A stretch of DNA of 64,000 nt from an uncultured Verrucomicrobia subdivision 3 bacterium (lineage in GTDB: Bacteria; Verrucomicrobiota; Verrucomicrobiia; Limisphaerales; UBA11358). This document shows, piece after piece, positions 1 through 64,000 of the stretch. How positions within the stretch are numbered: the first letter of the stretch is position 1; the number at the start of each line of letters is the position of its first letter. The notes under the pieces are model-generated. The model was not told the DNA's origin and did no database searches. It saw only the letters and a program-made list of their open reading frames with translations. Where the stretch lies: positions 11,009-75,008 of the forward strand of contig CAJAQO010000286.1 of the NCBI GenBank assembly GCA_903944085.1. Direction: 5' to 3'. A program made the position numbers and the translations under genes.

Positions 1-479
1 CGCTGATGAAAATCCGCGAGCAGCGCAAATAAATTTTTCGCGGAGTTGAGCCGGTCAATTTTTTTCAAGTCATTCAGAATTGGTTTCAGGCCCAACTGCT
101 CGATGTGGTTGGTATCCATGACCGAGGTAAAAAAATCGCCCACCTCGCGCTGGGGCGAATGTGCGGCAACCGGTTGGTTCGGCGATGCGGCCTCATCCAG
201 AATTTCGTGGATCAAATACCAGTTGCGCTCCGCCAGTTCGGTGAACGCGGCCCAGCGCGATTTGTCGGGCGGCACCGGATTATCTTTCAACCATTGCCCG
301 TCGGCGAAATGATAAAAATCGGCGCCGGGACTCACGGAGCGGTCCATATAAGCCATCGAGAACGCCGGCACGCGCGGTGCCGCCGGCGATAAATTGGTGA
401 CTGCTTCATCCGCCGCCAACGCCCTGAAGCTGGCGGCAAATAGTGAAATAATGGCGTAAAAATTCGCGGTCGTTTTCAT
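1..479 (-). CDS. M13 family zinc metallopeptidase (PepO/neprilysin-like), N-terminal part only; gene runs off the left edge
   Basis: Own translation of the minus strand from ATG at 479-477: MKTTANFYAIISLFAASFRALAADE (signal peptide) ... MDRSVSPGADFYHFADGQWLKDNPVPPDKSRWAAFTELAERNWYLIHEILDEA. This matches the DFYxYxNGxW ... P.D.s.w..F block typical of M13 peptidase N-termini. It is absent from the ORF track because no stop lies inside the window. Confidence 0.6.
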   Translation of the reverse strand, partial: MKTTANFYAIISLFAASFRALAADEAVTNLSPAAPRVPAFSMAYMDRSVSPGADFYHFADGQWLKDNPVPPDKSRWAAFTELAERNWYLIHEILDEAASPNQPVAAHSPQREVGDFFTSVMDTNHIEQLGLKPILNDLKKIDRLNSAKNLFALLADFHQ

Positions 480-571
480 GATGGAATTGGCGCAGTAATA
501 TTGTTTTAAGTGGAACGCAGTGACTGATGAGGTTGGAATAAAGGCAAACTTGGTGAAAGCGTTTTAGTGGT

Positions 572-1840
572 TCAGAGCAAAAATCCGGCGAGACACGCGG
601 TCATGTAGGCGGCGAGCAAGCCGCCGATCATCGCGCGAAAACCGAGCTGCGCCATTTCGCTGCGGCGCTCCGGCGCGAGCGAGCCGATGCCGCCGACCTG
701 GATCGCGATGCTGGAAAAATTCGCGAAGCCGCACAGCGCATAAGTCGCAATCGTGAAGCTGCGCGGATCAAGCGCGAGCGTTTTCGCGTTCTCGGTCAAA
801 TCCAGATAGCCGACAAATTCGTTCAGCACGATGCGTTCGCCGAGGATTTGCCCGATCTTCAGGCAATCCTGCGTCGGCACGCCCATGAGCCAGGCGAACG
901 GTGCGTTGACCCAGCCGAAAATATTTTGGAGTGTGAATGCGTGCGTCATCCCAACGTGCAATTGCGCGAAGGCAAAAACATAATTCGCCAGCGCAATGAT
1001 GGCGATGAAAGCTATCAGCATGGCGCAAATGTTCAGCGCCAGTTGAAAGCCGTCGCCTGCGCCGCGACAAATGGCGTCCACGGAATTGGCCGTGGTGCGC
1101 GGCACCGTGGCGGGCGAACTGCCGGCGGTTTCGCTGACCTGCGTTTCCGGCAGCATGATTTTGGCGATGAGCAGCGCCGCCGGACAGTTCAGCACCGACG
1201 CCGTGAGCAGATGCCCGGCGGTGTTCGGATAGCCGGCGGCCATGCCCATCGCCGCGTAAACCGCTGCCACGCCGCCGGCGATGTGCGCCATGCCGCAGAC
1301 CATGATGGTCATGAGTTCGCTGCGTGTCATGCGCGGGACGTAAGGCCGGATGACGAGCGGTGCCTCGGTCTGGCCCATGAAAATATTCGCGGCGGCGGAG
1401 AGCGTCTCGCTGCCGCTGGTGCCCATCGCCTTGCGCATCACCCACGCGACCGCACGCACGACGCGCTGCAAAATGCCCCAGTGATAAAACAGCGATGACA
1501 GCGCGGCTACAATGACCACCGTGCCGCAAACCAAAATGGCGAAAACCAAACCGTGTCCGGGTCCGAAGTTTTTGCCAAGCAGATCCGCATCCGCGAGCGG
1601 CCCGAAAACAAATTTCGTTCCGTCGGTGGAAAACTGGATCAGCTTCTGCACGACCTTGCCGGCGAATTCAAAAAGCTTTGCGCCCCACGGCGTGTCGAGC
1701 ACGAGAATGGCCAGCGTGAGTTGCAGGCCAAGTCCCCAAATGACCGTGCGCCACGGAAAATTTCTGCGGTTGTAGGAAATGCCCCAAGCGAACAGCAGCA
1801 TCGCCGCCCAGCCAAACAGGTTCGCAAAATGCAGGTGCAT
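572..1840 (-). CDS. nupC: NupC/CNT family concentrative nucleoside transporter
   Basis: 422-aa polytopic ORF with CNT blocks GTKFVFGP, NIFMGQTEAPLVIRPY, MVCGMAHIAGG and GFANFSSIAIQVGG. Its ATG overlaps the hpt stop by 1 nt (TAATG on the coding strand). Confidence 0.85.
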   Translation of the reverse strand: MHLHFANLFGWAAMLLFAWGISYNRRNFPWRTVIWGLGLQLTLAILVLDTPWGAKLFEFAGKVVQKLIQFSTDGTKFVFGPLADADLLGKNFGPGHGLVFAILVCGTVVIVAALSSLFYHWGILQRVVRAVAWVMRKAMGTSGSETLSAAANIFMGQTEAPLVIRPYVPRMTRSELMTIMVCGMAHIAGGVAAVYAAMGMAAGYPNTAGHLLTASVLNCPAALLIAKIMLPETQVSETAGSSPATVPRTTANSVDAICRGAGDGFQLALNICAMLIAFIAIIALANYVFAFAQLHVGMTHAFTLQNIFGWVNAPFAWLMGVPTQDCLKIGQILGERIVLNEFVGYLDLTENAKTLALDPRSFTIATYALCGFANFSSIAIQVGGIGSLAPERRSEMAQLGFRAMIGGLLAAYMTACLAGFLL

Positions 1841-2544
1841 TATTTCTGGATGACGCGTTGGATGACTTCCTTGTAAATGTGCGGGTGCAGCACGCCGACG
1901 AACGGCAGGTTGCGGTAGCGCTCGGCAAAATCAAGCCCGTAGCCGACGACAAATAAATCCGGAATTTCGAAGCCGACGAAATCCGCCTCAATGTCAAATG
2001 TCCGGCGCGCGGGCTTGTCCAGCAGCACGCAGGTTTTGATGCGGCGCGGCTTGAGCAGCTCCAGCTTGGGCAGCACGCGGCTCATGGTTTTGCCGGTGTC
2101 GAGAATGTCATCCACCAGCAGCACGTCGCGTCCGCGCACGTCGAGGCGCAGTTCCTTGGTGAAAACCAGTTCGCCGGATTCGGTGCCGAGGCCGTAGCTG
2201 GAAACGCCGATGAAATCCAGGCGCAGCGGCAAATTCAAATGCCGGATCAAATCCGCGAGAAACATCACCGTGCCGCTCAACAGCGAGACCACGACCATTT
2301 CGCGCCCGCGAAAATCTTTTTCAATTTCCCGCGCCAGAATTTTGATGCGCTTGGCGAGTTGTTCGTCGGTGATGAGGATGCGCTCGACTTCCTGGCGCCA
2401 GCGCACCGGCACAGTGGGCTTGGTTTTGGTTTTTTTAGTTTTGGGTTGGGTGCTCACAAAATGCGATGGCCGGAATCGTAAAGTTTTTTTGCCGCTTGCC
2501 GAGAAATATTTGCGTCCGCGCATCCGGCCGAGGCCGCTGCCCAT
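1840..2544 (-). CDS. hpt: hypoxanthine(-guanine) phosphoribosyltransferase
   Basis: PRTase signature: MVVVSLLSGTVMFLADLIRHLNLPLRLDFIGVSSYG ... DVLLVDDILDTGKTM ... KTCVLLDKP. The ORF is open to 2655, but the recognisable region starts near 2400. The true start is unresolved (ATG 2544 or 2523, or GTG 2457). Confidence 0.85.
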   Translation of the reverse strand: MGSGLGRMRGRKYFSASGKKTLRFRPSHFVSTQPKTKKTKTKPTVPVRWRQEVERILITDEQLAKRIKILAREIEKDFRGREMVVVSLLSGTVMFLADLIRHLNLPLRLDFIGVSSYGLGTESGELVFTKELRLDVRGRDVLLVDDILDTGKTMSRVLPKLELLKPRRIKTCVLLDKPARRTFDIEADFVGFEIPDLFVVGYGLDFAERYRNLPFVGVLHPHIYKEVIQRVIQK

Positions 2545-2676
2545 TTCAAGGAGAATTTTGCGCCGCTCGAAATCAGCCTCGCAAACCGCGCGGCCCCCTT
2601 TGCCCGCGCAGATCAATGGCTGAACCGCAAAGCTGGGTTTGCCGCTGATGATCAATGGAAGCGCGGCACCCTGCCG

Positions 2677-3270
2677 TCAATTATGAAGCAAGCGCAGTTT
2701 TTTCAGCGTGCGGCTCAAAAAGCGAAGCGGCTGGTCACTGCTGGAGTTGGTCTGGAGCTGTGGCATTGGCCGGTGCGTGGAACTATTGGACCGGTGCCGG
2801 GGCTGCGGAGTTGGCACCAAGTTTTTGGCCGGGCAGCGAATTTGCTCGGCCACGTTTTCCACCGGGGAGCTTTTGAGCAGGTAGCCCGATGCCCCATTGC
2901 TGAACGCCCGTTCCTGCCAGGCCGGATTAAAGCAGGAGGTGAACATCAGCACGCGGGTCGAACGGGTGAGCGATTTGATCGGGCGCACAGCGTCCAATCC
3001 GTTGCGGTCGCCCATCTGGACATCCATCAAAATGACATCCGGCCCGGGCTGGCTCGCGAGTTCGCTCAGCAACGCGTCCGGCGAGGAAAAATGGCGGGCG
3101 CATTCTATGCCGCCCTGAAGGCTTAGCAATTCGGCCAGCAGCCTGCGGATTTCGTCATCATCATCCACCAGCCAGACTTTCACCTTTGGCGACAAGGATT
3201 CGCTAGGTTGCCCGGCAACCGCAGTGGTCCCGGTTGGTGGCGGAGTGGCGGGCAAAGAGTTTTCATCCAT
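2677..3270 (-). CDS. stand-alone response-regulator receiver domain protein
   Basis: KVWLVDDDDEIRRLLAELL ... DVILMDVQMGDRNGLDAVRPIK ... VLMFTS ... GYLLKS is a CheY-like receiver with the phospho-acceptor Asp, and no output domain is visible. Start taken at MDENS (3270); the ORF is open to 3366. Confidence 0.7.
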   Translation of the reverse strand: MDENSLPATPPPTGTTAVAGQPSESLSPKVKVWLVDDDDEIRRLLAELLSLQGGIECARHFSSPDALLSELASQPGPDVILMDVQMGDRNGLDAVRPIKSLTRSTRVLMFTSCFNPAWQERAFSNGASGYLLKSSPVENVAEQIRCPAKNLVPTPQPRHRSNSSTHRPMPQLQTNSSSDQPLRFLSRTLKKLRLLHN

Positions 3271-3464
3271 CGCCGGCTTGAAGCTTTCCCAATGCCAACC
3301 GCCATGCTTTGAATGCCGACCTCGAAAATCGCCTGTCATTGCAAGGGTAAATTTATGAAGGCACAAAGTCTCGCCGGGACTTCGCTGTCGTGGTGGCGGA
3401 AAACCCTTGCGGGATTTTAGTCAACGGGTTTGAAAATTAACATCCGGCCGGTGCTCGGGCTGTG

Positions 3465-3544
3465 TCTTAATCCTAAGCGTCATCGTAATCTTAATCTGCT
3501 TCAAACCACGATTACGATTAAGAACAAGATTAAGATTAGGATTG
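3465..3544. repeat. inverted pair of short TAATC-type / GATTA-type tandem units (no cargo)
   Basis: Left arm: tcttaatcctaagcg ... cgtaatcttaatct (3465-3497). Right arm: cgattacgattaaga ... agattaagattagg (3509-3540). The arms are reverse complements at 13/15 and 12/14 positions. Intergenic, upstream of the nucleoside hydrolase gene. Confidence 0.7.
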
Positions 3545-3599
3545 CACCGGCGCTCGACGAAAATTGACGCAGCGGCGGTTCCGGCACACAATTCCCGAC

Positions 3600-4643
3600 A
3601 TGTCCGCGCCCGCACTCATCAACTTTTCCGCCGCGTGTTTCTCATCGTGGCGACTCGGTTTCTGTCTCGCCTTGCTCGGCATGGGCTTGGCATTCCCGCC
3701 CGCATCCGCCCGCGCCGCCGAAACCGCCGCCGTCAAGGCCGCTCCCATTCCCGTCATTCTCGACACCGACATCGGCGACGACATTGACGATACTTGGGCG
3801 CTCGCGCTCCTGCTCAAATCTCCCGAACTGGACCTGAAACTCGCGGTGGGCGATTACGGCAAAGCCGAATACCGCGCGCGTTTGCTCGCGAAGTTGCTCG
3901 CACGCTCCGGGCGCGGGGATGTGTCCGTGGGCCTCGGCCTTGATGTCGCGCCGCGCGGCGGGGGCCGGCAGGACGCGTGGGTGAAAGACTACGAACTCAA
4001 ATCCTATCCGGGCAAAGTCTTCACCAACGGAGTGCAGGCCATCATTGACACGATCATGAACTCGCCGCAGCGCGTGACCTTGATCTGCATCGGCCCGGTG
4101 CCGAACATTGCCGCCGCACTGCAACGCGAGCCGCGCATTGCCCGGCACGCGCGCTTCATCGGCATGGACGGCAGCGTGCGCCTGGGTTATGGCGGCGCGC
4201 CGTCGCCTTGCGCAGAATGGAACGTGAAGGCCGATCCGAAATCCTTGCAACAAGTTTTTGCCGCGCCTTGGGACATTACCATCACGCCGCTCGACACCTG
4301 TGGCCGGGTGAGCCTCGCCGGCGAAAAATATCGGCGCGTCCGTGACACGACCGACCGCACCGCCGCCGACGTGATCGCCAACTACCGGCTCTGGCTGGGC
4401 AGCGACCCGGCATCGTCGCCGAACGCTGCCGACCAGCACAGCAGCACCTTGTTTGATCCCGTGGCGGTTTATCTCGCCCTTCAGCCGGAGCTTTGCGTGA
4501 TGGAGCGAATGAACCTTCGCGTCACCGATGAAGGTTTTACCGTCCTGGACCCGCAGGGCAGGCCGGTCAACGTGGCGACGAAATGGAAAGACCTGGGCGC
4601 GTTCGAGGATTTTCTGGTGACCCGCCTGACGGGAAAACCTTGA
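3600..4643 (+). CDS. secreted inosine/uridine-preferring nucleoside hydrolase family protein
   Basis: Signal peptide MSAPALINFSAACFSSWRLGFCLALLGMGLAFPPASARA, then PVILDTDIGDDIDDTWALALLL, the DxDxxxDD motif of the IUNH family. The ORF is open from 3564; ATG 3600 is preferred. Confidence 0.8.
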   Translation: MSAPALINFSAACFSSWRLGFCLALLGMGLAFPPASARAAETAAVKAAPIPVILDTDIGDDIDDTWALALLLKSPELDLKLAVGDYGKAEYRARLLAKLLARSGRGDVSVGLGLDVAPRGGGRQDAWVKDYELKSYPGKVFTNGVQAIIDTIMNSPQRVTLICIGPVPNIAAALQREPRIARHARFIGMDGSVRLGYGGAPSPCAEWNVKADPKSLQQVFAAPWDITITPLDTCGRVSLAGEKYRRVRDTTDRTAADVIANYRLWLGSDPASSPNAADQHSSTLFDPVAVYLALQPELCVMERMNLRVTDEGFTVLDPQGRPVNVATKWKDLGAFEDFLVTRLTGKP

Positions 4644-4887
4644 GGCCCATCAACACTTCCTAAACCGGAATGACGCGGTTGAAAAGTGAAGCGGCGATGC
4701 GCGTAGCTGCGACGCCTCCGTTGCCGAGGGTGCCGGCGACGCCTCATCGCCGACTCCAGCCACCCAACCAAATGGTGGGTTTGGTTTAGCGCGCGATGCG
4801 GGCGTCGCGCCCACTTTCTGCGACGGGGCGTCGCCGCCACGGCCGCCGGCAGCGGCAGCGTTCCGGCTAAAAAGCGATAGTTTTCGG

Positions 4888-4956
4888 GTTCCCGAACCAA
4901 CCGCGCTGGCCCTGGGTGGATTGGGAGCCTTGTTATTGCGGTTCCGTCACTGGCGA
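4888..4956 (+). pseudogene. orphan PEP-CTERM-like sorting-signal remnant
   Basis: Frame 1 reads VPEPTALALGGLGALLLRFRHWR (PEP, hydrophobic helix, Arg-rich). There is no protein-like sequence or ATG upstream (stop at 4687) and no stop directly after the basic cluster. Confidence 0.35.
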
Positions 4957-5157
4957 CATTCTTCGCGGGGGCAAGGAAATCATGAAACCATTTGGCTTTC
5001 TCGACATTTGCCATGGGCGACAGGGAAGTTGTCGCGCCGCGACAAAGAATCCGTGTTTCATCCGTGGCTAAAAACAATTGGTCACCCCGTCCTGCTCCCA
5101 GCCGCCAGGCGCGGGGATGCAAAAACGCCGATTTTTGATGGATGTATATGTTTTTTG

Positions 5158-5500
5158 GACAAAGCCGTTGTTTCGGCAGGCCACTCCGGTGATTTTTTAG
5201 GCTACTCCGTTGCTGCGGATGGCCACTCCGGTAAATTTTTTGACCACTCCGTTGTCGCCGACGACCACTCCGGTGATTTTTCAGCCTGCTCCGGGGAAAT
5301 TTTAGTCCGCTCCATTGTCGCGGATCATCACTCCGGTGAAATTTAAGGCTGCGCCGTTGATTTTGAACGTCGCGCTGTTGCCGCCGATGGTCACTCCCTT
5401 GATTTTGAAGTCCACTCCGTTGATTCCGAAGCCCACTCCGTTGCCGCAAGTGCTTACTCCGTAGCTTCAGAAGGTCACGCCGTTGGCTTGGACGCCCGCA
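5158..5500. repeat. degenerate tandem array of about 16 units of about 21 nt (20-22 nt variants)
   Basis: Units share the core CACTCCGKT, e.g. gccactccggtgattttttag / gctactccgttgctgcggatg / gccactccggtaaattttttga / ccactccgttgtcgccgacga ... gtcacgccgttggcttggac. On the minus strand they read as heptads of the form x-N-G-V-x-F-x, interrupted by stops and frameshifts. Confidence 0.75.
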
Positions 5501-5632
5501 CCCGGCGGCAGCAACCGGCTCCCTTGCCGTGAACGGTCAATGTTGCGCCCGCCACTTCGGGTGACGGTGCTTTAGGTGGGGCGGAAGTTTTCCGTGCGGC
5601 GGGCGGCGGGTGGGTGCCGGCCGCAGTTATGG

Positions 5633-6028
5633 TCACGCAGCTTTGTTTTCGCTGGGAGTTGTCGGCGGCGGGTCATTCGGCTTCGACGGATGCAGCGGCA
5701 GGTTGATGCGATACGGCTTGAGTTCGGCGTAGATGGATTGCGCGAGGCCGGACTTGGTAAAGCCGACGGCTTTGGCACCTTTGACTCCAAAAAACGTCTC
5801 AAACTCCGCCGCCGTGAAATGCTGCACGACGGGATAGTGCGTGAAATCTTTCAACACCTCCTCGCGGCTGGCTTCGGCGATGTCCGTGGTGATGAGGACG
5901 AAATGCAGCTTGCCCTTGTTCGCGCGCAGCGTGTCGCGGCCCACGAGCAGCGCGCGGGTTTTCAGCACGAACGGGAACAGCCGTTCGACGGAATGGGGTT
6001 GGACTGGTTCGGAGTCGCTCATTTGCAA
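5633..6028 (-). CDS. L7Ae/L30e-fold RNA-binding protein (YlxQ-like)
   Basis: 131 aa. The stretch LLVGRDTLRANKGKLHFVLITTDIAEASREEVL ... VGFTKSGLAQSIY follows the YlxQ/L7Ae pattern (xxSGxxxvxkxxxxgkxxLVxxaxDasxxtxkk). Pattern recognition only. Confidence 0.55.
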   Translation of the reverse strand: MQMSDSEPVQPHSVERLFPFVLKTRALLVGRDTLRANKGKLHFVLITTDIAEASREEVLKDFTHYPVVQHFTAAEFETFFGVKGAKAVGFTKSGLAQSIYAELKPYRINLPLHPSKPNDPPPTTPSENKAA

Positions 6029-6036
6029 TTTATTTC

Positions 6037-6093
6037 GGCTGCGCGGCAGCGCAGCCCTACCAACATTGGTAGGGCGAAGCTGCGGCTTCGCCC
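6037..6093. repeat. three consecutive GC-rich hairpins (REP-like cluster)
   Basis: Three stems: ggctgcgc-ggca-gcgcagcc (6037-6056), ccctacc-aacatt-ggtaggg (6055-6074) and gggcgaagc-tgcg-gcttcgccc (6072-6093). Located between the deaD stop and the start of the L7Ae-like gene. Confidence 0.65.
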
Positions 6094-6109
6094 ATTTTCT
6101 TTATCCCGC

Positions 6110-8218
6110 TCACGCCACTTTTACTTTCACTTTGATGCCTTTGATCTCGGCGCGGTTCAGCTTGGCGATGATGCCGTTGGCGTGCTCGCTCGCCACGTCC
6201 ACGAACGAATGCCGTTCGCGCACGTCCACCGTGCCGACGACTTTGCCCGGCAAGCCGGTTTCGCCGGCGACGGAATTCACGAAATCAATCGGCACGACGC
6301 CTTGTTCCTTGCCGACGCTGATCCAAAGCCGTGTTTGGTCCGGTGGCGTCGCGCGGCTGACCTTGGGCCTGGGCGCGGCGACCGGTGCGGACTTGGGCTT
6401 GAGAAATAATTTCGATTCCGGCTTCGGTTCGGGAGTTTTTACCGAGGCCAGAATTTCCGCATCGGAATACGTTTTCACCGCGTCCGCTTTGGTTTCAATG
6501 GGACTGGCCGCTTCTTTCGGGCTGCTCACCGGTTGTTCCGCGTGGGCGGGCAGGGGAGTGGCCGCCTTGCTTTCAACCAGTTTCGCCGCCGGCGGGACAA
6601 TGTTTTTTGCCGGCTGCGAGGGCAAAGCTTTCCACGGCGCGGTTTTACTTTTTTGCGGAGCGCCAAACTCCGCTTCGGCGCGCGGCGAAAAAGCTTTGGG
6701 ACTGGCCGATCTGGAGATCGGCGCTCCGGCGCGCGGCGGACGGTCTTCAAACCGGCGCGGACGTTCGTCACGACGATCCTCAAAACGTGGGCGGCGGTCT
6801 TCGCGTTGCGGGCCACGGTCAGCGAATCGGTCACGCGGGCCGCGATCCTCGCGGTCGCGGAACGCCGGACGTTCATCGCGTTCCGGTCGGTCATATTCCT
6901 CGGTCTTGGGCGCGGATTTGCCCGCGCTTTCGCCGGTGTGCAATTGATGAATCAGCGCGGACACGATGTCGTTGGCCGCAAAACCTTCTTCGGTCAGCCG
7001 CTCGACGAGGCGGTCTTGTTTTTCAAATTCGCCGCTGGTCAAAAGCGAGCGGAGCTTGTCGAGGAAAACATTTTCGCGCGCGGCTTCGACTTCGTGCTCG
7101 GTCGGAATGCGCCCGCGCTGGATGCGGACGTTGGTGAAGCGCTCAATGTTGCGGATTTGAAACAGCTCGCGGCCGGGCACGAGTGAAATCGCCTTGCCGC
7201 TTTTGCCCGCGCGGCCCGTGCGCCCGATGCGGTGGACGTAATCTTCCACGTCGTAAGGCAAATCGTAATTGAACACCACCTGCACGTCGTCCACGTCAAT
7301 GCCGCGCGCCGCGACATCCGTGGCCACGAGAAACTCCAGGCCGGATTTTCGAAATTTGTTCATCACGCGGTCGCGCATGTTCTGCGTCATGTCGCCGTGC
7401 AAGCGGTCGGCCTGATAACCTTGCGCTTCGAGATGGTCCACCAAGTCGTCCACCATGCGCTTGGTGTTGCAAAAAATAATTCCCAGCTTCACGTCGTAAA
7501 TGTCAATCAGCCGCGTGAGCAGTTCGATCTTGTAACGGCGGTCCACTTCAAAATAAACCTGCTCGACGGTCGGCACGGTCATCGCCTTTTGCTCGACCTT
7601 CACGTTCTGCGGATCGCGCGAATATTTTTCGATGAGATCGCGGATCGGCTTCGGCATCGTGGCGGAAAAGAACGCGGTCTGGCGCTCCTTCGGCGCGTCT
7701 TTCAAAATGGTTTCGATGTCGTCGCGGAAACCCATGTTGAGCATCACGTCGGCCTCGTCGAGAATGACCATCTTGATGTTATCCAACCGCAATGTGCCGC
7801 GCCGCATGTGATCCATCACGCGGCCCGGCGTGCCGATGACAATCTGCGCGCCCTGCCGCAGGCCGTAAAGCTGGCGGTCATAAGATTGCCCGCCGTAGAT
7901 CGGCAGCGCGATGATGCCGCGCTTGAAAAAAGCGAGCTTGTGAATTTCCTCCGAAACCTGCATCGCCAGTTCGCGCGTGGGGGCGAGGATCAGGATTTGC
8001 ACGGCGCGTTTGTTCGCGTCCACTTTTTCCACGGCGGGGATGCCGAAGGCGCAGGTTTTGCCGGAGCCGGTCTGCGATTGGCCGACGATGTCCTTGCCTT
8101 CCATCAGCAACGGAATGGCCGCCGCCTGGATGGGTGCCGCCTGTTCAAAGCCGAGTTTGTCAATGGCCTTCAGCACTTCGGCGGAAAGTCCCATTTCGGA
8201 AAAAAGTTTTGGTGTCAT
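6110..8218 (-). CDS. deaD: DEAD-box ATP-dependent RNA helicase with Arg/Asp-rich linker and C-terminal DbpA-type RNA-binding domain
   Basis: Motifs: Q-motif F..LGL..A..AAIP, GSGKTCAF, PTRELA, DEAD, SAT and HRIGRTGRAG. The C-terminus RLWISVGKEQGVVPIDFVNSVAGETGLPGKVVGTVDVRERHSFVDV is DbpA-like. Confidence 0.9.
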   Translation of the reverse strand: MTPKLFSEMGLSAEVLKAIDKLGFEQAAPIQAAAIPLLMEGKDIVGQSQTGSGKTCAFGIPAVEKVDANKRAVQILILAPTRELAMQVSEEIHKLAFFKRGIIALPIYGGQSYDRQLYGLRQGAQIVIGTPGRVMDHMRRGTLRLDNIKMVILDEADVMLNMGFRDDIETILKDAPKERQTAFFSATMPKPIRDLIEKYSRDPQNVKVEQKAMTVPTVEQVYFEVDRRYKIELLTRLIDIYDVKLGIIFCNTKRMVDDLVDHLEAQGYQADRLHGDMTQNMRDRVMNKFRKSGLEFLVATDVAARGIDVDDVQVVFNYDLPYDVEDYVHRIGRTGRAGKSGKAISLVPGRELFQIRNIERFTNVRIQRGRIPTEHEVEAARENVFLDKLRSLLTSGEFEKQDRLVERLTEEGFAANDIVSALIHQLHTGESAGKSAPKTEEYDRPERDERPAFRDREDRGPRDRFADRGPQREDRRPRFEDRRDERPRRFEDRPPRAGAPISRSASPKAFSPRAEAEFGAPQKSKTAPWKALPSQPAKNIVPPAAKLVESKAATPLPAHAEQPVSSPKEAASPIETKADAVKTYSDAEILASVKTPEPKPESKLFLKPKSAPVAAPRPKVSRATPPDQTRLWISVGKEQGVVPIDFVNSVAGETGLPGKVVGTVDVRERHSFVDVASEHANGIIAKLNRAEIKGIKVKVKVA

Positions 8219-8531
8219 GTAAATTAAATTGCCAGCATCGCAATAATAACCGAACCGGCGGCGAAAGCAGAGCTAAATCTGGGGAGGTTAATTTACCGCC
8301 TGCGCGGATTGAGATTTGGAGAATGCGGGCAAATCATCCATCCGGTATCGTGTTTGTTACACACACGATTGATTGCTGTATGGTTCAGAAGCATTTTTTA
8401 TTTGGGCCTTTCGCTTGGCGATAATTCCGGGACTTACGCATACCGACGATCCCGACTGCCACAATCACCGTCCGGCCAGAGCGTAAGTTTTAAGCGCCGG
8501 GAAATTCTTTTCCTCTGCCGGCTGTCGGATT

Positions 8532-10166
8532 ATGCTCCGGCGCATGAAATCCATTCTTTGCCTGTCGCTGGCCGTGTTGTCGCTAGTTGCGCTGGAGCGC
8601 AATGCACTTGGCGCGGAAACCAATCATAATTTTGCGGTTTGGGAAAAGGAAATTTCCGCCTACGAAAAAATGGACGCCACCAATCCGCCGGCGAAAGGCG
8701 GATTTGTGTTCACCGGCTCCTCGACCATCCGGTTTTGGAAAACGCTCGCGCAAGATTTCCCCGGCCAGCCGGTGCTGAATCGCGGGTTCGGCGGCTCGGA
8801 ACTTTGCGACGCGACCCATTTCGCGGACCGGATTATTTTTCCCTACGCGCCCACAAGAATTTTTCTGCGCGCGGGCGGCAACGACATTGCGAATGGCAAA
8901 TCGCCGGAGCAGGTCTTCGCGGATTTTCAGGAATTCGTCGCGCTCGTTCACGCGAAGCTGCCGACGACGGAAATCTATTTTATTTCGTGGAGCCCGAGCG
9001 GGCTGCGCTGGAAACAGCACGACAAGGAAAAGGCTCTGGACCTGATGGTCGCTGATTTTATCCGGGGCAAAGCTCACCTCCAATACATTGAAACCTACGA
9101 TCTGCCGCTCGGCACCGACGGCTTGCCGCGACCGGAATTGTTTGTCGCGGACAGGTTGCATTTCAGTCCCGCCGGTTATCAGTTGCTGGCCGCGCGCGTG
9201 CGGCCGTTTGTCACCAATTCTGTCGCCGCCGAAATAAAATCTGCCGGCTGGACCGCCGACAAACCGACGGCGCCGGCGGTGCTGCCCGGCAGCGGCCTCG
9301 CGCAACATGATTTCTTTTACGCCGGCGAAGCCAAGACGCGCGACATGTATGTCGTGCAGCATGGCCAAGTGGTTTGGGCTTACAACGATGCCACCAACCG
9401 GGGCGAAATCAGCGATGCCGTCCGGCTGTCGAACGGAAATATTTTGTTCGCGCACCAGTTCGGCGTGACGCTCATTTCTCCGGACAAACAAGTGCTCTGG
9501 AATTATGACGCGTCGCCCCAATGCGAAACGCACACCGCGCAGCCCATTGGCACCAATCACGTCATCTTCATTCAGAACGGCCCGGCGCCGAAATTGTTTG
9601 TGGCCAATCTTGCTTCCGGCCAGATGGAAAAAGAAATTTCCCTGCCGGTCAGAAACCCCAACAGCACGCACGGACAATTCCGTCACGCGCGCCTGACTGA
9701 TGCCGGCACTTATCTCGTCGCGCACATGGATTTGGGCAAAGTGGTGGAATACGATGAGACGGGCGCGGCGGTCTGGTCCGTGGACGCACCCGGCGTGTGG
9801 TCGGCGGTGCGCCTGCCCAACGGCAACACACTTATTTGTGGCAAGACGGTGCGTGAGATTAAAACGTCCGGCGAGACCGTTTGGGAATTTACATCCGCCG
9901 ATGTGCCGGATTACAAATTCAATTCGATGCAGCTTGCGTCGCGCCTGCCCAATGGCGACACATTGATCAACAACTGGGTCAACCAGTGGAATGGCAACGT
10001 GGATTTGGCCACCGCGCCGGTGCAGGCGCTGGAAATTTCACCGGACAAAAAAATCGTATGGGCTTTGCGCGCTTGGACAAATCCCAATTTGGGACCGGCC
10101 ACAACCATTCAATTGCTCGACGAACCCGCCGCGCCGGAGAATGTGCATTTTGGCCGGTTCAAGTAA
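8532..10166 (+). CDS. secreted SGNH/GDSL hydrolase fused to a beta-propeller-like C-terminal domain
   Basis: Signal peptide, then SGNH blocks FVFTGSSTI, GFGGSE, GGNDI and DRLHFS. The C-terminal roughly 300 aa has repeated G..VW / NG..L strands, which I infer to be propeller-like. Confidence 0.65.
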   Translation: MLRRMKSILCLSLAVLSLVALERNALGAETNHNFAVWEKEISAYEKMDATNPPAKGGFVFTGSSTIRFWKTLAQDFPGQPVLNRGFGGSELCDATHFADRIIFPYAPTRIFLRAGGNDIANGKSPEQVFADFQEFVALVHAKLPTTEIYFISWSPSGLRWKQHDKEKALDLMVADFIRGKAHLQYIETYDLPLGTDGLPRPELFVADRLHFSPAGYQLLAARVRPFVTNSVAAEIKSAGWTADKPTAPAVLPGSGLAQHDFFYAGEAKTRDMYVVQHGQVVWAYNDATNRGEISDAVRLSNGNILFAHQFGVTLISPDKQVLWNYDASPQCETHTAQPIGTNHVIFIQNGPAPKLFVANLASGQMEKEISLPVRNPNSTHGQFRHARLTDAGTYLVAHMDLGKVVEYDETGAAVWSVDAPGVWSAVRLPNGNTLICGKTVREIKTSGETVWEFTSADVPDYKFNSMQLASRLPNGDTLINNWVNQWNGNVDLATAPVQALEISPDKKIVWALRAWTNPNLGPATTIQLLDEPAAPENVHFGRFK

Positions 10167-10200
10167 GCTTGAAGCCAGCCTTTCGGCTTTACCAGAAACC

Positions 10201-10593
10201 TTAGCTTTTTTTCTTATACATTTGTTCAGGCGTGAGCAGTTGCGCCTCGGTGGTCTTGAACGTCTCGCCATTGCCCTCGACCGAGCGGAAGAAACAGGAA
10301 TTATAGCCCTCGTGGCACGCCGGGCCTTTTTGCTCGACCTGAATCAAGAGCGTATCGCCGTCGCAATCGAAGGCGATGTCTTTTACGGTTTGTGTGTTGC
10401 CGCTTTCTTCGCCTTTCATCCAGTATTTTTGGCGCGAACGGCTCCAGAAATGCGTCTTGCCCGTTTTGATGGTGTCTTCCAGCGAGGCGCGGTTCATCCA
10501 CGCCATCATCACCACGCGGCCGGTTTTCTGTTCCTGAATGATCGCGGGAATCAATCCGTTGGCGTCAAATTTTAATTTGTCGTAGAAGCTCAT
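10201..10593 (-). CDS. hisI: phosphoribosyl-AMP cyclohydrolase
   Basis: [56 protein letters not shown] ... [27 protein letters not shown]. Confidence 0.9.
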
Positions 10594-10600
10594 GGGAAGA

Positions 10601-10668
10601 ATTTACGATATGCGATTTGCGATTTACGAGCCTTAAATCAGCCGGCGCGTAAATCGTAAATCGAAAAT
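10601..10668. repeat. cargo-less inverted heptamer arrays (ATTTRCG)x4 / (CGTAAAT)x3
   Basis: Left arm: atttacg atatgcg atttgcg atttacg (10601-10628). A 19-nt spacer follows. Right arm: cgtaaat cgtaaat cgaaaat (10648-10668). This fills most of the gap between the TPR-gene stop and the hisI start. Confidence 0.85.
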
Positions 10669-10677
10669 GGTAATCCA

Positions 10678-11769
10678 CTACGGTTTTTGTTCGCGCAACG
10701 GCGGCGGCGCGGCCAGCAAACGAATTGTCTTCGGCGTCGCCACCGGTGGATTGGCGGGCGCGGGCGCGGCATTGGTCGCGGCAGGCAGCGGATTGGTGAC
10801 CACGCTCACACGGTTCGTCACAATCTCGGGAATGGAATTTGTGGGCGGATTTTTGTGGTCGTTCAGGCTGCGAATCAACCGGGTTTTCATGTCGGCAAAA
10901 GCGCGGTTGGTCACGGCGTCGAGCTGCGCCTGCGCTTCGTCGTAAAAGCCGGCGGAGATTTTCACGCGCGCTAGGTGAATGCGCACGCCTTCGCGCTCGT
11001 TGTCATCCTTGGCGATGTTAAATGCATTGGTCCACGCGGCCAGCGCGTCGTTCGTGCGCAGCGGGCGGATGCCGTAATAGCTTTCAGCATAATCCGTCGC
11101 GAGGACGAGATTTTCCGGCGCGAGTTTCATGGCCTGCTGATAAAGCCCCAGCGCCTTGTCGAACACCTGCTGCTCGTTGATGCCGTAAAATTGCTTGGCG
11201 TCGGTGCGATAAAGATAAACGGTCGTGGCGAAATTCTGGTAATAAGTCGGCTCGGTCGGGTCCAGGCGGATGGCTTCGGTGTAATCCGCGAAGGCGTTTG
11301 TCAGCCCGCCATGTTCGCCGAAATAATTGGCCAGCTGATTCCACACGGCGGGATTTTTCGGATCGAGCTGCTTGGAATTTTCGTATTGCACCTTCGCGCC
11401 GTCCTCATCGCCGATGTCGTTCAAAAAGCTGCCGTAGGCGAGAAACCCGCGTGCGTGATCGGGATGATTGCGGAGAAAATTTTCGTAGCCGTGCTTCACC
11501 CCGTCAAACCGCGCGATGATTTTTTGGTTCAGCGCGGCTGTGCCGTTGGTGTCCGTGCGGGGAATCTGGTTGGTGCTGATCCAAGCGTTCACTTCGTCCA
11601 GCGCGGCATCATCGGCGATCATCAGATTGCGCAACTCGCTTTCCACCGGATCGTTGGCAGCCACGATCGGCACCGAGACGCCGGTGTGCTCCTGCACCAG
11701 ATTGCTGACGGCTTGCGGCTGGTTGGTGGCCAGCAGCGCGCTCAAAAGTCCAATGGTCAAATCACTCAC
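10678..11769 (-). CDS. secreted TPR-repeat protein
   Basis: N-terminal hydrophobic signal, then repeated A..Y..A..L.P.N motifs (e.g. AFADYTEAIRLDPTEPTYYQNFA, ALGLYQQAMKLAPEN). Pro/Ala-rich C-terminal tail. Confidence 0.6.
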   Translation of the reverse strand: MSDLTIGLLSALLATNQPQAVSNLVQEHTGVSVPIVAANDPVESELRNLMIADDAALDEVNAWISTNQIPRTDTNGTAALNQKIIARFDGVKHGYENFLRNHPDHARGFLAYGSFLNDIGDEDGAKVQYENSKQLDPKNPAVWNQLANYFGEHGGLTNAFADYTEAIRLDPTEPTYYQNFATTVYLYRTDAKQFYGINEQQVFDKALGLYQQAMKLAPENLVLATDYAESYYGIRPLRTNDALAAWTNAFNIAKDDNEREGVRIHLARVKISAGFYDEAQAQLDAVTNRAFADMKTRLIRSLNDHKNPPTNSIPEIVTNRVSVVTNPLPAATNAAPAPANPPVATPKTIRLLAAPPPLREQKP

Positions 11770-11881
11770 GCGTTCAAGGTATCAATCCTGAAAACAAAAG
11801 ACAGAATTACCAGAATGGACATAATTTCCACCGGTGAGTTCAGCTTGAAAAAACGTTTTGAAATTTTGTCCCAGACTTTTT

Positions 11882-12325
11882 TCACTTCACCAGATCGTGC
11901 GGCGAAAAGCGGAAGACGAAATAAGTCGCGCGGTTGGTGCCGATGTTGCGCAGGCCGTGCATTTCGTTTGACGCCTCGAAAATAATTCCGCCGGCCTCAA
12001 CGATGTTTGTCTTGTCGCCCTGTAGTGCCGCCAGCGTGCCTTCCTTGATAACCATCAATTCCTCGTCCGCGTGCTGATGTGGCGGATGCGGCGATTCGCC
12101 GGGATTAAGTGTCGTGATATGGCACTCGAAATCCGCGAGCGCCGGCGTGGGCGCGTCAAACACCGTGCGCCGCGCGCCCTGTTTGGTTGGCACGACTTTG
12201 AGGTCGGCCCAGTTGAAGACGGCGGAATGCATCACCGGCTTGCCGCTGGATTCCGCCAGCGCGAGGCCCGCGACGGCGATGGACATGGAAACGGCCGCCA
12301 CACACAAATCTCGACGGGTAATCAT
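11882..12325 (-). CDS. secreted cupin-domain protein
   Basis: MITRRDLCVAAVSMSIAVAGLALA looks like a Tat-type signal. Cupin motifs are GESPHPPHQHADEEL and GGIIFEASNEMHGLRN. The ORF is open to 12490; ATG 12325 is preferred. Confidence 0.65.
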   Translation of the reverse strand: MITRRDLCVAAVSMSIAVAGLALAESSGKPVMHSAVFNWADLKVVPTKQGARRTVFDAPTPALADFECHITTLNPGESPHPPHQHADEELMVIKEGTLAALQGDKTNIVEAGGIIFEASNEMHGLRNIGTNRATYFVFRFSPHDLVK

Positions 12326-12568
12326 CCGCGCATTTCGGCGGGAAAGCGAAATGAAGTCAAGCGGACAATTGCCGAACCAGTCGCCGCCATTCGCAAGCCG
12401 CTGAAGCCTTTCTGCTCCAGTGCTGCCAAAACCACCCGAAAGAGTGGCTGGCAGTTTTGCCCGCGCCTCATAAACTAGCGCCACAACCAAGTCTGCAACC
12501 GCGATTTTTTAGGCTGGGAAATTCTGGCCGGAAACTGCCGAGTGGACTTTGAAATCAATTACAACACC

Positions 12569-13225
12569 ATGAAAAATAAAACTTGTTTGATCCGCTGGTC
12601 GTTTGTCCCGCTGATGTTTGCGTCTGCCGCGATTTTGCTGGCCGGCTGCCAATCCTCAAAAACCAGTTGCTGTCAGAAACCGGAAACGGTGGCAGCGCCC
12701 GCAGCGGCGGCATCGGCAGTCGCGCCCGTGGTCACGCCGACTGCAACGCCGGCTTCGGCGGTTGCTGAATCAACTTTTCCCCTGCGCATCAAGGCCGGCC
12801 TCACCACGCCGCTCAAGGATGCGGATGGCAACACTTGGCTGCCGGAAACTGGCTTCGCGGATGGCGACACGATTGAGCGCGAAGACCTACAGATTGAAAA
12901 CACCAAGACGCCGGCGTTGTATCGCTCCGAGCATTACAGCATGAGCAAGTTTTCCGTGAATGTGCCCAACGGCAAATACACGGTGAAGCTGCATTTTTGC
13001 GAAACGTTTGACGGCATCGAAGGGCCGGGGCAGCGCGTGTTTTCCTTCAATGTCCTGGGCCATGAATTCAAGGATTTCGACGTGTGGGTCAAGGCGGGCG
13101 GCCCGCGCAAGGCTTATGTGGAAACCGTCACCGGGGATGTGACCGGCGGCAAACTGGAGATCAATTTCACCAGCAACATCGAGAATCCGCAGATCAACGC
13201 CATCGAAATCATTCCGGCGTCGTGA
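12569..13225 (+). CDS. malectin-domain lipoprotein
   Basis: Lipobox LLAGC after the signal peptide. C-terminal IKAG....KDADGNTW.PE ... LYRSEHY ... Y.VKLHFCETF ... GQRVFSFNV.G ... INAIEI matches the malectin (PF11721-type) pattern. Confidence 0.7.
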   Translation: MKNKTCLIRWSFVPLMFASAAILLAGCQSSKTSCCQKPETVAAPAAAASAVAPVVTPTATPASAVAESTFPLRIKAGLTTPLKDADGNTWLPETGFADGDTIEREDLQIENTKTPALYRSEHYSMSKFSVNVPNGKYTVKLHFCETFDGIEGPGQRVFSFNVLGHEFKDFDVWVKAGGPRKAYVETVTGDVTGGKLEINFTSNIENPQINAIEIIPAS

Positions 13226-13244
13226 TCTGAATTGTGCGGCAGAA

Positions 13245-13592
13245 CTATTTTTGTTTCGGACGTCGTTTGGGCTTGGCGGCTGCGATTTTTAGGGCGCGTT
13301 GCGCCCAAGCCGTGAGTTCGTGCGGCTGCTCCAGCACGTCCGGCGGCACCTCGTGATACGCCATCGTCATCGCCTTGTCGTTCATTTCGTAAGTGAACGG
13401 CCCCATGCCGCGCGCCGTGTAATCGGCTTGAGACGCCGCGTCAGTTTTGAAGAACAACCGGCCTTCGTCCAGAAGGCCGAAGAATTTTTCGCCGCTATAC
13501 AATCCATGCGCGCCGAACATCGCCTTGGCGCGCAAGTCCGGCACCGCGTGCAATTGGTCCAACACAAACGCGTTGAAAGAATCATCTGCCAT
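13245..13592 (-). CDS. TfoX N-terminal domain protein
   Basis: FVLDQLHAVPDLRAKAMFGAHGLYSGEKFFGLLDEGRLFFKTD ... YHEVPPDVLEQPHELTAWAQRAL follows the TfoX_N pattern. Confidence 0.65.
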   Translation of the reverse strand: MADDSFNAFVLDQLHAVPDLRAKAMFGAHGLYSGEKFFGLLDEGRLFFKTDAASQADYTARGMGPFTYEMNDKAMTMAYHEVPPDVLEQPHELTAWAQRALKIAAAKPKRRPKQK

Positions 13593-13775
13593 GCGGGCAG
13601 TTTAAACGCGCGGCCGTGTTCCGGCAACCGCGCGGCATCATTTTTGTCTCGACATTTCGACGGAAATGGCAATTCATTAAACCAATCAAGAAAGATGTGC
13701 GTTCAAAGTCCATGAAACATTAACCGACGATTGCGGGACGGATCGGTCGTCCAGCCATTCAACCATGACAAAATT

Positions 13776-14078
13776 ATGACCCTGACCAAACGCGACTTAG
13801 TTGTGCGCATCAGCGAGGAAACCGGGCTGATCCAAACCCAGGTTTTTGATGTCGTGCAAAAAACGCTGGACTACATTGCCGAGGCGCTGGCCAAGGGCGA
13901 CAAGGTGGAGTTGCGCAACTTCGGCGTGTTCGACGTGAAAATCCGCAAGGCGCGTGTCGGGCGCAACCCCAACAAGCCGGCGACCGACGTGCCGATCCCG
14001 GCGCGCGCGATGGTGAAATTCAAGGCCGGCAAGGAAATGCGCGCCGAAGTCCTGAAGCTCACGCCGGGCACCAAGTAA
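13776..14078 (+). CDS. HU/IHF family DNA-binding protein
   Basis: MTLTKRDLVVRISEETGL ... LAKGDKVELRNFGVFDVKIRKARVGRNPNKPATDVPIPARAMVKFKAGKEM. The ORF-track start at 13731 is an alternative-codon extension. Confidence 0.85.
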   Translation: MTLTKRDLVVRISEETGLIQTQVFDVVQKTLDYIAEALAKGDKVELRNFGVFDVKIRKARVGRNPNKPATDVPIPARAMVKFKAGKEMRAEVLKLTPGTK

Positions 14079-14087
14079 CCAAACGAC

Positions 14088-14168
14088 TTTATCCGCAGAT
14101 GACGCGGATTAACGCAGATTGTCCGAAGTGGTTTTAATCTGCGAACATTCGTGTCATCTGCGGATAAA
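14088..14168. repeat. 81-nt composite palindromic element (REP-like)
   Basis: The outer arms tttatccgcagatgacgcg (14088-14106) and cgtgtcatctgcggataaa (14150-14168) are 18/19 complementary. Inner cgcagatt / aatctgcg also pair. Sits between the HU/IHF gene stop and the hisS start. Confidence 0.7.
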
Positions 14169-14214
14169 TCTGATTCGTCTTCTCTTTTCACCGCCAATTT
14201 TTTAGACTAGCCGG

Positions 14215-15453
14215 ATGGAACGACTGCCTGGATTCCGCGATTTTTATCCCGAACCGCTCCCGCACCAAGACGTGTGGAGCGCCGACGCGCGCCAGTATAT
14301 TTTTGAAAAATGGCGGGCCATCGCCCGCCGCTACGGATTCCGCGAATACGACGGCCCGCCGCTGGAGCCGCTCGAACTCTTCACCACCAAGAGCGGCGCG
14401 GAGATCGTCGGCCAGCTCTACAATTTCATGGATAAAGGCGAACGCGCCGTCTCGCTGCGGCCGGAAATGACGCCGACGCTCGCGCGCATGGTCGCCGCGC
14501 ACGAACGCAATTACAAAAAGCCCATCAAGTGGTTCGCCATTCCGCAGCTCTTCCGCTACGAGCGCCAGCAGAAAGGCCGCCTGCGCGAACATTTTCAGTT
14601 CAACGCCGACCTCATCGGCGAGACCGATCCGGCGGCGGATGCGGAATTGATCGCGCTGCTCATTGACACGCTGCGCGCGTTCGGCCTGACCGCCGAGGAT
14701 TTTGTCATCCGCCTGAGCAGCCGCAATGCGTGGCACGATTTTTTCAAACACGGCGGCGGCGACACCGCGCACGAATACGATTTTTTCCAGGTAATTGACA
14801 AGCTGGAACGCAGCGCGCCGGAGGAGTCGGAAAAAAAACTTTCCGCGATGGGTTTTTCCGTGGCGCAGGTGAATGAGTTTATTACTTCGGGAAAACCGAC
14901 GGCGGAGTTGCAAAGCATCCTCGACAATCTGGCGGCGCGCGGGCTGAAGGATTTTGTAAAAATTGATTACCAGGTGATTCGCGGGCTGGCGTATTACACC
15001 GGCGTCGTGTTCGAGGCGTTTGACCGCAAGGGCGAGTTTCGCGCCATCGCGGGCGGCGGCCGCTACAACAATCTCGTGAAGCTCATCAGCGGCGGGAAGG
15101 TGGATTTGCCCGCGCTCGGCTTCGGCATGGGCGACGTGGTGCTGCTGGAAATTTTGAAAGCGCGCGGCCTGCTGCCGAAATTTGATTCGCCGATGGACGT
15201 GTATGTGCTAATCGAAGACGAGGCGCTGCGGCCCGATTCGCTGAAACTCATTCACGAATTGCGCGCCGCCGGCTACGCGGTGGAATATCCGCTCACGCCA
15301 ACGAAATCGGACAAGCAATTCAAGCGCGCGCAAGAATTGAAAGTGGCCCGCACCGCGCGTTTGGAGAACGATTCTTATGTTCGCATCCGCAATTTGAAAA
15401 CACGCGAGGAAATCGTCACCGGCATTGCCGGCGCGGCGAATCATCTCGGCTGA
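14215..15453 (+). CDS. hisS: histidine--tRNA ligase
   Basis: Class II aaRS HisRS blocks: PGFRDFYPE, LRPEMTP, RYERPQKGRLREHFQ-like (FRYERQQKGRLREHFQFN), GGGRYNNL and an anticodon-binding C-terminus. Confidence 0.92.
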   Translation: MERLPGFRDFYPEPLPHQDVWSADARQYIFEKWRAIARRYGFREYDGPPLEPLELFTTKSGAEIVGQLYNFMDKGERAVSLRPEMTPTLARMVAAHERNYKKPIKWFAIPQLFRYERQQKGRLREHFQFNADLIGETDPAADAELIALLIDTLRAFGLTAEDFVIRLSSRNAWHDFFKHGGGDTAHEYDFFQVIDKLERSAPEESEKKLSAMGFSVAQVNEFITSGKPTAELQSILDNLAARGLKDFVKIDYQVIRGLAYYTGVVFEAFDRKGEFRAIAGGGRYNNLVKLISGGKVDLPALGFGMGDVVLLEILKARGLLPKFDSPMDVYVLIEDEALRPDSLKLIHELRAAGYAVEYPLTPTKSDKQFKRAQELKVARTARLENDSYVRIRNLKTREEIVTGIAGAANHLG

Positions 15454-15475
15454 ATTTTTTTATAAATATAAAACT

Positions 15476-15507
15476 CCGGCGCTGACTTGTTCACCGCCGG
15501 TTTTTTT
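15476..15507 (+). terminator. intrinsic terminator after hisS
   Basis: Stem ccggcg (15476-15481), 13-nt loop, cgccgg (15495-15500), followed by ttttttt (15501-15507). Confidence 0.7.
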
Positions 15508-15732
15508 GCGCCGTTTTGCGGTGAATAACTCAATGGGTGCAACAGTCGGAAACCTTGATTTTACAAGTGAATCTGAATTATTCATCCGTTGCTCACCGCG
15601 CATTTTTGGTGGATAAGTTGTGCATATCAAATCGTAGGCAAAAACAGGAACTATGATATGATGTTTTCAGTTCATTGAAAGAACGAAGCGGGCAGTGGAA
15701 AGTAAAATTGACGCTGTTCGTTTCAAGATAAT

Positions 15733-16541
15733 CCCAGGCGACTGGGGAAAAGTCAGGTCAGGCTGGTTGATCTGGCTCCTCAAAAACCGGAGCGCAAGTT
15801 TCGGCGAGGCAGAATTCACCAGTTCCTCTGGCGGTGTTCGCACACCGTCACATGCGAATGAGGGACTTGGCGGCGAGGAACGATGAGAAGCCGTTCCAAA
15901 CCGAGTCAAGTATTTCAGGAAAGTTTCGATCCTGAATGAATCGCAGTCACCCAGAGGGTGAACGGTTGCTACTGTGTATCAGCACGGACGGATGACTCTG
16001 GCGGGTTCAAAAATAAAAAGTTGGGACCGCCAAAAGAAAGACGCTGAAAGGCGGGACAAAGGGAGCATTCGAACCGGGAAGACCACGACGGCCAGGCAAG
16101 CCGCGTGAAAAACTTCCGAGCGCCGGCGATGTTAAAAACGACACCGCTGGACTGTGAGATAAAATGCAACTTGAGAGAGCAGAGGCGAGACCCGTGGTTT
16201 TGGGCGAACGCACCGCCAAAAGCGGTGGCTGACCCGGAGCCAGTGGTCAAGACGCGAACAAAAAAATCGCAGGCGTGTCTTGACCTGGTTCGCAGGCCGG
16301 TGGCGCAACCACCAGCCGAAGCGAGCTGAAAAGCCTCACTCAAAATTCGCGCGGCGCAAGCCGCCGGACGGCCCTGCTACGAGGCCGACAACTCCGCTTG
16401 CCGTGGAGAATGGCGTCGGGAAACCAGCAGCCGCTGAAAAGCGTGCGCCAAATGCTGGCACGGGAAAGAGAGCTTGGCGAACTCCCATCCCCCATTTGTC
16501 CCGGTCTGACCGCAAGGTTGGACCGGGACTTATTGTTTTCA
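15733..16541 (+). ncRNA. candidate large structured RNA (family not recognised); boundaries approximate
   Basis: ORF-poor 1.3-kb gap between convergent hisS and acnA. On the + strand there are at least 11 local hairpins, five capped by GNRA or GNRA-like loops: GCGA 15738-41, GCAA 15794-97, CGCAA 16304-08, GCAA 16356-59, GCAA 16512-15. The last is a 14-bp stem followed by a T-rich tail (16499-16541). No covariation evidence is available. Confidence 0.3.
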
Positions 16542-16760
16542 GGTTGAAAGAATTCTAGTCAAGCCTGCTTTCGCTCATCGCACGAAGGTGATTTTCAAGC
16601 GGATCGGTTCGCCAATTGACTGGTAAAGCAGGGTTTTCGAAAAAATAGGATCGAGTCCCGCTTCAATCAAAAAACGTCTCTCATCAGCGCGCACCCGATT
16701 GCGATCAAAATACGTCGAATGAACAAAGACCAAAGGCGTTTTCCCTTGGCCTTTAATTAT

Positions 16761-19586
16761 TCAAGCCTTTGCCACCAACTGCCGCAACACATACGGCAAA
16801 ATGCCGCCATGCTGGTAGTAGTCAATTTCGATGGGCGTATCAATGCGGCAGCGGACGGCGACATTCTCCACGGAGCCGTCCTTGCGCGTGATCTTCAGCG
16901 TGAGGTCCTGCTGCGGCTTGATGTTTGCGTCGAGGCCAACGATGTCGTAGGTCTCCGTGCCGTCGAGTTTCAAGGTCTGCGCGGTGGTGCCTTCCTTGAA
17001 CTGTAGCGGCAACACGCCCATGCCGACGAGATTGCTGCGGTGGATGCGCTCAAAACTCTGCGCCACGACGGCTTTCACGCCGAGGAGATTGGTGCCTTTC
17101 GCGGCCCAGTCGCGGGACGAGCCGGTGCCGTATTCCTGTCCGGCCAAAATCACGAGCGGCGTGCCGCGTTTCTGATATTCCATGGACGCGTCGTAGATCG
17201 AAACTTTTTTGCCTTCCGGTTGCAGCAACGTGTCGCCGCCTTCCTGGCCGGCGAGCATCAGGTTTTTGATGCGCACGTTGGCGAACGTACCGCGCGTCAT
17301 CACGCGGTCGTTGCCACGTCGCGAGCCGTAGCTGTTGAAATCTTCCGCCGTCACGCCGTTCTCGATGAGATATTTTCCGGCCGGCGAGGTTTTCTTGATG
17401 GAACCGGCGGGCGAAATGTGATCGGTCGTTACGCTGTCGCCGAAAATCGCCAGCGCGCGGGCGCCGGTGATCGGCGCGAGGCTGCCGGGCGTCAACGCGA
17501 AGTTCGTGAAGAACGGCGGCTCTTGGATGTAGGTGGACTTGCGGTCCCACTCGTAAACGTTGCCGGTGCTGGAAGGAATTTCGTTCCACTTCGGATTTTG
17601 CGCGGCGAAATCCTTATACAAGCGGCGGAACACATCCGGCTCGAGCGCGGCCTGCATCAAGTCGCGGACTTCTTTCAGGCTCGGCCAGATGTCGCGCAGG
17701 TGGACGGGCTTGCCGTCCTTGCCGGTGCCGAGCGCGTCGTTGGCCAGATCAATATCCACGCGGCCCGCCAGCGCAAACGCCACGACAAGCGGCGGCGACA
17801 TGAGGAAATTTGCCTTGATGTTCTGGTGGACGCGCGCCTCGAAATTGCGGTTGCCGGAAAGCACCGACGCGGCGACCAAATTATTTTTTACAATCGCATC
17901 CTCGATGGCCGGATGCAGCGGGCCGGAGTTGCCGATACAGGTGGTGCAGCCGTAGCCGACGAGATTGAAACCGAGCTTGTCGAGGAACGGTTGCAAACCC
18001 GTCTTGTCCAAATAATCGCTGACGACGCGCGAGCCGGGCGCGAGCGAGGCCTTGACCGTGGAGTTGACCGTCAGACCTTTTTCCACGGCCTTCTTCGCGA
18101 GCAAACCGGCGGCGAGCATCACGGAAGGATTGCTGGTGTTGGTGCAGCTTGTGATGGCGGCGATCAGCACGGAACCATTGCGCACGTGGCCGTCCAGCCG
18201 CGGAGCCTTGGCGTGAATCGGATCGGCGGTCGGATGCTCAATGGCCATCTCGCGCTCGCTGGGCGGCAGTTGGCTGTTTGGGATGGCCTGCTGGCTGCCA
18301 CCACTCGGATGAATTTCGCCGCCGGCGGAAACATGCACGGAGCGCGACAACTCCTCGGCCTTCATGCCAAAACCGCTTTCCGTGACCGGCTTGCTGAACG
18401 CGCTGATGAATTCGTTTTTGAGTTTCGGCAGTTCGATGCGATCCTGCGGTCGTTTTGGGCCGGCTACGCTCGGCAACACGGTGCTGAGATCCAGTTCGAT
18501 TTCTTGCGAGTAGGTAATGTCACCCTTCTTCGGAATGCCCCACAAGCCTTGCGCCTTGTAATAATTTTCGTAGGTCTTGACCGCTTCATCCGTGCGGCCG
18601 GTGGCGCGGAGATAATTGACGCACTCGGCATCAATCGGGAAGAAGCCCATCGTCGCGCCATATTCGGGCGCCATGTTCGCGATGGTCGCGCGGTCCACGA
18701 GCGGCAACGCCGCCGCGCCGGGGCCTAAAAATTCCACAAACTTGCCGACGACTTTCGCCTTCCGCAAAATCTGCGTGACGGTGAGCGCGACATCGGTGGC
18801 GGTGACGCCCTCGCGAATCGAACCGGTGAGGTGAACGCCCACGACATCCGGCGTGAGAAAATAAACCGGCTGGCCCAACATGCCGGCTTCCGCCTCGATG
18901 CCACCGACGCCCCAGCCGACGATGCCGAGACCGTTGATCATCGTGGTATGCGAGTCCGTGCCGACGAGCGTGTCGGGATAATAAATTTCGCCCGCGTTCA
19001 GCACGCCCTTGGCGAGATATTCCAAATTGACTTGATGCACAATGCCGATGCCCGGCGGCACGACCTTGAACGTGTCGAACGCCTGCATGCCCCACTTCAA
19101 AAACTGGTAGCGCTCGCGGTTGCGCGTAAATTCCAAATCCAGATTCTTCGCCATCGAATCCGCGCCGCCGGCAAAATCCACCTGCACGGAATGATCCACG
19201 ACCAAATCCACCGGCACGAGCGGCTCGATGATTTTGGGGTTTTTGCCGATCTTGGCGACCGCAGTGCGCATCGCCGCCAAGTCCACCAGCAGCGGCACAC
19301 CGGTGAAATCCTGCAGCACGATGCGCGCGACCACGAACGGGATTTCCGCCGTGCGCGTCTCGGCGGCTTGCCAGTTGGCGAGCTCTTTGATATTCGCTTC
19401 GCTAACTTTCTTGCCATCGCAATTGCGCAGGACGGATTCCAGCACAAGTCGGATGGAAACCGGCAGTTTCGCGATCGGGCCGACGCCGGCTTTTTCCAGC
19501 GCGGGCAATGAATAGAATTTTCCCGGCTGGCCATTGCCGAGTTCAAACGTTTGCAGTGTGCCAAAAAGATTGTGTGGTGTGCTCAT
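16761..19586 (-). CDS. acnA: aconitate hydratase A
   Basis: 941 aa, collinear with AcnA/IRP: [51 protein letters not shown] and SGNRNFEAR. Confidence 0.93.
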
Positions 19587-19752
19587 TTAATTCCTATAAT
19601 TAAAAAAATAACGGCAAGAAAATGAAGTCTGCGCGCGACGGTGTCAAGCGAAGCGCACGAAAAGTCACCAGTTAATCGGCACCCGGCGCGACGCGCGAAT
19701 TATCCGGAAATGCGCCCAGAATTAGGACTTGGATTTTGATGACAAACGGGAA

Positions 19753-20133
19753 TCAAGTGGCTAATGGCACGAGGTTCAGCAATTCGCCAATGCGTTTTTC
19801 CAGGCGGGCCAAGTCAAGCGGTTTGGTGAAAAAATCCTCGGCGTGCATCGTGGCGGTGCGCTTGGTGATGTCGCCCGTGAGCGCGCTCATGAAGATGACC
19901 GGAATTTTTTTGGTGCCCGGCTGGCGGCGCAAAATTTCGCAGACGGACAGGCCATCGAGATCGGGCAGCAAAATATCAAGCAGGATGAGATTCGGCTTTT
20001 GCGTCCGCGCCTGGCTCAACGCATGAACGCCGTCGTTGGCCACGATCAGCTCATAGCCATGCCCCGCGAGTTTGTATTGCAACAGCTCGATGAAATCATT
20101 CTCGTCATCCACGATCAAAATACGCGGCACCAT
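19753..20133 (-). CDS. CheY-like single-domain response regulator
   Basis: MVPRILIVDDENDFIELL ... LILLDILLPDLDGLSVCEILR ... IPVIFMSA ... KP. Confidence 0.75.
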   Translation of the reverse strand: MVPRILIVDDENDFIELLQYKLAGHGYELIVANDGVHALSQARTQKPNLILLDILLPDLDGLSVCEILRRQPGTKKIPVIFMSALTGDITKRTATMHAEDFFTKPLDLARLEKRIGELLNLVPLAT

Positions 20134-20251
20134 CCTGACAACTTAGCTTACTCTGCGCCGAACACAAAGACGGCCCGGTTAAAACCAAGTGACGAACTGG
20201 CAACGAAGAAATCATTTCGTCGCCGGCGGCTGTGGCGGAATTCCATTTTGC

Positions 20252-23200
20252 TCAAAATTGCAACTCGCCATCGCTGTGAACCCGATTGCCCGCCGGGTCC
20301 ACGATGGTCGCCGTGACGAAGATCACTACCTCCTTGCCGTTGGCTTTTGTCTTTCGTTTGACCACCACGCCGTTGACATAATTTTCCACCGGCAAACCGC
20401 CAAGCACGGCCGTCTGGTCGTCCCACAAATTCAAGGTTGTCGTCATTTGCCGGACGGCGAAACGGGGCAATACTCTCGGCAGATCAATTTTTTCACCGGC
20501 GCGATTGTAAGCCGCCGTGGTGTTGGTGGACTTGTCGTAGCCCAGAAACTCCGTCAAAGAAGGGATGAGCGCCAGATTGATGGTATAGCCATCCGCCAAA
20601 ACATAAGGCACCACGTCCAAAATCGGGCCGGTTTCAACCGTCGTGGTTTGGGGGACGATGGCATTGGAAACCACCAGCCCGTTTTGATTGGTGTAAATTT
20701 CTTCAAAGGCCGTGTTGGTGACGACCGTAATCATGGTGGTCGCCCGCATTTGCGTTTGCCGACCGCTGAGCGTGGTCACTTCCGGCTCGGCCAAAACTTC
20801 AATGCCTGATTGGGCTTGCAGCGCGTGCCTGACCGCAGTCGCATTCGTGGTGGTGAGAATTCCCGTGAACTGCGCCGCCGAATTTGACAACACTCCAAAT
20901 TTCTGCAAGCCGAGCAAAGTTTCCCTCGGCACTTTGTAAAACCGCGCCTTGATGTGGATTTGCGGCGGAACCTGGTTGAGCACTTGGATGGAGCGCTCAA
21001 TCGTGTCTAAATCGTCCTCCGTCGCTTTGACAAAAAGGTAGCCGAGGCGGTCGTTGAAAAAAACCGCCTTGCCCGGCGGTTCCTGAAGATTGACGCCCAA
21101 ATTGGCGAAGAACATCCGGGCCAGCGTGCTCGGCGTCGTGGTGTTAGTTTTCGTGGTGGCGTATGGCAACCCGTCCGGACCGACGCCGATGTCTATGCTT
21201 CGGTTGCTGACGTTTTCCAAACCGAGGTAAAAAGCGTGGGGATCCACGCGGAAGGTGCGCATGAAAAGCTGTGGAGGTTCTTCGGAACTTTTGGCTGAAA
21301 ATATGACGTCGGAATCCCGAATACTATACTTGATCGGGTGTTCCGCCACCAACACGATGGCATCCAGCACATCTGCGAGCCGCACGTCCGTCAAGTTCGG
21401 TATCTTGATTGTCATCGCGCCGACATCCTCCGACGCGGCGGTGTTTGTCCCGCCAGAATTGATGGCGAAATCAATTCCCTTCCGCTCCGGATCACGCCAT
21501 TTGGATTCTCCATTAAGCTGCGCCAGCACTTCGCGCAACGGCTTGCCGGCCTCACCGGTGGAAAATTTCTCCAGGCGGATTCGGTCCAGCTTGGCGACGA
21601 TATTCGTGTGCGTCGCGGCATAATAAACAGGCGGCGAATCAATTCGATTGACGCCCCGGCCACTGATCGTGGTGACTTCGGGTTCAGCCAACGAGCCAGC
21701 GCCGCCACGCTGTTGCAAAGCCCGCAGCGCGGCTTGAAAATTTGTGCCGGACAAAATCCCCGTGCCGTTGGTCGGATTCTGCGGCAAAGCAGGCTGGGGC
21801 GGCGTTCCCGGCGGAATTTCGGGTAGCACGCGAAGGGCTTTTTCAATTAAATCCAAATCCACAGCCGTGGCTTTCACGAAAAAAACTCCGCGCGTGGCGT
21901 TGTAAAAAAGTGTCTGGCCCTTGGGCGATTCCATGTTTATGCCGAGATTTTTGATAAAACTTCCCATCACTTCCGACGCCGAGCCGGCTGGCGGCGTGCC
22001 CATTGCCTGCATGGCGGTGTAGAGAACATTGGTGTCCAATTTGAACGTGCGATTGAAAAGCTGCACCGGCCCCGGCACTTTGGCGGAAAACACGACGGCA
22101 AAATCCTGAACGGAATACTTGATGGGATGATCCGCAGCCAACACAACGGCATCGAGCAAGTCGGCAAAGCACATGTTGGTCAGGCTGGGAATTTTGATGA
22201 GACAGGAACCGACATCCACCGGTTCATTGGTGGTTGCCGCTGTTTCGGCGGTCGGCCCCGCAACCGGCTGCCCCGAACGGTCCGGATTATTGTTGATCAG
22301 GAAGTTGATGCCTTTGCGTTCGGGATCACGCAATCTGGATTGTCCGGCCAACTGCCTGAGCACTTCGGTCAGCGGCAAGCCGCGGTCGCTTGTGGAGAAA
22401 TTTTCCAGCCGGATCGTTTCGAGCTGGCGGATAATTTGCTGTCGGCCGGCGCTGGTTTGAACAAGCTTTGGACCTTGCCGGTTGGTTTGAATCAATCCCA
22501 AATAATAATTTGCCGTTGCGTTTTGTGGGTCCGCAGCCAGGGCTGCTTCCAATTTCATTTGCGCCGCATCCAGTTTGCCCATTTCAAAAAGCAGTTTGCC
22601 ATCCTGCACCAATTGCTTTTCCTGGCTTGGCGCGCTCATCGCGTTGGTATTTCCCAACGGCACCAGCCGTTGCTCGAAATGTTTCGCCGGCGAATTGGTG
22701 ACCAACTCCACGCCGATGACCGCGACCAGATTGCTCGCCGTGAGTCCATCCAGGCGAATCACCACGCCGCCTAAATTTTCCGCCGAAGCGCTGGCGCGAA
22801 ATTGATTGGTCAAAAGCTTGTTTCCAGCGCCATCAACCACTTGGCCGTGAACCGCCATAGCGATCCGTTCGCCGTTCACAACTGGCGTGCAATCAAGTTC
22901 GATGCTGTTGGTGCCATTGCCCACATACATTTGCGCCGGCGTGCTGCTCGAAGTTAGGACACGTGGCGAAATCAGCGGACTCAGACCGTAAATCGCCACC
23001 GTGTTTTTCAGCGTTCGATACAGCCAGGGTGAAGCTGACCACCAAGAATCCTCGTTGGCGCCACTGTGGTTAAATTGCAAATTGGCCACCAGGTTTTTGA
23101 AATCGTCGGTCCGCATTTGGTAGATTTGCGCTGACACGACGACGGCGGGGCAATTTGTTTGTGGCACCGAACCAGATGGCGAATTAGTGGCCGCCGAGGC

Positions 23201-24280
23201 TGGCGCGGCAAGTGGAGTTTTTTCCGTCGGTGCCGGCCCTTCGCCCATCGGCAATGCCACCGCGCTGAAAGCAAAAATTCCGCAGAGCGACGCGAAGGTC
23301 AGCCCGGCTCTGCGCGGCGCGCGAAAATCCACCAACCGCTCGATGCGCTGCCGCAGCGCGCTCCGCGATTCCATGATGCCAACCAGGCCGAGACTCAGCA
23401 GCGGTCGGCGAAAGGCCAGCTTGGCGACTTCGAGCAGCGTCGGCGCATAGCTGTCCGCTTCGTCGCGCAGGGCCAGCATTACCGCATCGTCCACTGCTTC
23501 CTCGCGCACGCGGCGGATGCGCGCGTTTGCGACCCACAGCAGCGGATGCCACCAGTAAACAATTTGCAGCAACGCCTGCGCGCAGTTCAACCAGACATCC
23601 TTGCGCCGGAGATGAAACAATTCGTGCAGCAGCACGGCGCGCAATTGTCCGGCGGAAAGTCGTTCCGCCAGCGCGCGCGGCAGCAAAATCACCGGACGAA
23701 ACAGGCCGCACACGGCGGGCGACATGCGGGCGTCCGTAATCTTCAAACGCGCCGAGGAACGCCATCCGGCGGATCGTCGCGCCTCGTGGAGCGGTTCAAA
23801 AATATTTTCGGAGACGATTGCCTGGCGAACCATTTGGCGCACCTGCCACCAGCGAAACGCCAGCCACAACAGCAGTCCGGCGCTCACGGACTCGGAAGCC
23901 AGCAAAGTCCAGCCAGCCCCATCCAACTTTGGCGCGGGCGGCTCAGGCGGGACGAAAGATTGCGCCGGCAAATCCAACTGGGGCGCGACGTTGTCGTAAG
24001 TAACGACGTAATTTTTTATCGCGGGCGCTTTCATCGGCGGTTTGGCGGGAAAGAGCCACCAGGCCGCGCCGGTGGGCAGGGCAAGCGCAGGCGGCAATAG
24101 CAATTTCACCAGCACCGCCAGCCACAGCGCGTAGCGGACAGCCGCGCGGATTTTTCGCGCCAGCAGAAAATCGAGCGCGAGGACGAACCCGATGAGCAGG
24201 CTGGATTGCCAAAGCATTGGCCACGCGAACTGCAAAAATTGTCCGCCCAATTGATTCACGGTTTCAATCAAAGCATTCAT
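20252..24280 (-). CDS. BlaR1-type M56 sensor-metalloprotease fused to a large periplasmic region with duplicated STN-like modules and secretin-type domains
   Basis: N-terminal TM helices plus HELFHLRRKD (HExxH, aa 219-223, nt 23612-23626). Secretin-type blocks appear in three places. The first is VVVSAQIYQMRTDDF ... ISPRVLTSSSTPAQMYVG (aa about 379-455). The second is LAEPEVTTISGRG (aa 864-876). The third is a full C-terminal domain: QIHIKARFYKV ... IEVLAEPEVTTLSGRQTQM ... GPILDVVPYVLADGYTINL ... LWDDQTAVLGGL ... VIFVTATIV. Confidence 0.8.
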   Translation of the reverse strand: MNALIETVNQLGGQFLQFAWPMLWQSSLLIGFVLALDFLLARKIRAAVRYALWLAVLVKLLLPPALALPTGAAWWLFPAKPPMKAPAIKNYVVTYDNVAPQLDLPAQSFVPPEPPAPKLDGAGWTLLASESVSAGLLLWLAFRWWQVRQMVRQAIVSENIFEPLHEARRSAGWRSSARLKITDARMSPAVCGLFRPVILLPRALAERLSAGQLRAVLLHELFHLRRKDVWLNCAQALLQIVYWWHPLLWVANARIRRVREEAVDDAVMLALRDEADSYAPTLLEVAKLAFRRPLLSLGLVGIMESRSALRQRIERLVDFRAPRRAGLTFASLCGIFAFSAVALPMGEGPAPTEKTPLAAPASAATNSPSGSVPQTNCPAVVVSAQIYQMRTDDFKNLVANLQFNHSGANEDSWWSASPWLYRTLKNTVAIYGLSPLISPRVLTSSSTPAQMYVGNGTNSIELDCTPVVNGERIAMAVHGQVVDGAGNKLLTNQFRASASAENLGGVVIRLDGLTASNLVAVIGVELVTNSPAKHFEQRLVPLGNTNAMSAPSQEKQLVQDGKLLFEMGKLDAAQMKLEAALAADPQNATANYYLGLIQTNRQGPKLVQTSAGRQQIIRQLETIRLENFSTSDRGLPLTEVLRQLAGQSRLRDPERKGINFLINNNPDRSGQPVAGPTAETAATTNEPVDVGSCLIKIPSLTNMCFADLLDAVVLAADHPIKYSVQDFAVVFSAKVPGPVQLFNRTFKLDTNVLYTAMQAMGTPPAGSASEVMGSFIKNLGINMESPKGQTLFYNATRGVFFVKATAVDLDLIEKALRVLPEIPPGTPPQPALPQNPTNGTGILSGTNFQAALRALQQRGGAGSLAEPEVTTISGRGVNRIDSPPVYYAATHTNIVAKLDRIRLEKFSTGEAGKPLREVLAQLNGESKWRDPERKGIDFAINSGGTNTAASEDVGAMTIKIPNLTDVRLADVLDAIVLVAEHPIKYSIRDSDVIFSAKSSEEPPQLFMRTFRVDPHAFYLGLENVSNRSIDIGVGPDGLPYATTKTNTTTPSTLARMFFANLGVNLQEPPGKAVFFNDRLGYLFVKATEDDLDTIERSIQVLNQVPPQIHIKARFYKVPRETLLGLQKFGVLSNSAAQFTGILTTTNATAVRHALQAQSGIEVLAEPEVTTLSGRQTQMRATTMITVVTNTAFEEIYTNQNGLVVSNAIVPQTTTVETGPILDVVPYVLADGYTINLALIPSLTEFLGYDKSTNTTAAYNRAGEKIDLPRVLPRFAVRQMTTTLNLWDDQTAVLGGLPVENYVNGVVVKRKTKANGKEVVIFVTATIVDPAGNRVHSDGELQF

Positions 24281-24292
24281 ACGCGTCCCAGG

Positions 24293-24682
24293 TTATTTTT
24301 TTGCTGCCTTCTTTCGCGCCTTGATCATCGCCTCCAACTCTGCCAGTTCCTTCGTGTTCAAATCCTTGCTGTCGAGCAGGCATTGCACCATCGGCGTGAG
24401 CGCGCCATTGAAAGCGTGCTTGAGCGCGTAAAATAATTCGCCGCTCTGCGCCTGCGCGCGCGTGACGGCCGACTGGTAAATCGTCAACTTGCCTTCTTTC
24501 TTCGCCTTGAGCATGCCTTTGGCGACCATGCGGTCCATCAAGGTGCGGACGGTCGAGTAATGCCAGCCGGTCGGCTTGAGCAGTTTTTCCTGGATGGCGG
24601 GCGCGGTGCAGGGTTCGGTTTCCCAAACGGCCTTGATGACGGACCATTCGGACTCGGTGAGTTCCACCGTGGGCTTGGACAT
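24293..24682 (-). CDS. blaI: BlaI/MecI/CopY family transcriptional repressor
   Basis: LTESEWSVIKAVWETEPCTAPAIQEKLLKPTGWHYSTVRTLMDRMVAKGMLKAKKEGKLTIYQ is the winged-helix Penicillinase_R pattern. It lies immediately upstream of, and co-oriented with, the M56 gene. Confidence 0.85.
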   Translation of the reverse strand: MSKPTVELTESEWSVIKAVWETEPCTAPAIQEKLLKPTGWHYSTVRTLMDRMVAKGMLKAKKEGKLTIYQSAVTRAQAQSGELFYALKHAFNGALTPMVQCLLDSKDLNTKELAELEAMIKARKKAAKK

Positions 24683-24694
24683 GTGCCTAGATTC

Positions 24695-24708
24695 TCTACA
24701 AATGTAGA
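24695..24708. promoter_or_regulatory. putative BlaI operator 1 (TCTACA-AA-TGTAGA)
   Basis: Perfect 6+2+6 dyad containing the TACA/TGTA half-sites typical of BlaI/MecI operators, 13 nt upstream of the blaI ATG. Confidence 0.6.
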
Positions 24709-24725
24709 TAATGTCAAGCGGAATA

Positions 24726-24739
24726 TTTACAAATGTAGA
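24726..24739. promoter_or_regulatory. putative BlaI operator 2 (TTTACA-AA-TGTAGA)
   Basis: A second copy of the same dyad, 31 bp centre-to-centre from operator 1 (about 3 helical turns). Confidence 0.55.
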
Positions 24740-24805
24740 TATTGCGGCAAATAAAAAGAGCGAAAGGAAATCCTCTCGCTCTTCGGAAAAAACTGTTTTG
24801 TGAAT

Positions 24806-25282
24806 CTACTTCAGCTTTGCCAGTGTTGCCTTGACGGCTTCAAAATTCGGCAAATCCTTCGGCGTCGGCGTCTGTTCGCTGTATTGCACCACGCCGCTTT
24901 TATCAATGACAAACGCCGCGCGTGCGGACGTGTCGCCCACGCCCGCGAGCATCGGGAACACCACGTCGTAAGCCTTGGTCACGGTTTTGTTCAAATCGCT
25001 GGCGAGCGTGATGCCGATTTTTTCCTGCTTGGCCCACGCGGCCTGCGCAAACGGGCTGTCCACGCTGACGGCGATGACCTCCGCGCCGAGGCTGGCATAC
25101 GCGTCGAGGCCGGCGGTGAGGCTGCACATTTCCGCCGTGCAAACGCCGGTGAACGCGAGCGGAAAGAACAGCAGCACGGTGTTTTTCTTGCCGAAATTGT
25201 TGCTTAACTTGACTTCCACATCCACGGGAGATTTGGATTTGAGGGTGAAATCAGGAGCTTTGGAGCCGACGGGAATTGCCAT
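24806..25282 (-). CDS. peroxiredoxin (AhpC/TSA family, AhpE-like)
   Basis: GSKAPDFTL ... VLLFFPLAFTGVCTAEMC ... VIAVSVDSPFAQAAWA. Confidence 0.85.
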   Translation of the reverse strand: MAIPVGSKAPDFTLKSKSPVDVEVKLSNNFGKKNTVLLFFPLAFTGVCTAEMCSLTAGLDAYASLGAEVIAVSVDSPFAQAAWAKQEKIGITLASDLNKTVTKAYDVVFPMLAGVGDTSARAAFVIDKSGVVQYSEQTPTPKDLPNFEAVKATLAKLK

Positions 25283-25873
25283 AATGTTATTTGTGTAATT
25301 TGGTTGATTGGTTATGCCACCGCCAAATTTTTACCATTCACCGCGCCGCTGTCAAATGGGGATTTTGTGAAAGATCCGATCCGGGCCACAGTCGCCAAGG
25401 AGGCGGGACAGGGGATGTCCACTGAAGAAACGACTGTGCGCCCGGATCAAAATTGGTGTGTATTCGCCTCCACGTTGCCCGCCGCTGAACCTGGCGGCAA
25501 CGTTTCCTGTAGCCAAGGCACGCCGCAATGAAACCCCGTCTCGTCTTCAAAGCCAACGGGCACTTGCGGGGTTATCGCCTGCCGCAATTGGGCGGCGACC
25601 CGCTCCATCCAGGCGGCATGATTTTGAACTGCCGGCTCGCGATCGTATCGCGCCGTTGCCAATCGGTTCGTGCATTTTTTCGAAAAATGACAGCCAAAGT
25701 TCATGCTTCAACTATCGAGCGGACTTCGAAATGCATCTAACCATATTTAGCCAGACATCTTACAAATATTGTTAAAACAAGCTGGCAAGCCCTTGAAGCA
25801 CAACGCCGGAAAATGGTGAGCCGGTCAAAGGGGAGCAAGAGCGGAAGTCGAGCGCCGCCGCCGGCGGCGTCCG

Positions 25874-26347
<474 letters not shown>

Positions 26348-26387
26348 AAATTTTCAACTGCCGATAAATGCGTCGGGGAATGTTGTT

Positions 26388-26999
26388 TCATCCGCGTTTA
26401 TCCGGATTTTTATTTTTTGCCGGTAAACTGGCGGGGTGCGCGCCAAGCTGCTGGCTGCCGTCCCAGACGTAAAGCAGACCGGAAGCGGCGGTGAAAAGGC
26501 CGGCGCCAAGAAGCCAGAGCGGCAGGAAACGTCCGTGAAAGCTGACATCCCAGCGCAGCAAAATCCAGAGCACCACGATCATCTGAAACACCGTGGCGAT
26601 TTTGCCGGTGAGGCGCGGCTGCACAGTGAGTTTGCCGACCACCAGCCGCACGATCACCGCGCCGAGGCCCAGCAGCAGATCGCGGCCGATGATGGTGCCG
26701 GTGAGCCAAAGGGGAATCGTCGCCAGCCGCGGCGCATGGTCGAAGCTCAACACCACGATGCCGGAGACCAGCAGCAGTTTGTCCGCGAGCGGGTCCAGCA
26801 CCGTGCCGAGTTCGCTCGATTGGTGGTAGCGCCGGGCGACATAGCCATCCACGCCGTCGAGAATCGCCGCCACGGCGAAGGTGAGCAGTGCCGCCAGCCG
26901 GTGCAGTTCGTTGCCCGTCTCGACGTAATAAAGAATCTCCACCACGAAAACCGGGATCAGCAAAATTCGCAGGATGGTGATTTTGTTTGCCGTGGTCAT
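26388..26999 (-). CDS. pgsA: CDP-alcohol phosphatidyltransferase (phosphatidylglycerophosphate synthase-like)
   Basis: NKITILRILLIPVFV ... DGVDGYVARRYHQSSELGTVLDPLADKLL is the D(x)2DG(x)2AR...G(x)3D(x)3D motif. The ORF is open to 27038; MTTANK start preferred. Confidence 0.8.
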   Translation of the reverse strand: MTTANKITILRILLIPVFVVEILYYVETGNELHRLAALLTFAVAAILDGVDGYVARRYHQSSELGTVLDPLADKLLLVSGIVVLSFDHAPRLATIPLWLTGTIIGRDLLLGLGAVIVRLVVGKLTVQPRLTGKIATVFQMIVVLWILLRWDVSFHGRFLPLWLLGAGLFTAASGLLYVWDGSQQLGAHPASLPAKNKNPDKRG

Positions 27000-27084
27000 C
27001 GTCGCCGGGATTCTCGCATGTTTGGTGGAAAATTCCATGAATTAAACCGGCCCCGCCGGACCGAGAGTTTGCTTGCGCGCCCAG

Positions 27085-27112
27085 CGTAAATCGTAAATCG
27101 TAAATCGCAAAT
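27085..27112. repeat. solo heptamer array (CGTAAAT)x3 + CGCAAAT
   Basis: cgtaaat cgtaaat cgtaaat cgcaaat. The last unit supplies the A and T of the acpS ATG (27111). Same unit as the right arm at 10648-10668. Confidence 0.85.
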
Positions 27113-27488
27113 GATTCTTGGCACCGGCATTGACATCATCGAAGTGGCGCGCATCGCGGCGTCGTTTGAGAAATTCGGCGAACGGTTTGTGAACCGGATT
27201 TTGCGGCCCGATGAAATCGCGTATTGCCGGTCGCACAAAAATCCCGCGCCGTTTCTGGCCGTGCGCTTTGCGGCGAAAGAGGCGATTTCCAAAGCGTTCG
27301 GCACCGGCATCGGGGCGCAACTCGGCTGGCTGGACGTGGAAATCCGGCGGAAGGAATCCGGCGAACCGTTCGTGGTGCTGCATGGCAAGGGCCTGGATTT
27401 ACTCGCCAATCGCGGGGCAAAAAATTTGCACGTCAGCCTGAGCCACACGGAACATTACGCCGCCGCCACGGCGATTTTGGAAAATTAA
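27111..27488 (+). CDS. acpS: holo-[acyl-carrier-protein] synthase
   Basis: MILGTGIDIIEVARI ... FAAKEAISKAFGTGIG ... SLSHTEHYAAATAILE. Confidence 0.9.
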   Translation: MILGTGIDIIEVARIAASFEKFGERFVNRILRPDEIAYCRSHKNPAPFLAVRFAAKEAISKAFGTGIGAQLGWLDVEIRRKESGEPFVVLHGKGLDLLANRGAKNLHVSLSHTEHYAAATAILEN

Positions 27489-27563
27489 GCGGTGCGCGCA
27501 GGCGGCGCGGAATGTTTGCATCCTAACAGATAATGGACGGCCGGTTTTGCAGAGCTCTCTAAA

Positions 27564-27620
27564 AGCCGTTAAAACGGCTGTTGCCGCCGGGCTCCGAGAT
27601 CACCGGGCTGAAGCCCGGTG
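27564..27620. repeat. two REP-like hairpins between convergent acpS and the ABC-F gene
   Basis: agccgt-taaa-acggct (27564-27579) and caccgggc-tgaa-gcccggtg (27601-27620). Confidence 0.6.
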
Positions 27621-27774
27621 CTAATATGAAAGTCAGGCTCAGCTTGAACGCGAACTAGACCAAGCTTTCGCCCGGCGCGGAAAAGGCAGCGCGGTTCCAC
27701 CGTTTCCCGTCGTCGAGCCAAAATGCGCGTCGTCCGCCCGGAAGCGCGCCGGCCAATAGCGGAAATAACCGGGA

Positions 27775-29679
27775 TCAGCCGTTTCCGGCGGCCGCCCGGA
27801 TGGCCTCCAACTTCTCCCAGCGCGAATAAAGCTGCGTGACTTTTTCCTTCGCCGCGTCGAGTTCGTGAGTGAGGTCATTCACCTTGGCCGCGTGCTTGCG
27901 AAAAAATTCCGGGTCGGCGAACAAGCCTTCGATGCGCGCCACTTCCGCCTCGATGGTGTGAATCTGCGCTTCCATGCCTTCCAGCTCGCGCTGCTCCTTG
28001 AATGAAAGCTTGCGCGGCTTGGATTTCTGCGCAGCGGCGTCGCGGGAGAGCGCCGCTGATTTATTAATTGCAAGGATTGCGGCGCTCTGCCGAGACGCCG
28101 CGGCGGCGGCTTTTTCTTTCTTCTCCAAATAATAATCGTAGTCGCCGACGCTGTGATGAATTTTGCCGTCGCCTTCAAACGCCAGAATGTCGGTGCAAAC
28201 GCGATTGAGAAAATAGCGGTCATGGCTGACCACGCACGTCACGCCGGGAAACGCAATTAGCGCCTCCTCCAGCACGCGCAACGTCGGGAGATCGAGATCG
28301 TTCGTCGGTTCGTCAAGAATCAGGAAATTGCCGCCGCTTTTCAAAATGCGCGCAAGCAGCAGCCGGCTGCGTTCGCCGCCGGAAAGTTTTTTCACCAGCG
28401 TCATGATCCGGTCGTCTGCGAACAGAAACCGTTTCAGATACGAACGCACGGAAATTTTCGTCTCGCCCCATTGCACGAATTCCGTGCCGTCGGAAACTTC
28501 ATCCAGCACCGTGCGCTCTTCATTCAGTTGCAGCCGGCCCTGATCAACATAATTGAACTTCGTTAGCTGGCCGGTTTTCACCGTGCCTTCCGTCGGCGCC
28601 TGCTGGCCGATGATGATGCGCAGCAGCGTGGATTTTCCGAGCCCGTTGCGTCCGCAGATGCCGACGCGCTTACCGTTTTCAAAGGTGAAATTGAAACCGG
28701 AAAATAATTTCTTCCCGGCGATTTCCATGCCGAGGCCGGCGACCTCGACGGTGCGATTGCCAAGCTGCGGCGGCGGCGGGATGACCAGTTCCACGTCTTC
28801 CTCAATCACAGGTCCGTCTTTGGCCGCTTCGTTGTAATAGCGCTCGAAACGGTCTTTTTGTTTGCTGCGTTGCGCGCGCGGGCCTTGGCGCACCCACGCG
28901 AGTTCCTTTTTCAGAAACATCTGACGCTTGTGCTCGATCACCGCGTCGGCGGACTGGCGTTCGGCCTTGTCGAGCAGGTAATCGGTGTAATTGCCGGCGT
29001 GTGAAAAAAACTTGCCGTCGCACAATTCGAGAATGCTGGAGGCGACGCGATCCAAAAAATAGCGATCATGCGTGACGACGAGAAAGCTGCCGCCAAAATT
29101 TTCCAGAAACTCCGCGACCCACTCGATGGATTCTGGGTCAAGATGGTTCGTTGGCTCGTCGAGCATCAGGAAATCCGGACGCGAAACAATCGCGCGGCAC
29201 ATCGCCACGCGCCGCTTCTCGCCGCCGGAAAGCGTTTCGATGCGCCGCTCGCCGGCGGGACAATTCAGGTGCGCCATTGCGATCTCAATGCGCCGGTCCA
29301 CCGTCCAGCCATCCAGCACCGCGATGCGTTGCTCCAGTTCCTCGTGCCGTTTCGAGTCATGCGGCAGCGACTCAAACTCTTTGATCAAATCCAGAACGTG
29401 TTGCGCGCCATCGTGGATATTTTCGGCCACGGTTTTCGTGGCATCCAGCATGAAATCCTGCGGCAAATAACTTGCGACGAGATCGCGCTGCCGGGAAACT
29501 TCGCCGCTGTCCGGCGCTTGCAGGCCGGCAAGAATTTTCAGGAACGTCGTCTTGCCGCAGCCGTTGCGGCCGACGAGGCCGATGCGGTCGCCTTCCTGGA
29601 TGCCGAGCGTAATATCGTCGAGCACCGTGTGCTGATTGTAGCGCACGGTGACGTCGGAGGCGGAAATGATGGTGGACAT
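27775..29679 (-). CDS. ABC-F family ATPase (Uup-like, two ABC domains plus C-terminal coiled coil)
   Basis: Two Walker A sites (GRNGCGKTT, GRNGLGKST), two LSGGE signatures and no TM domain. Coiled-coil tail ELEGMEAQIHTIEAEVARIE. Confidence 0.85.
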   Translation of the reverse strand: MSTIISASDVTVRYNQHTVLDDITLGIQEGDRIGLVGRNGCGKTTFLKILAGLQAPDSGEVSRQRDLVASYLPQDFMLDATKTVAENIHDGAQHVLDLIKEFESLPHDSKRHEELEQRIAVLDGWTVDRRIEIAMAHLNCPAGERRIETLSGGEKRRVAMCRAIVSRPDFLMLDEPTNHLDPESIEWVAEFLENFGGSFLVVTHDRYFLDRVASSILELCDGKFFSHAGNYTDYLLDKAERQSADAVIEHKRQMFLKKELAWVRQGPRAQRSKQKDRFERYYNEAAKDGPVIEEDVELVIPPPPQLGNRTVEVAGLGMEIAGKKLFSGFNFTFENGKRVGICGRNGLGKSTLLRIIIGQQAPTEGTVKTGQLTKFNYVDQGRLQLNEERTVLDEVSDGTEFVQWGETKISVRSYLKRFLFADDRIMTLVKKLSGGERSRLLLARILKSGGNFLILDEPTNDLDLPTLRVLEEALIAFPGVTCVVSHDRYFLNRVCTDILAFEGDGKIHHSVGDYDYYLEKKEKAAAAASRQSAAILAINKSAALSRDAAAQKSKPRKLSFKEQRELEGMEAQIHTIEAEVARIEGLFADPEFFRKHAAKVNDLTHELDAAKEKVTQLYSRWEKLEAIRAAAGNG

Positions 29680-29797
29680 GCCAATTTTAGAATATCCAAA
29701 ACCACGGGCGGAGTCGAATCAAAGTCGTCGCGGCCTCGCCAGTTTTTGCCGCCGATTAAAGTGGACTTTCGGTGGTGGCGAAATAAATAATTACTTT

Positions 29798-31819
29798 ATG
29801 AACCTAATTAAATGCCTGACGCGGGAGCTTTTGTTTTCAAAGCGCACAGTTCTATTTTCCATTTTCACCGGCGCAACCGTGATGCTGGCGCAAGCGCAGA
29901 CGAATGCGCCGGTGCCGGTTCTGCAAATCAAAGCCGATCAGGTGACCACGAAAGTCAGCCCGGTGCTTTACGGCCTGATGACGGAGGAAATTAATTATTC
30001 CTACGAAGGCGGGCTTTACGGTGAACTCATCCGCAACCGCGCCTTCAAGGCGAACGCGACGAACGCGGTGTTTTGGAACCTGATCGGCAACGGCGCCATT
30101 TCGCTCGACCCGACCGCGCCGCTGAACGACGCGTTGAATACCAGCTTGAAACTGGACGCGACGCAGGCGGCGAAAAATGCGCCGGCGGGAATTGCCAATG
30201 GCGGCTACTGGGGAATTCCGGTGAAACCGAAGTCGAGCTACCAGGTTTCGTTTTATGCCAAAGCTGCGGGCGGATTTAGCGGCCCGCTGACCGTGAGCAT
30301 TGAAAGCGCGGACGGCAAAAAAGTTTTTGCCCGCGCCGAGATTTCCGGCCTCACCGGCGATTGGAAAAAATATGACGTCACGTTGAAAATTAAAAATGTG
30401 AAGCCGTCGAAAGACAACGTTTTCAAAATCACCACGGTGTCGCCCGGCACGATCTGGTTTCAAAATGTTTCGCTGTTTCCGCCGACGTTTGCCAATCGCG
30501 CGAATGGCAACCGGCCTGACATCATGCAACTGCTTGCGGACATGCACCCGAAATTTCTGCGGCTGCCCGGCGGCAATTATCTGGAAGGCGATTACATCAA
30601 CGAGCGCTTTGATTGGAAGAAAACCATCGGCGACGTTTCGCAGCGGCCCGGCCACCGCAGCCCGTGGAATTATTGGTCCACGGACGGTTTCGGCCTGATG
30701 GAATATCTCGGGTGGTGCGAGGATTTGAAAATGGAGCCGCTGCTCGCGGTGTTCGCCGGCTACGCGCTGCGGCACGATTACATCAAGCCCGGTCCCGACC
30801 TTGAGCCTTACGTTCAGGATGCACTCGATGAAATTGAATACGTCACCGGCGACGCCGCGACGACGAAGTGGGGCGCGCAACGCGCGAAAGACGGCCATCC
30901 CGCGCCGTTTCCGCTGCATTACGTCGAAGTGGGCAACGAAGATTGGTTTGACCGTTCCGGCAGTTACGACGGACGGTTCACGCAATTTTTCAACGCCATC
31001 AAGGCGAAATATCCCAGCCTGCAAATCATCGCCACGGCCGATGTCAAAAGCAGCGTGCCGGATTTGCTTGATGAGCATTACTACAAATCGCAGGAGGAAA
31101 TGGAATCGCAGTCGCACCTGTATGACACACGCGAACGCGGCGGGCCGACCAAGGTCTTCGTCGGCGAATGGGCCACGCGCGTTGGCCGGCCCACGCCGAA
31201 CATGGCGGGCGCGCTCGGCGACGCCGCCTGGATGTGCTGCATGGAACGCAATTCCGACCTCGTCCTTTTGGAATCGTATGCGCCGCTGTTTGTCAACGTC
31301 AGCGACCTGGCCCGCGGCGGCTCGATGCAATGGCCGAGCGACCTCATCGGCTACGACGCGCTCACCAGCTACGGTTCGCCATCGTATTACGCGCAGGTGA
31401 TGTTCAGCACGCATCACGGCGACAATGTGCTGGCGACGGATTCGCAAAACATTCCCACCTACGAATGGAAAGTTCCCACGCGCCGCCGCAACGGAGCGGA
31501 CCAGCCGGCCTCGACCCGGCAGGTGCCCGCGCTGTTCTTTGACGCCACGCGCGACAGCGCCAGCGGCGTCATTTATCTCAAAGTCGTCAACCGCCAAAGC
31601 ACGCCGCAGCCGGTGGCCATTGACATCAGCGGCGTCGCCGCCATCGCCGCCAAAGGCCACGCCACCGTCATGAAAGCCGGCAAGCCGGACGACACGAATT
31701 CACTGCAAGATCCAAAGCACATTATTCCCGTCTCCGAAAAGGCCAAAGGTCTCGGCAAAAATTTTACGCGCATCTTCCCGCCTTACTCCATCACGATTTT
31801 GGAACTGAAGACGAAGTAA
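29798..31819 (+). CDS. abfA: secreted alpha-L-arabinofuranosidase (GH51-like) with N-terminal carbohydrate-binding module
   Basis: Signal peptide MNLIKCL...AQAQ. FLRLPGGNYLEGDYINERFDWKKTIG, GLMEYLGWCEDLKMEPLLAV and YVEVGNEDW (acid/base Glu) fit GH51. The ORF is open from 29648. Confidence 0.8.
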   Translation: MNLIKCLTRELLFSKRTVLFSIFTGATVMLAQAQTNAPVPVLQIKADQVTTKVSPVLYGLMTEEINYSYEGGLYGELIRNRAFKANATNAVFWNLIGNGAISLDPTAPLNDALNTSLKLDATQAAKNAPAGIANGGYWGIPVKPKSSYQVSFYAKAAGGFSGPLTVSIESADGKKVFARAEISGLTGDWKKYDVTLKIKNVKPSKDNVFKITTVSPGTIWFQNVSLFPPTFANRANGNRPDIMQLLADMHPKFLRLPGGNYLEGDYINERFDWKKTIGDVSQRPGHRSPWNYWSTDGFGLMEYLGWCEDLKMEPLLAVFAGYALRHDYIKPGPDLEPYVQDALDEIEYVTGDAATTKWGAQRAKDGHPAPFPLHYVEVGNEDWFDRSGSYDGRFTQFFNAIKAKYPSLQIIATADVKSSVPDLLDEHYYKSQEEMESQSHLYDTRERGGPTKVFVGEWATRVGRPTPNMAGALGDAAWMCCMERNSDLVLLESYAPLFVNVSDLARGGSMQWPSDLIGYDALTSYGSPSYYAQVMFSTHHGDNVLATDSQNIPTYEWKVPTRRRNGADQPASTRQVPALFFDATRDSASGVIYLKVVNRQSTPQPVAIDISGVAAIAAKGHATVMKAGKPDDTNSLQDPKHIIPVSEKAKGLGKNFTRIFPPYSITILELKTK

Positions 31820-31826
31820 AAGATTT

Positions 31827-31910
31827 TTGGAGTGCGGCGACGCGTTGCCGCTTTCCAACTGGGAGACAGGTCTCCCAGTTCCAAAGCCCGGCCACGTCCG
31901 CGCACTCCAA
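31827..31910. repeat. 84-nt nested palindromic element (REP-like) between convergent genes
   Basis: Outer arms ttggagtgcg (31827-36) and cgcactccaa (31901-10) are perfectly complementary, as are inner aactgggagac (31857-67) and gtctcccagtt (31870-80). It fills the entire gap between the abfA stop (31819) and the next gene's stop (31912). Confidence 0.75.
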
Positions 31911-31911
31911 G

Positions 31912-32763
31912 TCAAAACGCCGCTTCCGGATTCGCCGCCAGCCATTCGCTCAATCGTGGCAATGGCGTGGATAAAATTTTCTGCACCTTGGAAATATCCA
32001 GCGATGTGTCCAAGGCGCGCAGTGGCCCCGGAAAATCTTTCGCCGAACCGGAGGCGATCTTCGTTGCCACCTCGGGCCAGCGTTTGACGAGCAGTTCGCC
32101 GATTTGCCGCCGCGACAATTTCTCCGCGCCGGCAACGTGATAAATGCCCGCGCCATTTTTCTCCACCAGCTTCCCAACCGCCCGCGCCGTTTCCACCGCC
32201 GGAATGGGACAGCGAAATTCATCCGTGAAAAGTGTCATCGGTTGCGCGGCCGACTGCAACGAGCGGCGCAACTGCTCGTTGAATGCGCGGCTGCCGGACG
32301 GCGATGCGCCGCCGTTGAGGGAAGTGCGGACGACCAGATGGCGCGGATTTTTCAGGATGATTTCTTCCGCCGCCAGCTTCGTCTCGCCATAAACATGCAG
32401 CGGATTCGGCGCGTCCGTCTCGGCATAATTTCCTTTGCGCCCGTCGAAAACCAAATCGGTGGAGAAAAACACGAACGGAATTTCCGCCGCCAGTTCCGCG
32501 AGCTGCTTGGTGGCCTCGACATTCACGCGCCAGGCGAGCGTCGGATTTTTCTGCGCTTCGCTGACGACGGTGATGGCGGCGCAGTGAATGACAAGTTGCG
32601 GTTTGTCCTTCTGAAAGGCTCGTTCGATGGCGGCGAAGTCGAGCAAATCAAAATCCGCGCGCGTCAGCGCCCGCACGCGCCAGTGAGGGGCAAAGTGGGG
32701 CGCGGTCTGGACGAGATAATTGCCAATCAGCCCGTTCGCGCCGGTGATCCAAACCAGTTTCAT
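31912..32763 (-). CDS. RmlD-like NAD(P)-dependent sugar-nucleotide reductase (SDR family)
   Basis: MKLVWITGANGLIGNYL (Rossmann GxxGxxG) ... VIHCAA ... STDLVFDG ... PLHVYGETKLAAE (YxxxK). The ORF is open to 32901. Confidence 0.7.
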   Translation of the reverse strand: MKLVWITGANGLIGNYLVQTAPHFAPHWRVRALTRADFDLLDFAAIERAFQKDKPQLVIHCAAITVVSEAQKNPTLAWRVNVEATKQLAELAAEIPFVFFSTDLVFDGRKGNYAETDAPNPLHVYGETKLAAEEIILKNPRHLVVRTSLNGGASPSGSRAFNEQLRRSLQSAAQPMTLFTDEFRCPIPAVETARAVGKLVEKNGAGIYHVAGAEKLSRRQIGELLVKRWPEVATKIASGSAKDFPGPLRALDTSLDISKVQKILSTPLPRLSEWLAANPEAAF

Positions 32764-33205
32764 CCGGCGAATTTTACCGTTTGGCAACCCATTTGCAAAT
32801 ACCGCGAAAACCACGTTCGCCACTGAAAAACGGAAAGCTGCGCGGGGTGACATTTTGCGCGTGGGCACTTCTGTCGGTGGGACGTGGGCGAAAGCCGTCA
32901 TTGCTTGGAACCGCCGGACAAACGAAGTGTGTTCGGGGCAGCTTGAGGCGGCACAGGATTTGATTACTGGCTGTTGAAATTTGACGGCGTGACCGGCAAC
33001 AAGGACAAGGAGCTGGACGATCCGAAGGGTTACGGCGCGATTGAATATGCGGATTACCTGATGGTGCAGCCGGCACGAGTGACCGGAACGGTGCGATCAG
33101 CCTGACCGCCGACTAAAAAACTATTATGCCGAACCTTTCCCCAACCGAGCGCGCCAGGAAATACGGCGCGCTCTTTTTGTCCTGGTGGATGGCCAGCCGC
33201 CCGCT

Positions 33206-34633
33206 TCAGCACACCCGCGCGACTTCGAGCTCCAGTAGTTGGCCGAGTTTGTTGATTTTATCGGCGATGCGGCCGACGCCGACGGCGCAATGATGCGCCG
33301 GGCCGTGGGCGTTCCAGTCGTTCACAAATTTTCGCGCGCCGATGCTGAAGCGATAACGACTGTTCGTGTTGCCAATTTCAAGAATCGGGCCGGGCACGGA
33401 TTCGCCCTCGGCCACGAGCAACTTTAATTTTCCATCCGCCGTTTCCACGACTGAGAGCAAGGTCACCGGGCCATGCTTCACGGACATTTCCACCGAAAGT
33501 CCCCGGCCCACTTTGCCGTGATACACTTTCAGCGGACGCACTTTGGTTTTGCCTTCCGCAATTTTGATGTGGCCCGGTCCGTCGTGGCCCATCAAAACGA
33601 CGTCGTCAGCAAAATCCATCGCATAATATTCCGTGAACGAGCCGCCCACGCCGAACGTGTCCATGATTTTCATGGCCTGCGCATTTTTCACTTCGTATTC
33701 GCCGGCGACGGGAATGCCGCGCGCGGTGAGCAATGAGTTCCCGAGAATGATCGAGCTGATGACGTCTTCATTTTCCGCGTTGCCGGTGCCGCTGTAAAAA
33801 TAGGCGAGCGAGCCGAGGTCGTGTTCTTTCACCAAGCGGTCGAGCGCGACGGAAGTTTTGGCGGCGCGTTCCAGCTCCGCCCGCGAACAGTCGGCCTGCA
33901 CGGCAAAAACCTTTCTAAATTGCGCGACGCGTGCTTTGATTTGGGCGGCGGAAACTTCGCGGCGCAAGGCGGCGAGTTCCTCCACTTCTAGAATTTCCAA
34001 GTGGCCGCCGAACGTGGCGCATTGCAGCGTCGTGTCGGAATAAATATCCAGCATCCCGCCGTAATAATGGCCCAGCAAGCCGAGGCGGTTGTGAAACATC
34101 GTGTGCGCCACGCGCGCGGCTTCGATCCACGCATCCACTTCGTTCCAGCAAACCGGATCGTCGTGCAGCATCCCGGTGACCTGATGAAAATCAATGCCGG
34201 CGCGGCTGAAGACGTTGGCGATTTCCGGCACCGGGCACGCGGCGCAATGCGCCAGCCAATCGCCGGTCATCGCCGTGCGGTCGCCCAGCGCATTGAACTT
34301 GGCATAATCAATCGCGGCGGCGGGTTGCAAATTCAAAATGATGACGGGCACTTTCGCGCGCTGCACCACCGGCAAAACGGTGGACGAAAGGGCATAAGTC
34401 GTGACGTGGAGAAAAATCACGTCCACATCCGCCGCGCGAAATTGATGGCCGGCTTCGAGCGCCTTCACCGGATTGTCAATCAGGCCGAGATTCACAACCT
34501 CGACGCCGGGACGTTCCAGCTTTTTTTGGACGGCGCGGACGTAGCCTTCGAGGCGCGGTTTAAGCCCTTTGAACTGCGGCCAATAGGTGTCGAGCCCGAT
34601 GCCGAAAAGACCGACGCGAAGTTGGCGTTTCAT
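33206..34633 (-). CDS. L-arabinose/L-fucose isomerase family protein
   Basis: 475 aa. N-terminal LRVGLFGIGLDTYWPQF ... VDVIFLHVTTYALSS and C-terminal GPAHHCAVGVG follow the AraA/FucI-family layout. Neighbours are a mutarotase and an arabinofuranosidase. Confidence 0.7.
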   Translation of the reverse strand: MKRQLRVGLFGIGLDTYWPQFKGLKPRLEGYVRAVQKKLERPGVEVVNLGLIDNPVKALEAGHQFRAADVDVIFLHVTTYALSSTVLPVVQRAKVPVIILNLQPAAAIDYAKFNALGDRTAMTGDWLAHCAACPVPEIANVFSRAGIDFHQVTGMLHDDPVCWNEVDAWIEAARVAHTMFHNRLGLLGHYYGGMLDIYSDTTLQCATFGGHLEILEVEELAALRREVSAAQIKARVAQFRKVFAVQADCSRAELERAAKTSVALDRLVKEHDLGSLAYFYSGTGNAENEDVISSIILGNSLLTARGIPVAGEYEVKNAQAMKIMDTFGVGGSFTEYYAMDFADDVVLMGHDGPGHIKIAEGKTKVRPLKVYHGKVGRGLSVEMSVKHGPVTLLSVVETADGKLKLLVAEGESVPGPILEIGNTNSRYRFSIGARKFVNDWNAHGPAHHCAVGVGRIADKINKLGQLLELEVARVC

Positions 34634-34731
34634 TTTGTTAAAGGATTAAGAATGGCAACCGCGAACCATCGCAGAATACGCGAACCATTTTTAATTTCGC
34701 CTGGTTTGCGTATTGCTCGGTTCAATCATTT

Positions 34732-35121
34732 TCAGCCGGAAATCAAAATGGTGTTCGCATATTGCGTGGTGTCGCCGGTGCGGATGAGGCCGATGGCGTG
34801 CGGCACGCGCTTCTTGAATTCGCCATGCGCCTCGAACTTGGTGGGAATGCGCTTGAGCGCGCGCGCAAACTTCTCCTGCATCGTCTTGAAATTATTTTTT
34901 TGAAATTCCTTCGCCATGTAGGCCTGCGTAAAATTGTGGTTTTTGCGCAGGGCGGTGATGAGCTGCAGCACGGTCGGCAAATCGTCCACGACGGAAACAT
35001 CCACCGTCTCGATTTCCGGCCAGAAGGGAAAGCCCCGGTCGGCGATGACGAGCGCGTTGGTGTGCCGCACACGGGCGAGCAGGGAAAGGATTTGCGGATT
35101 GAGAATGCCGGTGTTGATCAT
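34732..35121 (-). CDS. RbsD/FucU family sugar mutarotase
   Basis: GILNPQILSLLARVRHTNALVIADRGFPFW ... IRTGDTTQYANTILISG. Confidence 0.8.
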   Translation of the reverse strand: MINTGILNPQILSLLARVRHTNALVIADRGFPFWPEIETVDVSVVDDLPTVLQLITALRKNHNFTQAYMAKEFQKNNFKTMQEKFARALKRIPTKFEAHGEFKKRVPHAIGLIRTGDTTQYANTILISG

Positions 35122-35133
35122 AGTCCGGAGAAT

Positions 35134-36555
35134 CTAATTGCCCAGCAGCTGCTCGCCAAGCCTCAAAAGTTTCTGCACGGCGGCATCCGATGTCGCCTCG
35201 GCGTAAATGCGCAGCACCGGCTCGGTGCCGGAGCCGCGCAGCATCAGCCACGTCGAATCGGCCGCGACAAATTTCACGCCGTCGCGCGCGTCCACTTTCG
35301 CCAGCGGCGAGCGGAGGAGTTTTTTGGGCGGATTGCTTTTCAGGCGTTCCATGAGCGCGGCGCGTTTTTCCAGCGGATAGTGCGCGTCGAAGCGGGCATA
35401 ACGATGCGGACCAAATTCCTTTTCCAGGCACGCATAAATTTTGTTCACGGAAATTTTTTCCATGGCCAGCATTTCGAGCAGGAACAAGCCGGCCGCCAGC
35501 CCGTCGCGTTCGGGAATGTGATTCGCAAAGCCGACCGAGCCGCTTTCTTCCGCGCCGAACAGCGCGCCGGGCTTCATCAGCTCCGGCGCGATGAAGCGGA
35601 AGCCGATGCCGACTTCCGTGAGCGGCAGATTCCACGCGGCGCACATCTTGTCCACCATCGCGGTAGTATTAAAAGTCTTTGTCACCACGCCGCGATCGCC
35701 GCGATTGCGCACGAGATGATGCAGCAACAGCGCGATGACCTGCTGGTTGGTCAGCGGGCCACCGCGACCGTCCATCGCGCCGATGCGGTCGGAATCGCCG
35801 TCAGTCACGAGGCAAATGTCGTGCGGATTGCGCCGCAACTGCGCGCCACCAAGCGCGTAATTTTTCGGCAACGGTTCCGGGCAGATGCCGCCGAACAGAA
35901 TGTCATGCGCGCCGTTGAGCGTCGTGACGTGGCAAGAAGTTTTGGCGAGCAGCGTTTCAAAGACGCCCGCGCCGACACCAAACAAGGCATCATGCGCCAC
36001 GCGCAATTTTGATTGCGCGATCAACTTGAAATCCACGAGCCGCTTGATGGCGGCGAAGTGCGCGGGGCGGACGTCCAAATTGGCGATTGGCGATTGGCGA
36101 TTGACGATTGATTTGGGAGCGGTTGCGTCCAGAAGTTTTTCCACGGCCTGACATTCTTCCGCGCTGCTGCTGCCGCCGAAATGCGACTTGAGTTTGAAGC
36201 CGTTGAAAATCGGCGGATTATGGCTGGCCGTAATCATCACGCCGCCGACGGCGCCAAGATTTTTTACCGCATAGGAAATGGATGGCGTCGGCGTCGGTTC
36301 CGGCGTGAGCACGACCTTAAAATCATTGCCGGCAAAAACCTCGGCGGTGAGTTGCGCGAAACGGTCGGACAAAAAACGCCGGTCGTAGCCGATGACCACC
36401 TTTGGCTCGCGCCCGAAAATTTCCGATTTCCGATTTCCGATTTCCGATTTCCAAAAATCCGCCGTCGCCTGCGCCACGCGCGCGACGTTGGCAAAAGTAA
36501 AATCTTCCGCGATAACCGCGCGCCAGCCGTCGGTGCCGAATTTGATTTGAGTCAC
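35134..36555 (-). CDS. alpha-D-phosphohexomutase (phosphoglucomutase/phosphomannomutase)
   Basis: FGTDGWRA, ITASHNPPIFNGFK (catalytic Ser loop), VTDGDSDR (Mg site) and GEESG. Carries two translated heptamer arrays (see repeats 36079 and 36421). Confidence 0.85.
   Translation of the reverse strand: MTQIKFGTDGWRAVIAEDFTFANVARVAQATADFWKSEIGNRKSEIFGREPKVVIGYDRRFLSDRFAQLTAEVFAGNDFKVVLTPEPTPTPSISYAVKNLGAVGGVMITASHNPPIFNGFKLKSHFGGSSSAEECQAVEKLLDATAPKSIVNRQSPIANLDVRPAHFAAIKRLVDFKLIAQSKLRVAHDALFGVGAGVFETLLAKTSCHVTTLNGAHDILFGGICPEPLPKNYALGGAQLRRNPHDICLVTDGDSDRIGAMDGRGGPLTNQQVIALLLHHLVRNRGDRGVVTKTFNTTAMVDKMCAAWNLPLTEVGIGFRFIAPELMKPGALFGAEESGSVGFANHIPERDGLAAGLFLLEMLAMEKISVNKIYACLEKEFGPHRYARFDAHYPLEKRAALMERLKSNPPKKLLRSPLAKVDARDGVKFVAADSTWLMLRGSGTEPVLRIYAEATSDAAVQKLLRLGEQLLGN
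36079..36113. repeat. in-frame heptamer array (ATTGGCG)x3 plus 2 degenerate units inside the phosphohexomutase CDS
   Basis: attggcg attggcg attggcg attgacg attgatt, translated on the minus strand as SIVNRQSPIANLD. Confidence 0.85.
36421..36455. repeat. in-frame heptamer array (TTCCGAT)x4 plus 1 degenerate unit inside the phosphohexomutase CDS
   Basis: ttccgat x4 then ttccaaa, translated on the minus strand as WKSEIGNRKSEIF. Confidence 0.85.
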
Positions 36556-36714
36556 GCCATGAGCTTGCTCAAAAACCGGCGGCTTGCCAAGTTCGCTTGA
36601 ATCTCCGCGCAGACCGGCGGCTGCTTCGCGCCCGGTCTTTGTGCTGCATTTCGAAAACGACGGGTAGGGTTTTACCCCATTTCGTTTGATGGGTTTTGAG
36701 GCGATGCTGGGCTC

Positions 36715-37161
36715 ATGAAAAACATAACATTGTTCGTCACCTTACTTTCCGCCGCGAGTTTTGCCGTGGGTTGCGACAAGGAAAAAACCACCGCCCAACA
36801 AATCGAAACGGTCAAGACCGAAACCAAGCAGGCCGCGCAGGACATGAAAGATTACACGTTTGCGCAAAAGGCTGAATTCGTCGCGGCCATGCAGGCGCAG
36901 TTGACCACGCTGAATCAGGATTTGGACAAGCTTTCGGCCAAAATTGACAGTTCCACTGACGCCGTCAAAGCCGAGGCCAAACCCAAGCTGCAAGCGTTGC
37001 GCGAGCAGGCCACGAAATTAAATCAGCAATTGACCGAGGCCCAGAACGCCACGGAATCCACCTGGGACAGTGTCAAAGCTGATTCCAAAAAAGCTTACGA
37101 CTCATTGGCGAACGGTTTCACGGAAGCCCGCCAATGGGTGAGCGACAAAATCGCCCCGTAA
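36715..37161 (+). CDS. hypothetical helical lipoprotein
   Basis: Signal plus lipobox (SFAVGC). The remainder is Lys/Glu/Gln/Ala-rich and predicted helical. No family recognised. Confidence 0.5.
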   Translation: MKNITLFVTLLSAASFAVGCDKEKTTAQQIETVKTETKQAAQDMKDYTFAQKAEFVAAMQAQLTTLNQDLDKLSAKIDSSTDAVKAEAKPKLQALREQATKLNQQLTEAQNATESTWDSVKADSKKAYDSLANGFTEARQWVSDKIAP

Positions 37162-37205
37162 AAAATTTCGCCGATCATCAAACGTCCATAACCGAAAGCG
37201 TTGTT

Positions 37206-37355
37206 ATGTTATACACGATTGCAATGGTGCTGTTAATCCTCTGGCTGCTGGGCTTGGTGTCCGGGGCCACGCTGGGAGGTTTCATTCATGTGCTGCTCGT
37301 CATCGCCATCGTGATGATTTTGATCCGGCTCATCTCCGGGAGAAAAGTGGTATGA
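37206..37355 (+). CDS. lmo0937-family small membrane protein
   Basis: MLYTIAMVLLILWLLGLVSGATLGGFIHVLLVIAIVMILIRLISGRKVV matches the characteristic 2-TM roughly 50-aa family pattern (ILWLLG...G..IHLLLVIA...I....GR). Confidence 0.6.
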   Translation: MLYTIAMVLLILWLLGLVSGATLGGFIHVLLVIAIVMILIRLISGRKVV

Positions 37356-37567
37356 ATGCAAAAACCATCTTCGCCGTGGTGTTGATCACGCTGGGCATTG
37401 TCGTGCTGGCTTATTCGGGCCTGAGTTTCACGACGCCGGGCAAACCAATTGAGTTTTTGGGAATGCATATTGCGACCACGGACAGCCATTTCATCCCGCC
37501 CGCGGTCGGCGCGCTCGCACTCGTTGGCGGCATCGTGCTGCTGCTCGTCAAACCTAAAAGCGTGTGA
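37352..37567 (+). CDS. small two-TM membrane protein
   Basis: 71 aa with two clear hydrophobic helices. ATG overlaps the preceding stop (ATGA). Family uncertain. Confidence 0.45.
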   Translation: MNAKTIFAVVLITLGIVVLAYSGLSFTTPGKPIEFLGMHIATTDSHFIPPAVGALALVGGIVLLLVKPKSV

Positions 37568-37952
37568 TGAACCAAGCCGAACCGACCGCCGCCAACATCG
37601 TTGCCAAATGCCTGCGGCGTTTGAAATGGAACGAACGAGTCCAGGTTGGCGACTTCGTTGAGGATGGCAAAGCGGGGTTTGAACCGTGGACGGGCCCAAG
37701 CGGTTTCCGCGCCGATGCGTTTGTGAAAACAATTTACCGCCGGCTGCGACCCGTTGCCGCCCGGAAATCAGCATGAATATTCTAAAGCGTCTCGGCCTGA
37801 AGATTGGACAATTTTTTGAACGGCGAAAGCGGGCGACCAGCTTGAAGGCATTTGAAGTCGAGCGACTCGATCGCATCCGCAATCCGTCAAAGTATGCTGG
37901 AAAATAATTATGCAATGCGCTCGGGCCGGTCGATAATGAACGATTATTTAAA

Positions 37953-38852
37953 ATGAGCTGGACTCCACTCAACCTCACCGTCCGCGTTGGCTGCCATCTC
38001 GCCTACGAAACCACCGTGCAAACGCCCGTGCTGTTTGTGCTCAAGCCGCGGCTCGAAGGCAAGGTGCTCGTCATGCAGGAGCGGCTGTCGTTCGGCATCG
38101 GCCTGCCGTCGTATGAATTTCAGGACAGCCATGGCAACATCACCTATCGCTCCACGTTCATGCCGGGCCGGAATGAAATTCGTCATGACGCGCTCGTCGC
38201 GGTATCTTCGCTGCCCGACAGCCGGGAAATTTATGGCCCTCTGCGGCCCGTCGGCCAGCTCCCGCACGAATTGTTGCGCTACACACTGCCCAGCCGCTAC
38301 TGCGATTCCGACAAGCTGATGAATTTTGCGTGGAATAATTTTGGCCAGATTCCCCACGGCTTGCCGCGCGTGCAGGCCATCTGCGACTGGGTTCACAACA
38401 ATATTGAATACCGCTTCGGTTCTGGCCGTCCGGATCTGTCCGCTTCGGAAGTAATTGCGCGCCGGCATGGTGTCTGCCGTGATTTTGCGCACACCGCCAT
38501 TGCGCTCTGCCGCGCGTTCAATCTGCCCGCCCGCTATGTCACGGGCCATTTGCCAGACATCGGCTTTAATGACCCCGGCACGCCGATGGATTTTCATGCC
38601 TATTGTGAAGTTTATCTCGGCAACGAATGGCTTACCTTCGACGCACGCTATAATGTTCCGCGCATCGGCCGCGTCAAAGTCGCGCACGGTGCGGACGCGG
38701 TGGACGGCGCCTTTGCGACGATCTATGGCGAGGCGAACCTGACTTATTTTCAAATCTGGGCTTATCAGGTGAATCCGCAGCAAGTGTCCGTCGGCGATCC
38801 GATTGACCTGTCCAAACGACTCGATGGCACAACGACACTGCGGTTCAATTAA
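37953..38852 (+). CDS. transglutaminase-like cysteine protease family protein
   Basis: N-terminal Bact_transglu_N-like region, then RHGVCRDFAHTAIALCRAFNLPARYVTGHL (catalytic Cys) ... DFHAYCEVYL (His) ... FDAR (Asp). Confidence 0.85.
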   Translation: MSWTPLNLTVRVGCHLAYETTVQTPVLFVLKPRLEGKVLVMQERLSFGIGLPSYEFQDSHGNITYRSTFMPGRNEIRHDALVAVSSLPDSREIYGPLRPVGQLPHELLRYTLPSRYCDSDKLMNFAWNNFGQIPHGLPRVQAICDWVHNNIEYRFGSGRPDLSASEVIARRHGVCRDFAHTAIALCRAFNLPARYVTGHLPDIGFNDPGTPMDFHAYCEVYLGNEWLTFDARYNVPRIGRVKVAHGADAVDGAFATIYGEANLTYFQIWAYQVNPQQVSVGDPIDLSKRLDGTTTLRFN

Positions 38853-38872
38853 CCGGTGGTCCGCCGAATGAT

Positions 38873-40135
38873 TTACTGAACGTAAATGACCGAGGGAATA
38901 TTCACCCGCAGCCGGACTTCGGACGGCAGCTTGAATTCCTTCGGATGGGCGGCGGAAAGATTGTTCAGCATCTGGCCGGCGATGATGTGAAAACTTTGCG
39001 CCCAAGCGAGTGGCGTATTGTGGCCGGTCTGTCCGCCCAGATACATTTCCGGCACGCACCCTTCCGGCGTCATGTTTTTTTCCAGTTTCTCGAAATAGTG
39101 AACGGCCTTGTCGAAGTAGGCGCGACGCTGTGCCTCGTCGAGGTGAACCGGCTTGTGAAAGTGATCAAAATCGCGCCCATGCTCGGCAAGCTTCGCGTAA
39201 CAAATCGCCAGCCACGCGAGGCCCAGCGGCCATTCGGCGGTTTCATTGTCGCCGGGCACCAGCCCTTTGCCGCAATAGACATCGTTCGGATAACGCCGCA
39301 CGCCGCGCTCGCCGACGAGGTGCGTTTCGATATTGTGGAGAATGATTTTCTTCGTGTGAAAATCCACGATGTTGTAAGGCCAGATGAGGCTTAACTGCGA
39401 CATGTCATAAGGCCGGCTCTCCGACTCGCGCGGCAACACGCGCGCCAACGCCTTCGTGCCATCGGCGATCATGCGTTCGCTGATGGGAACGTAGTGGCTG
39501 ATCTCGATCTTGTGCTTGTATTTGTAATCATAAAAGCCCTGATCAAACCACATCATCAAACCGCCCAGCACCGCGCCGAAGCTGCTGGAATGTTCCTCCG
39601 GCCCTTCCTCCCACATGCCGTAATCCGGCTCGAAACCCATGTTGAAAATGTAATTGCGGATGTGGCTTAACAGGAAAAAATCCTCCTGCTTGAACCGGAA
39701 GCCGTAACCTTTTTTGATCAGGTCACCCATTTTATACATGAACAAACCATACACATCGAGCTGGTGATGACCCCACGCATCCGTGATGGTATCCAGCGTC
39801 GTCGGATGCACGCGCGCCGGCATGAACTGGCCGGTCTGATGCCGCACGTCCGGCTTGATGATGGACGCCTGGATGATGCGAGCGTGATAGCGTTTGAAAA
39901 TATCCAGCACGAGCCGGAAACTCTCGACCATTTTGTCAAAGCAGCCAAGATATTCGTTGGCGTAAGTCGCGAACATGATGTCGCGAATCCAGAAAACATT
40001 GTAGGCATCGCCCGAACCATCTTCGGCGGTGTAAGGACTGGCGATGTAACCGCCGTTCGGCCGGCGCATCCGCTCGAGCTGCTGGTGGGAAACATTGATG
40101 CGTTCCTCCAGCGTAAGTTCGTAAAAAGTTTTCAT
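38873..40135 (-). CDS. glycoside hydrolase family 15-like (glucoamylase/glucodextranase superfamily)
   Basis: NGGYIASP ... YNVFWIRD ... WGHHQLDVYGLF ... MWEEGPEEHSSSFGAV ... fits an (alpha/alpha)6 barrel catalytic region pattern. Confidence 0.7.
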   Translation of the reverse strand: MKTFYELTLEERINVSHQQLERMRRPNGGYIASPYTAEDGSGDAYNVFWIRDIMFATYANEYLGCFDKMVESFRLVLDIFKRYHARIIQASIIKPDVRHQTGQFMPARVHPTTLDTITDAWGHHQLDVYGLFMYKMGDLIKKGYGFRFKQEDFFLLSHIRNYIFNMGFEPDYGMWEEGPEEHSSSFGAVLGGLMMWFDQGFYDYKYKHKIEISHYVPISERMIADGTKALARVLPRESESRPYDMSQLSLIWPYNIVDFHTKKIILHNIETHLVGERGVRRYPNDVYCGKGLVPGDNETAEWPLGLAWLAICYAKLAEHGRDFDHFHKPVHLDEAQRRAYFDKAVHYFEKLEKNMTPEGCVPEMYLGGQTGHNTPLAWAQSFHIIAGQMLNNLSAAHPKEFKLPSEVRLRVNIPSVIYVQ

Positions 40136-40312
40136 GGTAAAAGCAAATAGCCGTCGGAATGACGTTTATTTGGGCCGCCTCCTTAAATTGGCGAATCCAA
40201 ATGCGGCGGCAAGTTGCCAGCAATTGTTATCGGAATCAAGCCCGCTTGTAAAACACCGCGAACGCGAATGCTCACCGGCGCACCAGCCGACGACAGCTTC
40301 GGCCGGCGGCGG

Positions 40313-41683
40313 TTACAGATTCACCACCGCCGGGTCGCCGTAGAGCGTGAAGGAACCGGTGCGCTCGATTTTTACCTCCATGAGCTGCCCCTGATGGCGA
40401 GTGCTGCCATCAAACAGCACGATGCGGTTGCAGCGGGTGCGGCCGGTATAGCGCGCCGCATTTTTCTTGCTCGGCCCTTCGACGAGAATTTCCACCTGCC
40501 GCCCGATGAAGGCGTCGTATTTTTTTGCCGCGATTTCATTGACGAGATTCAGCAGGCGTTCATTGCGTTCCTCGCGGATTGTCTGCGGCACTTGGTCGGG
40601 CATTTCAGCGGCAGGCGTGTCACGCCGCGGCGAATACTTGAAAATGTAGGCGTTGTCGAACTGCACTTCGCGGCAGAGCGAGAGCGTCAGTTCAAAATCC
40701 TCTTCGGTCTCGCCCGGAAAGCCGACGATGATGTCCGTGGTGATGCCGATCCCCGGTTTGGCGCGGCGAAGTTTTCCGACAATGCCGAGAAACTTTTCGC
40801 GCGAGTAGCCGCGGTGCATCAATTTCAAAATGCGGTCGCTGCCGCTTTGCAGCGGAATGTGCGCGCTCTCGCACAATTTCGGCAGCCGCGCGTATGCCTC
40901 AACCAGATCATCGCCATAGCCTTTCGGATGCGGCGAGGTAAAACGGATGCGGTCCAAACCGTCAAGCTCGTGAACGGCGTCGAGCAGTTGGACAAAACCG
41001 GATTTGCCGTCGAGCCCAGGGTAGTCGCGTTTGCCGAAGCTCGTGACAATCTGGCCAAGCAAGATTATTTCCCGCACGCCGCGCGCCACCAGTTCGCGAC
41101 ATTCGGCGACAATGTCCGGAATGGTGCGGCTGCGTTCTTCGCCGCGCGTGGCCGGCACGATGCAAAATGTGCAATGCTGATTGCAGCCCTGCATGATGCT
41201 GACGAACGCGGACACGGAAGTCTTCGCGCTGCCATTGAGCAAATGTTCGCGGATGGTCGCCTCGCTTTTTTCTTCCGCGGCCACGTCCACGATTTTTTTG
41301 CGGGTGCCGGCGAGCAGTTCATCGAGGTATTCCGCCGCGCGATGAAATTTTTGCGTGCCGAGCACCAAGTCCACATCCGGCAGCTTGTCAATCAACTCCT
41401 GCCCGCGGCTCTGCGCCATGCAGCCCATGAAGCCGACGATCTGGTCGCGTTTTTCGCTGCGCGCGGTGCCGACGATGTTTTGCATCTTGTTGATGGCTTT
41501 CTGCTCGGCGAAATCGCGCACACTACAGGTGTTCAGCAGCACCACATCGGCGGTGGCCTCGGACTTGGCGAGTGAATAGCCCTTGGCCACGAGCTGCGCC
41601 GCGACGGCTTCGCTGTCGCGCTCGTTCATCTGGCAACCGTAAGTTTTTATGTAAACGCTCGGCATGGTTTGAGAGAAAGCCAA
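40313..41683 (-). CDS. miaB: tRNA-2-methylthio-N6-dimethylallyladenosine synthase
   Basis: VYIKTYGCQMNERDSE, radical-SAM CNQHCTFCIVP and a TRAM domain at the C-terminus. Confidence 0.92.
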   Translation of the reverse strand: MAFSQTMPSVYIKTYGCQMNERDSEAVAAQLVAKGYSLAKSEATADVVLLNTCSVRDFAEQKAINKMQNIVGTARSEKRDQIVGFMGCMAQSRGQELIDKLPDVDLVLGTQKFHRAAEYLDELLAGTRKKIVDVAAEEKSEATIREHLLNGSAKTSVSAFVSIMQGCNQHCTFCIVPATRGEERSRTIPDIVAECRELVARGVREIILLGQIVTSFGKRDYPGLDGKSGFVQLLDAVHELDGLDRIRFTSPHPKGYGDDLVEAYARLPKLCESAHIPLQSGSDRILKLMHRGYSREKFLGIVGKLRRAKPGIGITTDIIVGFPGETEEDFELTLSLCREVQFDNAYIFKYSPRRDTPAAEMPDQVPQTIREERNERLLNLVNEIAAKKYDAFIGRQVEILVEGPSKKNAARYTGRTRCNRIVLFDGSTRHQGQLMEVKIERTGSFTLYGDPAVVNL

Positions 41684-41851
41684 GTTAAATCATTCGCGCG
41701 GACTTGGAAAGGCGGCAGTGCGGACAAATCCGATTAAAGAATTAGCAAAAAAGGGCTGGCAATTTCAGAGAGGCTGCGTTTAATTGGCCGTGGTCATGAG
41801 AGCAACACCAACAGTTCAACGACCGTCAACCTTCAACCTGGAGGCATTCCA

Positions 41852-42106
41852 ATGGACTTGCATCACCCGTTCGTAAAAGAGTTCCCGGCGCACCGCGAAA
41901 CCATCCGCTCGCTCAAGCTGGCGGATACGAAGTTCCGCGCATCGTTCGAGGAGTATCACCAACTGGACGACGAAATCTGCCGCATCGAGGAAGACGTCGA
42001 ATATGCCAGCGACCAGCAGATTGACGAACTCAAATTCAAGCGCGCGAAATTGAAAGACGCGCTTTATACCGCCGTCCAGAAGCACGAAGCGGCGGTGGCG
42101 CGTTAG
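41852..42106 (+). CDS. DUF465 (YdcH-like) protein
   Basis: HPFVKEFPAHRETIRSLKLADTKFRASFEEYHQLDDEICRIEE. Confidence 0.75.
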   Translation: MDLHHPFVKEFPAHRETIRSLKLADTKFRASFEEYHQLDDEICRIEEDVEYASDQQIDELKFKRAKLKDALYTAVQKHEAAVAR

Positions 42107-42312
42107 ACGCCACGCGCGACAAACAACTCCGCAGCGCAGCCGCTGCGCGTTGAATGGAGCTGCCCGCTTTCGGCGTTGCCGTGGAACGCGCGATTCCGAG
42201 TAATGCCGGCAGACAAAACTCGGTTTATTCGCGCGACCAATGCCTGCGACGCGCGCAATTACAAAACCCCGGCCCGAAAATTCGCGCCGGGGTTTTTGGC
42301 GAAAACGGATGG

Positions 42313-43803
42313 CTACGGCCCGCCGTTGTGGCAGTCAATGCAGGAGGGATTGTCGTCCAGATCGCCGCCGGGGTGGATGAACTTCTGGCCGGCGGGCGCC
42401 AGTTTGTCGAGTTCGGCACCGGCACCTTGCGCGAGAATCGTGTGACAAGTATTGCAATCGTTGGCCTTGATGGTCAGCTTTTTGTCCTCGGTCTTGTGCT
42501 GGCCATCGTGGCAGCGGAAGCAGCCGGGCCAGATCATGTGCCCCACGTTGTCCGGATAGGAAATCCAACTGGCCTTCATTTCCGGGAAAAAATTATCGGC
42601 GTAAATTTCCTGCACCACTTCCGTGGCCGCTTTGATGCGCGCATCGGTCGGATACTTCGCCGCGAGCGCGCTGGCGATGCCGTCTTTCGCCTCGTCGTCG
42701 GATTTGTAAGGCCGCGTCAGCACATACAGCGCGTTGGTTTTGATCCACGGAATCGTCGGATCGATTTTGTTCAGCGCCATCGCCTGGTTCACCGCTTTTT
42801 CCGGCGAAAGATACCGGTGCGAAGGACGGGTGTGGCAGTCCATGCAATCCATCGTGCGCATTTCGGCCTTGGAAACATCGTTCGTAAAGTTTTTCGTCTT
42901 GAACACGGTGACTTTGCCCTGCGCATCGGTTACGCGCACCCAAGGAATTTTCTGGCGGGCATTGTCGGTGGCAATGTATTCGACCTTGTTGCCAGGCAAG
43001 TTGTGCCAGTGAATGCCGCCGACCGGCCCGCGGCGCGGATCGCTGCCGCCGATCTTCAGGAGCAGGCGAATCGAATAAGGCGAGTTTGACGCGTCGCTCT
43101 GGAAATAATTAAACGTCCGGTCCAGATTGCCGACGAACGACTGCGGCCAGTGGCATTCTTCGCAGGTGTCGCGCGCCGGGCGCAAATTATGAATCGGCGT
43201 GCCGATCGGCCGCGAGTATTTGTTGAAGGCCACGGAATAAAGCTGATACGAGCCGGAAATTTTCGACTTCACAAACCACGAGACGCCCTTGCCAACGTGG
43301 CATTCCACGCAGGCTACGCGCGCGTGCGGGCCGTGGTCATGCGTGACTTTCTCCGGCTTCATGACCTTGTGGCAGGTCTCGCCGCAGAACGTCACCGACT
43401 CGGTGAAATTAAACGCGTTGTAAGAACCGATGGCCGTCAGCAAAAGAAACACCACGCTGCCCGTGACGAACGTCACCAGCACGCGCCGGTCGCGCGGATT
43501 GTTCAAATCAATCTTCAACGACGCCGGCCCGGTGCCCGCCGCGCGACGGCGGCGTTCCAGCCACGCGCCAAAAAACGAGAGCGCAATGCCGCCGATCAAA
43601 AACGCTGGCACGCCCATGTAAGTCAAAATGCTGACATAGGGGTTGGCGAATTTGGACAGCGCGTCCAGCACGAACAGCAGCAGGAACGAAAACAGCGCGC
43701 CGATGGCCACCACCATGCCGACAAAACTGATCCAGTTGCGAAACAACGAAGGCGGCTTGGGCGGGGCAGATTCAGAATTCATGGGGACAGGATTATTTAA
43801 CAA
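42313..43803 (-). CDS. membrane-anchored multihaem c-type cytochrome (7 CxxCH, NapC/NirT-like N-terminus)
   Basis: Two N-terminal TM helices. Haem motifs: CGETCH, CVECH, CEECH, CMDCH, CFRCH, CNTCH and CIDCH. Confidence 0.75.
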   Translation of the reverse strand: MLNNPVPMNSESAPPKPPSLFRNWISFVGMVVAIGALFSFLLLFVLDALSKFANPYVSILTYMGVPAFLIGGIALSFFGAWLERRRRAAGTGPASLKIDLNNPRDRRVLVTFVTGSVVFLLLTAIGSYNAFNFTESVTFCGETCHKVMKPEKVTHDHGPHARVACVECHVGKGVSWFVKSKISGSYQLYSVAFNKYSRPIGTPIHNLRPARDTCEECHWPQSFVGNLDRTFNYFQSDASNSPYSIRLLLKIGGSDPRRGPVGGIHWHNLPGNKVEYIATDNARQKIPWVRVTDAQGKVTVFKTKNFTNDVSKAEMRTMDCMDCHTRPSHRYLSPEKAVNQAMALNKIDPTIPWIKTNALYVLTRPYKSDDEAKDGIASALAAKYPTDARIKAATEVVQEIYADNFFPEMKASWISYPDNVGHMIWPGCFRCHDGQHKTEDKKLTIKANDCNTCHTILAQGAGAELDKLAPAGQKFIHPGGDLDDNPSCIDCHNGGP

Positions 43804-43827
43804 GTTGTATCAAGCTCGATCTCAATT

Positions 43828-43874
43828 AAAAAAAACTGGCTGCCGAACGGAACCATAAACCGTCCGGCAGCCAG
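43828..43874 (-). terminator. strong intrinsic terminator between the two cytochrome genes
   Basis: The minus-strand RNA reads ctggctgccggacgg-tttatggtt-ccgttcggcagccag followed by tttttttt. That is a 15-bp stem with one G-U pair and a U8 tract ending 25 nt upstream of the multihaem gene ATG. Confidence 0.75.
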
Positions 43875-43887
43875 AACCACAACCAAA

Positions 43888-44217
43888 TTATTTTTTCAAA
43901 CCGTGAACATAGGCCACGAGCGCCTTCACTTCATCATCGGTCAAAGTGTCAAACGGCTTCATCAAAGTTTTGTCTTCCGGGGATTTCAAGCCTTCCTTGA
44001 TGGCCTTGGTGGCGGCGTCATCTTTCAAGTCGGCCTGCACTTTGGCATCGGTGAAATCCTTGCAGCCGAGTTTCTGGCCCATCTTGGTGTCACCCTTGCC
44101 TTCGGCGCCATGGCACTTCGCGCACAGATTGTCCCAGTTTTCCTTGGCGTCCGCCGCTTTGGCGGACAGCGCCGCCGCAAGGCCAAACAGCGTGACTAAC
44201 AGAATAATTTTTTTCAT
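43888..44217 (-). CDS. secreted monohaem cytochrome c
   Basis: Signal MKKIILLVTLFGLAAALSAKA, one CAKCHG site and a distal Met region (KTLMKPF). The ORF is open to 44259. Confidence 0.75.
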   Translation of the reverse strand: MKKIILLVTLFGLAAALSAKAADAKENWDNLCAKCHGAEGKGDTKMGQKLGCKDFTDAKVQADLKDDAATKAIKEGLKSPEDKTLMKPFDTLTDDEVKALVAYVHGLKK

Positions 44218-44427
44218 CGTCGTATGTCGGTTGAGGTTCATGTTGCCGGTGCAAAGCACCGGATTCAGTCCAAATTATCACCCACCAGACGATTTTCAAC
44301 TAACCATTTTTTGACCAATGGTTGACATTTTTTGATAAGTCGCACGGTTACGACCGATTCATTGCCGGGACAAAACCTGTTCGTTTGAAAGTGGCGAAGG
44401 TAAAATCAAAGCGAAAAATGGGCGAAA

Positions 44428-45144
44428 TTGATTGTTTTCACGCGCGCCGCCGCTTTAATTGTCAGGTCTGTGGCTGAACCCATCGTCAAAATCCGCGAGC
44501 TGACCAAGCTGTATTCCCAAGGCGAAATCCAAGTGACCGCGCTCGACCGCATCACGCTCGACATCGCCGCCGGGGAATTCCTCGCGCTCATGGGACCGTC
44601 CGGCTCCGGCAAATCCACGCTGTTGCACATCATCGCCGGCGTGGACCGCCCGACCAGCGGCCAATGTCTTGTGCAAGGTGTGGATGTGACCAAGCTGAAC
44701 GAATCGGCACTCGCCGACTGGCGCAACCACAATGTCGGCTTCATTTTTCAAACCTTCAATTTGATTCCCGTTTTGACCGCTGCCGAAAATGTGGAACTGC
44801 CGCTGCTGCTCACGCGGTTGAGCCGGACGCAACGTCGCAAGCAAGTTGAAACCGCGCTCGAAGTCGTCGGCCTCGCTGACCGCGCGAAACATTTGCCGCG
44901 CCAGCTTTCCGGCGGACAGGAACAGCGCGTGGCCATCGCCCGCGCGCTCGTGACCGACCCGGCGCTCATCGTCGCCGACGAGCCGACCGGCAATCTCGAT
45001 TCGCACAGCGCGCAAGAAGTTCTTGGAGCGTTGCAATCGCTCCGCAAGGACGCCGGCAAAACCATCATCATGGTCACGCACGATCCGAAAGCGGCGGCGT
45101 TCGGCACGCGGCAAATCCATTTGGAGAAAGGCGAGCTGTCTTGA
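44428..45144 (+). CDS. ABC transporter ATP-binding protein (MacB/LolD type)
   Basis: [11 protein letters not shown] (Walker A), [15 protein letters not shown] and [11 protein letters not shown] (Walker B). Exact start uncertain. Confidence 0.88.
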
Positions 45145-45145
45145 T

Positions 45146-45563
45146 TTCCAATTTTCAATTGCCAATCGCCAATTTGAAATTATGAACGCCGAAGAGATGA
45201 AATTGCGCACGAAAAAATTCGCGCTGCGAATCATGAAGCTGGCGGATTCTTTGCCACGCTCGCCATCGGGTCGAACGTTGGCTGGACAAATTGTGCGGTC
45301 CGGAACTTCTGTAGCGGCCAATTACCGAGCGGCGGGCAAAGGTCGTTCCAAGGCTGAATTCATCGCCAAACTGGGCATTGCCGAGGAAGAAGCCGATGAA
45401 ACTCAATTTTGGCTGGAGTTGATTATCGAGTCTGGAGTGGTGAAAGAAAATTTGATCCAGCCATTATTGCAAGAAGCCCGCGAGTTGACCGCCATCATTG
45501 CCGCCTCGCGGAAATCAACCGCGCAGAATAAATAAATTGGCAATTGGCGATTGAAAATTGGAA
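45146..45563 (+). mobile_element. 418-bp cassette: four-helix-bundle gene bounded by inverted heptamer arrays, inserted at the ATPase/permease junction
   Basis: Left array: ttccaat tttcaat tgccaat cgccaat ttgaaat (45146-45180). Right array: attggca attggcg attgaaa attggaa (45536-45563). The reverse complement of the right array matches the left at 26/28 positions. No transposase is present. Confidence 0.45.
45182..45535 (+). CDS. four-helix-bundle protein (23S rRNA intervening-sequence protein family, TIGR02436/PF05635-like)
   Basis: MNAEEMKLRTKKFALRIMKLADSLP ... GQIVRSGTSVAANYRAAGKGRSKAEFIAKLGIAEEEADETQFWLELI carries the family signature GTS..ANY.EA ... S..(D/E)F..K...A.KEA.ET..WL. Confidence 0.85.
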   Translation: MNAEEMKLRTKKFALRIMKLADSLPRSPSGRTLAGQIVRSGTSVAANYRAAGKGRSKAEFIAKLGIAEEEADETQFWLELIIESGVVKENLIQPLLQEARELTAIIAASRKSTAQNK

Positions 45564-45572
45564 ATACCCGAG

Positions 45573-46718
45573 ATGACCATCCCGACGTTCATCCTAAAAA
45601 ACGCCCTGCGCAACAAGCGCCGCGCGCTGCTTTCCATTTCCAGCGGGGCGGTCAGCTTGTTTCTGTTGGTTACGTTGCAAGTCGCGCTGCGCGAACTCAC
45701 GCTGCCGCCGCAGAGCGCGGGCGCGGAACTGCGTGTCGCGGTGCGAAACAAAATTTCGATCACCAATCCTTTGCCGGTCCGGCAGCGCGGCATCATCGAG
45801 AAAATTCCCGGCGTCGAGGCCGTCACGCCGTTCACCTGGTTCGGCGGAAAATATAAAGGTGAGGAGGGCATGAGCTTTGCGCAATTTGCGATGGACGCGG
45901 ACAAGCTGCATTCCGTTTTTGGCGAGGCGAAGATGAACGGGGACGGCTACGAAAAATTTAACGCCACGAAAGACGCCTGCGTCCTCGGCAAAATCACGGC
46001 GGACAAATATCATTTGAAAGTCGGCGACCAGATGACGCTCGACAGCACGATTTATCCCGGCTCACTTTCGTTTCACATCGCCGGTATTTATTTCGGCACG
46101 CCGGACGACCGCAACATGCTTTTTCGCCAGGATTATCTGGACGAGTCCATCGGCGAACCGGGCTACGTCGGCATGTGGTGGCTCAAGGTGAAATCCGCCG
46201 ACGACATGGTGCCCGTCATCAAGGCAATCAACGCCGCGTTTCAAAATACTTCCGCCGAAGTGCGCGCGGAAAGCGAGCGCAACTTCCAGCTCGGTTTCAT
46301 TTCCATGCTCGGCAACATCAAAACGCTCATCGCGTCCATCAGCACCGTGGTCGTGTTCACGCTCGTGCTCGTCACCGCCAGCACAATGAGCATGGCCGTC
46401 CGCGAACGGTTTCGCGAGCTGGCCATTTTGAAAGCGCTGGGTTTCCGCCGACGCGAATTGTTTGCCTTCATCCTCGCCGAAAGTTTTGGCCTCGCCGTCG
46501 CCGGCGCGTTGCTCGGAATTGGCGGCGCTTACTGCCTCTACACTTTTGGCGACATCGGCAAAATGACGGCGGGAATTTTTGTTTCGTTTGAAGTCACGCC
46601 GCGCATCATGGGCGTTGCGGCGCTCGTCGCTGCGTTGCTCGGAATTATTGCCGCCGTCGCGCCGTCGCTGTCCGTCGCGCGCATGAGCGTGGTGAACGGC
46701 TTGAAAACATTGGATTAA
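45573..46718 (+). CDS. ABC transporter permease (FtsX/MacB-like)
   Basis: N-terminal TM, a large periplasmic loop and a C-terminal FtsX 3-TM bundle with ELAILKALGFRRREL. Confidence 0.85.
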   Translation: MTIPTFILKNALRNKRRALLSISSGAVSLFLLVTLQVALRELTLPPQSAGAELRVAVRNKISITNPLPVRQRGIIEKIPGVEAVTPFTWFGGKYKGEEGMSFAQFAMDADKLHSVFGEAKMNGDGYEKFNATKDACVLGKITADKYHLKVGDQMTLDSTIYPGSLSFHIAGIYFGTPDDRNMLFRQDYLDESIGEPGYVGMWWLKVKSADDMVPVIKAINAAFQNTSAEVRAESERNFQLGFISMLGNIKTLIASISTVVVFTLVLVTASTMSMAVRERFRELAILKALGFRRRELFAFILAESFGLAVAGALLGIGGAYCLYTFGDIGKMTAGIFVSFEVTPRIMGVAALVAALLGIIAAVAPSLSVARMSVVNGLKTLD

Positions 46719-46719
46719 A

Positions 46720-47883
46720 ATGGCTTTGCCGCTGACATATAATTTCCGCAATGTATTCGTCCGCTGGCGCGCGACGCTGGCGACGATTCTCGGCATCGGG
46801 CTGGTGGTCGCGGTGTTCGTGCTGGTGCAGGCGCTGGCGGTCGGATTGGAAAAATCCGCCAGCAACACCGGCGACCCGCGCAACATTATGATTGTCCGCA
46901 AAGGCTCGACCGCTGAATCCACCAGCATGGTTTCGCTCGCGCAATTTCAAATCATCCGCTACTGGGAACAAATCGCGCGCAACGAAGCCGGCGTGCCGCT
47001 GGTTTCCGCCGATGTCATCACGCTCATCAGCCAGCCGCGCATTGACGGTCGCGGCGAGGCGAATGTTTCCGTGCGCGGTTTGACGCCGGTGGGAATGTCG
47101 CTGCGTCCGCAGGTAAAATTAATTTCCGGCCGCTGGTTCACGCCGGGCAAACGCGAGGTGGCCGTGAGTCAAAAACTGGCGCGACGCTTTGCCGGTTTTC
47201 ATGTCGGCGACACGTTTCGCACCGCCGGCAACACGCTCACGGTGGTCGGCGAATTTGACGGCAGCAACAGCGCCTTTGATTCCGAGGTCTGGATGGACGC
47301 CGATGAAACGCGCTCGCTGTTTGACCGGCAGAATTATTCCAGCCTGCTCGTGCGTGCGGCGAGTCCGGCGGCGGGCAAGAAAATCATTTCGCGTATCGAA
47401 GCCGACAAGCGGCTGCCGCTGCTGGCGGAACCGGAAGTGAAATATTATGGCGACCAGACCGCGACGGCGCTGCCGATCAAAATTCTCGGCAACTTTCTCG
47501 CCACCGCCATGTCCATCGGCGCGGTGTTCGCGGCGATGAACACGATGTATGCGAGCGTCGGCTCGCGCACGCGCGAGATCGGCACGTTGCGCGTGCTGGG
47601 ATTTCGCCGACGCACCATCCTCGCGGGCTTCATCATCGAAGGCGCACTGCTGGCGGCTATCGGCGGCGTGATTGGTTGTGTGCTGGCGCTGCCGTTGGAC
47701 GGCATGTCCACCGGCACGATGAGTTTTAATTCATTCAGCGAAACGGTTTTTGAATTTCGCATCACGCCCTGGCTTGCAGCGAAGGGAATGATTTTCGCCG
47801 TGGTCGTCGGCGTCATCGGCAGCCTGCTGCCGGCCATCCGCGCGTCGCGATTGCCGGTCATCACCGCCTTGAAATCCGTCTGA
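46720..47883 (+). CDS. ABC transporter permease (FtsX/MacB-like), second copy
   Basis: Same architecture; EIGTLRVLGFRRRTIL motif. Confidence 0.85.
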   Translation: MALPLTYNFRNVFVRWRATLATILGIGLVVAVFVLVQALAVGLEKSASNTGDPRNIMIVRKGSTAESTSMVSLAQFQIIRYWEQIARNEAGVPLVSADVITLISQPRIDGRGEANVSVRGLTPVGMSLRPQVKLISGRWFTPGKREVAVSQKLARRFAGFHVGDTFRTAGNTLTVVGEFDGSNSAFDSEVWMDADETRSLFDRQNYSSLLVRAASPAAGKKIISRIEADKRLPLLAEPEVKYYGDQTATALPIKILGNFLATAMSIGAVFAAMNTMYASVGSRTREIGTLRVLGFRRRTILAGFIIEGALLAAIGGVIGCVLALPLDGMSTGTMSFNSFSETVFEFRITPWLAAKGMIFAVVVGVIGSLLPAIRASRLPVITALKSV

Positions 47884-47913
47884 CCATCGGTTAATTCATT
47901 CACAACGCTTTTC

Positions 47914-48912
47914 ATGAACACTGAAAAATTAAAAGCCCTGCAAATCGCGCCGGCGGAAAAAATCCGGCCGCAGCGCGCGTTTTGGAGCATCGTGATCGTG
48001 GTCGCCGCCGTGCTGCTGGGCACGATTGTGTTCATCAAACCGTGGGCGAAGGACAAACGTGAACTCGCCGGCAACGGTGCCGACGCTGCCAGCAATTCCA
48101 TTTCCACCGGAACCGACGCTGCGAAAACAGCCACGGCTCCGCCGGCAGAAAAAAATTCCACCGCCGCCAGCAATGACAGCGTGCTGACGGTCAACGGCTA
48201 CATCATCAACCGCGAGCGCATCGAAATCAGCCCGCGTTTCCTCGGCATGGTGAAATGGATCGGCGTGAAAAAAGGCGATGCCGTGACCAACGGCCAAGTG
48301 GTTGTGCAGTTGGACGACACCGAGTATCGCGCACAGCTGCATCAGGCCGAAGGCCAGTTGAACAACGCCCGTGCCGCCGTGGAACGCGACGAACTGAATT
48401 ACCAGCGCATCACCAATCTCATCAGCAGCGCGGTTGAATCCAAGCAGGCCGAGGACAACGCGCGGCTTGCGCTGGCGGCCGACCGCGCCAGCTTGCAGGC
48501 GGCGCAGGGCGCTTACGACCTGGCGAACACTTACGTGGGCTGGTGCGTGATCCATTCGCCCATCAATGGCGTCGTGCTGGAAAAGCTCGTCAATCCGGGC
48601 GAGCTGGTGATGCCGCAAAGTTTCGGCGGCGCGCGCGGCCCGAGCACGGCGCTGATGGCCGTGGCTGATTTGAAAGATTTGCAGGTGGAGATTGATGTGA
48701 ACGAAGCCGATCTTTCCAAAATTTCGCTGAACCAAAAATGCCGCGTCAGTCCGGAAGCCTATTCCGAAAAAACTTACGAGGGTTACGTCGCCGAAATCGC
48801 GCCCGAAGCCGACCGCGCCAAAGGCACCTTGCAGATCAAGGTGCAGATTGTGAATCCGGACAAATATCTGACGCCGCAGTTGAGCGCGAAGGTGGATTTT
48901 CTGAAGGATTAA
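47914..48912 (+). CDS. efflux periplasmic adaptor (HlyD/MacA family)
   Basis: N-terminal TM, a lipoyl-like VKKGDAVTNGQVVVQLDD, a coiled-coil hairpin and a beta-barrel C-terminus (GTLQIKVQIVNPD). Confidence 0.85.
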   Translation: MNTEKLKALQIAPAEKIRPQRAFWSIVIVVAAVLLGTIVFIKPWAKDKRELAGNGADAASNSISTGTDAAKTATAPPAEKNSTAASNDSVLTVNGYIINRERIEISPRFLGMVKWIGVKKGDAVTNGQVVVQLDDTEYRAQLHQAEGQLNNARAAVERDELNYQRITNLISSAVESKQAEDNARLALAADRASLQAAQGAYDLANTYVGWCVIHSPINGVVLEKLVNPGELVMPQSFGGARGPSTALMAVADLKDLQVEIDVNEADLSKISLNQKCRVSPEAYSEKTYEGYVAEIAPEADRAKGTLQIKVQIVNPDKYLTPQLSAKVDFLKD

Positions 48913-49065
48913 TTTGATCGCCCATTTTTCGGTGAGAAAAAGTGGTGGCAGCACCAGCATTGAACCGGGGACGCTGCGCGCACTTTTTCAACTTTTTAAA
49001 ATCTTTCGCCCGGAAGTTGCGCCATTCAAGCTCATGCGTCCTTTTTTCTGGCATCGTTTAATCAA

Positions 49066-51924
49066 GTGAGTTTTACTGGTTCCATGCCAGATTTACCCCG
49101 CCGTCTTCCTTTGCAGGTTGCACTTGGGGCGCTGGTGCTTTACACGCTGACCTTGAGTCACGGCGTGACGATGAACAGCTTGGCGCTGACCGCCAAGATT
49201 GCCGGCTGGAACTCGGAGCCAATGCTGGGACAACCGTTGCTTTGGCTGCTGACGCTGCCATTGCGGCTGCTGCCGGAAGCTTGGACGGCATGGGAGCTCA
49301 ATTTTTTTTCCGCAGTCATCGCCGCGCTGACGCTGGGATTGCTGGCCCGTTCGATCCAATTATTGCCTTGGAACAAGCCTTGGGAAAATGCCCAAGCTGG
49401 CGCGTTGCCAGTTTTGTTGGCGTGCGTTCTTTGTGGCTTGGAATTCAACTTCTGGCAGGAAGCCACCGCCGCCACCGGCGAGATGCTGGACTTGCTGCTG
49501 CTGGCAACGTCCGTCTGGCTGCTGCTGGAATACCGTGTCCGCCGTGAATCCCGCTGGGTGAACGCGGCGGCTTTCGTTTGGGGGCTGGGCATGACGGAAA
49601 ACTGGCTGATGCTGCTGACGCTGCCGATTTTTGTCGTGAGCCTGATCTGGCTGCGCAAACGGCACTTCCTGCGACCGAGCTTTTTGTTGCGGATGGCCGG
49701 ACTTGGTCTGGCCGGATTTTCTTTTTACGTCCTGCTGCCGCTGGCTAATGGATTGAATCCGCATTCTCCCTGGAGCCTGGGGCAGGCCTGGCTCGCCAGT
49801 TTGCGGCAGTCCAAAAACCTGATCCAAATATTTTACCATCAATTCTGGATGTCGCACCAGTTGGTAACGCTGGCGGTGGCGGTGTATTTTCTGGTGCCCA
49901 CGCTGGCCTGTCTGGTGCGGCTCCGCGAGGATGGCGTTAAAAACAAATCGCGGGTGGAGCGTTTTCAACTGTGGATTTACTGGCGGGTGCGGCTGGCCTT
50001 GCTGCTGGCCTGCCTGGTGCTGGCGTTTGACCCGGTCATCGGCCCGCGACAAATTCTGCATCAACAATTGGGCGTCTCCATGCCGCTGCTGACGTTTGAT
50101 TATTTGAACGCCGTGGGCGCCGCCTTTTTGGCCGGCAACTTGATGCTGATTTCACAGCGCGCGGGGCTGCGCCGCCAGCGTTCTAAAAATAAAATCAAGT
50201 GGCGGCAACTGGTGTTCCCATTCGGTGCCGCCTGCCTCGGCCTGCTGATCTTGGGGCTCGTTGGAAAAAATGCCGGAGCCATTCTGAATCCAAATTTTCA
50301 TCCCTTGCAACGCTTCGGTGAACTGGCCTTTGAGTCCTTGCCCGCCGGTCCGGGAATAATGTTGGCCGACGAACCGCAGAAACTTTGGGTCTTTCAAGCT
50401 GCCTTGGCCCATCAGCGACGGCGGGCAGATTGGCTGGCCGTGGATACGCACCAGTTGCCAAACGTGGCCTATCGCGCCCGGCTCGAACACCGGCGGGCGC
50501 TCGGCTGGCTGACCGATGAAAACCGGCACGAACTGTCGCCCATCGAAACCACGCATTTGCTCGAACAAATCGCCCGCACCAACCGCTTGTTCTATCTGCA
50601 TCCCAGCTATGGTGCTTTTTTCGAGCGGTTCTATCTGGAGCCCAACGGTGCCAGTTACAAAATGATCCTGCGTGAAAGCCAAAACCCGGAGCTTCCCCAG
50701 TTATCCGCCGCCGTCGTGAACGCAAATGAAAACTTCTGGAACAATGCCTGGCAAAACGAACTGGAGCCGCTCGTGCCTGCGGCTGCCCGACGGCTGACGG
50801 ACAGACAGATCAAACTCGAAAAACTCGGCTTCACCCGGACGCCGCGGATACAGAATCTTCTGCTGGCCGACTGGTATTCGATGACGCTAGACGGCTGGGG
50901 CGTGATGCTGCAAGGTCAAGGCCGTTGGTCCGGGTCGCAGCAACGCTTGGAACAGGCGTTGCAATTGAACACGAATAATTTTTCGGCGCGGATCAGTCTG
51001 GTCTGCAACACCAACCTCCAGTCGGGCCGCAAGCTGGGGCTGGCCGAGTTACACACCGTGGCCGGCCAGTTGGAAAATCCCCGGCGCTTGAGCCTGCTGA
51101 TGAACCAATGCGGCCCGTTTGACGAACCGGTTTTTTGCTATCTGCTCGGCTGCACCTATGCGCAATCCGGTCTGCTGCTGCAGGCGGCCCGCCAGTTCGA
51201 ACGCACCCGCTCGCTCGCGCCCGGCGTGCCTGCTCCGGAATTTGCCCTCGCGGACGTTTACACCCGGCTCCAACAAACTGACCGTGCCCGGCCGATCATC
51301 AGTCATTTGCGGGATGAAGCCAAAAAAATTTCGGCTGATGGGGCCGTGGATTTTGAACTGGCGGTGCTGGAGGCGAATTTCTGGCTGGCGCAAACCAACA
51401 TCGCCAACGCCCGCAATGCGCTCCAGTCGGTTTTGCAGCAGCATCCCGATGATCCCCAGATCCGGAATCGGGTAATGAGCGCCTACCTGGCTTTTGGAGA
51501 TTTCACCAACGCCCTCCAGATCGTCAACGCGCAGCTCGATCAGTCACCGGACGACGTGCCAGGGCTGAACCGCCAGGCCGCCATTTTGATTCAGTCGGGC
51601 AATCCCGCCGCCGCCATTCCGGTGCTGAACCGCGTCCTCACCCTCACCAACCAGCCGATGGCCCGGCTCAATCGAGCCATCGCCCAATTGGCCTGTCAGG
51701 ATTTCGCGGCGGCGGAAACCGATTTCCGCGACCTCGACAAATCAGGTTGGGAACCCGGCCGTGTCAACTATGGCTTGGCGGCGATTGCCGAGCAGCGGCA
51801 CGACACGAACCAAATTGTGCATTGCTTGCGGCTTTGTCTCAGCAACACCCCGGCGGGAACGCTCTTCTGGCACGAAGCCAGCATCCGGTTGCAGCGGCTT
51901 GGAGCCGATCCCAGCGCACGCTAG
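49066..51924 (+). CDS. large polytopic membrane protein (DUF2723/glycosyltransferase-C-like N-terminus) with C-terminal TPR repeats
   Basis: About 12 hydrophobic segments in the first roughly 400 aa. The C-terminal roughly 350 aa has TPR-like A..F....L.P motifs. Family assignment is from pattern only; start is GTG 49066 or ATG 49084. Confidence 0.5.
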   Translation: MSFTGSMPDLPRRLPLQVALGALVLYTLTLSHGVTMNSLALTAKIAGWNSEPMLGQPLLWLLTLPLRLLPEAWTAWELNFFSAVIAALTLGLLARSIQLLPWNKPWENAQAGALPVLLACVLCGLEFNFWQEATAATGEMLDLLLLATSVWLLLEYRVRRESRWVNAAAFVWGLGMTENWLMLLTLPIFVVSLIWLRKRHFLRPSFLLRMAGLGLAGFSFYVLLPLANGLNPHSPWSLGQAWLASLRQSKNLIQIFYHQFWMSHQLVTLAVAVYFLVPTLACLVRLREDGVKNKSRVERFQLWIYWRVRLALLLACLVLAFDPVIGPRQILHQQLGVSMPLLTFDYLNAVGAAFLAGNLMLISQRAGLRRQRSKNKIKWRQLVFPFGAACLGLLILGLVGKNAGAILNPNFHPLQRFGELAFESLPAGPGIMLADEPQKLWVFQAALAHQRRRADWLAVDTHQLPNVAYRARLEHRRALGWLTDENRHELSPIETTHLLEQIARTNRLFYLHPSYGAFFERFYLEPNGASYKMILRESQNPELPQLSAAVVNANENFWNNAWQNELEPLVPAAARRLTDRQIKLEKLGFTRTPRIQNLLLADWYSMTLDGWGVMLQGQGRWSGSQQRLEQALQLNTNNFSARISLVCNTNLQSGRKLGLAELHTVAGQLENPRRLSLLMNQCGPFDEPVFCYLLGCTYAQSGLLLQAARQFERTRSLAPGVPAPEFALADVYTRLQQTDRARPIISHLRDEAKKISADGAVDFELAVLEANFWLAQTNIANARNALQSVLQQHPDDPQIRNRVMSAYLAFGDFTNALQIVNAQLDQSPDDVPGLNRQAAILIQSGNPAAAIPVLNRVLTLTNQPMARLNRAIAQLACQDFAAAETDFRDLDKSGWEPGRVNYGLAAIAEQRHDTNQIVHCLRLCLSNTPAGTLFWHEASIRLQRLGADPSAR

Positions 51925-52040
51925 AAGAATGTTTAATCAGAGATATAAATTTCTTCTAAAGTGGGTTGACGGGCAACGCGGCTTTTGTTTTAATTCGCTG
52001 TAACGAAGCGAACTGTGCAGAATAATCACCAAAAAAATCT

Positions 52041-52721
52041 ATGAGTTTAAAAATTGCCGGACAATTCTCAATGGCTGTTACCTGCGCGGCTGGTTTGACG
52101 TGCGCCATGCTTCCAATTTCCGCAAATGCCCAATCAACCATTCCCGGTGTTTTTAGCACGGGGGTTGATAGTTTGGGAAATCTCCTGCCTGGCGCACAGA
52201 TTGACCCGCACTACACGATCACCAGTTCTCCGCTCGGCAGCAGTTCAGCCTATGCCACTTCGCCGATAAATCCATATTGGGGGGCAAACACCGTCACCTC
52301 GGCTTGGATCAATCAAACCGGGGATGCCACTGGACCCACCGATGATGAACCGGCGGGAACTTATGTTTATACCTTGACGTTTAATCTGGTCGGATTCAAT
52401 CCGGCCACGGCAAACATTACCGGCGAATGGCTTTCCGACGACTCCTCAAGCATCTGGCTTAACGGGGTTCAAACTGCATTTTCAAATACCTCCAACACCG
52501 CGTTTGCCTTTTTCACGCTCAATAGCGGATTTACCGCCGGCGTCAACACGCTGCAGTTTTACATAACCCAGATCGCCCAAGGCCCGATTAACCCCGAAGG
52601 CTTGCAGGCAAACATTTTCACTGCAACTGCGGTGGCAGTGCCTGAACCGGCACCGGTCAGCCTTTCACTCATCGGCTGCCTGAGCTGGTTTCTGATCCGA
52701 AAGCTTAAAAAGCAGGTTTGA
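52041..52721 (+). CDS. PEP-CTERM-anchored secreted protein
   Basis: N-terminal signal peptide. The C-terminus VPEPAPVSLSLIGCLSWFLIRKLKKQV has PEP, a TM helix and a basic tail. Confidence 0.8.
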   Translation: MSLKIAGQFSMAVTCAAGLTCAMLPISANAQSTIPGVFSTGVDSLGNLLPGAQIDPHYTITSSPLGSSSAYATSPINPYWGANTVTSAWINQTGDATGPTDDEPAGTYVYTLTFNLVGFNPATANITGEWLSDDSSSIWLNGVQTAFSNTSNTAFAFFTLNSGFTAGVNTLQFYITQIAQGPINPEGLQANIFTATAVAVPEPAPVSLSLIGCLSWFLIRKLKKQV

Positions 52722-53168
52722 TATTTTCTTAAGTGTTAGGTGTGGCGTTGAAGAAGGCGGCGCGGGCTTTGTAGCGCTGAACCGGGTTTTTTTGATCTCG
52801 GCCTCAATCGCAGCCAATTGGCGCTGATGCTCGATGATTTTATCTGGATCTCCCGCGTCGAATGTTTCGACCAACTCCTCGCGCTATTGCGCCAACCGTT
52901 GCAACTGGTGTTCGGGCGTCTCGCCCGATGATCGAACTGGCGGTGAGACGCCGCCGGCACTCGCCGCCGAGGACGGCCGCGCTACCTTGGCTCCGGTTCA
53001 GGGATGCAAGGCGCGAAATTCGTTCTCGAGAAATTCTTGCGGACACCCTTGCTCGGCACATGGGGGGCGATTGCCCGTCAAGTCAGCCGTGAAGCCAAAG
53101 CCAATTTTTATTTCGCCGCCGGTCGCTTCCTGCTAAAACTTTTGCAGGTGGATTTACCCAAACCAGCC

Positions 53169-56100
53169 ATGTCTCCGGTCACCGGCGAACGCCTCGTGCG
53201 CTTCATCGGCGACAAAATCCTTTTCTCCATCAACGCCGGCAGGAATTTCGCCGCGCCGAAAAACTGGCGCGCGCGACTCCGCACCAATCTCGGCCGCGCC
53301 GCCGCCCGCCGCCAAGAAATCATCTCCGCCCATGCCGGCCGGGCGGTGGTCGCCAATTCCTCCTGGCGGGACGTGCCGATGCAACCAACCGCCGAAGGCT
53401 GGGCCATTGAGCTGCCGCTCGCGGAAGTCGGCTACTTTCAGGCCAAGGCTTACCTGCTCGACGAAAAAAACTGGCAGCACTGGCCCGATGGCGCGGACGC
53501 CGGCATTTCGGTGCATCCGAATTTTGCCCGGACGGCGAACACCCTTTACTGCGCCTTCACCCGGCTTTTCGGGGCGACCAAAAATCTCGCGGCCACCGCC
53601 GATGAAAAATTGGATACGCAGTTGAAATCGCTGGAAGCGCAAGGCTACGCCACGCTGCCGCCGTCGGGCAAATTCCGCGACCTCACGCGGCAGTTGCCCT
53701 TCATCGTCAACCAACTCGGCTGCCGGATCATTCATCTCTTGCCGGTGCATCCGACGCCCACGACCTACGCGCGCTTCGGTCGTTTCGGCAGTCCTTACGC
53801 CGCGCTGGATTTGACGGCGGTTGATCCCGCGCTCGTCGAATTCGACCAATGCACCACCGGTATTGACCAGTTTTGCGAACTAACTTACGCGGCACATTCG
53901 CTCGGCGCGCGCGTGTTCATTGATATCGTCATCAACCACACCGGCTGGGGTTCGAGCTTGCAGGAAAATCACCCGGAGTTTTTCCTGAAAAATCCCGACG
54001 GCTCATTCGCCAGTCCCGGCGCGTGGGGCACGGTCTGGGAAGATTTGGTGGAACTCGAACAGCACAGCGTCAAACTTTGGGATCTCATCGCCGACTCGCT
54101 GCTCGTCTGGTGCCGGCGCGGCGTGGATGGTTTTCGCTGCGACGCCGGCTACAAAATTCCCGCGCCCGCCTGGCAATACATCGTCGCCCGCGTGCAGGAG
54201 GAATTTCCCGAAACCATTTTTCTGCTCGAAGGTCTTGGCGGCTCGTGGGACGCGACGGAACTTTTGCTAACCGAAGGCGGGATGCAATGGGCGTATTCCG
54301 AATTGTTCCAAAATTATTCCGGCAAAGAGGTCGCGTGGTATCTCGACTACGCCAGCCGGCAAAATGAACGCGTCGGCAGCTACGTGAATTATTCCGAAAC
54401 GCACGATAACGACCGTCTCGCGAAAAAAGGCCGCGCCTGGTCGCTCCTGCGAAATCGGCTGTGCGCGCTGACCAGTCCGAGCGGCGGTTTCGGTTTCACC
54501 TGCGGCGTGGAATGGCTGGCGACGGAAAAAATAAAAGTCCACGGCAACACCGGCCTGAACTGGGACGCCGCCGAAAACATCGTGCCCGAACTCGCGCAGC
54601 TCAACCAGCTCGTCGCCGATCATCCATGCTTTTTCGACGGCGCAAGACTCACGCGCCTGAGTGCGCCCGATTCACCAGTTTACGCGCTGCTCCGCGAATC
54701 CGCCGAAGGCAAGGATTTCGTTTTAATTTTGGTCAACACGGAGCTGGAAAATCCAAACGCGCTGACGCTCGAAGTTTCCGCTTTCCACTTTCCGCTTTCC
54801 GCTTTTGCGTTTGATTTGCTCGGCCAGCCGCTCCCGAAAATTTCCGCCACCAAAAACGAAATCGCGTTCACACTTCCGCCGGGCGCAGTCTTCTGCCTCG
54901 CGCCGACCGAGAAACCTGCCGGTTTGAGCGGCGATAATTACCGCCGTGTCCGCGCGCAAGCCGCCTGGGCCTTGGAATCATTGAATAAAATCGTTGCCGC
55001 CGAAACCATTGACGGCCTCGACTGGCTGTGGCTCGCGGCGCAGGTTGAATCGTCGCCGAAAAATTTTCTCGCCGCTGCCAGCGAATTCGCCGCGCGCGAA
55101 GCCAAAACTTCGCTCGCCGATTTGTTGGCTGAAGTCAGCGCCGGAAAGGTTTTTCCCCGCGTGGTCGAATGGACATTGCTGGATGCCCGCCGCGTCACGC
55201 TCGTGCCGCCCGGTCATTGGCTGCTGATTGAAGATTCCGCGCCGTTCCGGGCCGAATTGCGAAGTCAGAAGCCAGAAGTCAGAAGTCAGAATGAAACTGC
55301 GGTCACGTGCCACATCCAGTCCATCGCCGTCGGCGACCGGCACATCGCAACATTTGCGCCGCGCGATACAACGGCCGAATCCAATTTAATTGTGGAACGC
55401 TACGCGACCACTTCGCCAAAAGTTTCCGCCGCCATTCGTTTTCTTTCCGCCAATCCGCAATCCGCAATCCGCAATCCGCAATCCGGCGACCTGGTTTTAT
55501 TGACGAATGGTATCGGCGGCATGGCGCGGCTGTGCGTGGACCTGGGCCGCATAAATTCCAAATACGACTGCGCGCTCGGCGCAAATCTGAATCCCGCCGT
55601 GCCGGTGGACCGCCACGTTTTGGTGAAGCGAATCCGCGCCTGGGTGAATGCGGACGGTTTTCTGTCGCCGTTGGATTTCAAAAATCTCGCGTCGTTCCAG
55701 CCCGGCTCGCCGGCCGTCTGGAATTTTGTGGCGAACGCCGGCGACGGCCGCACGGTGGAAATTGAACTGCGCGCGGAAATGCTCGACGGCAAAAACACCA
55801 CCGTTTTTTACTTTCGCCGGCCCACGGAAAAACTCGCACAGGGAAAACAGTTGCCTGCCGACGCCGATGTGCGCTTGACCGTGCGCGTGGACATCGAAGA
55901 CCGGAATTTTCACAGCGAAACCAAACGCAACAGCGGCGCGGATTTCCATTTCGCGTCGAATTGCCATCCGATTGGTAGCAGCCGACGTGAGGAGGCTCAT
56001 TCTAAAAAGGCGCAAGGCGGAAGGCAGAAGGCGGAAATTAATTTGAGCCTCGTCACCTCGGCTGCTACAGAATTATTAACGGGCTTCATCTTCACGCCCG

Positions 56101-57587
56101 CCCCTGACCGCCAGTTGCGCGTCTTTGCCGACGCCGGCGAATATCATCCGCAGCCAGAGTGGTGCGAAAACATTCCGCATCCGGTCGAGCAGACGCGCGG
56201 CCAAACCGGCAGCGGCGATGCCTACAGCCCCGGCTGGTTTGAAATTCCGCTCGCAAAAGGCACCGAGGCAACGCTGGTGCTGACGGCGGAAACGGAGCAA
56301 AGCAAAAGCGGAAAGCGGAAAGCGGAAAGCGGAAAGGCAGAAGCCAATTTTGAAGCGCAACTTGCACGCGCGGCGAAACAATTCGTCGTGCGCCGCGATG
56401 AGGGCAAAACGGTCATCGCCGGCTACCCGTGGTTTCTCGACTGGGGTCGCGATTCGCTGATTTGTGCGCGCGGGCTTTTAGCCGCCGGCATGGTTGACGA
56501 GGTGAGGCAGCTTTTGCTCACGTTCGCCAAATTTGAAAAAGACGGCACGCTGCCCAACACGATTCACGGCAACGACGTTTCCAACCGCGACACGTCGGAT
56601 GCACCGCTGTGGTTCGCGGTCGTGTGCGAAGAAATTTCCAAGATTAAAAATCCGAAATTAAAAACCAAAGATTTTTACGCGACGCTGGTGGATGAAAATG
56701 GCCGCACCCTCCGCGACGTGCTCGCGAGCATCGCCGAAAACTACGCCAAAGGCACGCCGAACGGCATCCGCATGGACGCCGATTCCGCGCTCATCTGGAG
56801 TCCGAGCCATTTCACCTGGATGGACACGAATTTTCCCGCCGGCACGCCGCGCGAAGGTTATCCCGTCGAAATTCAAGTGCTGTGGATTCGCCTGCTGCGG
56901 CTGCTGGCAACTATTTCCGCCAAGACCGATCAAAAGAAATGGCAGGATCTCGCCGAACACGCGCTGGCCTCGTTTGAAAAACTTTTCTGGCTCGAAAATA
57001 AAGGCTGGTTTGCCGACGTGTTGATCGCCAAATCAAATGTCATCGCGCGCGACGCCGCGGCGAGCGATGCATTGCGCAGCAATTGTCTTTTCGCCGTCAG
57101 CCTCGGCCTCGTCACCGGCGAACGCGCGAAACGCTGCGTCGCGGCGGCGCAAAAATATCTCGTCGTGCCGGGCGCGCTGCGCTCGCTCGCACCGCTGCCG
57201 GTGGCCGTGCCGCTGCCGATTTTCAGCAACGACGGACGGCTGATCAACAATCCGCCGGAGCCGTATTGGCCGCGTTACGAAGGCGATGAGGACACGCGCC
57301 GCAAGCCCGCGTATCACAACGGCACGGCGTGGACGTGGACGTTTCCCAGCTTTTGTGAGGCGATCGTGCGTGCATGGGATTTTTCGCCGGCAGCCGTGGT
57401 GGCGGCAAAAGCGCATTTAGTCAGCGCGGAAAAAATTCTGAATGAAGGCTGCCTCGGACAAATCCCGGAAATTCTCGACGGCGACGCGCCGCACACGCAG
57501 CGCGGCTGCGATGCGCAGGCGTGGGGTGTGACCGAAACGCTACGCGTGTGGAAAATGTTGAATTCGCACGCTGCGCAGGCAAAATGA
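53169..57587 (+). CDS. bifunctional-looking GH13 alpha-amylase-family domain + glycogen-debranching amylo-alpha-1,6-glucosidase (GDE_N/GDE_C) fusion
   Basis: GH13 regions: FIDIVINHTG, DGFRCDAGYK, FLLEGLG and YSETHDND. The central part LLTNGIGGMARL ... DRHVLV is GDE_N-like. The C-terminal part is GYPWFLDWGRDSLICARGLL ... YHNGTAWTWTFPSF ... CDAQAWG (GDE_C). The ORF is open from 53004; ATG 53169 is preferred. It contains five translated repeat insertions. Confidence 0.8.
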   Translation: MSPVTGERLVRFIGDKILFSINAGRNFAAPKNWRARLRTNLGRAAARRQEIISAHAGRAVVANSSWRDVPMQPTAEGWAIELPLAEVGYFQAKAYLLDEKNWQHWPDGADAGISVHPNFARTANTLYCAFTRLFGATKNLAATADEKLDTQLKSLEAQGYATLPPSGKFRDLTRQLPFIVNQLGCRIIHLLPVHPTPTTYARFGRFGSPYAALDLTAVDPALVEFDQCTTGIDQFCELTYAAHSLGARVFIDIVINHTGWGSSLQENHPEFFLKNPDGSFASPGAWGTVWEDLVELEQHSVKLWDLIADSLLVWCRRGVDGFRCDAGYKIPAPAWQYIVARVQEEFPETIFLLEGLGGSWDATELLLTEGGMQWAYSELFQNYSGKEVAWYLDYASRQNERVGSYVNYSETHDNDRLAKKGRAWSLLRNRLCALTSPSGGFGFTCGVEWLATEKIKVHGNTGLNWDAAENIVPELAQLNQLVADHPCFFDGARLTRLSAPDSPVYALLRESAEGKDFVLILVNTELENPNALTLEVSAFHFPLSAFAFDLLGQPLPKISATKNEIAFTLPPGAVFCLAPTEKPAGLSGDNYRRVRAQAAWALESLNKIVAAETIDGLDWLWLAAQVESSPKNFLAAASEFAAREAKTSLADLLAEVSAGKVFPRVVEWTLLDARRVTLVPPGHWLLIEDSAPFRAELRSQKPEVRSQNETAVTCHIQSIAVGDRHIATFAPRDTTAESNLIVERYATTSPKVSAAIRFLSANPQSAIRNPQSGDLVLLTNGIGGMARLCVDLGRINSKYDCALGANLNPAVPVDRHVLVKRIRAWVNADGFLSPLDFKNLASFQPGSPAVWNFVANAGDGRTVEIELRAEMLDGKNTTVFYFRRPTEKLAQGKQLPADADVRLTVRVDIEDRNFHSETKRNSGADFHFASNCHPIGSSRREEAHSKKAQGGRQKAEINLSLVTSAATELLTGFIFTPAPDRQLRVFADAGEYHPQPEWCENIPHPVEQTRGQTGSGDAYSPGWFEIPLAKGTEATLVLTAETEQSKSGKRKAESGKAEANFEAQLARAAKQFVVRRDEGKTVIAGYPWFLDWGRDSLICARGLLAAGMVDEVRQLLLTFAKFEKDGTLPNTIHGNDVSNRDTSDAPLWFAVVCEEISKIKNPKLKTKDFYATLVDENGRTLRDVLASIAENYAKGTPNGIRMDADSALIWSPSHFTWMDTNFPAGTPREGYPVEIQVLWIRLLRLLATISAKTDQKKWQDLAEHALASFEKLFWLENKGWFADVLIAKSNVIARDAAASDALRSNCLFAVSLGLVTGERAKRCVAAAQKYLVVPGALRSLAPLPVAVPLPIFSNDGRLINNPPEPYWPRYEGDEDTRRKPAYHNGTAWTWTFPSFCEAIVRAWDFSPAAVVAAKAHLVSAEKILNEGCLGQIPEILDGDAPHTQRGCDAQAWGVTETLRVWKMLNSHAAQAK
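54775..54816. repeat. in-frame heptamer array (TTTCCGC-type, 6 units)
   Basis: tttccgc tttccac tttccgc tttccgc ttttgcg tttgatt, translated as VSAFHFPLSAFAFD. Confidence 0.85.
55261..55295. repeat. in-frame heptamer array (GAAGTCA-type, 5 units)
   Basis: gaagtca gaagcca gaagtca gaagtca gaatgaa, translated as RSQKPEVRSQNE. Confidence 0.85.
55451..55485. repeat. in-frame heptamer array (CAATCCG)x5
   Basis: Five perfect copies of caatccg, translated as ANPQSAIRNPQSG. Confidence 0.9.
55975..56068. repeat. 94-nt in-frame palindromic element: 25-nt terminal inverted repeats around an (AAGGCGG)x4 array
   Basis: The left arm gtagcagccgacgtgaggaggctca (55975-55999) and the right arm tgagcctcgtcacctcggctgctac (56044-56068) are complementary at 23/25 positions. 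Inside lies aaggcgc aaggcgg aaggcag aaggcgg (56007-56034). Translated as SSRREEAHSKKAQGGRQKAEINLSLVTSAAT. Confidence 0.85.
56305..56339. repeat. in-frame heptamer array (AAAGCGG)x4 plus degenerate unit
   Basis: aaagcgg x4 then aaaggca, translated as KSGKRKAESGKA. Confidence 0.9.
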
Positions 57588-57591
57588 CGGG

Positions 57592-58077
57592 ATGAATTTC
57601 CGCAGTAAAATCATCGCGTGGGATCAGTTGCCAGCGTGGCGAAAAAGTTTTCGCGCGAGCGGCAGAAAACTCGTCGTCACCAACGGCTGCTTCGACATTT
57701 TGCATCTGGGCCACGTCACCTACCTGGAAGACGCGCGCAACCGTGGCGACGCGCTGCTCATCGGCGTCAACAGCGACGCGGCGGTGCGCGGCTTGAAAGG
57801 CGCGGGCCGGCCGGTGAATTCGGAGACGGACCGCGCCTCGGTGCTGGCCGCGCTGCAAAGCGTGGACGGTGTCTGCATTTTCACCGACACGACGGCGACG
57901 AAATTTCTCGCCGCCGCGCAGCCGGATATTTACGTCAAGGGCGGCGATTACACTTTGGAGACGTTGAATCAGGACGAGCGGCGCGCGGTGGAATCGACGG
58001 GTGGAAAAATTGTGCTCGTGCCGTTCGTGCCGGGCAAATCCACCACGGGGCTGCTGGAAAAAATTTCACGCCTGTGA
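57592..58077 (+). CDS. hldC: D-glycero-beta-D-manno-heptose 1-phosphate adenylyltransferase (RfaE domain II-like cytidylyltransferase)
   Basis: KLVVTNGCFDILHLGHVTYLEDAR ... LLIGVNSDAAVRGLKG..RPVNSE.DRA.VLAAL..VD.V.IF. Confidence 0.85.
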   Translation: MNFRSKIIAWDQLPAWRKSFRASGRKLVVTNGCFDILHLGHVTYLEDARNRGDALLIGVNSDAAVRGLKGAGRPVNSETDRASVLAALQSVDGVCIFTDTTATKFLAAAQPDIYVKGGDYTLETLNQDERRAVESTGGKIVLVPFVPGKSTTGLLEKISRL

Positions 58078-59138
58078 AAATCCTGGTCATCTCCCTCGCG
58101 GGCATCGGCGACACGCTGATCGCCACGCCGCTCATCCACGAGTTGCGCACCAATTTTCCCGACGCGACCATTGATGTGCTGACGAAAGAAGCCGGCGGCC
58201 GGGATTTGCTGGAAAGCAACCCGTGCGTCAACCGCGTCATCTACAAAAATTTGATGCAGTGCGGCACGTTGGAGACGCTGCGGTTTCTCTGGTCGCTGCG
58301 GCGCGAGCGTTACCAGCTTTCCGTCAATACTCATCCGCAAAGCCGCATTCATTACCGCGCTGCGGCCTTCATTGTGGGCGCGCAGGTGCGAATCAGCCAT
58401 GAATACGAATGTTTCACCTGGCTGGACCGCTGGCTGATCACCGGCACGCTGCCGCAGGATTACGCGCGCCATTCGATCGAAAATAATTTTGACGTGCTGC
58501 CCTTGATTGGCGCGAATAAAAAAATGGCGGCGCATGAAATGGAATTCTTTCTGACGCCGTCGGAAGAACGCTTCGCAGAAGATTTTTTGGTGAAGCACCG
58601 ACTGGTCGGACAGAAAATCCTGGGAATCCACGTCGGTTCCGGCGGCACCAAAAATCTGAGGCTGAAACGCTGGCCCTTAAAAAATTACGCCGGACTGGTG
58701 CGACAATTGAACAAGGAACGACCGGACATCCGCGTCTTGCTTTTCGGCGGACCGGAGGAGGCAAAAGACCATGAAATCATTCTGGCGCAGGCGAACCGCG
58801 AGCTGACGCTGGAGGCGAAGACGAAAAATCTGCGCGAGACGGCGGCGCTGATGAAGCGTTGCAGCGCGTTTTTGAGCGTGGACACGGCGCTGATGCACAT
58901 CGCGGCGGCGATGAAGGTGCCGAATCAAATTGTCATCGAAGCGCCGACGTTGAATGTGACGAACTGGCCTTACGGAAATAATTTCACGCTCGTGAAAAAT
59001 CCGGTGGTGAATGGGCGCGGCCTGGATTTTTACCGCTACGACGGCGGCGACATCAAAGGCACGCGCGAGGAATTGCTCGCCTGCATGGAATCGGTGAAAG
59101 TTCCGGATGTTTTTGCGACCGTGACGAAATTGATTTGA
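58074..59138 (+). CDS. glycosyltransferase family 9 (LPS heptosyltransferase-like)
   Basis: VKILVISLAGIGDTLIATPLIHEL ... KRWPLKNYAGL ... LFGGPEE ... FLSVDTALMHIAAA. GTG start overlaps the hldC stop (GTGA). The upstream part of the 506-aa track ORF is rejected. Confidence 0.8.
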   Translation: MKILVISLAGIGDTLIATPLIHELRTNFPDATIDVLTKEAGGRDLLESNPCVNRVIYKNLMQCGTLETLRFLWSLRRERYQLSVNTHPQSRIHYRAAAFIVGAQVRISHEYECFTWLDRWLITGTLPQDYARHSIENNFDVLPLIGANKKMAAHEMEFFLTPSEERFAEDFLVKHRLVGQKILGIHVGSGGTKNLRLKRWPLKNYAGLVRQLNKERPDIRVLLFGGPEEAKDHEIILAQANRELTLEAKTKNLRETAALMKRCSAFLSVDTALMHIAAAMKVPNQIVIEAPTLNVTNWPYGNNFTLVKNPVVNGRGLDFYRYDGGDIKGTREELLACMESVKVPDVFATVTKLI

Positions 59139-59861
59139 TCAGAGCGAAAAGCCTGCCGCTTTGGCGTCGTTGGCGAACATCTTCACGGTGTCGAGCGAAA
59201 GTTCGTCCAAATCCATGCCGGCCATTTTGATTGCTTTGGCCAGAATATCGTGTGGCACGGTGACAATGTGCGAACCACAGTCGTTCGCCTGAAAAATGTT
59301 CAGCACTTCGCGCACGCTGGCCCAGAGGAGTTCGGCGTGCGGCAAATCTTTCAAAACGGTTTTGCTCTGGGCCATGATGGCCACCGGATCAACGCCCGTG
59401 TCCGCGATGCGGCCGGCAAAAACGGAAACGACGGCCGGAACATTTGGGTTCAAAGCCTCAGTTACGCCCTCAACCTGGGCCAGGGAGAGAATCGCCGTGA
59501 CGTTTAATTTCACGCCTTCCTTCGCCAGTTCCTTGATGAGCGGCAGCGACGATTCTTTGCGCGTGTTGGTGATGGGGATTTTGACGTAAACATTTTTCCC
59601 CCAGCCATTGATCTTCAAACCTTGGCGCTTCATTTCGGAAAACTCGTCGGAAAACACTTCGAGCGACAGCGGCTTGACGGTGATGGTTTGCAGCACGTCC
59701 CGCGCGAACGCCTCGAAATCCGTCAGGCCGGCCTTGCGCATCAGCGTCGGGTTCGTGGTCAAACCTTGGATGAGCGGATTGGCATTCAATTCCAACATGC
59801 CTTTTTTGTCGGCGCCGTCGGCAAAAATTTTCACCGACAAATCTTTCAGGGTTCGCTTCAT
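59139..59861 (-). CDS. transaldolase / fructose-6-phosphate-aldolase family protein
   Basis: VKIFADGADKKGM ... IQGLTTNPTLM ... NVYVKIPITN (Schiff-base Lys) ... LNVTAI ... SVFAGRI. Confidence 0.8.
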   Translation of the reverse strand: MKRTLKDLSVKIFADGADKKGMLELNANPLIQGLTTNPTLMRKAGLTDFEAFARDVLQTITVKPLSLEVFSDEFSEMKRQGLKINGWGKNVYVKIPITNTRKESSLPLIKELAKEGVKLNVTAILSLAQVEGVTEALNPNVPAVVSVFAGRIADTGVDPVAIMAQSKTVLKDLPHAELLWASVREVLNIFQANDCGSHIVTVPHDILAKAIKMAGMDLDELSLDTVKMFANDAKAAGFSL

Positions 59862-59865
59862 AAAA

Positions 59866-60405
59866 TTATTTGTTCGTTTGGGCCAAGATAATGTCAGCCG
59901 CCTCGCCCAGATTGCGAGCGGAAAAATCAGGTTTCTGCTTCAACTCCTCGGCATACCCACGATCAATAAAAATTGTTTTACAGTCCGCCGCATGGCCGCA
60001 ATCCACATCGCGCCAGCGGTCGCCGACCATCCAGCTTTGCGCGAGATCAATGCCAAGTTCACGCGCGGCGCGCAGCAACATGCCGGGTTTGGGTTTGCGG
60101 CAATCGCAGTCGGACAAACCTTTGCCGGCGTGAAAACAAACTTCGACGCGATCAATCGGCAGTTGCGCCAGCATGTGCGCGTGAATTTTTTCGACGACTT
60201 CCTGCTTCAATGTGCCACGGCCGACATCCGGCTGGTTCGTGGCCACCACCAATAAAAATCCGGCGGCTTTCAGTTTGGCACACGCGGCGGGAACTTCGGG
60301 AAGAATTTCAAATTCGGCGAGGCTCGTCGGCGGATATGGCTTGGATTCCTTTTCCAACGCACGATTAATCACACCATCGCGATCGAGAAAAACCGCGCGA
60401 CGCAT
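59866..60405 (-). CDS. gmhB: D-glycero-D-manno-heptose 1,7-bisphosphate phosphatase (HAD-IIIA)
   Basis: MRRAVFLDRDGVIN, VVATNQPDVGRG, CDCRKPKPGML and MVGDRWRDVDCG. The track ORF extends to 60570 through the repeat and into gmhA; ATG 60405 is preferred. Confidence 0.85.
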   Translation of the reverse strand: MRRAVFLDRDGVINRALEKESKPYPPTSLAEFEILPEVPAACAKLKAAGFLLVVATNQPDVGRGTLKQEVVEKIHAHMLAQLPIDRVEVCFHAGKGLSDCDCRKPKPGMLLRAARELGIDLAQSWMVGDRWRDVDCGHAADCKTIFIDRGYAEELKQKPDFSARNLGEAADIILAQTNK

Positions 60406-60434
60406 TTCCGCTTTCCGCTTTCCGCTTTCCGCTT
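60405..60434. repeat. solo heptamer array (TTTCCGC)x4 filling the whole gmhA-gmhB spacer
   Basis: The coding strand reads TAA-aa-gcggaaa-gcggaaa-gcggaaa-gcggaaA-TG. The array runs from the gmhA stop directly into the gmhB ATG. Confidence 0.9.
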
Positions 60435-61031
60435 TTACTTCGTGCTTTCCCATTTGGTCTGGGCAACTTTCAATTTCGGATGCGACACGAACAAATGCCA
60501 GATGACGCCTTGAAACGCCTCGCTGTGCGGCGTGACGTGCGTGGGATTCACCGTCGGGACGATTACGCACGCGGTCGCCTGCTGCGCCGTGTAACCGCCA
60601 TCGCGGCCGACGATGCCGACCACCGAGGCCCCGACCGATTTGGCCACCTGAATCGCGCTGACGAGATTGGGGCTGACATTTTTTTCAAGGTTGCCGCCGC
60701 CAACCGAAAAAATCAGGAGTCCGTCCTGCGCATTGATGCGACTGCCCTTCAACCATTCGGAAAAAACCGTCGCCCAGCCTTCGTCATTCGTGCGCGCCGT
60801 GAGTTCGGAAACATTGTCCGTGGGCGCGTAAGCCTCAAAGCCGCAGATTTTGCGGAAATCATTCACCGCATGGCCGGCGTTGCCTGCGCTGCCGCCCACG
60901 CCGAGGATGAACAGCCGTCCGCCGCGCGCGCGGATGGCGGCCAGTTCGTCCGCGCATTTTTCAATGGCCGCTTCGTCGAGTTGGGCCGTGATCTGCTGCG
61001 CTTCGGCGAGAAATTGTCTGGTAAAACTCAT
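60435..61031 (-). CDS. gmhA: SIS-domain sedoheptulose-7-phosphate isomerase
   Basis: RLFILGVGGSAGNAGHAVNDF ... LLIFSVGGG ... VVGIVGRDGG; context with gmhB, hddA and hddC. Confidence 0.8.
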   Translation of the reverse strand: MSFTRQFLAEAQQITAQLDEAAIEKCADELAAIRARGGRLFILGVGGSAGNAGHAVNDFRKICGFEAYAPTDNVSELTARTNDEGWATVFSEWLKGSRINAQDGLLIFSVGGGNLEKNVSPNLVSAIQVAKSVGASVVGIVGRDGGYTAQQATACVIVPTVNPTHVTPHSEAFQGVIWHLFVSHPKLKVAQTKWESTK

Positions 61032-61076
61032 GGAAATTTCAAATTACGAATTTTTAATGCCGATTGAAAGCAGAGT

Positions 61077-61787
61077 TTATCGCGGCTTCAAAATTGTTTC
61101 CAACTCCGCCAAACCCGCCGGCGAACCCATTTCGTAAAATCGCTCCAGCACTTCGTAGCCGGCCAGTTGCTTTTCGCGGACGAGCCGGCCCATGACTTCG
61201 GCGAGATCAAAAACCTGGTCGGCGGCATACGCATCAAACACCGACGACTTGAACAGGCTCAAGCCGTAGTCAATGTGCCGCATTTCGGGTAGCTTCTGTT
61301 TTTTGTCGTAGATTTTTATTTCGCCGTCGGCAAAAACCACATTGCTCGCGTCATATTTGCCGTCATTGCGATAAACCGTCATTAGGCCGAGCTTGCCGCT
61401 GCGATGAAAGGTTTCCGCGACGGGCGCGTAAGGAATCGGCAGATACGAATCGCCGTAGAGAATAAAAAACTCTTCGCCCAGCTTGGGCAGCGCGCGCTTG
61501 ATCGCGCCGCCGGTGCCGAGCAATTTTTCGCCGTCGAAGGAATAATCGAGCTGGATGCCGAACGCTTCGTTGCCAAATTCGCGCTGAATCATTTCGCCAA
61601 GAAAGCCGATGCACAAAACGACGCGGCGAATGCCGCGCGCGTGGAGCATTTCCAATTGGTGCGCGAGAAACGGCCGCCCCGCGACCGGCACAAGCGACTT
61701 GGGAATTTTTTCCGTGATGGGCCGCAACCGCGTGGCGAGTCCGCCCGCGAGAATGGCGACGGGAATGTTTTCCTGCGTGACGCTCAC
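61077..61787 (-). CDS. hddC: sugar-1-phosphate nucleotidyltransferase (D-glycero-alpha-D-manno-heptose-1-P guanylyltransferase-like)
   Basis: VAILAGGLATRLRPITEKIPKSLVPVAGRPFL. GTG start overlaps the hddA stop (GTGA). Confidence 0.75.
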   Translation of the reverse strand: MSVTQENIPVAILAGGLATRLRPITEKIPKSLVPVAGRPFLAHQLEMLHARGIRRVVLCIGFLGEMIQREFGNEAFGIQLDYSFDGEKLLGTGGAIKRALPKLGEEFFILYGDSYLPIPYAPVAETFHRSGKLGLMTVYRNDGKYDASNVVFADGEIKIYDKKQKLPEMRHIDYGLSLFKSSVFDAYAADQVFDLAEVMGRLVREKQLAGYEVLERFYEMGSPAGLAELETILKPR

Positions 61788-62764
61788 GAGATCACCAGTT
61801 TCGTGCCCTCGAAATCAAATCGGAAGCGCACTTCCTTCAAACCGCTTTGGCGCATCGCGTGACGCAGCTTCGCCTTGGCTTCCGCGTAAAACATCAGGAA
61901 GCCGCCACCGCCCGCGCCGATGAGCTTGCCGCCGAGCGCGCCGTTGGCCAGCGCGAGGTCATACCATTCGTTAATTTTCGGATTGCTCATGCCGCCGCTG
62001 CGCTGTTTTTTGCGCTGCCAGTGGACATCCATCAGCCGCGCGAATTCGTGCAGATTGCCCGATTCCAGCGCGGCTTTGCTTTGCAGACCGAGATCCTTGA
62101 CGAAGTGCAAATTCTCAATCATGGACTTGTCGTCCGCTTTGGATTTGGTGTCCTGTTCCTTCAGAATCGCCGAGGCGCTGCGCGAATAGCCGGTGAAAAA
62201 CAACAGCAGATTATCTTCCAGATTGTCGCGCGTCTCATCGGAAACTTTCAGCGGCCACGCCTCCACTTTTCCGCCTGGCAAAAAGTTGAAGCACGTCAAA
62301 CCGCCGAACGCGGCGATGTATTGGTCCTGCTTGCCGATGGGTTCGTGCAGGCGGTTCAATTCGATGTCGCACGCTTGTTCGGCGAGTTCGGCGGGATGAA
62401 TGAGATCCTTTTTTTGCGCGTGCAAGGCTTTCAGCAACGCCGTCGTGAAACTGCCGGAAGAACCCAGACCGGTGCCGGACGGGATGTCCGCCATCGAGGT
62501 CAGCTCCAGCCCTTGCCCGTCGAGGCCAACGAGATCAAATGCCTCACGAATGATGGGATGCTCGACCTTGGCGGCGCTTTCGACCCGCTCCAGCCGCGAG
62601 TATTTGACAATCAGGTCAGGCGTGAAGTTTTCGTGCAACGTGATGTAAACGTAGCGGTCAATCGCCCCGGCGATGAGAAAGCCGCCGAACTTTTCGTAAT
62701 ACGACGGCAAATCCGTGCCGCCGCCGCCGAGCGAAATGCGCAAGGGTGAACGGGCAATGATCAT
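61784..62764 (-). CDS. hddA: GHMP-family sugar kinase (D-glycero-alpha-D-manno-heptose-7-P kinase-like)
   Basis: MIIARSPLRISLGGGGTDLPSYY ... DIPSGTGLGSSGSFT ... GKLIGAGGGGFLMF. Confidence 0.8.
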   Translation of the reverse strand: MIIARSPLRISLGGGGTDLPSYYEKFGGFLIAGAIDRYVYITLHENFTPDLIVKYSRLERVESAAKVEHPIIREAFDLVGLDGQGLELTSMADIPSGTGLGSSGSFTTALLKALHAQKKDLIHPAELAEQACDIELNRLHEPIGKQDQYIAAFGGLTCFNFLPGGKVEAWPLKVSDETRDNLEDNLLLFFTGYSRSASAILKEQDTKSKADDKSMIENLHFVKDLGLQSKAALESGNLHEFARLMDVHWQRKKQRSGGMSNPKINEWYDLALANGALGGKLIGAGGGGFLMFYAEAKAKLRHAMRQSGLKEVRFRFDFEGTKLVIS

Positions 62765-62768
62765 AAGC

Positions 62769-63220
62769 AAAAGCGGAAAGCGGAAAGCGGAAAGCGGAAA
62801 CTCCCGCGACTACGGTTAAATTTCGTTCTCATAAAATTTTCTTCGTTTTGCGGCCAATGGTAATCAAAATTGCCAGTAATTGACCAGACTCGTCCAGCAG
62901 TTCAGCGATTTGTGCTTCAGATCCAAGACCAGTATCCTGGCAAATTTCCAACCAATAAACCGTCTCGGCGGCTTCCTTTTCCGCCACACCGATTTTGTGA
63001 ACGAAATCGCTTTTGGATTCGGTGCGATTCGCTTCTCGGTAGTTTGCCCCGATTGAAGTGCCAGCCTTAAGCAATTGCCGTCCGATAATTTGTCCCTCGG
63101 CGTTTTTGGGAAAAGCCGCAACCGTTTTGACCACTTGCACGGCAAACTTTCGCGTCCGTTCTTCCAATTCGGTTCGCATACAAATTCAATTTCCGCTTTC
63201 CGCTTTCCGCTTTCCGCTTT
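62769..63220 (-). mobile_element. 452-bp cassette: four-helix-bundle gene bounded by a perfect 31-nt inverted repeat made of GCGGAAA heptamers
   Basis: aaagcggaaagcggaaagcggaaagcggaaa (62770-62800) is the exact reverse complement of tttccgctttccgctttccgctttccgcttt (63190-63220). It sits between the oxidoreductase 3' end and the hddA ATG. No transposase is present. Confidence 0.45.
62829..63179 (-). CDS. four-helix-bundle protein (23S rRNA intervening-sequence protein family)
   Basis: MRTELEERTRKFAVQVVKTVAAFP ... GRQLLKAGTSIGANYREANRTESKSDFVHKIGVAEKEAAETVYWLEI, the same signature as the 45182 gene. Confidence 0.85.
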   Translation of the reverse strand: MRTELEERTRKFAVQVVKTVAAFPKNAEGQIIGRQLLKAGTSIGANYREANRTESKSDFVHKIGVAEKEAAETVYWLEICQDTGLGSEAQIAELLDESGQLLAILITIGRKTKKIL

Positions 63221-64000
63221 GATAAATCTGTTCCACAACGCTCAAAGCTGCTTTCGCCTCCTTCAATCCCGGCACCGGACAACGTTTCAAACGGATGTCT
63301 TCAAAAAATTCCGCCATCTCAATTTTCCACGACTCGTCGCCGCGCGGGAACTCGTAAATGGTCGTTTCCGGCGGGCCCATTTGCGGCAGCATTTTGTAAT
63401 AGGTCAGCCGTTCGATGCCGTAGCTGCCGCCCAGTCCTTCCCAGTGCAATTTGGCGTCGCGCCCATAAATTTCGAGGCTGAAAAGATTTTTCCACTCGCT
63501 GCAACTGACGTGTAGCCAGGCCGTGTTGCCGTTGGCATTGCGCAGGCTTAAAAACGCGTTGTCATCCACGGGCATTTTCCAGAAATACGTTGCCGCATGG
63601 CCTTCGACCGTGGTGAACTCGCCGAGAAAAATTCCCGCGAGATCAATCAGGTGAACACCTTGATCAATTAACTCGCCGCCGCCGGAAAGCTGCGGGTCCG
63701 CGCGCCATTCCTTTTCGTAGCCGATGCGCCCGCCCTGGCCGTAGCGCCCGCGCACAAACATCATCGGGCCGAGCGCGCCGCTGCGGAAAATTTCCAGCGC
63801 CTTCAAGCCGGCCGGATGATAGCGGTGATTATAACCGACGCGGACGAGCGCGCCGGTTTTTTGCGCAGCAGTTTCCAGCGCTTCAAGTTCATTCACCGAA
63901 ATCCCCGCCGGCTTTTCCACCAGCACATGTTTGCCGTTTTTTACCGCCGCCAGCGCGATGGGCGCGAGCAGGGAATTCAGCGTGGCGATGAAAATTACTT
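63186..64000 (-). CDS. Gfo/Idh/MocA family oxidoreductase, 5' end beyond the window
   Basis: HVLVEKP (continues upstream of the track start, own translation: VIFIATLNSLLAPIALAAVKNGKHVLVEKP) plus the C-terminal alpha/beta domain. The last 10 residues, SGKRKAESGN, are encoded by the heptamer array. Confidence 0.8.
   Translation of the reverse strand, partial: VIFIATLNSLLAPIALAAVKNGKHVLVEKPAGISVNELEALETAAQKTGALVRVGYNHRYHPAGLKALEIFRSGALGPMMFVRGRYGQGGRIGYEKEWRADPQLSGGGELIDQGVHLIDLAGIFLGEFTTVEGHAATYFWKMPVDDNAFLSLRNANGNTAWLHVSCSEWKNLFSLEIYGRDAKLHWEGLGGSYGIERLTYYKMLPQMGPPETTIYEFPRGDESWKIEMAEFFEDIRLKRCPVPGLKEAKAALSVVEQIYQSGKRKAESGN

Follow-up and report, generated by a model that had tools for sequence, protein, structure and literature searches.

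A gene cassette between transporter genes

Within the 64-kb stretch of DNA analysed here (the window), a gene for an ABC transporter ATPase of the MacB/LolD type (44428..45144, + strand; PF00005, E 4.7e-36) is followed by one for an FtsX/MacB-type permease (45573..46718, +; PF02687 and PF12704), whose ATG lies at 45573. Between these host genes sits a cassette of about 0.42 kb, consisting of a small four-helix-bundle (4HB) gene between two inverted arrays of tandem heptamers. The TGA stop codon of the ATPase gene (45142-45144) sits at the base of the left arm. The left heptamers, ttccaat tttcaat tgccaat cgccaat ttgaaat, occupy 45146-45180 and are followed by a single t and by the ATG (45182) of the cargo gene (45182..45535, +), which encodes a 117-aa protein of the PF05635/TIGR02436 family ('S23p / 23S rRNA IVS protein'). 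Its TAA (45533-45535) runs directly into attggca attggcg attgaaa attggaa (45536-45563). According to TRF, both ends are period-7 arrays of about 4.6 copies each, and a repeat search delimits the two arms: the left arm (45144..45175, +) is built of TTNNCAA / CCAATNN-type units and the right arm (45534..45565, +) of ATTGGNN units, the latter being the reverse complement of the former, with 94% complementarity over 32 nt. This arrangement of an array pair around a cargo gene is far beyond chance. A sequence-only reading of the locus had described the ends as tandem-heptamer arrays, and its coordinates for the ATPase stop, the heptamers, the ORF and the permease start all proved correct.

Minimum-free-energy folding of 45130-45580 gives one long terminal stem formed by both arrays (-161.4 kcal/mol, z = -4.55), and none of 100 shuffled sequences was equally stable. 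As folded RNA, the whole element (45138..45574, +) is predicted to be an ORF-bearing loop on a terminal stem, in which 45138-45176 pairs with ~45535-45574 and the ATPase stop and permease start face each other at the stem base. There is no transposase within the cassette, as had been claimed for a cargo-bearing element of this kind, and the neighbours within ~3 kb are cytochromes, the ABC ATPase, two FtsX permeases and HlyD. A search of 44900-45800 against Rfam in E-value mode returned two matches only, both at chance level. Further, a scan of the sense strand found no promoter or terminator inside the cassette that scored above shuffled sequences; judged by its sequence the cassette is promoterless, in that it holds no internal promoter- or terminator-like site.

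The four-helix-bundle protein

The 117-aa protein matches PF05635 with E 1.1e-18 (67.8 bits against a cut-off of 33.8) and TIGR02436 with E 8e-26 (90.3 bits against 24). Its AF2 model has four helices (pLDDT 96.9), and Foldseek aligns it with BT_0352 (2RLD; TM 0.88) and Xcc0516 (2GSC; TM 0.83), so that the predicted fold is a four-helix bundle like that of these solved family members. The similarity extends to the DGR accessory protein Avd (8UB7/4DWL) at TM 0.66-0.76. All deposited structures of 2RLD, 2GSC, 8UB7 and 4DWL contain five chains, and Xcc0516 is a homopentameric toroid according to Lin et al. 2006, as cited in PMC4990558. By analogy with the five-chain 2RLD and 2GSC and with that description, we infer that the 117-aa protein is likewise a homopentamer. 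The family is large: the protein matches 10,190 clusters at 50% identity (E <= 1e-3). To our knowledge, no function is known for PF05635/TIGR02436 proteins outside DGRs. PF05635 has been called Avd-like (PMC10053308), and sequence similarity of the 117-aa protein to Avd was undetectable by HMM comparison.

A second cassette and dispersed arrays in the window

The heptamer arrays of the first cassette are not isolated. Across the 64 kb of the window, TRF reports ~15 arrays of period 7; a stricter period-7 scan finds 13, compared with none in 20 shuffles. As with STRR sequences, head-to-tail 7-nt repeats of about four or more copies are dispersed here both between and within genes. One pair of arrays delimits a second cassette, whose cargo (62829..63179, -) is a 116-aa 4HB protein that is 40% identical to the first (tblastn E 1.5e-25; TIGR02436 E 3e-26, 91.8 bits). 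In gene orientation, its 5' arm is (AAAGCGG)4AAA (63190..63220, -; TRF) and its 3' arm (TTTCCGC)4TTT (62770..62800, -; TRF), a heptamer different from that of the first cassette. It too is wedged between two co-directional genes. Upstream, an oxidoreductase-like ORF (63186-63926, -) reads through the 5' arm and gains the tail SGKRKAESGN; downstream, the ATG (62764-62762) of a GHMP-kinase-like gene lies 5 nt past the 3' arm. The predicted RNA fold closes on the arms of this cassette as well (z = -4.54).

The same 31-nt module, (AAAGCGG)4AAA, also occurs alone (60405..60435, -), where it exactly fills the gap that separates a TAA stop from the following ATG. Four exact copies and one with a single mismatch lie within 8.5 kb, and none has a fifth full unit, which favours a copied unit of fixed length over slippage. 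Other arrays take other forms. At 10601..10673 (no strand assigned; TRF), an ORF-less hairpin of four ATTTACG units, an 18-nt loop and 3.7 CGTAAAT units is found between two minus-strand genes, and a solo array at 27085..27112 finishes with the ATG of the following gene. Several arrays lie inside coding sequences, such as a PGM-like CDS and a 1527-aa ORF.

The ABC junction in relatives

The ATPase–permease junction was compared across 80 orthologous permease loci from metagenomes. In the closest relative, L085 (96%/96% protein identity), the site is empty: the two genes meet in an ATGA stop/start overlap that reads ...AGCCAATGACC (the same empty junction is also given as ...GAATTGAGCCAATGACC). 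An ATGA or GTGA overlap is likewise present in L090, L095, L098, L106, L108, L110, L117 and L119. The sequence-only reading had interpreted the cassette as an insertion and had proposed to look for empty sites at orthologous junctions; these close relatives bear that interpretation out. The comparison shows a cassette inserted precisely into the ATGA overlap of the ATPase and permease genes, with both genes left intact.

The same cassette occupies the junction in L088, L092, L122/123 and L134, and in L005-L007 from the GTDB set, and the orthologous operons that have the gene have the arrays too. In L063 the arms have their usual orientation, but between them the cassette is truncated and turned round; L068 has a left arm that has lost its complementarity; and in L091 a short relic of the right arm, AAAATTGGGAATGACCA, is left. 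Still other relatives (L101/102, L111, L121, L126, L129, L132, L118 and L089) carry unrelated ORF-less heptamer hairpins of 85-157 nt, along with longer composites, at this junction. On the host-protein tree, cassette-bearing, empty and other-hairpin junctions are interspersed. Collectively, the aligned loci show a cassette that is present, absent, replaced or decayed among close relatives, and they mark the junction as a hot spot. Hairpins of this kind are also found at the permease1–permease2 junction of some relatives, and one family, CCAAGCT/CCAGAGAAG, is present there and, in other genomes, at the ATPase junction.

The ATPases of the lineages that carry the cassette here are only 74-92% identical. 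The identities among the 4HB proteins roughly track those among the host ATPases (r = 0.59), which indicates that the cassette has mostly been inherited at the site and repeatedly lost or replaced; much of the patchiness may stem from loss or replacement and not from new insertion. Inspection of 60 stems and of the filled and empty ABC junctions for target-site duplications yielded only TGA...TGA, in L005 and L007, which could equally well result from selection to keep stop and start codons intact.

Distribution across bacteria

At least 20 metagenome contigs encode the exact 117-aa protein in the same gene context. Scanning GTDB with one genome for each species yielded 80 loci with relatives of 42-85% identity. 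The closest are from Verrucomicrobia subdivision 3, and the others from Bacteroidota, Ignavibacteria, Acidobacteriota, Chloroflexota, Planctomycetota and Nitrospirae, with single cases in a deltaproteobacterium, a cyanobacterium and a Saccharibacteria bin (~10 phyla in all). No relative was found in viral contigs searched with patterns from the close relatives.

For the 76 loci with both flanks available, the upstream flank was aligned with the reverse complement of the downstream flank and the best alignment was scored. Flank-to-flank inverted repeats exceeded the 99th percentile of shuffled flanks at 63 loci (83%). The median score of matched loci, 37.5, lies above 35, the 95th percentile of mismatched-locus pairs, so the complementarity of the arms is specific to each locus, and the heptamer itself varies. 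Strict period-7 arrays within 120 nt of the gene are present upstream at 37 and downstream at 36 of the 76 loci, against an expectation of 0.019 per search window. Given the second copy in the window and these inverted flanks, the arrays are not a coincidence of one locus; inverted arrays accompany other members of the gene family as well, the opposite of what would have refuted the insertion reading.

The related arms are mostly 31-38 nt long and contain four (the mode) or five in-phase copies of the core trimer. Their polarity is consistent, 5'-(GATTNNN)n ... (NNNAATC)n-3': in-phase GAT occurs in 15 arms on the left and 1 on the right, and in-phase ATC in 0 and 16, respectively. The heptamer sequences differ widely among cassette copies, even inside one genome. 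The placement recurs as well. In 30 of 42 cases the left arm starts between -4 and +7 nt from the stop codon of a same-strand ORF lying upstream, and across phyla the right arm often ends just ahead of the next start codon. At five loci the cassette lies between two tRNA genes of the same orientation, the first for His or Arg and the second for Glu, which the arms directly adjoin; an Rfam search of all 80 loci at the gathering threshold found only tRNAs and no rRNA. Neighbouring genes are co-oriented with the cargo gene in 58 of 70 cases upstream and 53 of 76 downstream, proportions that, by our own estimate, do not clearly exceed the general tendency of neighbouring bacterial genes to share a strand and were not used as evidence.

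Two plasmid copies from cultured bacteria illustrate the range of settings. On pNPUN01 of Nostoc punctiforme, four GTCGGAG and five CGACTTC units surround a PF05635 gene, and on a Planktothrix plasmid the gene lies between the DISARM gene drmD and MmeI, amid GATTTAC/AATCGTA/AATCCCC arrays. No transposase candidate linked to the cassette was found in the loci inspected in detail. Comparison of these loci shows the same module at intercistronic junctions and between tRNA genes in many phyla.

Selection on the gene and its arrays

The dN/dS of the 4HB gene, estimated from eight orthologous cassettes, is ~0.07; this value is similar to those of the flanking genes and approximate, as dS is saturated. 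By this measure the ORF is under purifying selection. The arrays are conserved as well. Among the eight cassettes, the left array has a median ungapped identity of 82%, compared with 37-53% at the 4-fold sites of the adjacent genes, and the right array is identical to that of L007 over 28-30 nt despite saturated synonymous sites. Within the units CAAT/ATTG is invariant and two to three positions are free. An identity so far above that of 4-fold sites indicates that the arrays are constrained at the sequence level.

Among mismatches on the sense strand of 60 stems, G.U (58) was not in excess of A.C (59), giving no strand-specific signature of RNA pairing, and no selection for an RNA stem is claimed on this account. 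Units change places among the orthologous CCAAT-type cassettes, and columns are therefore not reliably alignable; only one clean double change is seen in the outer unit of L006 (TTTACAA/TTGTAAA in place of TTTCCAA/TTGGAAA). Together with the GATT...AATC polarity and the conservation of the arrays, the lack of a G.U excess suggests that a protein recognises the repeated motif, or that the motif has a role at the DNA level, and that the arrays are probably not a mere RNA stem.

Proposed explanation

The reading that we favour, with a probability of roughly 0.6, is that of an IVS-type selfish gene cassette: a promoterless PF05635/TIGR02436 gene between inverted arrays of 4-5 heptamers, ~0.42 kb in all. 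Because the cassette has no promoter or terminator, it would be transcribed by read-through from the host operon. The two arrays would then pair into a duplex of ~35-45 bp that, by analogy with rRNA IVSs, for which such cleavage is experimentally established, could be cut by RNase III. This enzyme needs roughly two helical turns, and the stem of the cassette is much longer. Extrapolated to this locus, cleavage would set the 4HB message free and disconnect the cistrons on either side, which would make the insertion nearly harmless. In tRNA operons, RNase P and 3' processing enzymes would take the role of RNase III. Several observations count against this reading: the equal numbers of G.U and A.C mismatches, the polarity and sequence conservation of the arrays, the decaying ORF reported for Coxiella, the lack of a target-site duplication other than TGA...TGA, and the parallel between 4HB and ATPase identities.

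More speculatively, the 4HB pentamer may recognise the phased cores of the heptamer arrays, 4-5 per arm, in RNA or DNA. It might thereby help to maintain or spread the cassette along with the solo arrays and the ORF-less hairpins related to it. A bolder form of this idea, in which each subunit reads one core and the protein, alone or with a host polymerase, reverse transcriptase or nuclease, drives a copy-and-paste spread of all three, strikes us as improbable. If true, it would define a transposase-free class of mobile elements in many phyla and offer one answer to the role of the IVS ORF, the identity of STRR/heptanucleotide repeats and the origin of the DGR protein Avd.

A serious alternative, even if we consider it unlikely to be right, is that an enzyme acting in trans uses the arrays as multi-site ends. 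The cassette would be a DNA-level non-autonomous transposon mobilised by an unlinked transposase or recombinase, the arrays its multi-site terminal repeats, the 4HB gene a passenger, and the hairpins and solo arrays MITE-like derivatives. Ends with subterminal repeats are familiar from Mu, Tn7 and Ac/Ds. Such a transposon would account for the presence/absence polymorphism and for the unrelated hairpins that substitute at the same junction, for the CCAAGCT/CCAGAGAAG hairpin family at different junctions in different genomes, and for the fixed-length 31-nt modules in five places. It is also consistent with the lack of a G.U excess, with a GATT polarity that reads inward at both ends, with the L063 cassette inverted between its arms, and with the TGA direct repeats that flank the element in L005 and L007. 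However, the closely inspected loci offer no linked transposase candidate, and heptamers that differ so widely, even in one genome, are hard to reconcile with one trans-acting enzyme. Further, the cargo is always of the same protein family and under purifying selection, which is unexpected for a pure passenger.

Less probable still is a domesticated regulatory module. Here the 4HB protein would regulate by binding nucleic acid, with the arrays serving as operators or as RNA sites; the cassette would adjust how much ATPase is expressed relative to permease, or the stability of their mRNA, and the dispersed arrays would be the regulon. Conservation of the arrays far above neutral, purifying selection on the gene, retention of the cassette at a junction whose ATPases have diverged to 74-92% identity and the position of the arrays exactly at stop and start codons would all suit a regulator, and four-/five-heptamer elements in Geobacter have been interpreted as regulatory (PMC2700814). 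Against this, the closest relative manages with a plain ATGA overlap, and other relatives have unrelated hairpins at the same site. The presence of the module in tRNA operons, defence operons and rRNA, and of arrays within coding sequences, fits a parasite better than a dedicated regulator.

The two remaining alternatives are much weaker. Heptamers are over-represented among bacterial simple-sequence repeats and their copy number varies between strains (PMC4692102; PMC4990558), but it is very improbable that the arrays are ordinary slippage-prone repeats that arose in situ in AT-rich intergenic DNA and pair incidentally: the reading is already contradicted by the locus-specific complementarity of left and right arms across phyla with its consistent polarity, by the conservation of the arrays against saturated synonymous sites and by the fixed-length (AAAGCGG)4AAA modules, to which the count of 13 arrays in the window and none in shuffles can be added. 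A DGR accessory Avd, or a DGR remnant, is the least credible candidate and was rejected, because despite the Avd-like fold (TM 0.66-0.76) and the description of PF05635 as Avd-like (PMC10053308) no reverse transcriptase or template/variable repeat lies among the cytochrome, ATPase, permease and HlyD neighbours, and the stand-alone S23p-family proteins 2RLD and 2GSC are nearer in structure than Avd.

PF05635 genes and inverted heptamer arrays travel together as one defined module, which colonises the exact boundaries of co-transcribed genes in mRNA, tRNA and rRNA operons and is gained, lost and replaced among close relatives. Annotation is affected as well: called ORFs are lengthened or broken by arrays, as in the C-terminal tail of ORF 63186-63926, and cassettes lie within defence and cas operons.

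Comparison with known systems

The sequence-only reading held that no mobile element with this architecture had been described. This part did not stand, as 23S rRNA IVSs with an S23p ORF have it (PMC4990558). In Coxiella burnetii, the IVS is a 428-nt 'selfish element' with a 28-bp terminal inverted-repeat stem and an S23p ORF (Warrier et al. 2016, PMC4990558); 3-4 tandem heptamers (GACAGAT) stand just before its ATG, RNase III cuts within its stem, and its ORF is reported to be probably untranslated and decaying (PMC4990558). IVSs with such ORFs are also known from Leptospira, Brucella and Xanthomonas (PMC4990558), and Ralph & McClelland 1993, as cited in PMC4990558, proposed that IVSs are mobile. 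The likeness to the cassette is close. The size is the same (428 nt there, ~420 nt here), as is the closure by an inverted-repeat stem (28 bp there, ~32-40 bp here, of which 32 nt at 94% are in the arms). Both have a PF05635 ORF in the loop, tandem heptamers immediately before the ATG and no transposase, and both have short ORF-less versions beside ORF-bearing ones. The rRNA elements, too, were already viewed as selfish and possibly mobile. The differences lie in the host, which here is the stop/start overlap of the ATPase and permease genes in a protein-coding operon and not helix 45 or 25 of 23S rRNA; in the arms, both of which consist here entirely of heptamer arrays; and in the ORF, clearly under purifying selection here and reported as decaying in Coxiella.

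Dispersed heptamers form the second point of comparison. Tandem GGGAATC in Xanthomonas and GGGGATT in Nostoc have been described (Rehm et al. 2015, PMC4692102), with 70 convergent inverted array pairs in Xanthomonas campestris (PMC4692102), and the elements of Geobacter metallireducens have been termed 'global regulatory elements' (PMC2700814). Like the arrays studied here, these repeats and the cyanobacterial STRR consist of ~4-5 or more heptamers between and inside genes, are commonly paired as convergent inverted arrays, have GATT/AATC-type cores and are transcribed with their neighbours. In PMC4692102 and PMC2700814 the arrays are seen as G-quadruplex formers or regulator sites, with no link to PF05635, whereas here they bracket a PF05635 gene, and they were found to do so on the Nostoc punctiforme and Planktothrix plasmids as well. 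Genes annotated 23S_rRNA_IVP have also been noted inside cas operons, where they were scored as 'associated' genes (PMC3936711).

Other systems share fewer properties. Avd (PDB 4DWL, 8UB7), which binds nucleic acid in an RT-RNA complex, has the same four-helix-bundle fold and pentameric relatives, but no RT or TR/VR is present here and the stand-alone S23p-family structures are much closer. MITEs, REP/BIME and Rickettsia palindromic elements are likewise small, transposase-free, hairpin-forming and intercistronic, some of them in frame within genes, and show presence/absence polymorphism; their ends are a unique TIR or palindrome and not arrays of 7-nt units, whereas here the heptamer varies among copies and the loop holds a conserved protein gene. 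Integron gene cassettes are also promoterless, carry a single ORF and need outside transcription, but they are stacked, whereas the present cassettes are scattered singly at operon junctions. An integron cassette was rejected as a reading, given that there is no attC and no integrase or attI nearby, that the arms are symmetric and that the cassette stands alone in a transporter operon.

A literature search that reached few subscription journals, so that an earlier description is possible, returned no link between a PF05635 gene and flanking heptamer arrays outside the Coxiella IVS, and no statement of a general module, of junction-specific insertion, of spread outside rRNA or of a connection with dispersed heptanucleotide repeats. 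The element is not without precedent and belongs functionally with the rRNA IVSs. What appears to be new is the occurrence of the module in protein-coding and tRNA operons, heptamer-array ends as the rule and the tie to dispersed heptanucleotide repeats. The comparison brings rRNA IVSs, heptanucleotide/STRR repeats and stand-alone Avd-like proteins together as one testable system.

Insertion sites of the cassette in other bacteria

The cassettes, in which a gene for a four-helix-bundle (4HB) protein is bracketed by inverted arrays of tandem heptamers, are found in several distinct genetic settings. In Bacteroidota and Ignavibacteria MAGs (loci L041, L055, L061, L071 and L080), the cassette is flanked by two co-oriented tRNA genes, tRNA-His or tRNA-Arg followed by tRNA-Glu. 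The arms of the L055 cassette (1452-1494 and 1855-1897) directly abut the ends of the tRNA genes (1378-1452 and 1897-1971).

Among Acidobacteriota MAGs (L023, L026, L033, L036 and L040), several Terriglobia genomes carry 4HB cassettes that are 50-59% identical and differ in their heptamers. These cassettes seem to share one junction, in which the upstream gene ends in ...CCGG plus the stop codon and the downstream sequence reads ATGGTGAT.../ATGGCTGA.... The junction is a possible second site of insertion, either long-lived or recurrent. In Candidatus Angelobacter and other Acidobacteriota (L031, L039, L043, L045-L047), the inverted flanks are not period-7 arrays, for example TTGCCAAAGAATCCAAATTG ... 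CAATTTGGATTCTTTGGCA. Organisation into heptamers, though common, is therefore not a feature of every member of the 4HB family.

Among cultured cyanobacteria, the cassette on the Planktothrix agardhii plasmid NZ_LR882964.1 (L166) has the DISARM gene drmD on one side and an MmeI-type enzyme on the other, amid long mixed arrays of GATTTAC, AATCCCC, AATCGTA and AATCCCA. On Nostoc punctiforme pNPUN01 (L165), the cassette adjoins tnsA/Mu-type transposase genes and xisH/xisI.

A rearranged cassette and ORF-less hairpins in the ABC operon

At the orthologous ATPase/permease junction of the GTDB MAG contig JAJXZJ010000069.1 (L063, 1471-1791), the 4HB gene is truncated and inverted with respect to the operon, while the arrays flanking it are still in the usual orientation, as expected for recombination between inverted arms. 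Metagenomic relatives also harbour a hairpin family without an ORF, consisting of a CCAGAGAAG core and arms of CCAAGCT/AAGCACC heptamers. This family occupies different junctions of the one operon in different relatives: it lies between the two permease genes in L092, L117, L118 and L126, and between ATPase and permease genes in L089, L118 and L132. In L089, the hairpin is nested in another heptamer hairpin.

Arrays around the second cassette and within coding sequences

Around the second cassette of the window (4HB gene 62829-63179, minus strand), the 31-nt module (AAAGCGG)4AAA occurs five times within 8.5 kb (54775-63220), with one mismatch in one copy and none in the other four. This grouping suggests that a unit of fixed length has spread locally. 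Upstream of this cassette, an oxidoreductase-like ORF (63186-63926, minus strand) has no stop ahead of the array and continues through it, ending in the C-terminal tail SGKRKAESGN; arrays are therefore able to remodel host protein ends and to mislead gene callers. Such read-through is possibly the cause of the 125-160 aa length of many 4HB family representatives.

Two in-frame arrays, ATTGGCG x4.6 (36079-36110) and ATTTCCG x4.9 (36419-36452), occur within a phosphoglucomutase/phosphomannomutase-like CDS (35134-36555, minus strand). The encoded peptides, ...SIVNRQSPIANLD... and ...SEIGNRKSEIFG..., both align to gaps in the Thermus homologue 1TUO, as 4 and 10 extra residues.

A 1527-aa ORF (53004-57587, plus strand) contains five arrays, at 54775, 55261, 55446, 56007 and 56305, all in frame and of four different units, listed as TTTCCGC, GAAGTCA, TCCGCAA, AAGGCGG and AAAGCGG. 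A separate inverted repeat of unique sequence (~55975-56070; gacgtgaggaggctca ... tgagcctcgtcac) lies inside this ORF. The AAGGCGG-type array (56007-36) sits in its loop, unlike the hairpins whose arms are the arrays.

Follow-up and report, generated by a model that had tools for sequence, protein, structure and literature searches.

A gene for a glycogen-debranching-type enzyme in a soil verrucomicrobium runs in frame through five heptanucleotide-repeat elements, and the protein loops that hold them keep their arrays while the content changes: across 81 orthologues, arrays persist at the same six sites, their units turn over, and the units follow the genome in which they reside. The gene (53169..57587, plus strand; 1472 aa) lies within the window, that is, the whole 64,000-nt stretch of DNA that was analysed. 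The window stems from a MAG of the Limisphaerales (Verrucomicrobiota) that is fragmented into 335 contigs; all genomes in the analysis are MAGs. The open reading frame begins with a start codon at 53169, in agreement with the orthologues, and its product comprises a GH13 catalytic domain, a middle beta region, GDE_N and GDE_C (amylo-alpha-1,6-glucosidase), with Pfam matches to Alpha-amylase, GDE_N and GDE_C. Distant PDB relatives cover the GH13 and GDE_C parts only, and no solved structure was found for the middle region.

Arrays were located by TRF (period 7, 86–100% matches), and an independent periodicity scan returned identical coordinates. The preliminary description had placed five in-frame elements within this one open frame, and all five were confirmed, with every quoted peptide present in the translation. 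Array A (54775..54805, plus strand; 31 nt) reads (TTTCCGC)4.4 with 22 of 24 periodic matches and encodes SAFHFPLSAF; apart from one mismatch, its minus strand is the canonical 31-mer (AAAGCGG)4AAA, and its orientation is the hydrophobic, disfavoured one. Array B (55261..55291, plus; 31 nt), (GAAGTCA)4.4, encodes RSQKPEVRSQ and ends in a partial unit, GAATGAA, that is common to orthologues as well; its unit ranks 37 among the unit families of the genome. Array C (55451..55485, plus; 35 nt), from the second-ranked family, comprises five perfect copies of CAATCCG (28/28 periodic matches) specifying NPQSAIRNPQS; TRF delimits it as 55446–55485, with 5.6 copies of TCCGCAA. Element D (55975..56068, plus) is a 94-nt REPIN-type hairpin, likewise in frame, whose loop contains array D' (56007..56036, plus), about four degenerate AAGGCGG units (4.3 copies by TRF). 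Array E (56305..56336, plus), (AAAGCGG)4.6 with 100% matches, encodes KSGKRKAESGK, occupies the linker between GDE_N and GDE_C, and includes the canonical 31-mer of the commonest family; L033, L034, L058, G005 and G010 share it, although some of their copies have begun to decay. The earlier count of four different units is correct, because the units of A and E are reverse complements of each other.

Genome-wide, TRF identified 473 arrays of at least 24 nt, falling into about 100 unit families (101 ranked). Period 7 dominates: exact tandem runs of at least three copies number 168, as against 36 for period 6 and eight for period 8. Array lengths peak at 31–32 nt, reflecting a preference for about four units, and since coding and non-coding DNA share this mode, array length is not dictated by the reading frame. 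Among 31 perfect AAAGCGG arrays, 18 are one identical 31-mer, in a single phase, at unrelated loci, and no target-site duplications were seen flanking these canonical 31-mers. Unit repertoires vary from genome to genome within the genus. The debranching-type gene is the richest in arrays within its genome; by a conservative count, 35 other ORFs carry two, nine carry three and one carries four. About 0.16 in-frame arrays are expected per 4.4-kb gene, and the probability of five or more is ~7e-7 per gene.

A selection filter on frame and peptide is strongly supported. Arrays are depleted in genes, with 37% lying deep in coding sequence compared to 57% of random positions. With coding status assigned by an in-house ORF and codon-score heuristic, 157 arrays with both flanks coding on one strand are in frame versus 14 out of frame, gene junctions being among the latter; the genome holds at least 173 in-frame copies, well above the figures reported for Xanthomonas. 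Where both strands of a coding array are stop-free, the sense strand is the more hydrophilic one in 97 of 129 cases (p = 8e-9). The preliminary description had offered two options, survival of only those copies that preserve the frame in tolerant loops, or a mechanism that itself respects the frame. The counts, the hydrophilic sense bias and the loop positions reported below strongly back the first. The second is true only trivially, in that the content of an array already in place is renewed without a change in length.

The suggestion that the insertion points map to surface loops was borne out on an AlphaFold model of modest quality (mean pLDDT 68, 21 sequences), in which all five elements fall in loops. 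Segments B, C, D and E have pLDDT values below 50 and sit between secondary-structure elements, with the array B loop separating two strands; array A lies between strands E91-96 and E109-110 (pLDDT 73–82). Across the 81 orthologues, 94 arrays are confined to six of the 15 variable-length regions and avoid the other nine, and none of the 81 is frameshifted despite these arrays.

Comparison with the orthologues divides the five elements. The expectation that each would be a clean, lineage-specific insertion holds for element D, which is missing from all orthologues and adds a net 75 to 96 nt, and fails for A, B, C and E, whose loops carry arrays of other units in orthologues within the genus and beyond, to ~62% identity. 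The relatives' arrays match in position, register and length while the unit differs, and the outermost units are retained (GAATGAA at B, CCGxTTT at A). At A, C and E, array-bearing loops are no longer than array-free ones (28 versus 27 aa at A, 20 versus 22 at C, 26 versus 26–41 at E). Three sites show net insertions, of +4 to +8 aa at B, +7 aa (21 nt) at D and +5 aa at F, and these sizes, which a renewal reading does not account for, count against it. An insertion of fixed size, 31 + 2 nt, is ruled out, as the net differences are −2, about 0, +4 to +8, +5 and +7 aa. Four-fold divergence from the closest compared relative is K = 0.51, too large for the perfect arrays to have been inherited unchanged: a neutral 31-nt tract would stay intact along one lineage with P ~4e-4, yet perfect arrays occur in both lineages.

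Unit identity goes with the genome more strongly than with the site (permutation p = 0.0004). Of 116 array pairs at separate sites of one gene, 12 share a unit; the corresponding figures are 43 of 779 where one site is compared between genomes and 52 of 3475 for the background. ACGCATC, for example, is present at three loops in L035 and likewise at three in L036. A stricter rule, by which the unit of a site always comes from a dominant family of its genome, is false for TCCGAAC (in G012) and for GAAGTCA (in the present genome). These two units are private to one locus, which counts against exchange between arrays; for them, local evolution alone suffices.

Element D introduces a second kind of repeat. 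Its termini are GTAGCAGCC...GGCTGCTAC, and its 25-nt arms (55975–55999 and 56044–56068) are complementary at 23 of 25 positions and enclose a 44-nt loop. The type recurs in at least 21 paired copies in the genome, in both orientations, with loops of 11–24 nt when array-free and 35–57 nt when array-bearing. The GTAG 5' end, the palindrome-forming arm and the inverted doublets are those of REP/REPIN elements. As to a cognate RAYT, the genome has four Y1_Tnp genes, and no arm was found within 1.5 kb of any of them, a weak negative given the short contigs.

We propose that the arrays are probably passenger repeats in permissive loops, where the units of an array are homogenised and short templated copying from one array to another renews the content without moving it. 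The five segments would belong to the class of ~31-nt heptamer arrays that is spread over the genome, with one segment carried inside a REPIN-like hairpin, and all would be translated along with the rest of a functional debranching-type enzyme. They may persist because the protein tolerates them in a small number of surface loops and domain linkers, with selection purging copies that break the frame, contain stops or encode unsuitable peptides. An occupied loop would long stay occupied, its content renewed in register and at constant length, and the arrays would not be one-off insertions. We propose two routes of renewal. Slipped-strand mispairing and repair could homogenise units within an array, leaving the edge units ancestral; template switching or gene conversion could copy short tracts between arrays, the donors being arrays elsewhere in the gene or genome, whereby units would come to match the current families of the genome. 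We know of no demonstrated mechanism for exchange between arrays that share only 3–5 bases per unit, which counts against the exchange component.

Repeated insertion of mobile ~31-nt elements is an unlikely alternative, though one with concrete candidates. The arrays would be ends or miniatures of cassettes such as those encoding PF05635 (Avd-like four-helix-bundle) proteins, moved by an element-encoded or host enzyme, possibly a reverse transcriptase, with the same loops hit repeatedly and selection trimming the loop; a discrete 31-mer of fixed phase could instead mean transposition of a defined element. In the window, a PF05635 gene 6.4 kb downstream of array E, its protein encoded at 62865–63161, is flanked by (AAAGCGG)4AAA and its inverse, the very 31-mer of A and E; the cassette spans 62770..63220. 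Ten of the 11 PF05635 genes in the genome are bracketed by inverted ~31-nt arrays, whose units belong to high-ranking families (1, 5, 6, 9, 10, 11 and 14 of 101), and the loops of GTAG hairpins also hold arrays. PF05635 resembles Avd of diversity-generating retroelements (DGRs; PMC10053308), and a DGR reverse transcriptase is present: the sole reverse transcriptase of the genome lies on contig C314, in a classical DGR that has an FGE-type target of its own. Against such movement, random re-insertion followed by filtering would not leave nine other variable-length regions array-free, old and new units stand in register with hybrid edge units, target-site duplications were lacking at the canonical 31-mers, and the hairpin arms have no Y1 transposase gene nearby. 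A pairing of each dominant family with a same-ended PF05635 cassette holds in this genome and fails in G048, whose dominant family (68 hits of ACGCATCx3) adjoins none of its four PF05635 genes.

Purely local slippage, which we consider improbable, would start from a chance seed in each loop and proceed by concerted evolution inside the array, free of exchange, with only three-unit (21-nt) changes surviving in genes. Polymerase slippage has been proposed before for heptamer repeats (PMC4679880, citing Mrazek 2007). It would account for site B, where the units of relatives are one or two bases apart, in register and with a common terminal unit, for site D, where 11 of the 17 orthologues with an array have gained 21 nt, the exact length of three units, for the few arrays of 56 nt (about 35 + 21), and for the private units. 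It leaves unexplained one unit at three loops of one gene, the surplus of same-genome unit sharing, the 18 identical one-phase 31-mers and the identical length mode in non-coding DNA; moreover, single-unit slips would kill genes, yet no orthologue is frameshifted. A more active, undescribed copying system, in which the arrays are cis-elements recognised by their 7-nt periodicity instead of their sequence and overwritten at the same length with the 31-mer currently active in the genome, is a speculative variant to which we give little credence. PF05635 cassettes, whose ends are the same 31-mers, would serve it as autonomous elements or as helpers, perhaps together with a polymerase or reverse transcriptase. 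The arrays have no DGR-type template repeat with adenine-specific differences.

It is very improbable that the arrays are functional, whether by offering sites on DNA or RNA to a heptamer-binding factor, by working as contingency (phase-variation) switches or by serving the enzyme as flexible linkers under selection. Long occupancy of the same sites by arrays that are still perfect would fit such a role, as would a unit length that is no multiple of three, known from contingency loci. However, units vary freely between species at one site, and hence no particular peptide or binding word is preserved; many orthologues lack any array while the enzyme is otherwise conserved, about 4.4 copies are few for an efficient switch, and the 81 orthologues with their 94 arrays include no frameshifted allele. 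That the gene is a decaying pseudogene, untranslated, or an assembly artefact can be dismissed, given the open 1472-aa frame, hundreds of residues invariant over the 21 orthologues compared, a gene intact in every orthologue looked at, differences from a relative of 9%, 7% and 32% at codon positions 1, 2 and 3, a signature of purifying selection, and 31-nt arrays that are shorter than the reads and recur in independent assemblies.

In many bacteria, no long simple repeat is more over-represented than the heptanucleotide kind, for which, to our knowledge, there is no accepted mechanism or function. The debranching-type gene provides a natural experiment, with six fixed, translated slots that can be tracked over 81 species and a reading-frame constraint that makes every surviving change visible. 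It constrains the mechanism more tightly than intergenic surveys do, through units that track the genome rather than the site, through length and register that stay constant as the unit changes, and through one family whose discrete 31-mer also forms the ends of Avd-like cassettes. Conserved enzymes can evidently hold peptides of about ten residues that are rewritten over evolutionary time; such peptides matter for annotation, alignment-based phylogeny and protein engineering, because they mark permissive insertion sites. If a dedicated copying system did exist, array-bearing loops would be rewritable slots, and coding sequence would be diversified from templates in a new way.

Several known systems invite comparison. 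Rickettsia palindromic elements (RPEs) are 100–150-bp palindromes in fixed sequence families. Like RPEs, the present repeats appear as selfish sequences tolerated in frame at exposed, permissive protein sites of conserved genes; unlike them, four of the five are tandem arrays of 31–35 nt that form no palindrome, with no inverted partner found near A, B, C or E, and only the 94-nt element D forms a hairpin. REP/REPIN elements are mobilised by RAYT (Y1) transposases, and intragenic REPs were reportedly described by Di Nocera et al. in 2013. Element D resembles them in its GTAG...CTAC ends, its pair of inverted 25-nt arms, in which two mismatches are fixed, and its paired copies (at least 21); it differs in that no arm was found within 1.5 kb of the Y1_Tnp genes and in loops that carry heptamer arrays.

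Intervening sequences of 23S rRNA carry a PF05635 ORF, and DGR retrohoming overwrites its target at constant length. The former recall the PF05635 genes described here, which are bracketed by inverted repeats, and the latter the overwriting of array content without a change in length; in contrast to these systems, the arrays of the host gene come without an ORF and without a template repeat differing at adenines. With contingency loci the arrays share a unit within an ORF that is not a multiple of three, but they have only ~4.4 copies, show no out-of-frame version among 81 orthologues, and lie in housekeeping rather than surface genes.

The closest relatives are the heptanucleotide repeats of other bacteria, which include GGGAATC arrays in Xanthomonas, GGGGA(C/T)T in Nostoc and STRR in Calothrix and Nostoc (Rehm et al. 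2015, PMC4692102; Mrazek 2007, cited by both PMC4692102 and PMC4679880). The preliminary description held that tandem heptamers behaving in this way would be new, which was overstated, since earlier papers already report that heptamer repeats are over-represented, that about four units are favoured and that some copies lie within genes (PMC4692102, PMC4679880). The intragenic share is 7–11% in Xanthomonas and 32% in Nostoc (PMC4692102). The literature search turned up neither a description of heptamer arrays in Verrucomicrobia nor one of units turning over at in-frame sites of orthologues. As in Xanthomonas and Nostoc, the present repeats are dispersed tandem 7-nt units, preferably about four per array, that occur both as solo arrays and as inverted pairs, sit at different genes in related species and are in part intragenic. 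In contrast to those repeats, they fall into ~100 unit families that are mostly not G-rich, which makes a G-quadruplex explanation of the four-unit preference inapplicable, and more than one third of the arrays lie deep in genes, in frame. Heptanucleotide repeats as such are already known, from Xanthomonas, Nostoc and Geobacter; what is new is their behaviour here, where orthologous loops retain an array as its unit changes and the units track the genome.

The host gene, on the plus strand of the window, lies in a single long open frame (53004–57587) and starts at the same ATG as its orthologues (53169), which bears out the previously noted length of 1472 aa. Its Pfam matches comprise the GH13 alpha-amylase catalytic domain, GDE_N, and GDE_C. 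TRF placed the beginnings of period-7 arrays at 54775, 55261, 55446, 56007, and 56305, and our own periodicity scan returned arrays of 31, 31, 35, 26, and 32 nt at the originally described positions—54775, 55261, 55451, and 56305 for the solo arrays (sites A, B, C, and E) and 55975 for the hairpin element at site D. With the quoted peptides all present in the host-gene translation, the five in-frame arrays of the preliminary description were thus recovered. The ORF immediately upstream (52041–52721) carries a C-terminal PEP-CTERM-like sorting signal (VPEPAP, then a hydrophobic stretch and basic residues). TRF also reported repeats with periods of 42 nt (3.4 copies; 5151–5293) and 21 nt (2.5 copies; 5392–5443) in the window, unrelated to the heptamers.

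Judged by named orthologous loci, the organism belongs with MAGs from soil and peat in the Limisphaerales (Verrucomicrobiota). Throughout its assembly (5.79 Mb, 335 contigs, 57% G+C), exact tandem runs of at least three copies were counted at periods 6, 7, and 8, giving 36, 168, and 8, respectively. TRF detected 473 non-overlapping period-7 arrays of at least 24 nt genome-wide, forming 101 unit families and showing a sharp length mode at 31–32 nt; about 266 are solo, 79 pairs form hairpins with a 20–30-nt spacer, and about 23 pairs lie wider apart. Multiple in-frame arrays also occur in other ORFs: four in one, three in nine, and two in 35 (contigs C155:20276–23734, C134, C196, and C227, among others).

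Element D (55975–56068; 94 nt) belongs to a GTAG...CTAC hairpin family with at least 21 members in the genome. Its 25-nt arms (55975–55999 and 56044–56068) are inverted repeats, and the fourth array sits in the 44-nt loop. Hairpin loops of this family measure 35–57 nt with arrays versus 11–24 nt without, and no Y1 transposase gene in the genome is adjacent to any arm. Other palindromes were seen in relatives: the orthologous locus L002 (genome G012), one of the nearest, carries a 66-nt palindromic element (GGACAGACGTCGCGCCTGTC ... GACAGGCGCGACGCCTGTCC; alignment A8, columns about 1260–1325) in frame within the GH13 domain and missing from the window gene, and at site A of L017 (genome G005) a TTTCCGC array is split in frame by a 30-nt palindrome (TCCACCCTCCGCAGTGCTACGGAGGACGGG; alignment A2, columns 51–80).

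We aligned 20 relatives found by genome search, together with the DNA of each site, and added 80 further named orthologues, arrays being counted in 81 genes; all genomes compared were MAGs. The preliminary description had raised the question of whether each array is a clean lineage-specific insertion. This held for the hairpin element at site D, the sole feature among the array sites unique to the window's genome, but not for A, B, C, and E, where many species of the genus hold an array that matches in position, register, and length but is built of a different unit. At site B, for instance, the unit is GAAGTCA in the window, GAATGCA in L002, GAATCCA in L005, GAATGCG in L006, GGAGTGC in L017, and GGAGGGC in L014, with the final partial unit GAATGAA common to the window gene and relatives; at site A, TTTCCGC in the window corresponds to AAATTTC in L031, whose first unit is the hybrid CCGATTT. 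In total, 37 of the 81 genes carry 94 in-frame arrays, all confined to six loops near residues 535, 700, 765, 935, 1045, and 1160, out of 15 variable-length regions in the aligned part of the protein. The sixth loop, site F (residues about 1150–1170; 56631–56675), is an array hot spot: 11 orthologues have an array there, and the window gene shows only weak periodicity (7/10), perhaps the remnant of a decayed array. Alignments within loops are uncertain. Loop lengths with versus without an array were 28 and 27 aa at A, 21–28 and 17 at B, 20 and 22 at C, 20 and 13 at D, 26 and 26–41 at E, and 31 and 26 at F. No frameshifts were found in the 81 genes.

At four-fold degenerate sites, the window gene and L002 are separated by K = 0.51, and a neutral 31-nt tract has a probability of about 4e-4 of no change on one lineage. 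Despite this divergence, both lineages have arrays with few or no mismatches, although their units differ, and unit states do not agree with a gene tree made with the arrays masked; the arrays must therefore have been renewed over time. Unit content tracks the genome. Of 116 pairs of arrays from different sites within the same gene, 12 have a unit in common (permutation p = 0.0004), against a background of 52/3475 and 43/779 for a given site compared across genomes. In L035, for example, three sites (C, D, and F) have ACGCATC arrays, as do three in L036 (B, D, and F). The window gene's A and E belong, in opposite orientations, to the family ranking first in the genome and C to the second. Among 31 perfect AAAGCGG arrays, 26 have a common start phase, and the 31-mer (AAAGCGG)4AAA recurs unchanged in 18. 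Unit repertoires differ widely among genomes of the genus, with 58 AAAGCGGx3 matches in the window's genome, 30 in G005, and 0 in G012.

There is strong support for a filter of selection on reading frame and peptide character. Heuristic coding calls scored both 210-nt flanks as coding on one strand for 157 in-frame and 14 out-of-frame arrays, several of the latter being gene junctions. Arrays lie deep within genes in 37% of cases versus 57% of random positions, their length mode is identical in non-coding and coding DNA, and arrays of 40–124 nt occur only outside genes. Where coding arrays were stop-free on both strands (n = 129), the sense strand was the more hydrophilic in 97 (p = 8e-9; mean hydropathy −1.05 vs +0.14); AAAGCGG is read as sense in 28 arrays and its complement in three, array A being one of the rare copies in the hydrophobic orientation. 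The insertion points had been suggested to fall in tolerant loops, and an AlphaFold model of modest quality (residues 440–1472, alignment of 21 sequences, mean pLDDT 68) agrees, placing B, C, D, and E in segments of pLDDT <50, either between strands or in the GDE_N–GDE_C linker, and A between two strands of the post-GH13 beta domain (pLDDT 73–82). No solved structure covers the enzyme's middle region.

Could mobile cassettes drive the arrays? Ten of the genome's 11 genes for PF05635 (Avd-like four-helix-bundle) proteins are bracketed by inverted ~31-nt arrays (window 62770–63220 and 45144–45565; contigs C169, C87, C59, C265, C155, C321, and C28). Each cassette has its own unit, one being a hexamer and one an octamer, and the cassette units rank 1, 5, 6, 9, 10, 11, and 14 of the 101 families, among the most abundant solo-array families. 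Yet the dominant family of genome G048, ACGCATC (68 matches), adjoins none of that genome's four PF05635 genes, and a driving role of the cassettes therefore stays a minority reading. Random re-insertion followed by filtering should have filled other tolerant loops too, yet those stay empty. Local slippage alone can produce neither a unit that recurs in several loops nor 31-mers of identical sequence and phase at loci unrelated to one another.

Given the failure of these last two explanations, we favour array loops as long-lived slots, renewed in place. The molecular route we infer would combine homogenisation within an array, which would leave ancestral edge units, with short templated copying between arrays, which would bring units into line with the genome.

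As for known systems, PF05635 is related to the Avd of DGRs (PMC10053308). In the genome's one classical DGR, outside the window (C314:2647–5620), an FGE-type target gene is accompanied by a bAvd-like gene (PF22296), a reverse transcriptase, and a downstream adenine-rich template repeat; the Avd of this DGR matches PF22296 and, weakly, PF05635. Our literature search found no report on unit turnover at orthologous in-frame sites; earlier publications on heptamer repeats (PMC4692102, PMC4679880) already cover over-representation, a four-unit preference, inverted pairs, and the occurrence of some copies within genes.

Follow-up and report, generated by a model that had tools for sequence, protein, structure and literature searches.

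An apparent head-to-head dimer of GTAG-tagged REP units, with a heptamer array in its spacer, inside a glycogen-debranching enzyme gene of Verrucomicrobiota subdivision 3

The element and its host gene

In the window, that is, the whole stretch of 64,000 nucleotides that was analysed, a predicted enzyme gene contains two inverted arms with an array of heptamers between them, all read in frame. What kind of repeat is this, and which of its parts moves? An earlier note on this DNA had taken it for a MITE-like element with conventional terminal inverted repeats (TIRs), perhaps the minimal non-autonomous form of whatever moves the heptamer arrays. The features concerned are the following:

53004..57587, + strand: host gene, an ORF of 1527 aa (ORF, translation and Pfam matches)
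55962..55974, + strand: left flank tgccatccgattg, encoding CHPI (orthologue comparison)
55975..55999, + strand: putative left REP unit, L type, with GTAG tag, AGCC/GGCT stem, tandem G.A, C-G closing pair and GTGA loop
56000..56043, + strand: dimer spacer, 46 nt if the arms are taken as 24 nt
56007..56036, + strand: heptamer array AAGGCGG x 4.3, period 7 (Tandem Repeats Finder)
56044..56068, - strand: putative right REP unit, R type, inverted, with G-C closing pair
56305..56336, + strand: further in-frame heptamer array of the same gene, AAAGCGG x 4.6 (Tandem Repeats Finder, translation)
54775-54805, 55261-55291 and 55446-55485: other heptamer arrays of the same gene (context only; like the one at 56305-56336, not flanked by REP arms)

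The repeat search recovered two arms of 25 nt each, 44 nt apart and complementary at 23 of 25 positions (92%), and Tandem Repeats Finder recovered the array that they enclose, just as the earlier note had described. By our own estimate, about 1e-5 inverted pairs of 25-mers with up to 2 mismatches and within 100 nt are expected by chance in 64 kb. The long mRNA hairpin that had been proposed was also borne out by prediction, since the RNA fold of a 114-nt stretch reached -52.1 kcal/mol against a shuffle mean of -29.5 (z = -6.8, with 0 of 200 shuffles as good). The DNA fold of the same stretch reached -25.8 kcal/mol (z = -6.3). The long stem holds two conserved mismatches, C.C and G.G.

Regarding the host gene, the product of the ORF is a predicted fusion protein that joins a GH13 alpha-amylase-type domain to GDE_N and GDE_C (amylo-alpha-1,6-glucosidase), with Pfam matches on the 1527 aa of 2.4e-68 for GDE_C, 2.8e-25 for GDE_N and 3.3e-07 for Alpha-amylase. 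The GDE_N match contains the element, because 259 residues cover 216 profile positions. The element is read through in frame as G991-T1022, GSSRREEAHSKKAQGGRQKAEINLSLVTSAAT (residues 991-1022 of 1527), and so its location within a coding sequence stands. Its length, 94 nt, is not divisible by 3; the net gain with respect to the empty-site orthologues is 96 nt (159 vs 63 nt between conserved motifs). The element together with 2 extra bases adds 32 residues to the debranching enzyme, and comparison with the orthologues shows that it was inserted where the GDE_N region has a loop of variable length. The alignment of the enzyme to solved structures was confined to the GDE_C core, so that the loop was not placed on any structure.

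Copies of the arm in this and related genomes

We found 57 arms in this genome, which form 22 head-to-head dimers and 13 solo arms, with no tail-to-tail and no head-to-tail pairs. At the loci of other genomes the corresponding numbers were 102 head-to-head, 0 tail-to-tail and 5 head-to-tail. The arm family was present in 50 of the 61 related genomes and in 14 of the 25 genera of the order, at 2 to 272 arms per genome, and the reversed pattern, searched as a control, gave 1 match in all 61 genomes. Exact arm matches occurred on more than 120 contigs, most of which carry the label Verrucomicrobia or Limisphaerales. The repeat family is spread across Verrucomicrobiota subdivision 3 (Limisphaerales, Pedosphaera-like) and is common in soil and peat Verrucomicrobia. 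Among cultured relatives, Pedosphaera parvula Ellin514 is an example of a carrier of intragenic dimers. The earlier note had supposed dispersed copies, and had named a unique arm and a segment conserved in orthologues as grounds for giving this up; both grounds fail, because the arm is not unique and the segment is missing from orthologues.

These counts also bear on the idea that the palindrome was generated locally, by a replication error or a hairpin-primed duplication, and is a non-mobile sequence without a family. The loop is indeed a hot spot, with many different inserts among the orthologues, but the recurrence of the same arm here and in the relatives, set against the single match of the reversed control, makes this origin scarcely credible.

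Eight of the 22 dimers of this genome lie in frame inside real genes, and the genes with intragenic copies include those for UvrD, DUF455, a nitrogenase-like oxidoreductase, a Type ISP enzyme, GH35, Mfd, RecQ, RsmB and an MFS transporter. Most of the other 14 dimers are found 4-10 nt from a stop codon, copies also occur between convergent genes, and at one dimer (C38:78110) the TAG of GTAG is itself the stop codon of an ORF.

The arms as REP units

Each arm appears to be a GTAG-tagged REP unit, made of a stem of 4-5 bp and a tandem G.A internal loop, beyond which one covarying C-G/G-C pair closes a GNRA-like tetraloop. The GTAG tag was present in around 90% or more of the arms (among the 57 arms, G in 55, T in 51, A in 53 and G in 56), and the tetraloop was GTGA, GTAA or GCAA in 54 of them. 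The pair 12-17 was C-G in 33 arms, G-C in 22, G-T in 2 and unpaired in none, and the pair 8-21 alternates between C-G and A-T. The covariation score of these two pairs was 0.276, compared with 0.086 for shuffles (0 of 500 reached 0.276) and at most 0.093 for slid controls. With RNA parameters, the fold of an arm was exactly the stem, the 2x2 G.A loop, the closing pair and the tetraloop, and this fold is strand-specific. With DNA parameters the stability of the single-arm hairpin was no better than that of shuffles, and therefore the support for this hairpin comes from the covariation and the RNA parameters. In the variant of one related genome (G023) the G.A/A.G internal loop is replaced by G-C/A-T pairs.

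The left unit is of L type, and the unit that follows it is inverted, belongs to the R type and is closed by a G-C pair; the element therefore reads as a head-to-head heterodimer. In the superfamily of GTAG-tagged REPs, units have a GTAG (or GYAG/GTRG) tag at one end and a short palindromic body of 20-40 bp, and they occur as dispersed copies in variable number with a mostly extragenic location near stop codons; the family agrees with this. We consider it highly probable that the element is a head-to-head dimer of GTAG-tagged REP units, L and R, similar to a REPIN or BIME, which was inserted in the debranching gene and whose array was amplified later.

The reading as a conventional TIR element did not hold. 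At 123 dimers we found no target-site duplication, the lengths of the direct repeats being distributed as in shuffled flank pairs, and the supposed TIRs are better described as GTAG-tagged REP units with their own putative covarying mini-hairpins. Arm pairs were compared at distances of up to 200 nt, and none of them bounded a long element.

The orthologous site

The site was found in four states among metagenome orthologues, according to the distance between the conserved motifs:

i) Empty site, of 63 nt.

ii) Site with an array, of 84 nt.

iii) Site with a dimer, of 138 nt.

iv) Site with a dimer and an array, of 159 nt.

The contig Ga0182030_10018444 is nearly identical to the window over 55900-56150. 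Eleven orthologues of the same genus were without the element, and the debranching genes of two related genomes (G012 and G011) carry dimers at a different loop. The left flank 55962-55974 is common to all dimer-bearing orthologues and unlike the REI/HVL-type loops of the dimer-free ones; the dimer flanks (CHPI... / ...ELLT) had no clear counterpart in the empty-site loops that would fix the exact insertion boundaries. The dimer-bearing orthologues do not form one clade, and at least 5 changes are needed on a tree of the 185-aa flank, which is short and weak and whose bootstrap did not converge. The tree thus gave no support for one common origin of the dimer here, and a single insertion, recurrent insertion or loss, and loop recombination may each account for the pattern.

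At this orthologous site the identity of the arms was 0.96-1.00, whereas the flanking coding DNA had 0.73-0.85 and its third codon positions 0.57-0.71. Thus the REP arms change at a far lower rate than the codons around them, and they may be under purifying selection at the nucleotide level even within a coding region. If this is true, the arms would be of use to a conserved trans-acting factor of the host clade, and would be more than parasitic DNA.

The value of the locus is that of a natural experiment, in which a single orthologous loop is seen in four states. It separates two classes of repeats that had been merged in the earlier note.

Origin of the heptamer array

In the close relatives L180 and L181 the same dimer has a spacer of 25 nt with one heptamer unit (attctaaaaa-atcggaa-ataaattt), compared with the four units found here. 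The ancestral spacer was thus one of 25 nt with a single heptamer (ATCGGAA or ACCGGAA), still present in close relatives, and the array is a secondary amplification in situ from 1 to 4 copies, which added 21 nt (3 units) and kept the frame. Because the orthologous dimers carry a single resident heptamer, the array is a later amplification and not cargo. In a further orthologue, L192, the same spacer position holds ATCGGCA x 4; there the heptamer was amplified independently, in a second lineage. These comparisons show that one heptamer can give rise to an array in place, and that the array lies outside the mobile unit.

The remaining arrays of the genome were considered with regard to the MITE reading, in which the TIRs carry the array as cargo and form the minimal vehicle that spreads arrays through the genome. 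The genome has 362 heptamer arrays in 5.79 Mb, with a sharp preferred size of around 31-32 nt. That inverted arms bracket an array speaks for the vehicle, and so does the strong enrichment of arrays in dimer spacers, where 6 were observed in 707 nt against around 0.04 expected (approximately 100-fold). Furthermore, a stereotyped class of dimers of around 94 nt, with a spacer of around 46 nt, recurs in other genomes, and where spacers measure 43-50 nt, an array is present in 18 of 23. However, an inverted repeat of at least 9 nt flanks only 1.7% of the 362 arrays, compared with 1.2% of random sites. Most of the dimers have no array (it is present in 6 of 22 in this genome and in 13 of 98 elsewhere), the heptamer units vary among the array-bearing dimers, target-site duplications are missing, and the single-heptamer orthologues indicate that the array came after the dimer. 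Taken together, this makes the MITE reading very improbable. The suggested link between the arrays and a terminal-inverted-repeat structure survives as the enrichment in dimer spacers, but it does not extend to the approximately 98% of arrays that have no flanking inverted repeat, and because of these the element is not the mover of arrays; what remains of the proposed non-autonomous form is a dispersed, non-autonomous palindromic repeat. Flanking by a hairpin was rejected as a general feature of heptamer arrays on the same comparison with random sites.

We also considered a 7-nt ladder in the spacer lengths, which was dropped because a period of 8 explains the peaks (17, 25, 37 and 46 nt) at least equally well.

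Returning to amplification in place, the heptamer arrays of these genomes may arise by a one-step amplification, in which one resident 7-mer gives rise to about 4-5 copies, and the unpaired spacer of REP-dimer hairpins may be a preferred substrate for it. Intermediates with two or three copies would disrupt the reading frame. The change from 1 to 4 copies, seen twice, and the enrichment in spacers would point to a dedicated process with 7-nt steps on extruded or single-stranded loops, and not to ordinary slippage. That both hold together, a one-step 7-nt amplification which makes the arrays and a nucleotide-level selection on arms that serve a factor of the host clade, is a joint reading that we offer only tentatively.

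Mobility of the dimer and search for a transposase

A Y1 (HUH) tyrosine transposase acting in trans probably mobilised the doublet, by analogy with proposals made for other REPs and REPINs. This enzyme would recognise the small hairpin of each arm on single-stranded DNA and cut at GTAG, and its insertions would leave no target-site duplication. Recognition of the arms would explain why they hardly vary, and copies in coding DNA would survive only where the host protein is spared, thanks to their length and to the two frames of the palindrome that are free of stops.

Candidate enzymes were searched with PF01797 in this genome and 5 copy-rich relatives, with NF047646 in the 61 genomes, and by tblastn against 120 arm-bearing loci. 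Among about 46 Y1 or RAYT-like loci of this genome and 14 relatives, in fragmented assemblies and with flanks of 1.5 kb, none was bracketed by the arms. The free-standing Y1 genes of this genome score as IS200/IS605 over RAYT and carry other inverted repeats, and the RAYT-like genes of the clade are multi-copy, flanked by other TIRs or embedded in housekeeping genes. Two genomes with 80 and 27 arms (G007 and G048) gave no NF047646 match; in another (G029) one dimer lies 1 kb from a RAYT. At one locus (L035 of G011) six arms surround a Y1 gene, which is one of at least 8 near-identical IS200-like copies. This gene was rejected as the cognate enzyme because the other copies are without arms, and therefore this copy probably landed in a REP cluster.

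An alternative that has to be weighed here is that the arms are host-functional signals, instead of or besides selfish DNA, and that purifying selection by the host keeps them invariant inside genes. One candidate would be a site where a conserved host protein binds or carries out processing; another would be an RNA structure with a role in the stability of 3'-ends, in ribosome pausing between domains or in cleavage by an RNase. The 96-100% identity of the arms where synonymous sites fell to 57-71% agrees with this, as do the nearly identical 24-mer spread over many genera of the order, the GNRA-like loops and tandem G.A pairs, which are typical RNA motifs, in a strand-specific fold, the extragenic copies directly after stop codons, and the failure to find a dedicated transposase among these loci. 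Nevertheless, the copy number differs 100-fold among congeners, presence at a given site is patchy, and the dominant arm variant differs genome by genome, which is the pattern of a replicating family. Moreover, the Rfam 15 covariance-model search of 55800-56250 on both strands gave no match at E <= 1. We therefore regard a host signal as rather unlikely, and keep the REP dimer as the preferred reading.

Comparison with known systems

An in-frame REP doublet in an enzyme loop is of a kind known in Verrucomicrobia since 2013. Intragenic dimers of GTAG REPs, encoding 20-30 aa, were described then, and Opitutus terrae, a verrucomicrobium, had the largest number of them (Di Nocera, De Gregorio and Rocco 2013, BMC Genomics 14:522, PMC3733652). 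As in those GTAG REPs, the tag lies at one end of a short stem-loop unit, the units form head-to-head pairs with spacers of 20-100 bp and heterodimers of variant units, the extragenic copies lie just after ORFs, where GTAG sometimes gives the TAG stop, and a minority is in frame in ORFs, often of DNA-repair genes (here UvrD, RecQ and Mfd). The likeness drawn here is one of features, and the host clade differs (Limisphaerales, Pedosphaera-like). The short stem of 4-5 bp, the tandem G.A internal loop and the GNRA-like loop also differ, and the subclass with an amplified heptamer array in the spacer is not described in PMC3733652.

In the REPIN-RAYT system two inverted REPs and their spacer form one long hairpin, which is the unit of propagation (Bertels and Rainey 2011, PMC3116915; PMC3337134). 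The inverted pair is likewise the repeated unit here and the solo arms look like remnants; target-site duplications are also missing, each genome has its own 'master' variant, and the family has persisted for long across a whole clade. However, no single-copy RAYT flanked by the REPs of the family was found among the loci searched, and one third of the dimers here are intragenic, which is unusual for REPINs.

In the account of PMC3733652, the Rickettsia palindromic elements (Ogata et al. 2000, as cited there) include RPE-4 and RPE-6, intragenic CGTC-type repeats of R. conorii. They share with the present family that palindromic selfish repeats lie in frame in many protein genes, tolerated as extra surface peptide segments. 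Nevertheless, the sequences are probably unrelated, RPE-1 is longer and the phylum is another; the likeness is drawn on mechanism and outcome and not on homology.

The BIMEs of E. coli alternate REPs of the Y and Z types, are extragenic and often form tail-to-tail and head-to-head clusters with defined linkers (IHF sites). In both cases two inverted REP variants make an imperfect long hairpin in which the hairpin of each unit is intact, but here we found single head-to-head dimers with free spacers.

The locus bears on two open questions, namely what maintains REP and REPIN sequences, and where the excess of 7-nt arrays in genomes of the PVC group and of cyanobacteria comes from. In cyanobacteria, the STRR heptanucleotide repeats form short arrays whose 7-nt units have many sequences; they are dispersed and present also in coding regions. 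The arrays of this genome are similar in their dispersal, in their varied units and in their presence in coding regions; they differ in belonging to another phylum and in their sharp preferred size, and one of them can be traced in place, by comparison with its orthologues, from a single unit in the spacer of a putative REP dimer.

The element and its host gene

The 94-nt element lies in frame in a glycogen-debranching enzyme gene, and its parts and their host are the following:

53004-57587, host ORF of 1527 aa with Alpha-amylase, GDE_N and GDE_C domains
55975-55999, left arm, 25 nt, 92% complementary to the right arm
56007-56036, heptamer array between the arms, period 7, 4.3 copies of AAGGCGG
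56044-56068, right arm, 25 nt, 44 nt from the left arm

The element is read through as residues 991-1022 of the ORF. By our own estimate, an arm pair of such quality is expected by chance about 1e-5 times in 64 kb, and the stretch folds at -52.1 kcal/mol as RNA (z = -6.8) and at -25.8 kcal/mol as DNA (z = -6.3). Thus, the arm pairing, the period-7 array, the folds and the ORF bear out what an earlier note had described, inverted arms around a heptamer array in frame in a coding sequence. No Rfam family matches the element.

The same gene contains, also in frame, four more heptamer arrays of 4.4-5.6 copies at 54775-54805, 55261-55291, 55446-55485 and 56305-56336, with units TTTCCGC, GAAGTCA, TCCGCAA and AAAGCGG. 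None has REP arms beside it.

A family of GTAG-tagged repeats

We searched the element's own assembly (5.79 Mb, 335 contigs) with a degenerate consensus, allowing up to 3 mismatches, and found 57 arms, arranged exclusively as 22 head-to-head dimers with GTAG outside and 13 solo arms. The arm is present in 50 of 61 related genomes and in 14 of the 25 genera of the order, with 2 to 272 arms per genome; the reversed pattern, used as a control, gave a single match over all 61 genomes. Furthermore, more than 120 public contigs contain the arm without a mismatch, and most of these contigs are labelled as Verrucomicrobia, Limisphaerales or Pedosphaera. At loci of other genomes 102 dimers were head-to-head, 5 head-to-tail and none tail-to-tail. 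The dominant variant has GAGAC...GTCTC stems in one relative (G029) and GTAA loops in another (G021), and a third (G023) carries the variant GAGTCGGCTC. Such genome-specific dominant variants are the pattern of a family replicating within genomes. Judged by these sequence matches, the element is one of a repeat family and not a unique palindrome.

In one relative (G011:C1, ~141.6-144.9 kb, locus L035) we also observed tandem composite repeats in a BIME-like cluster, where family arms alternate with the variant arm GTAGGGGTCGAGGTCACGAGACCC. The cluster lies to the left and right of an IS200-like gene, which is one of multiple copies.

The arm consensus is GTAG-(C/G)-AGCC-GA-C-GTGA-G-GA-GGCT-C. 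Among the 57 arms, positions 12/17 are C-G in 33, G-C in 22, G-T in 2 and never unpaired; positions 8/21 alternate between C-G and A-T, 10/19 and 11/18 are nearly always G.A and A.G, and the central four bases are GTGA, GTAA or GCAA in 54. The covariation score of the proposed mini-hairpin was 0.276 in 36 distinct arms, against 0.086 for shuffles (0 of 500 reached the observed value) and at most 0.093 for slid controls. In the G023 arms G-C/A-T pairs replace the G.A/A.G loop, which fits the mini-hairpin. With RNA parameters the GTAG strand of a single arm folds as proposed (-6.5 to -11.5 kcal/mol) and the complementary strand does not form this fold. With DNA parameters the single-arm fold was not better than that of shuffles, and therefore the support for the hairpin is comparative, not energetic.

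The two mismatches of the long stem are exactly the 12/17 pairs, the left arm being of the C-G type ('L') and the right arm of the G-C type ('R'). Among the 22 own-genome dimers, 16 are heterodimers of an L and an R arm, 4 consist of two L arms and 2 are ambiguous. The element shares its architecture, including head-to-head heterodimers, with the GTAG-tagged REPs (Di Nocera et al. 2013, PMC3733652), and the dimer architecture also with the REPINs (PMC3116915, PMC3337134).

Insertion into coding sequences

When the surrounding protein was compared with 30 relatives, the match was split in two nearly everywhere, and the skipped query residues (~158-192) were the element. Protein and DNA alignments with 11 same-genus orthologues showed the conserved blocks HFASN... 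and GF.FTPA around a loop of 1 to ~20 residues, and none of the 11 had the dimer in it. In the orthologues of two further genomes (G012 and G011) the family is inserted at another loop, one that is dimer-free in the element's own genome. These alignments show the element to be an insertion in the gene. Hence the repeat family and the comparison with orthologues uphold the earlier note in its general reading, that a palindromic element, mobile and non-autonomous, lies in frame in a gene. No target-site duplication was seen at 123 dimers.

Real genes of the own genome contain 8 of its 22 dimers together with 3 solo arms, all of which are read through. The host genes encode UvrD, a DUF455 protein, a nitrogenase-like oxidoreductase, a Type ISP enzyme, a GH35 beta-galactosidase, Mfd, RecQ, RsmB/F, an MFS transporter and a chorismate-binding enzyme. 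On either strand the palindrome can be read in two frames free of stops, as SSRREEA...SL(L/V)TSAAT or VGDEVTSL...EPPHVGSY. The remaining dimers are mostly found 4-10 nt past a stop codon, in many cases in the gap between two convergent ORFs; one dimer outside genes provides a TAG stop. This intragenic and extragenic placement agrees with the 2013 description (PMC3733652), also in that repair helicases are over-represented among the host genes. Intragenic GTAG REP dimers of Verrucomicrobia are a known class, and the element is a further member of it.

Regarding their evolution, we compared 48 arm nt and ~500 nt of flanking coding DNA with dimer-bearing orthologues. The arms were 96-100% identical, the flanks 73-85% and third codon positions 57-71%; the more distant loci L230 and L241 gave 92% for the arms and 72-73% for the flanks, and L252 gave 81% and 72%. 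The spacers between the arms diverge freely. The slow change of the arms reflects either nucleotide-level constraint or repeated renewal. In a weak tree of 185 flanking aa the dimer-bearing sequences were not grouped and at least 5 changes were needed, so the dimer may have been inserted or lost repeatedly, or the loop may have recombined.

Birth of the heptamer array

We found 80 orthologous loci by scanning metagenome contigs; both flanking motifs could be located in 61 of them, and these were used for the lengths.

Table. Length of the inter-motif stretch at 61 orthologous loci; the rest of the loci had a few other lengths.
Length; loci; content
63 nt; 17; empty
84 nt; 16; mostly heptamer array (+21)
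138 nt; 5; REP dimer in 4
150 nt; 3; dimer, 9-nt shift
159 nt; 2; dimer and array

L180 and L181 are the closest relatives (85% and 82% nucleotide identity in the flanks) and have the same dimer and the same flanks, with a 25-nt spacer. The L180 spacer is attctaaaaa-ATCGGAA-ataaattt, and the L181 unit is ACCGGAA. The element's own spacer is attctaaaaa-GGCGCAA-GGCGGAA-GGCAGAA-GGCGGAA-attaattt, which means four units against one, 21 nt more and the frame kept. At that position the more distant orthologue L192 carries four copies of ATCGGCA, which differs from the resident unit in one base; its amplification was therefore independent. The heptamer array is thus secondary, born in place from 1 to 4 units, and twice at one orthologous position. 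The less ordinary results are this birth in place and the fact that the arms are so strongly conserved within a coding region.

The same loop (55960-56080) carries unrelated arrays in different lineages among 72 relatives (L002-L012, L179-L258), such as GAAATCC, AAAATTC, CCGAACT, CATCACG, AACATCC and CCCCGCG, among others. Nearly all these array-bearing loops are 84 nt long, i.e. 63 + 21.

Arrays of at least 24 nt in the own genome were of period 7 in 362 cases, against 14 of period 8 and 11 of period 9. The 362 have 82 distinct units, most commonly AAAGCGG (41), AATCCGC (27) and AAAGTCC (21). The lengths of perfect arrays peak sharply at 31-32 nt (4.4-4.6 copies), with hardly any above 34 nt, a size distribution different from that expected of slippage.

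An inverted repeat of at least 9 nt was beside 1.7% of arrays and 1.2% of random sites, and a period-7 tract of at least 21 nt was in 6 of 22 own dimers and 13 of 98 elsewhere; therefore, the arrays are not carried by the REP dimer. The conventional MITE with terminal inverted repeats, proposed earlier as carrying and spreading them, has to be abandoned in view of these proportions, the lack of target-site duplications and the single unit in L180 and L181. Nevertheless, 6 arrays fell within 707 nt of dimer spacer against ~0.04 expected (our own arithmetic), and an array was present in 18 of the 23 spacers that are 43-50 nt long. This excess makes the dimer spacer a strongly preferred place for array birth.

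Two REP dimers of other Verrucomicrobia (L128:3907-4045 and L115:6474-6613) have 91-92-nt spacers, in which two inverted heptamer arrays (CGTAAAT type) flank a short unique core. They resemble a miniature of the window's 'cassette bounded by inverted heptamer arrays'.

Candidate mobilising enzymes

For GTAG REPs, the proposed mobilising enzymes are RAYT-type Y1 transposases, recognising the REP hairpin in single-stranded DNA and cleaving at GTAG (PMC3733652). The element may be mobilised in the same way: the absence of target-site duplications, the conserved tag and the hairpin fit this model. No cognate gene bracketed by arms was found in 30 Y1 loci of five copy-rich relatives, nor in the ten RAYT loci scoring above the cut-off or in 120 loci with arms, and two genomes with 80 and 27 arms gave no match to the RAYT model. 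The own genome's free-standing Y1 genes score as IS200/IS605, with other palindromes alongside. The element would therefore work like a REPIN, but on the present data it does not qualify as part of a REPtron.

Three of these free-standing genes (C163:536-1015, C299:2330-2809 and C37:3727-4239) each lie between their own palindrome-containing inverted repeats, e.g. CCCAGCCTGGGGCAATGCCCCAGG, which are unrelated to the GTAG family.

Outside the window, the own-genome contig C239 (minus strand, ~1000-1700) has a RAYT-like Y1/HUH domain (NF047646, 76 bits) in frame in an alanyl-tRNA synthetase ORF of 1075 aa, between 52-nt inverted repeats (48/52 matching). A similar domain is in a DnaE ORF of 1469 aa (C52:15183-15479), and a RAYT domain in a long open frame is a pattern in more than 15 relatives. 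A whole TIR-transposase-TIR unit predicted to be translated inside housekeeping genes would be worth attention in its own right.
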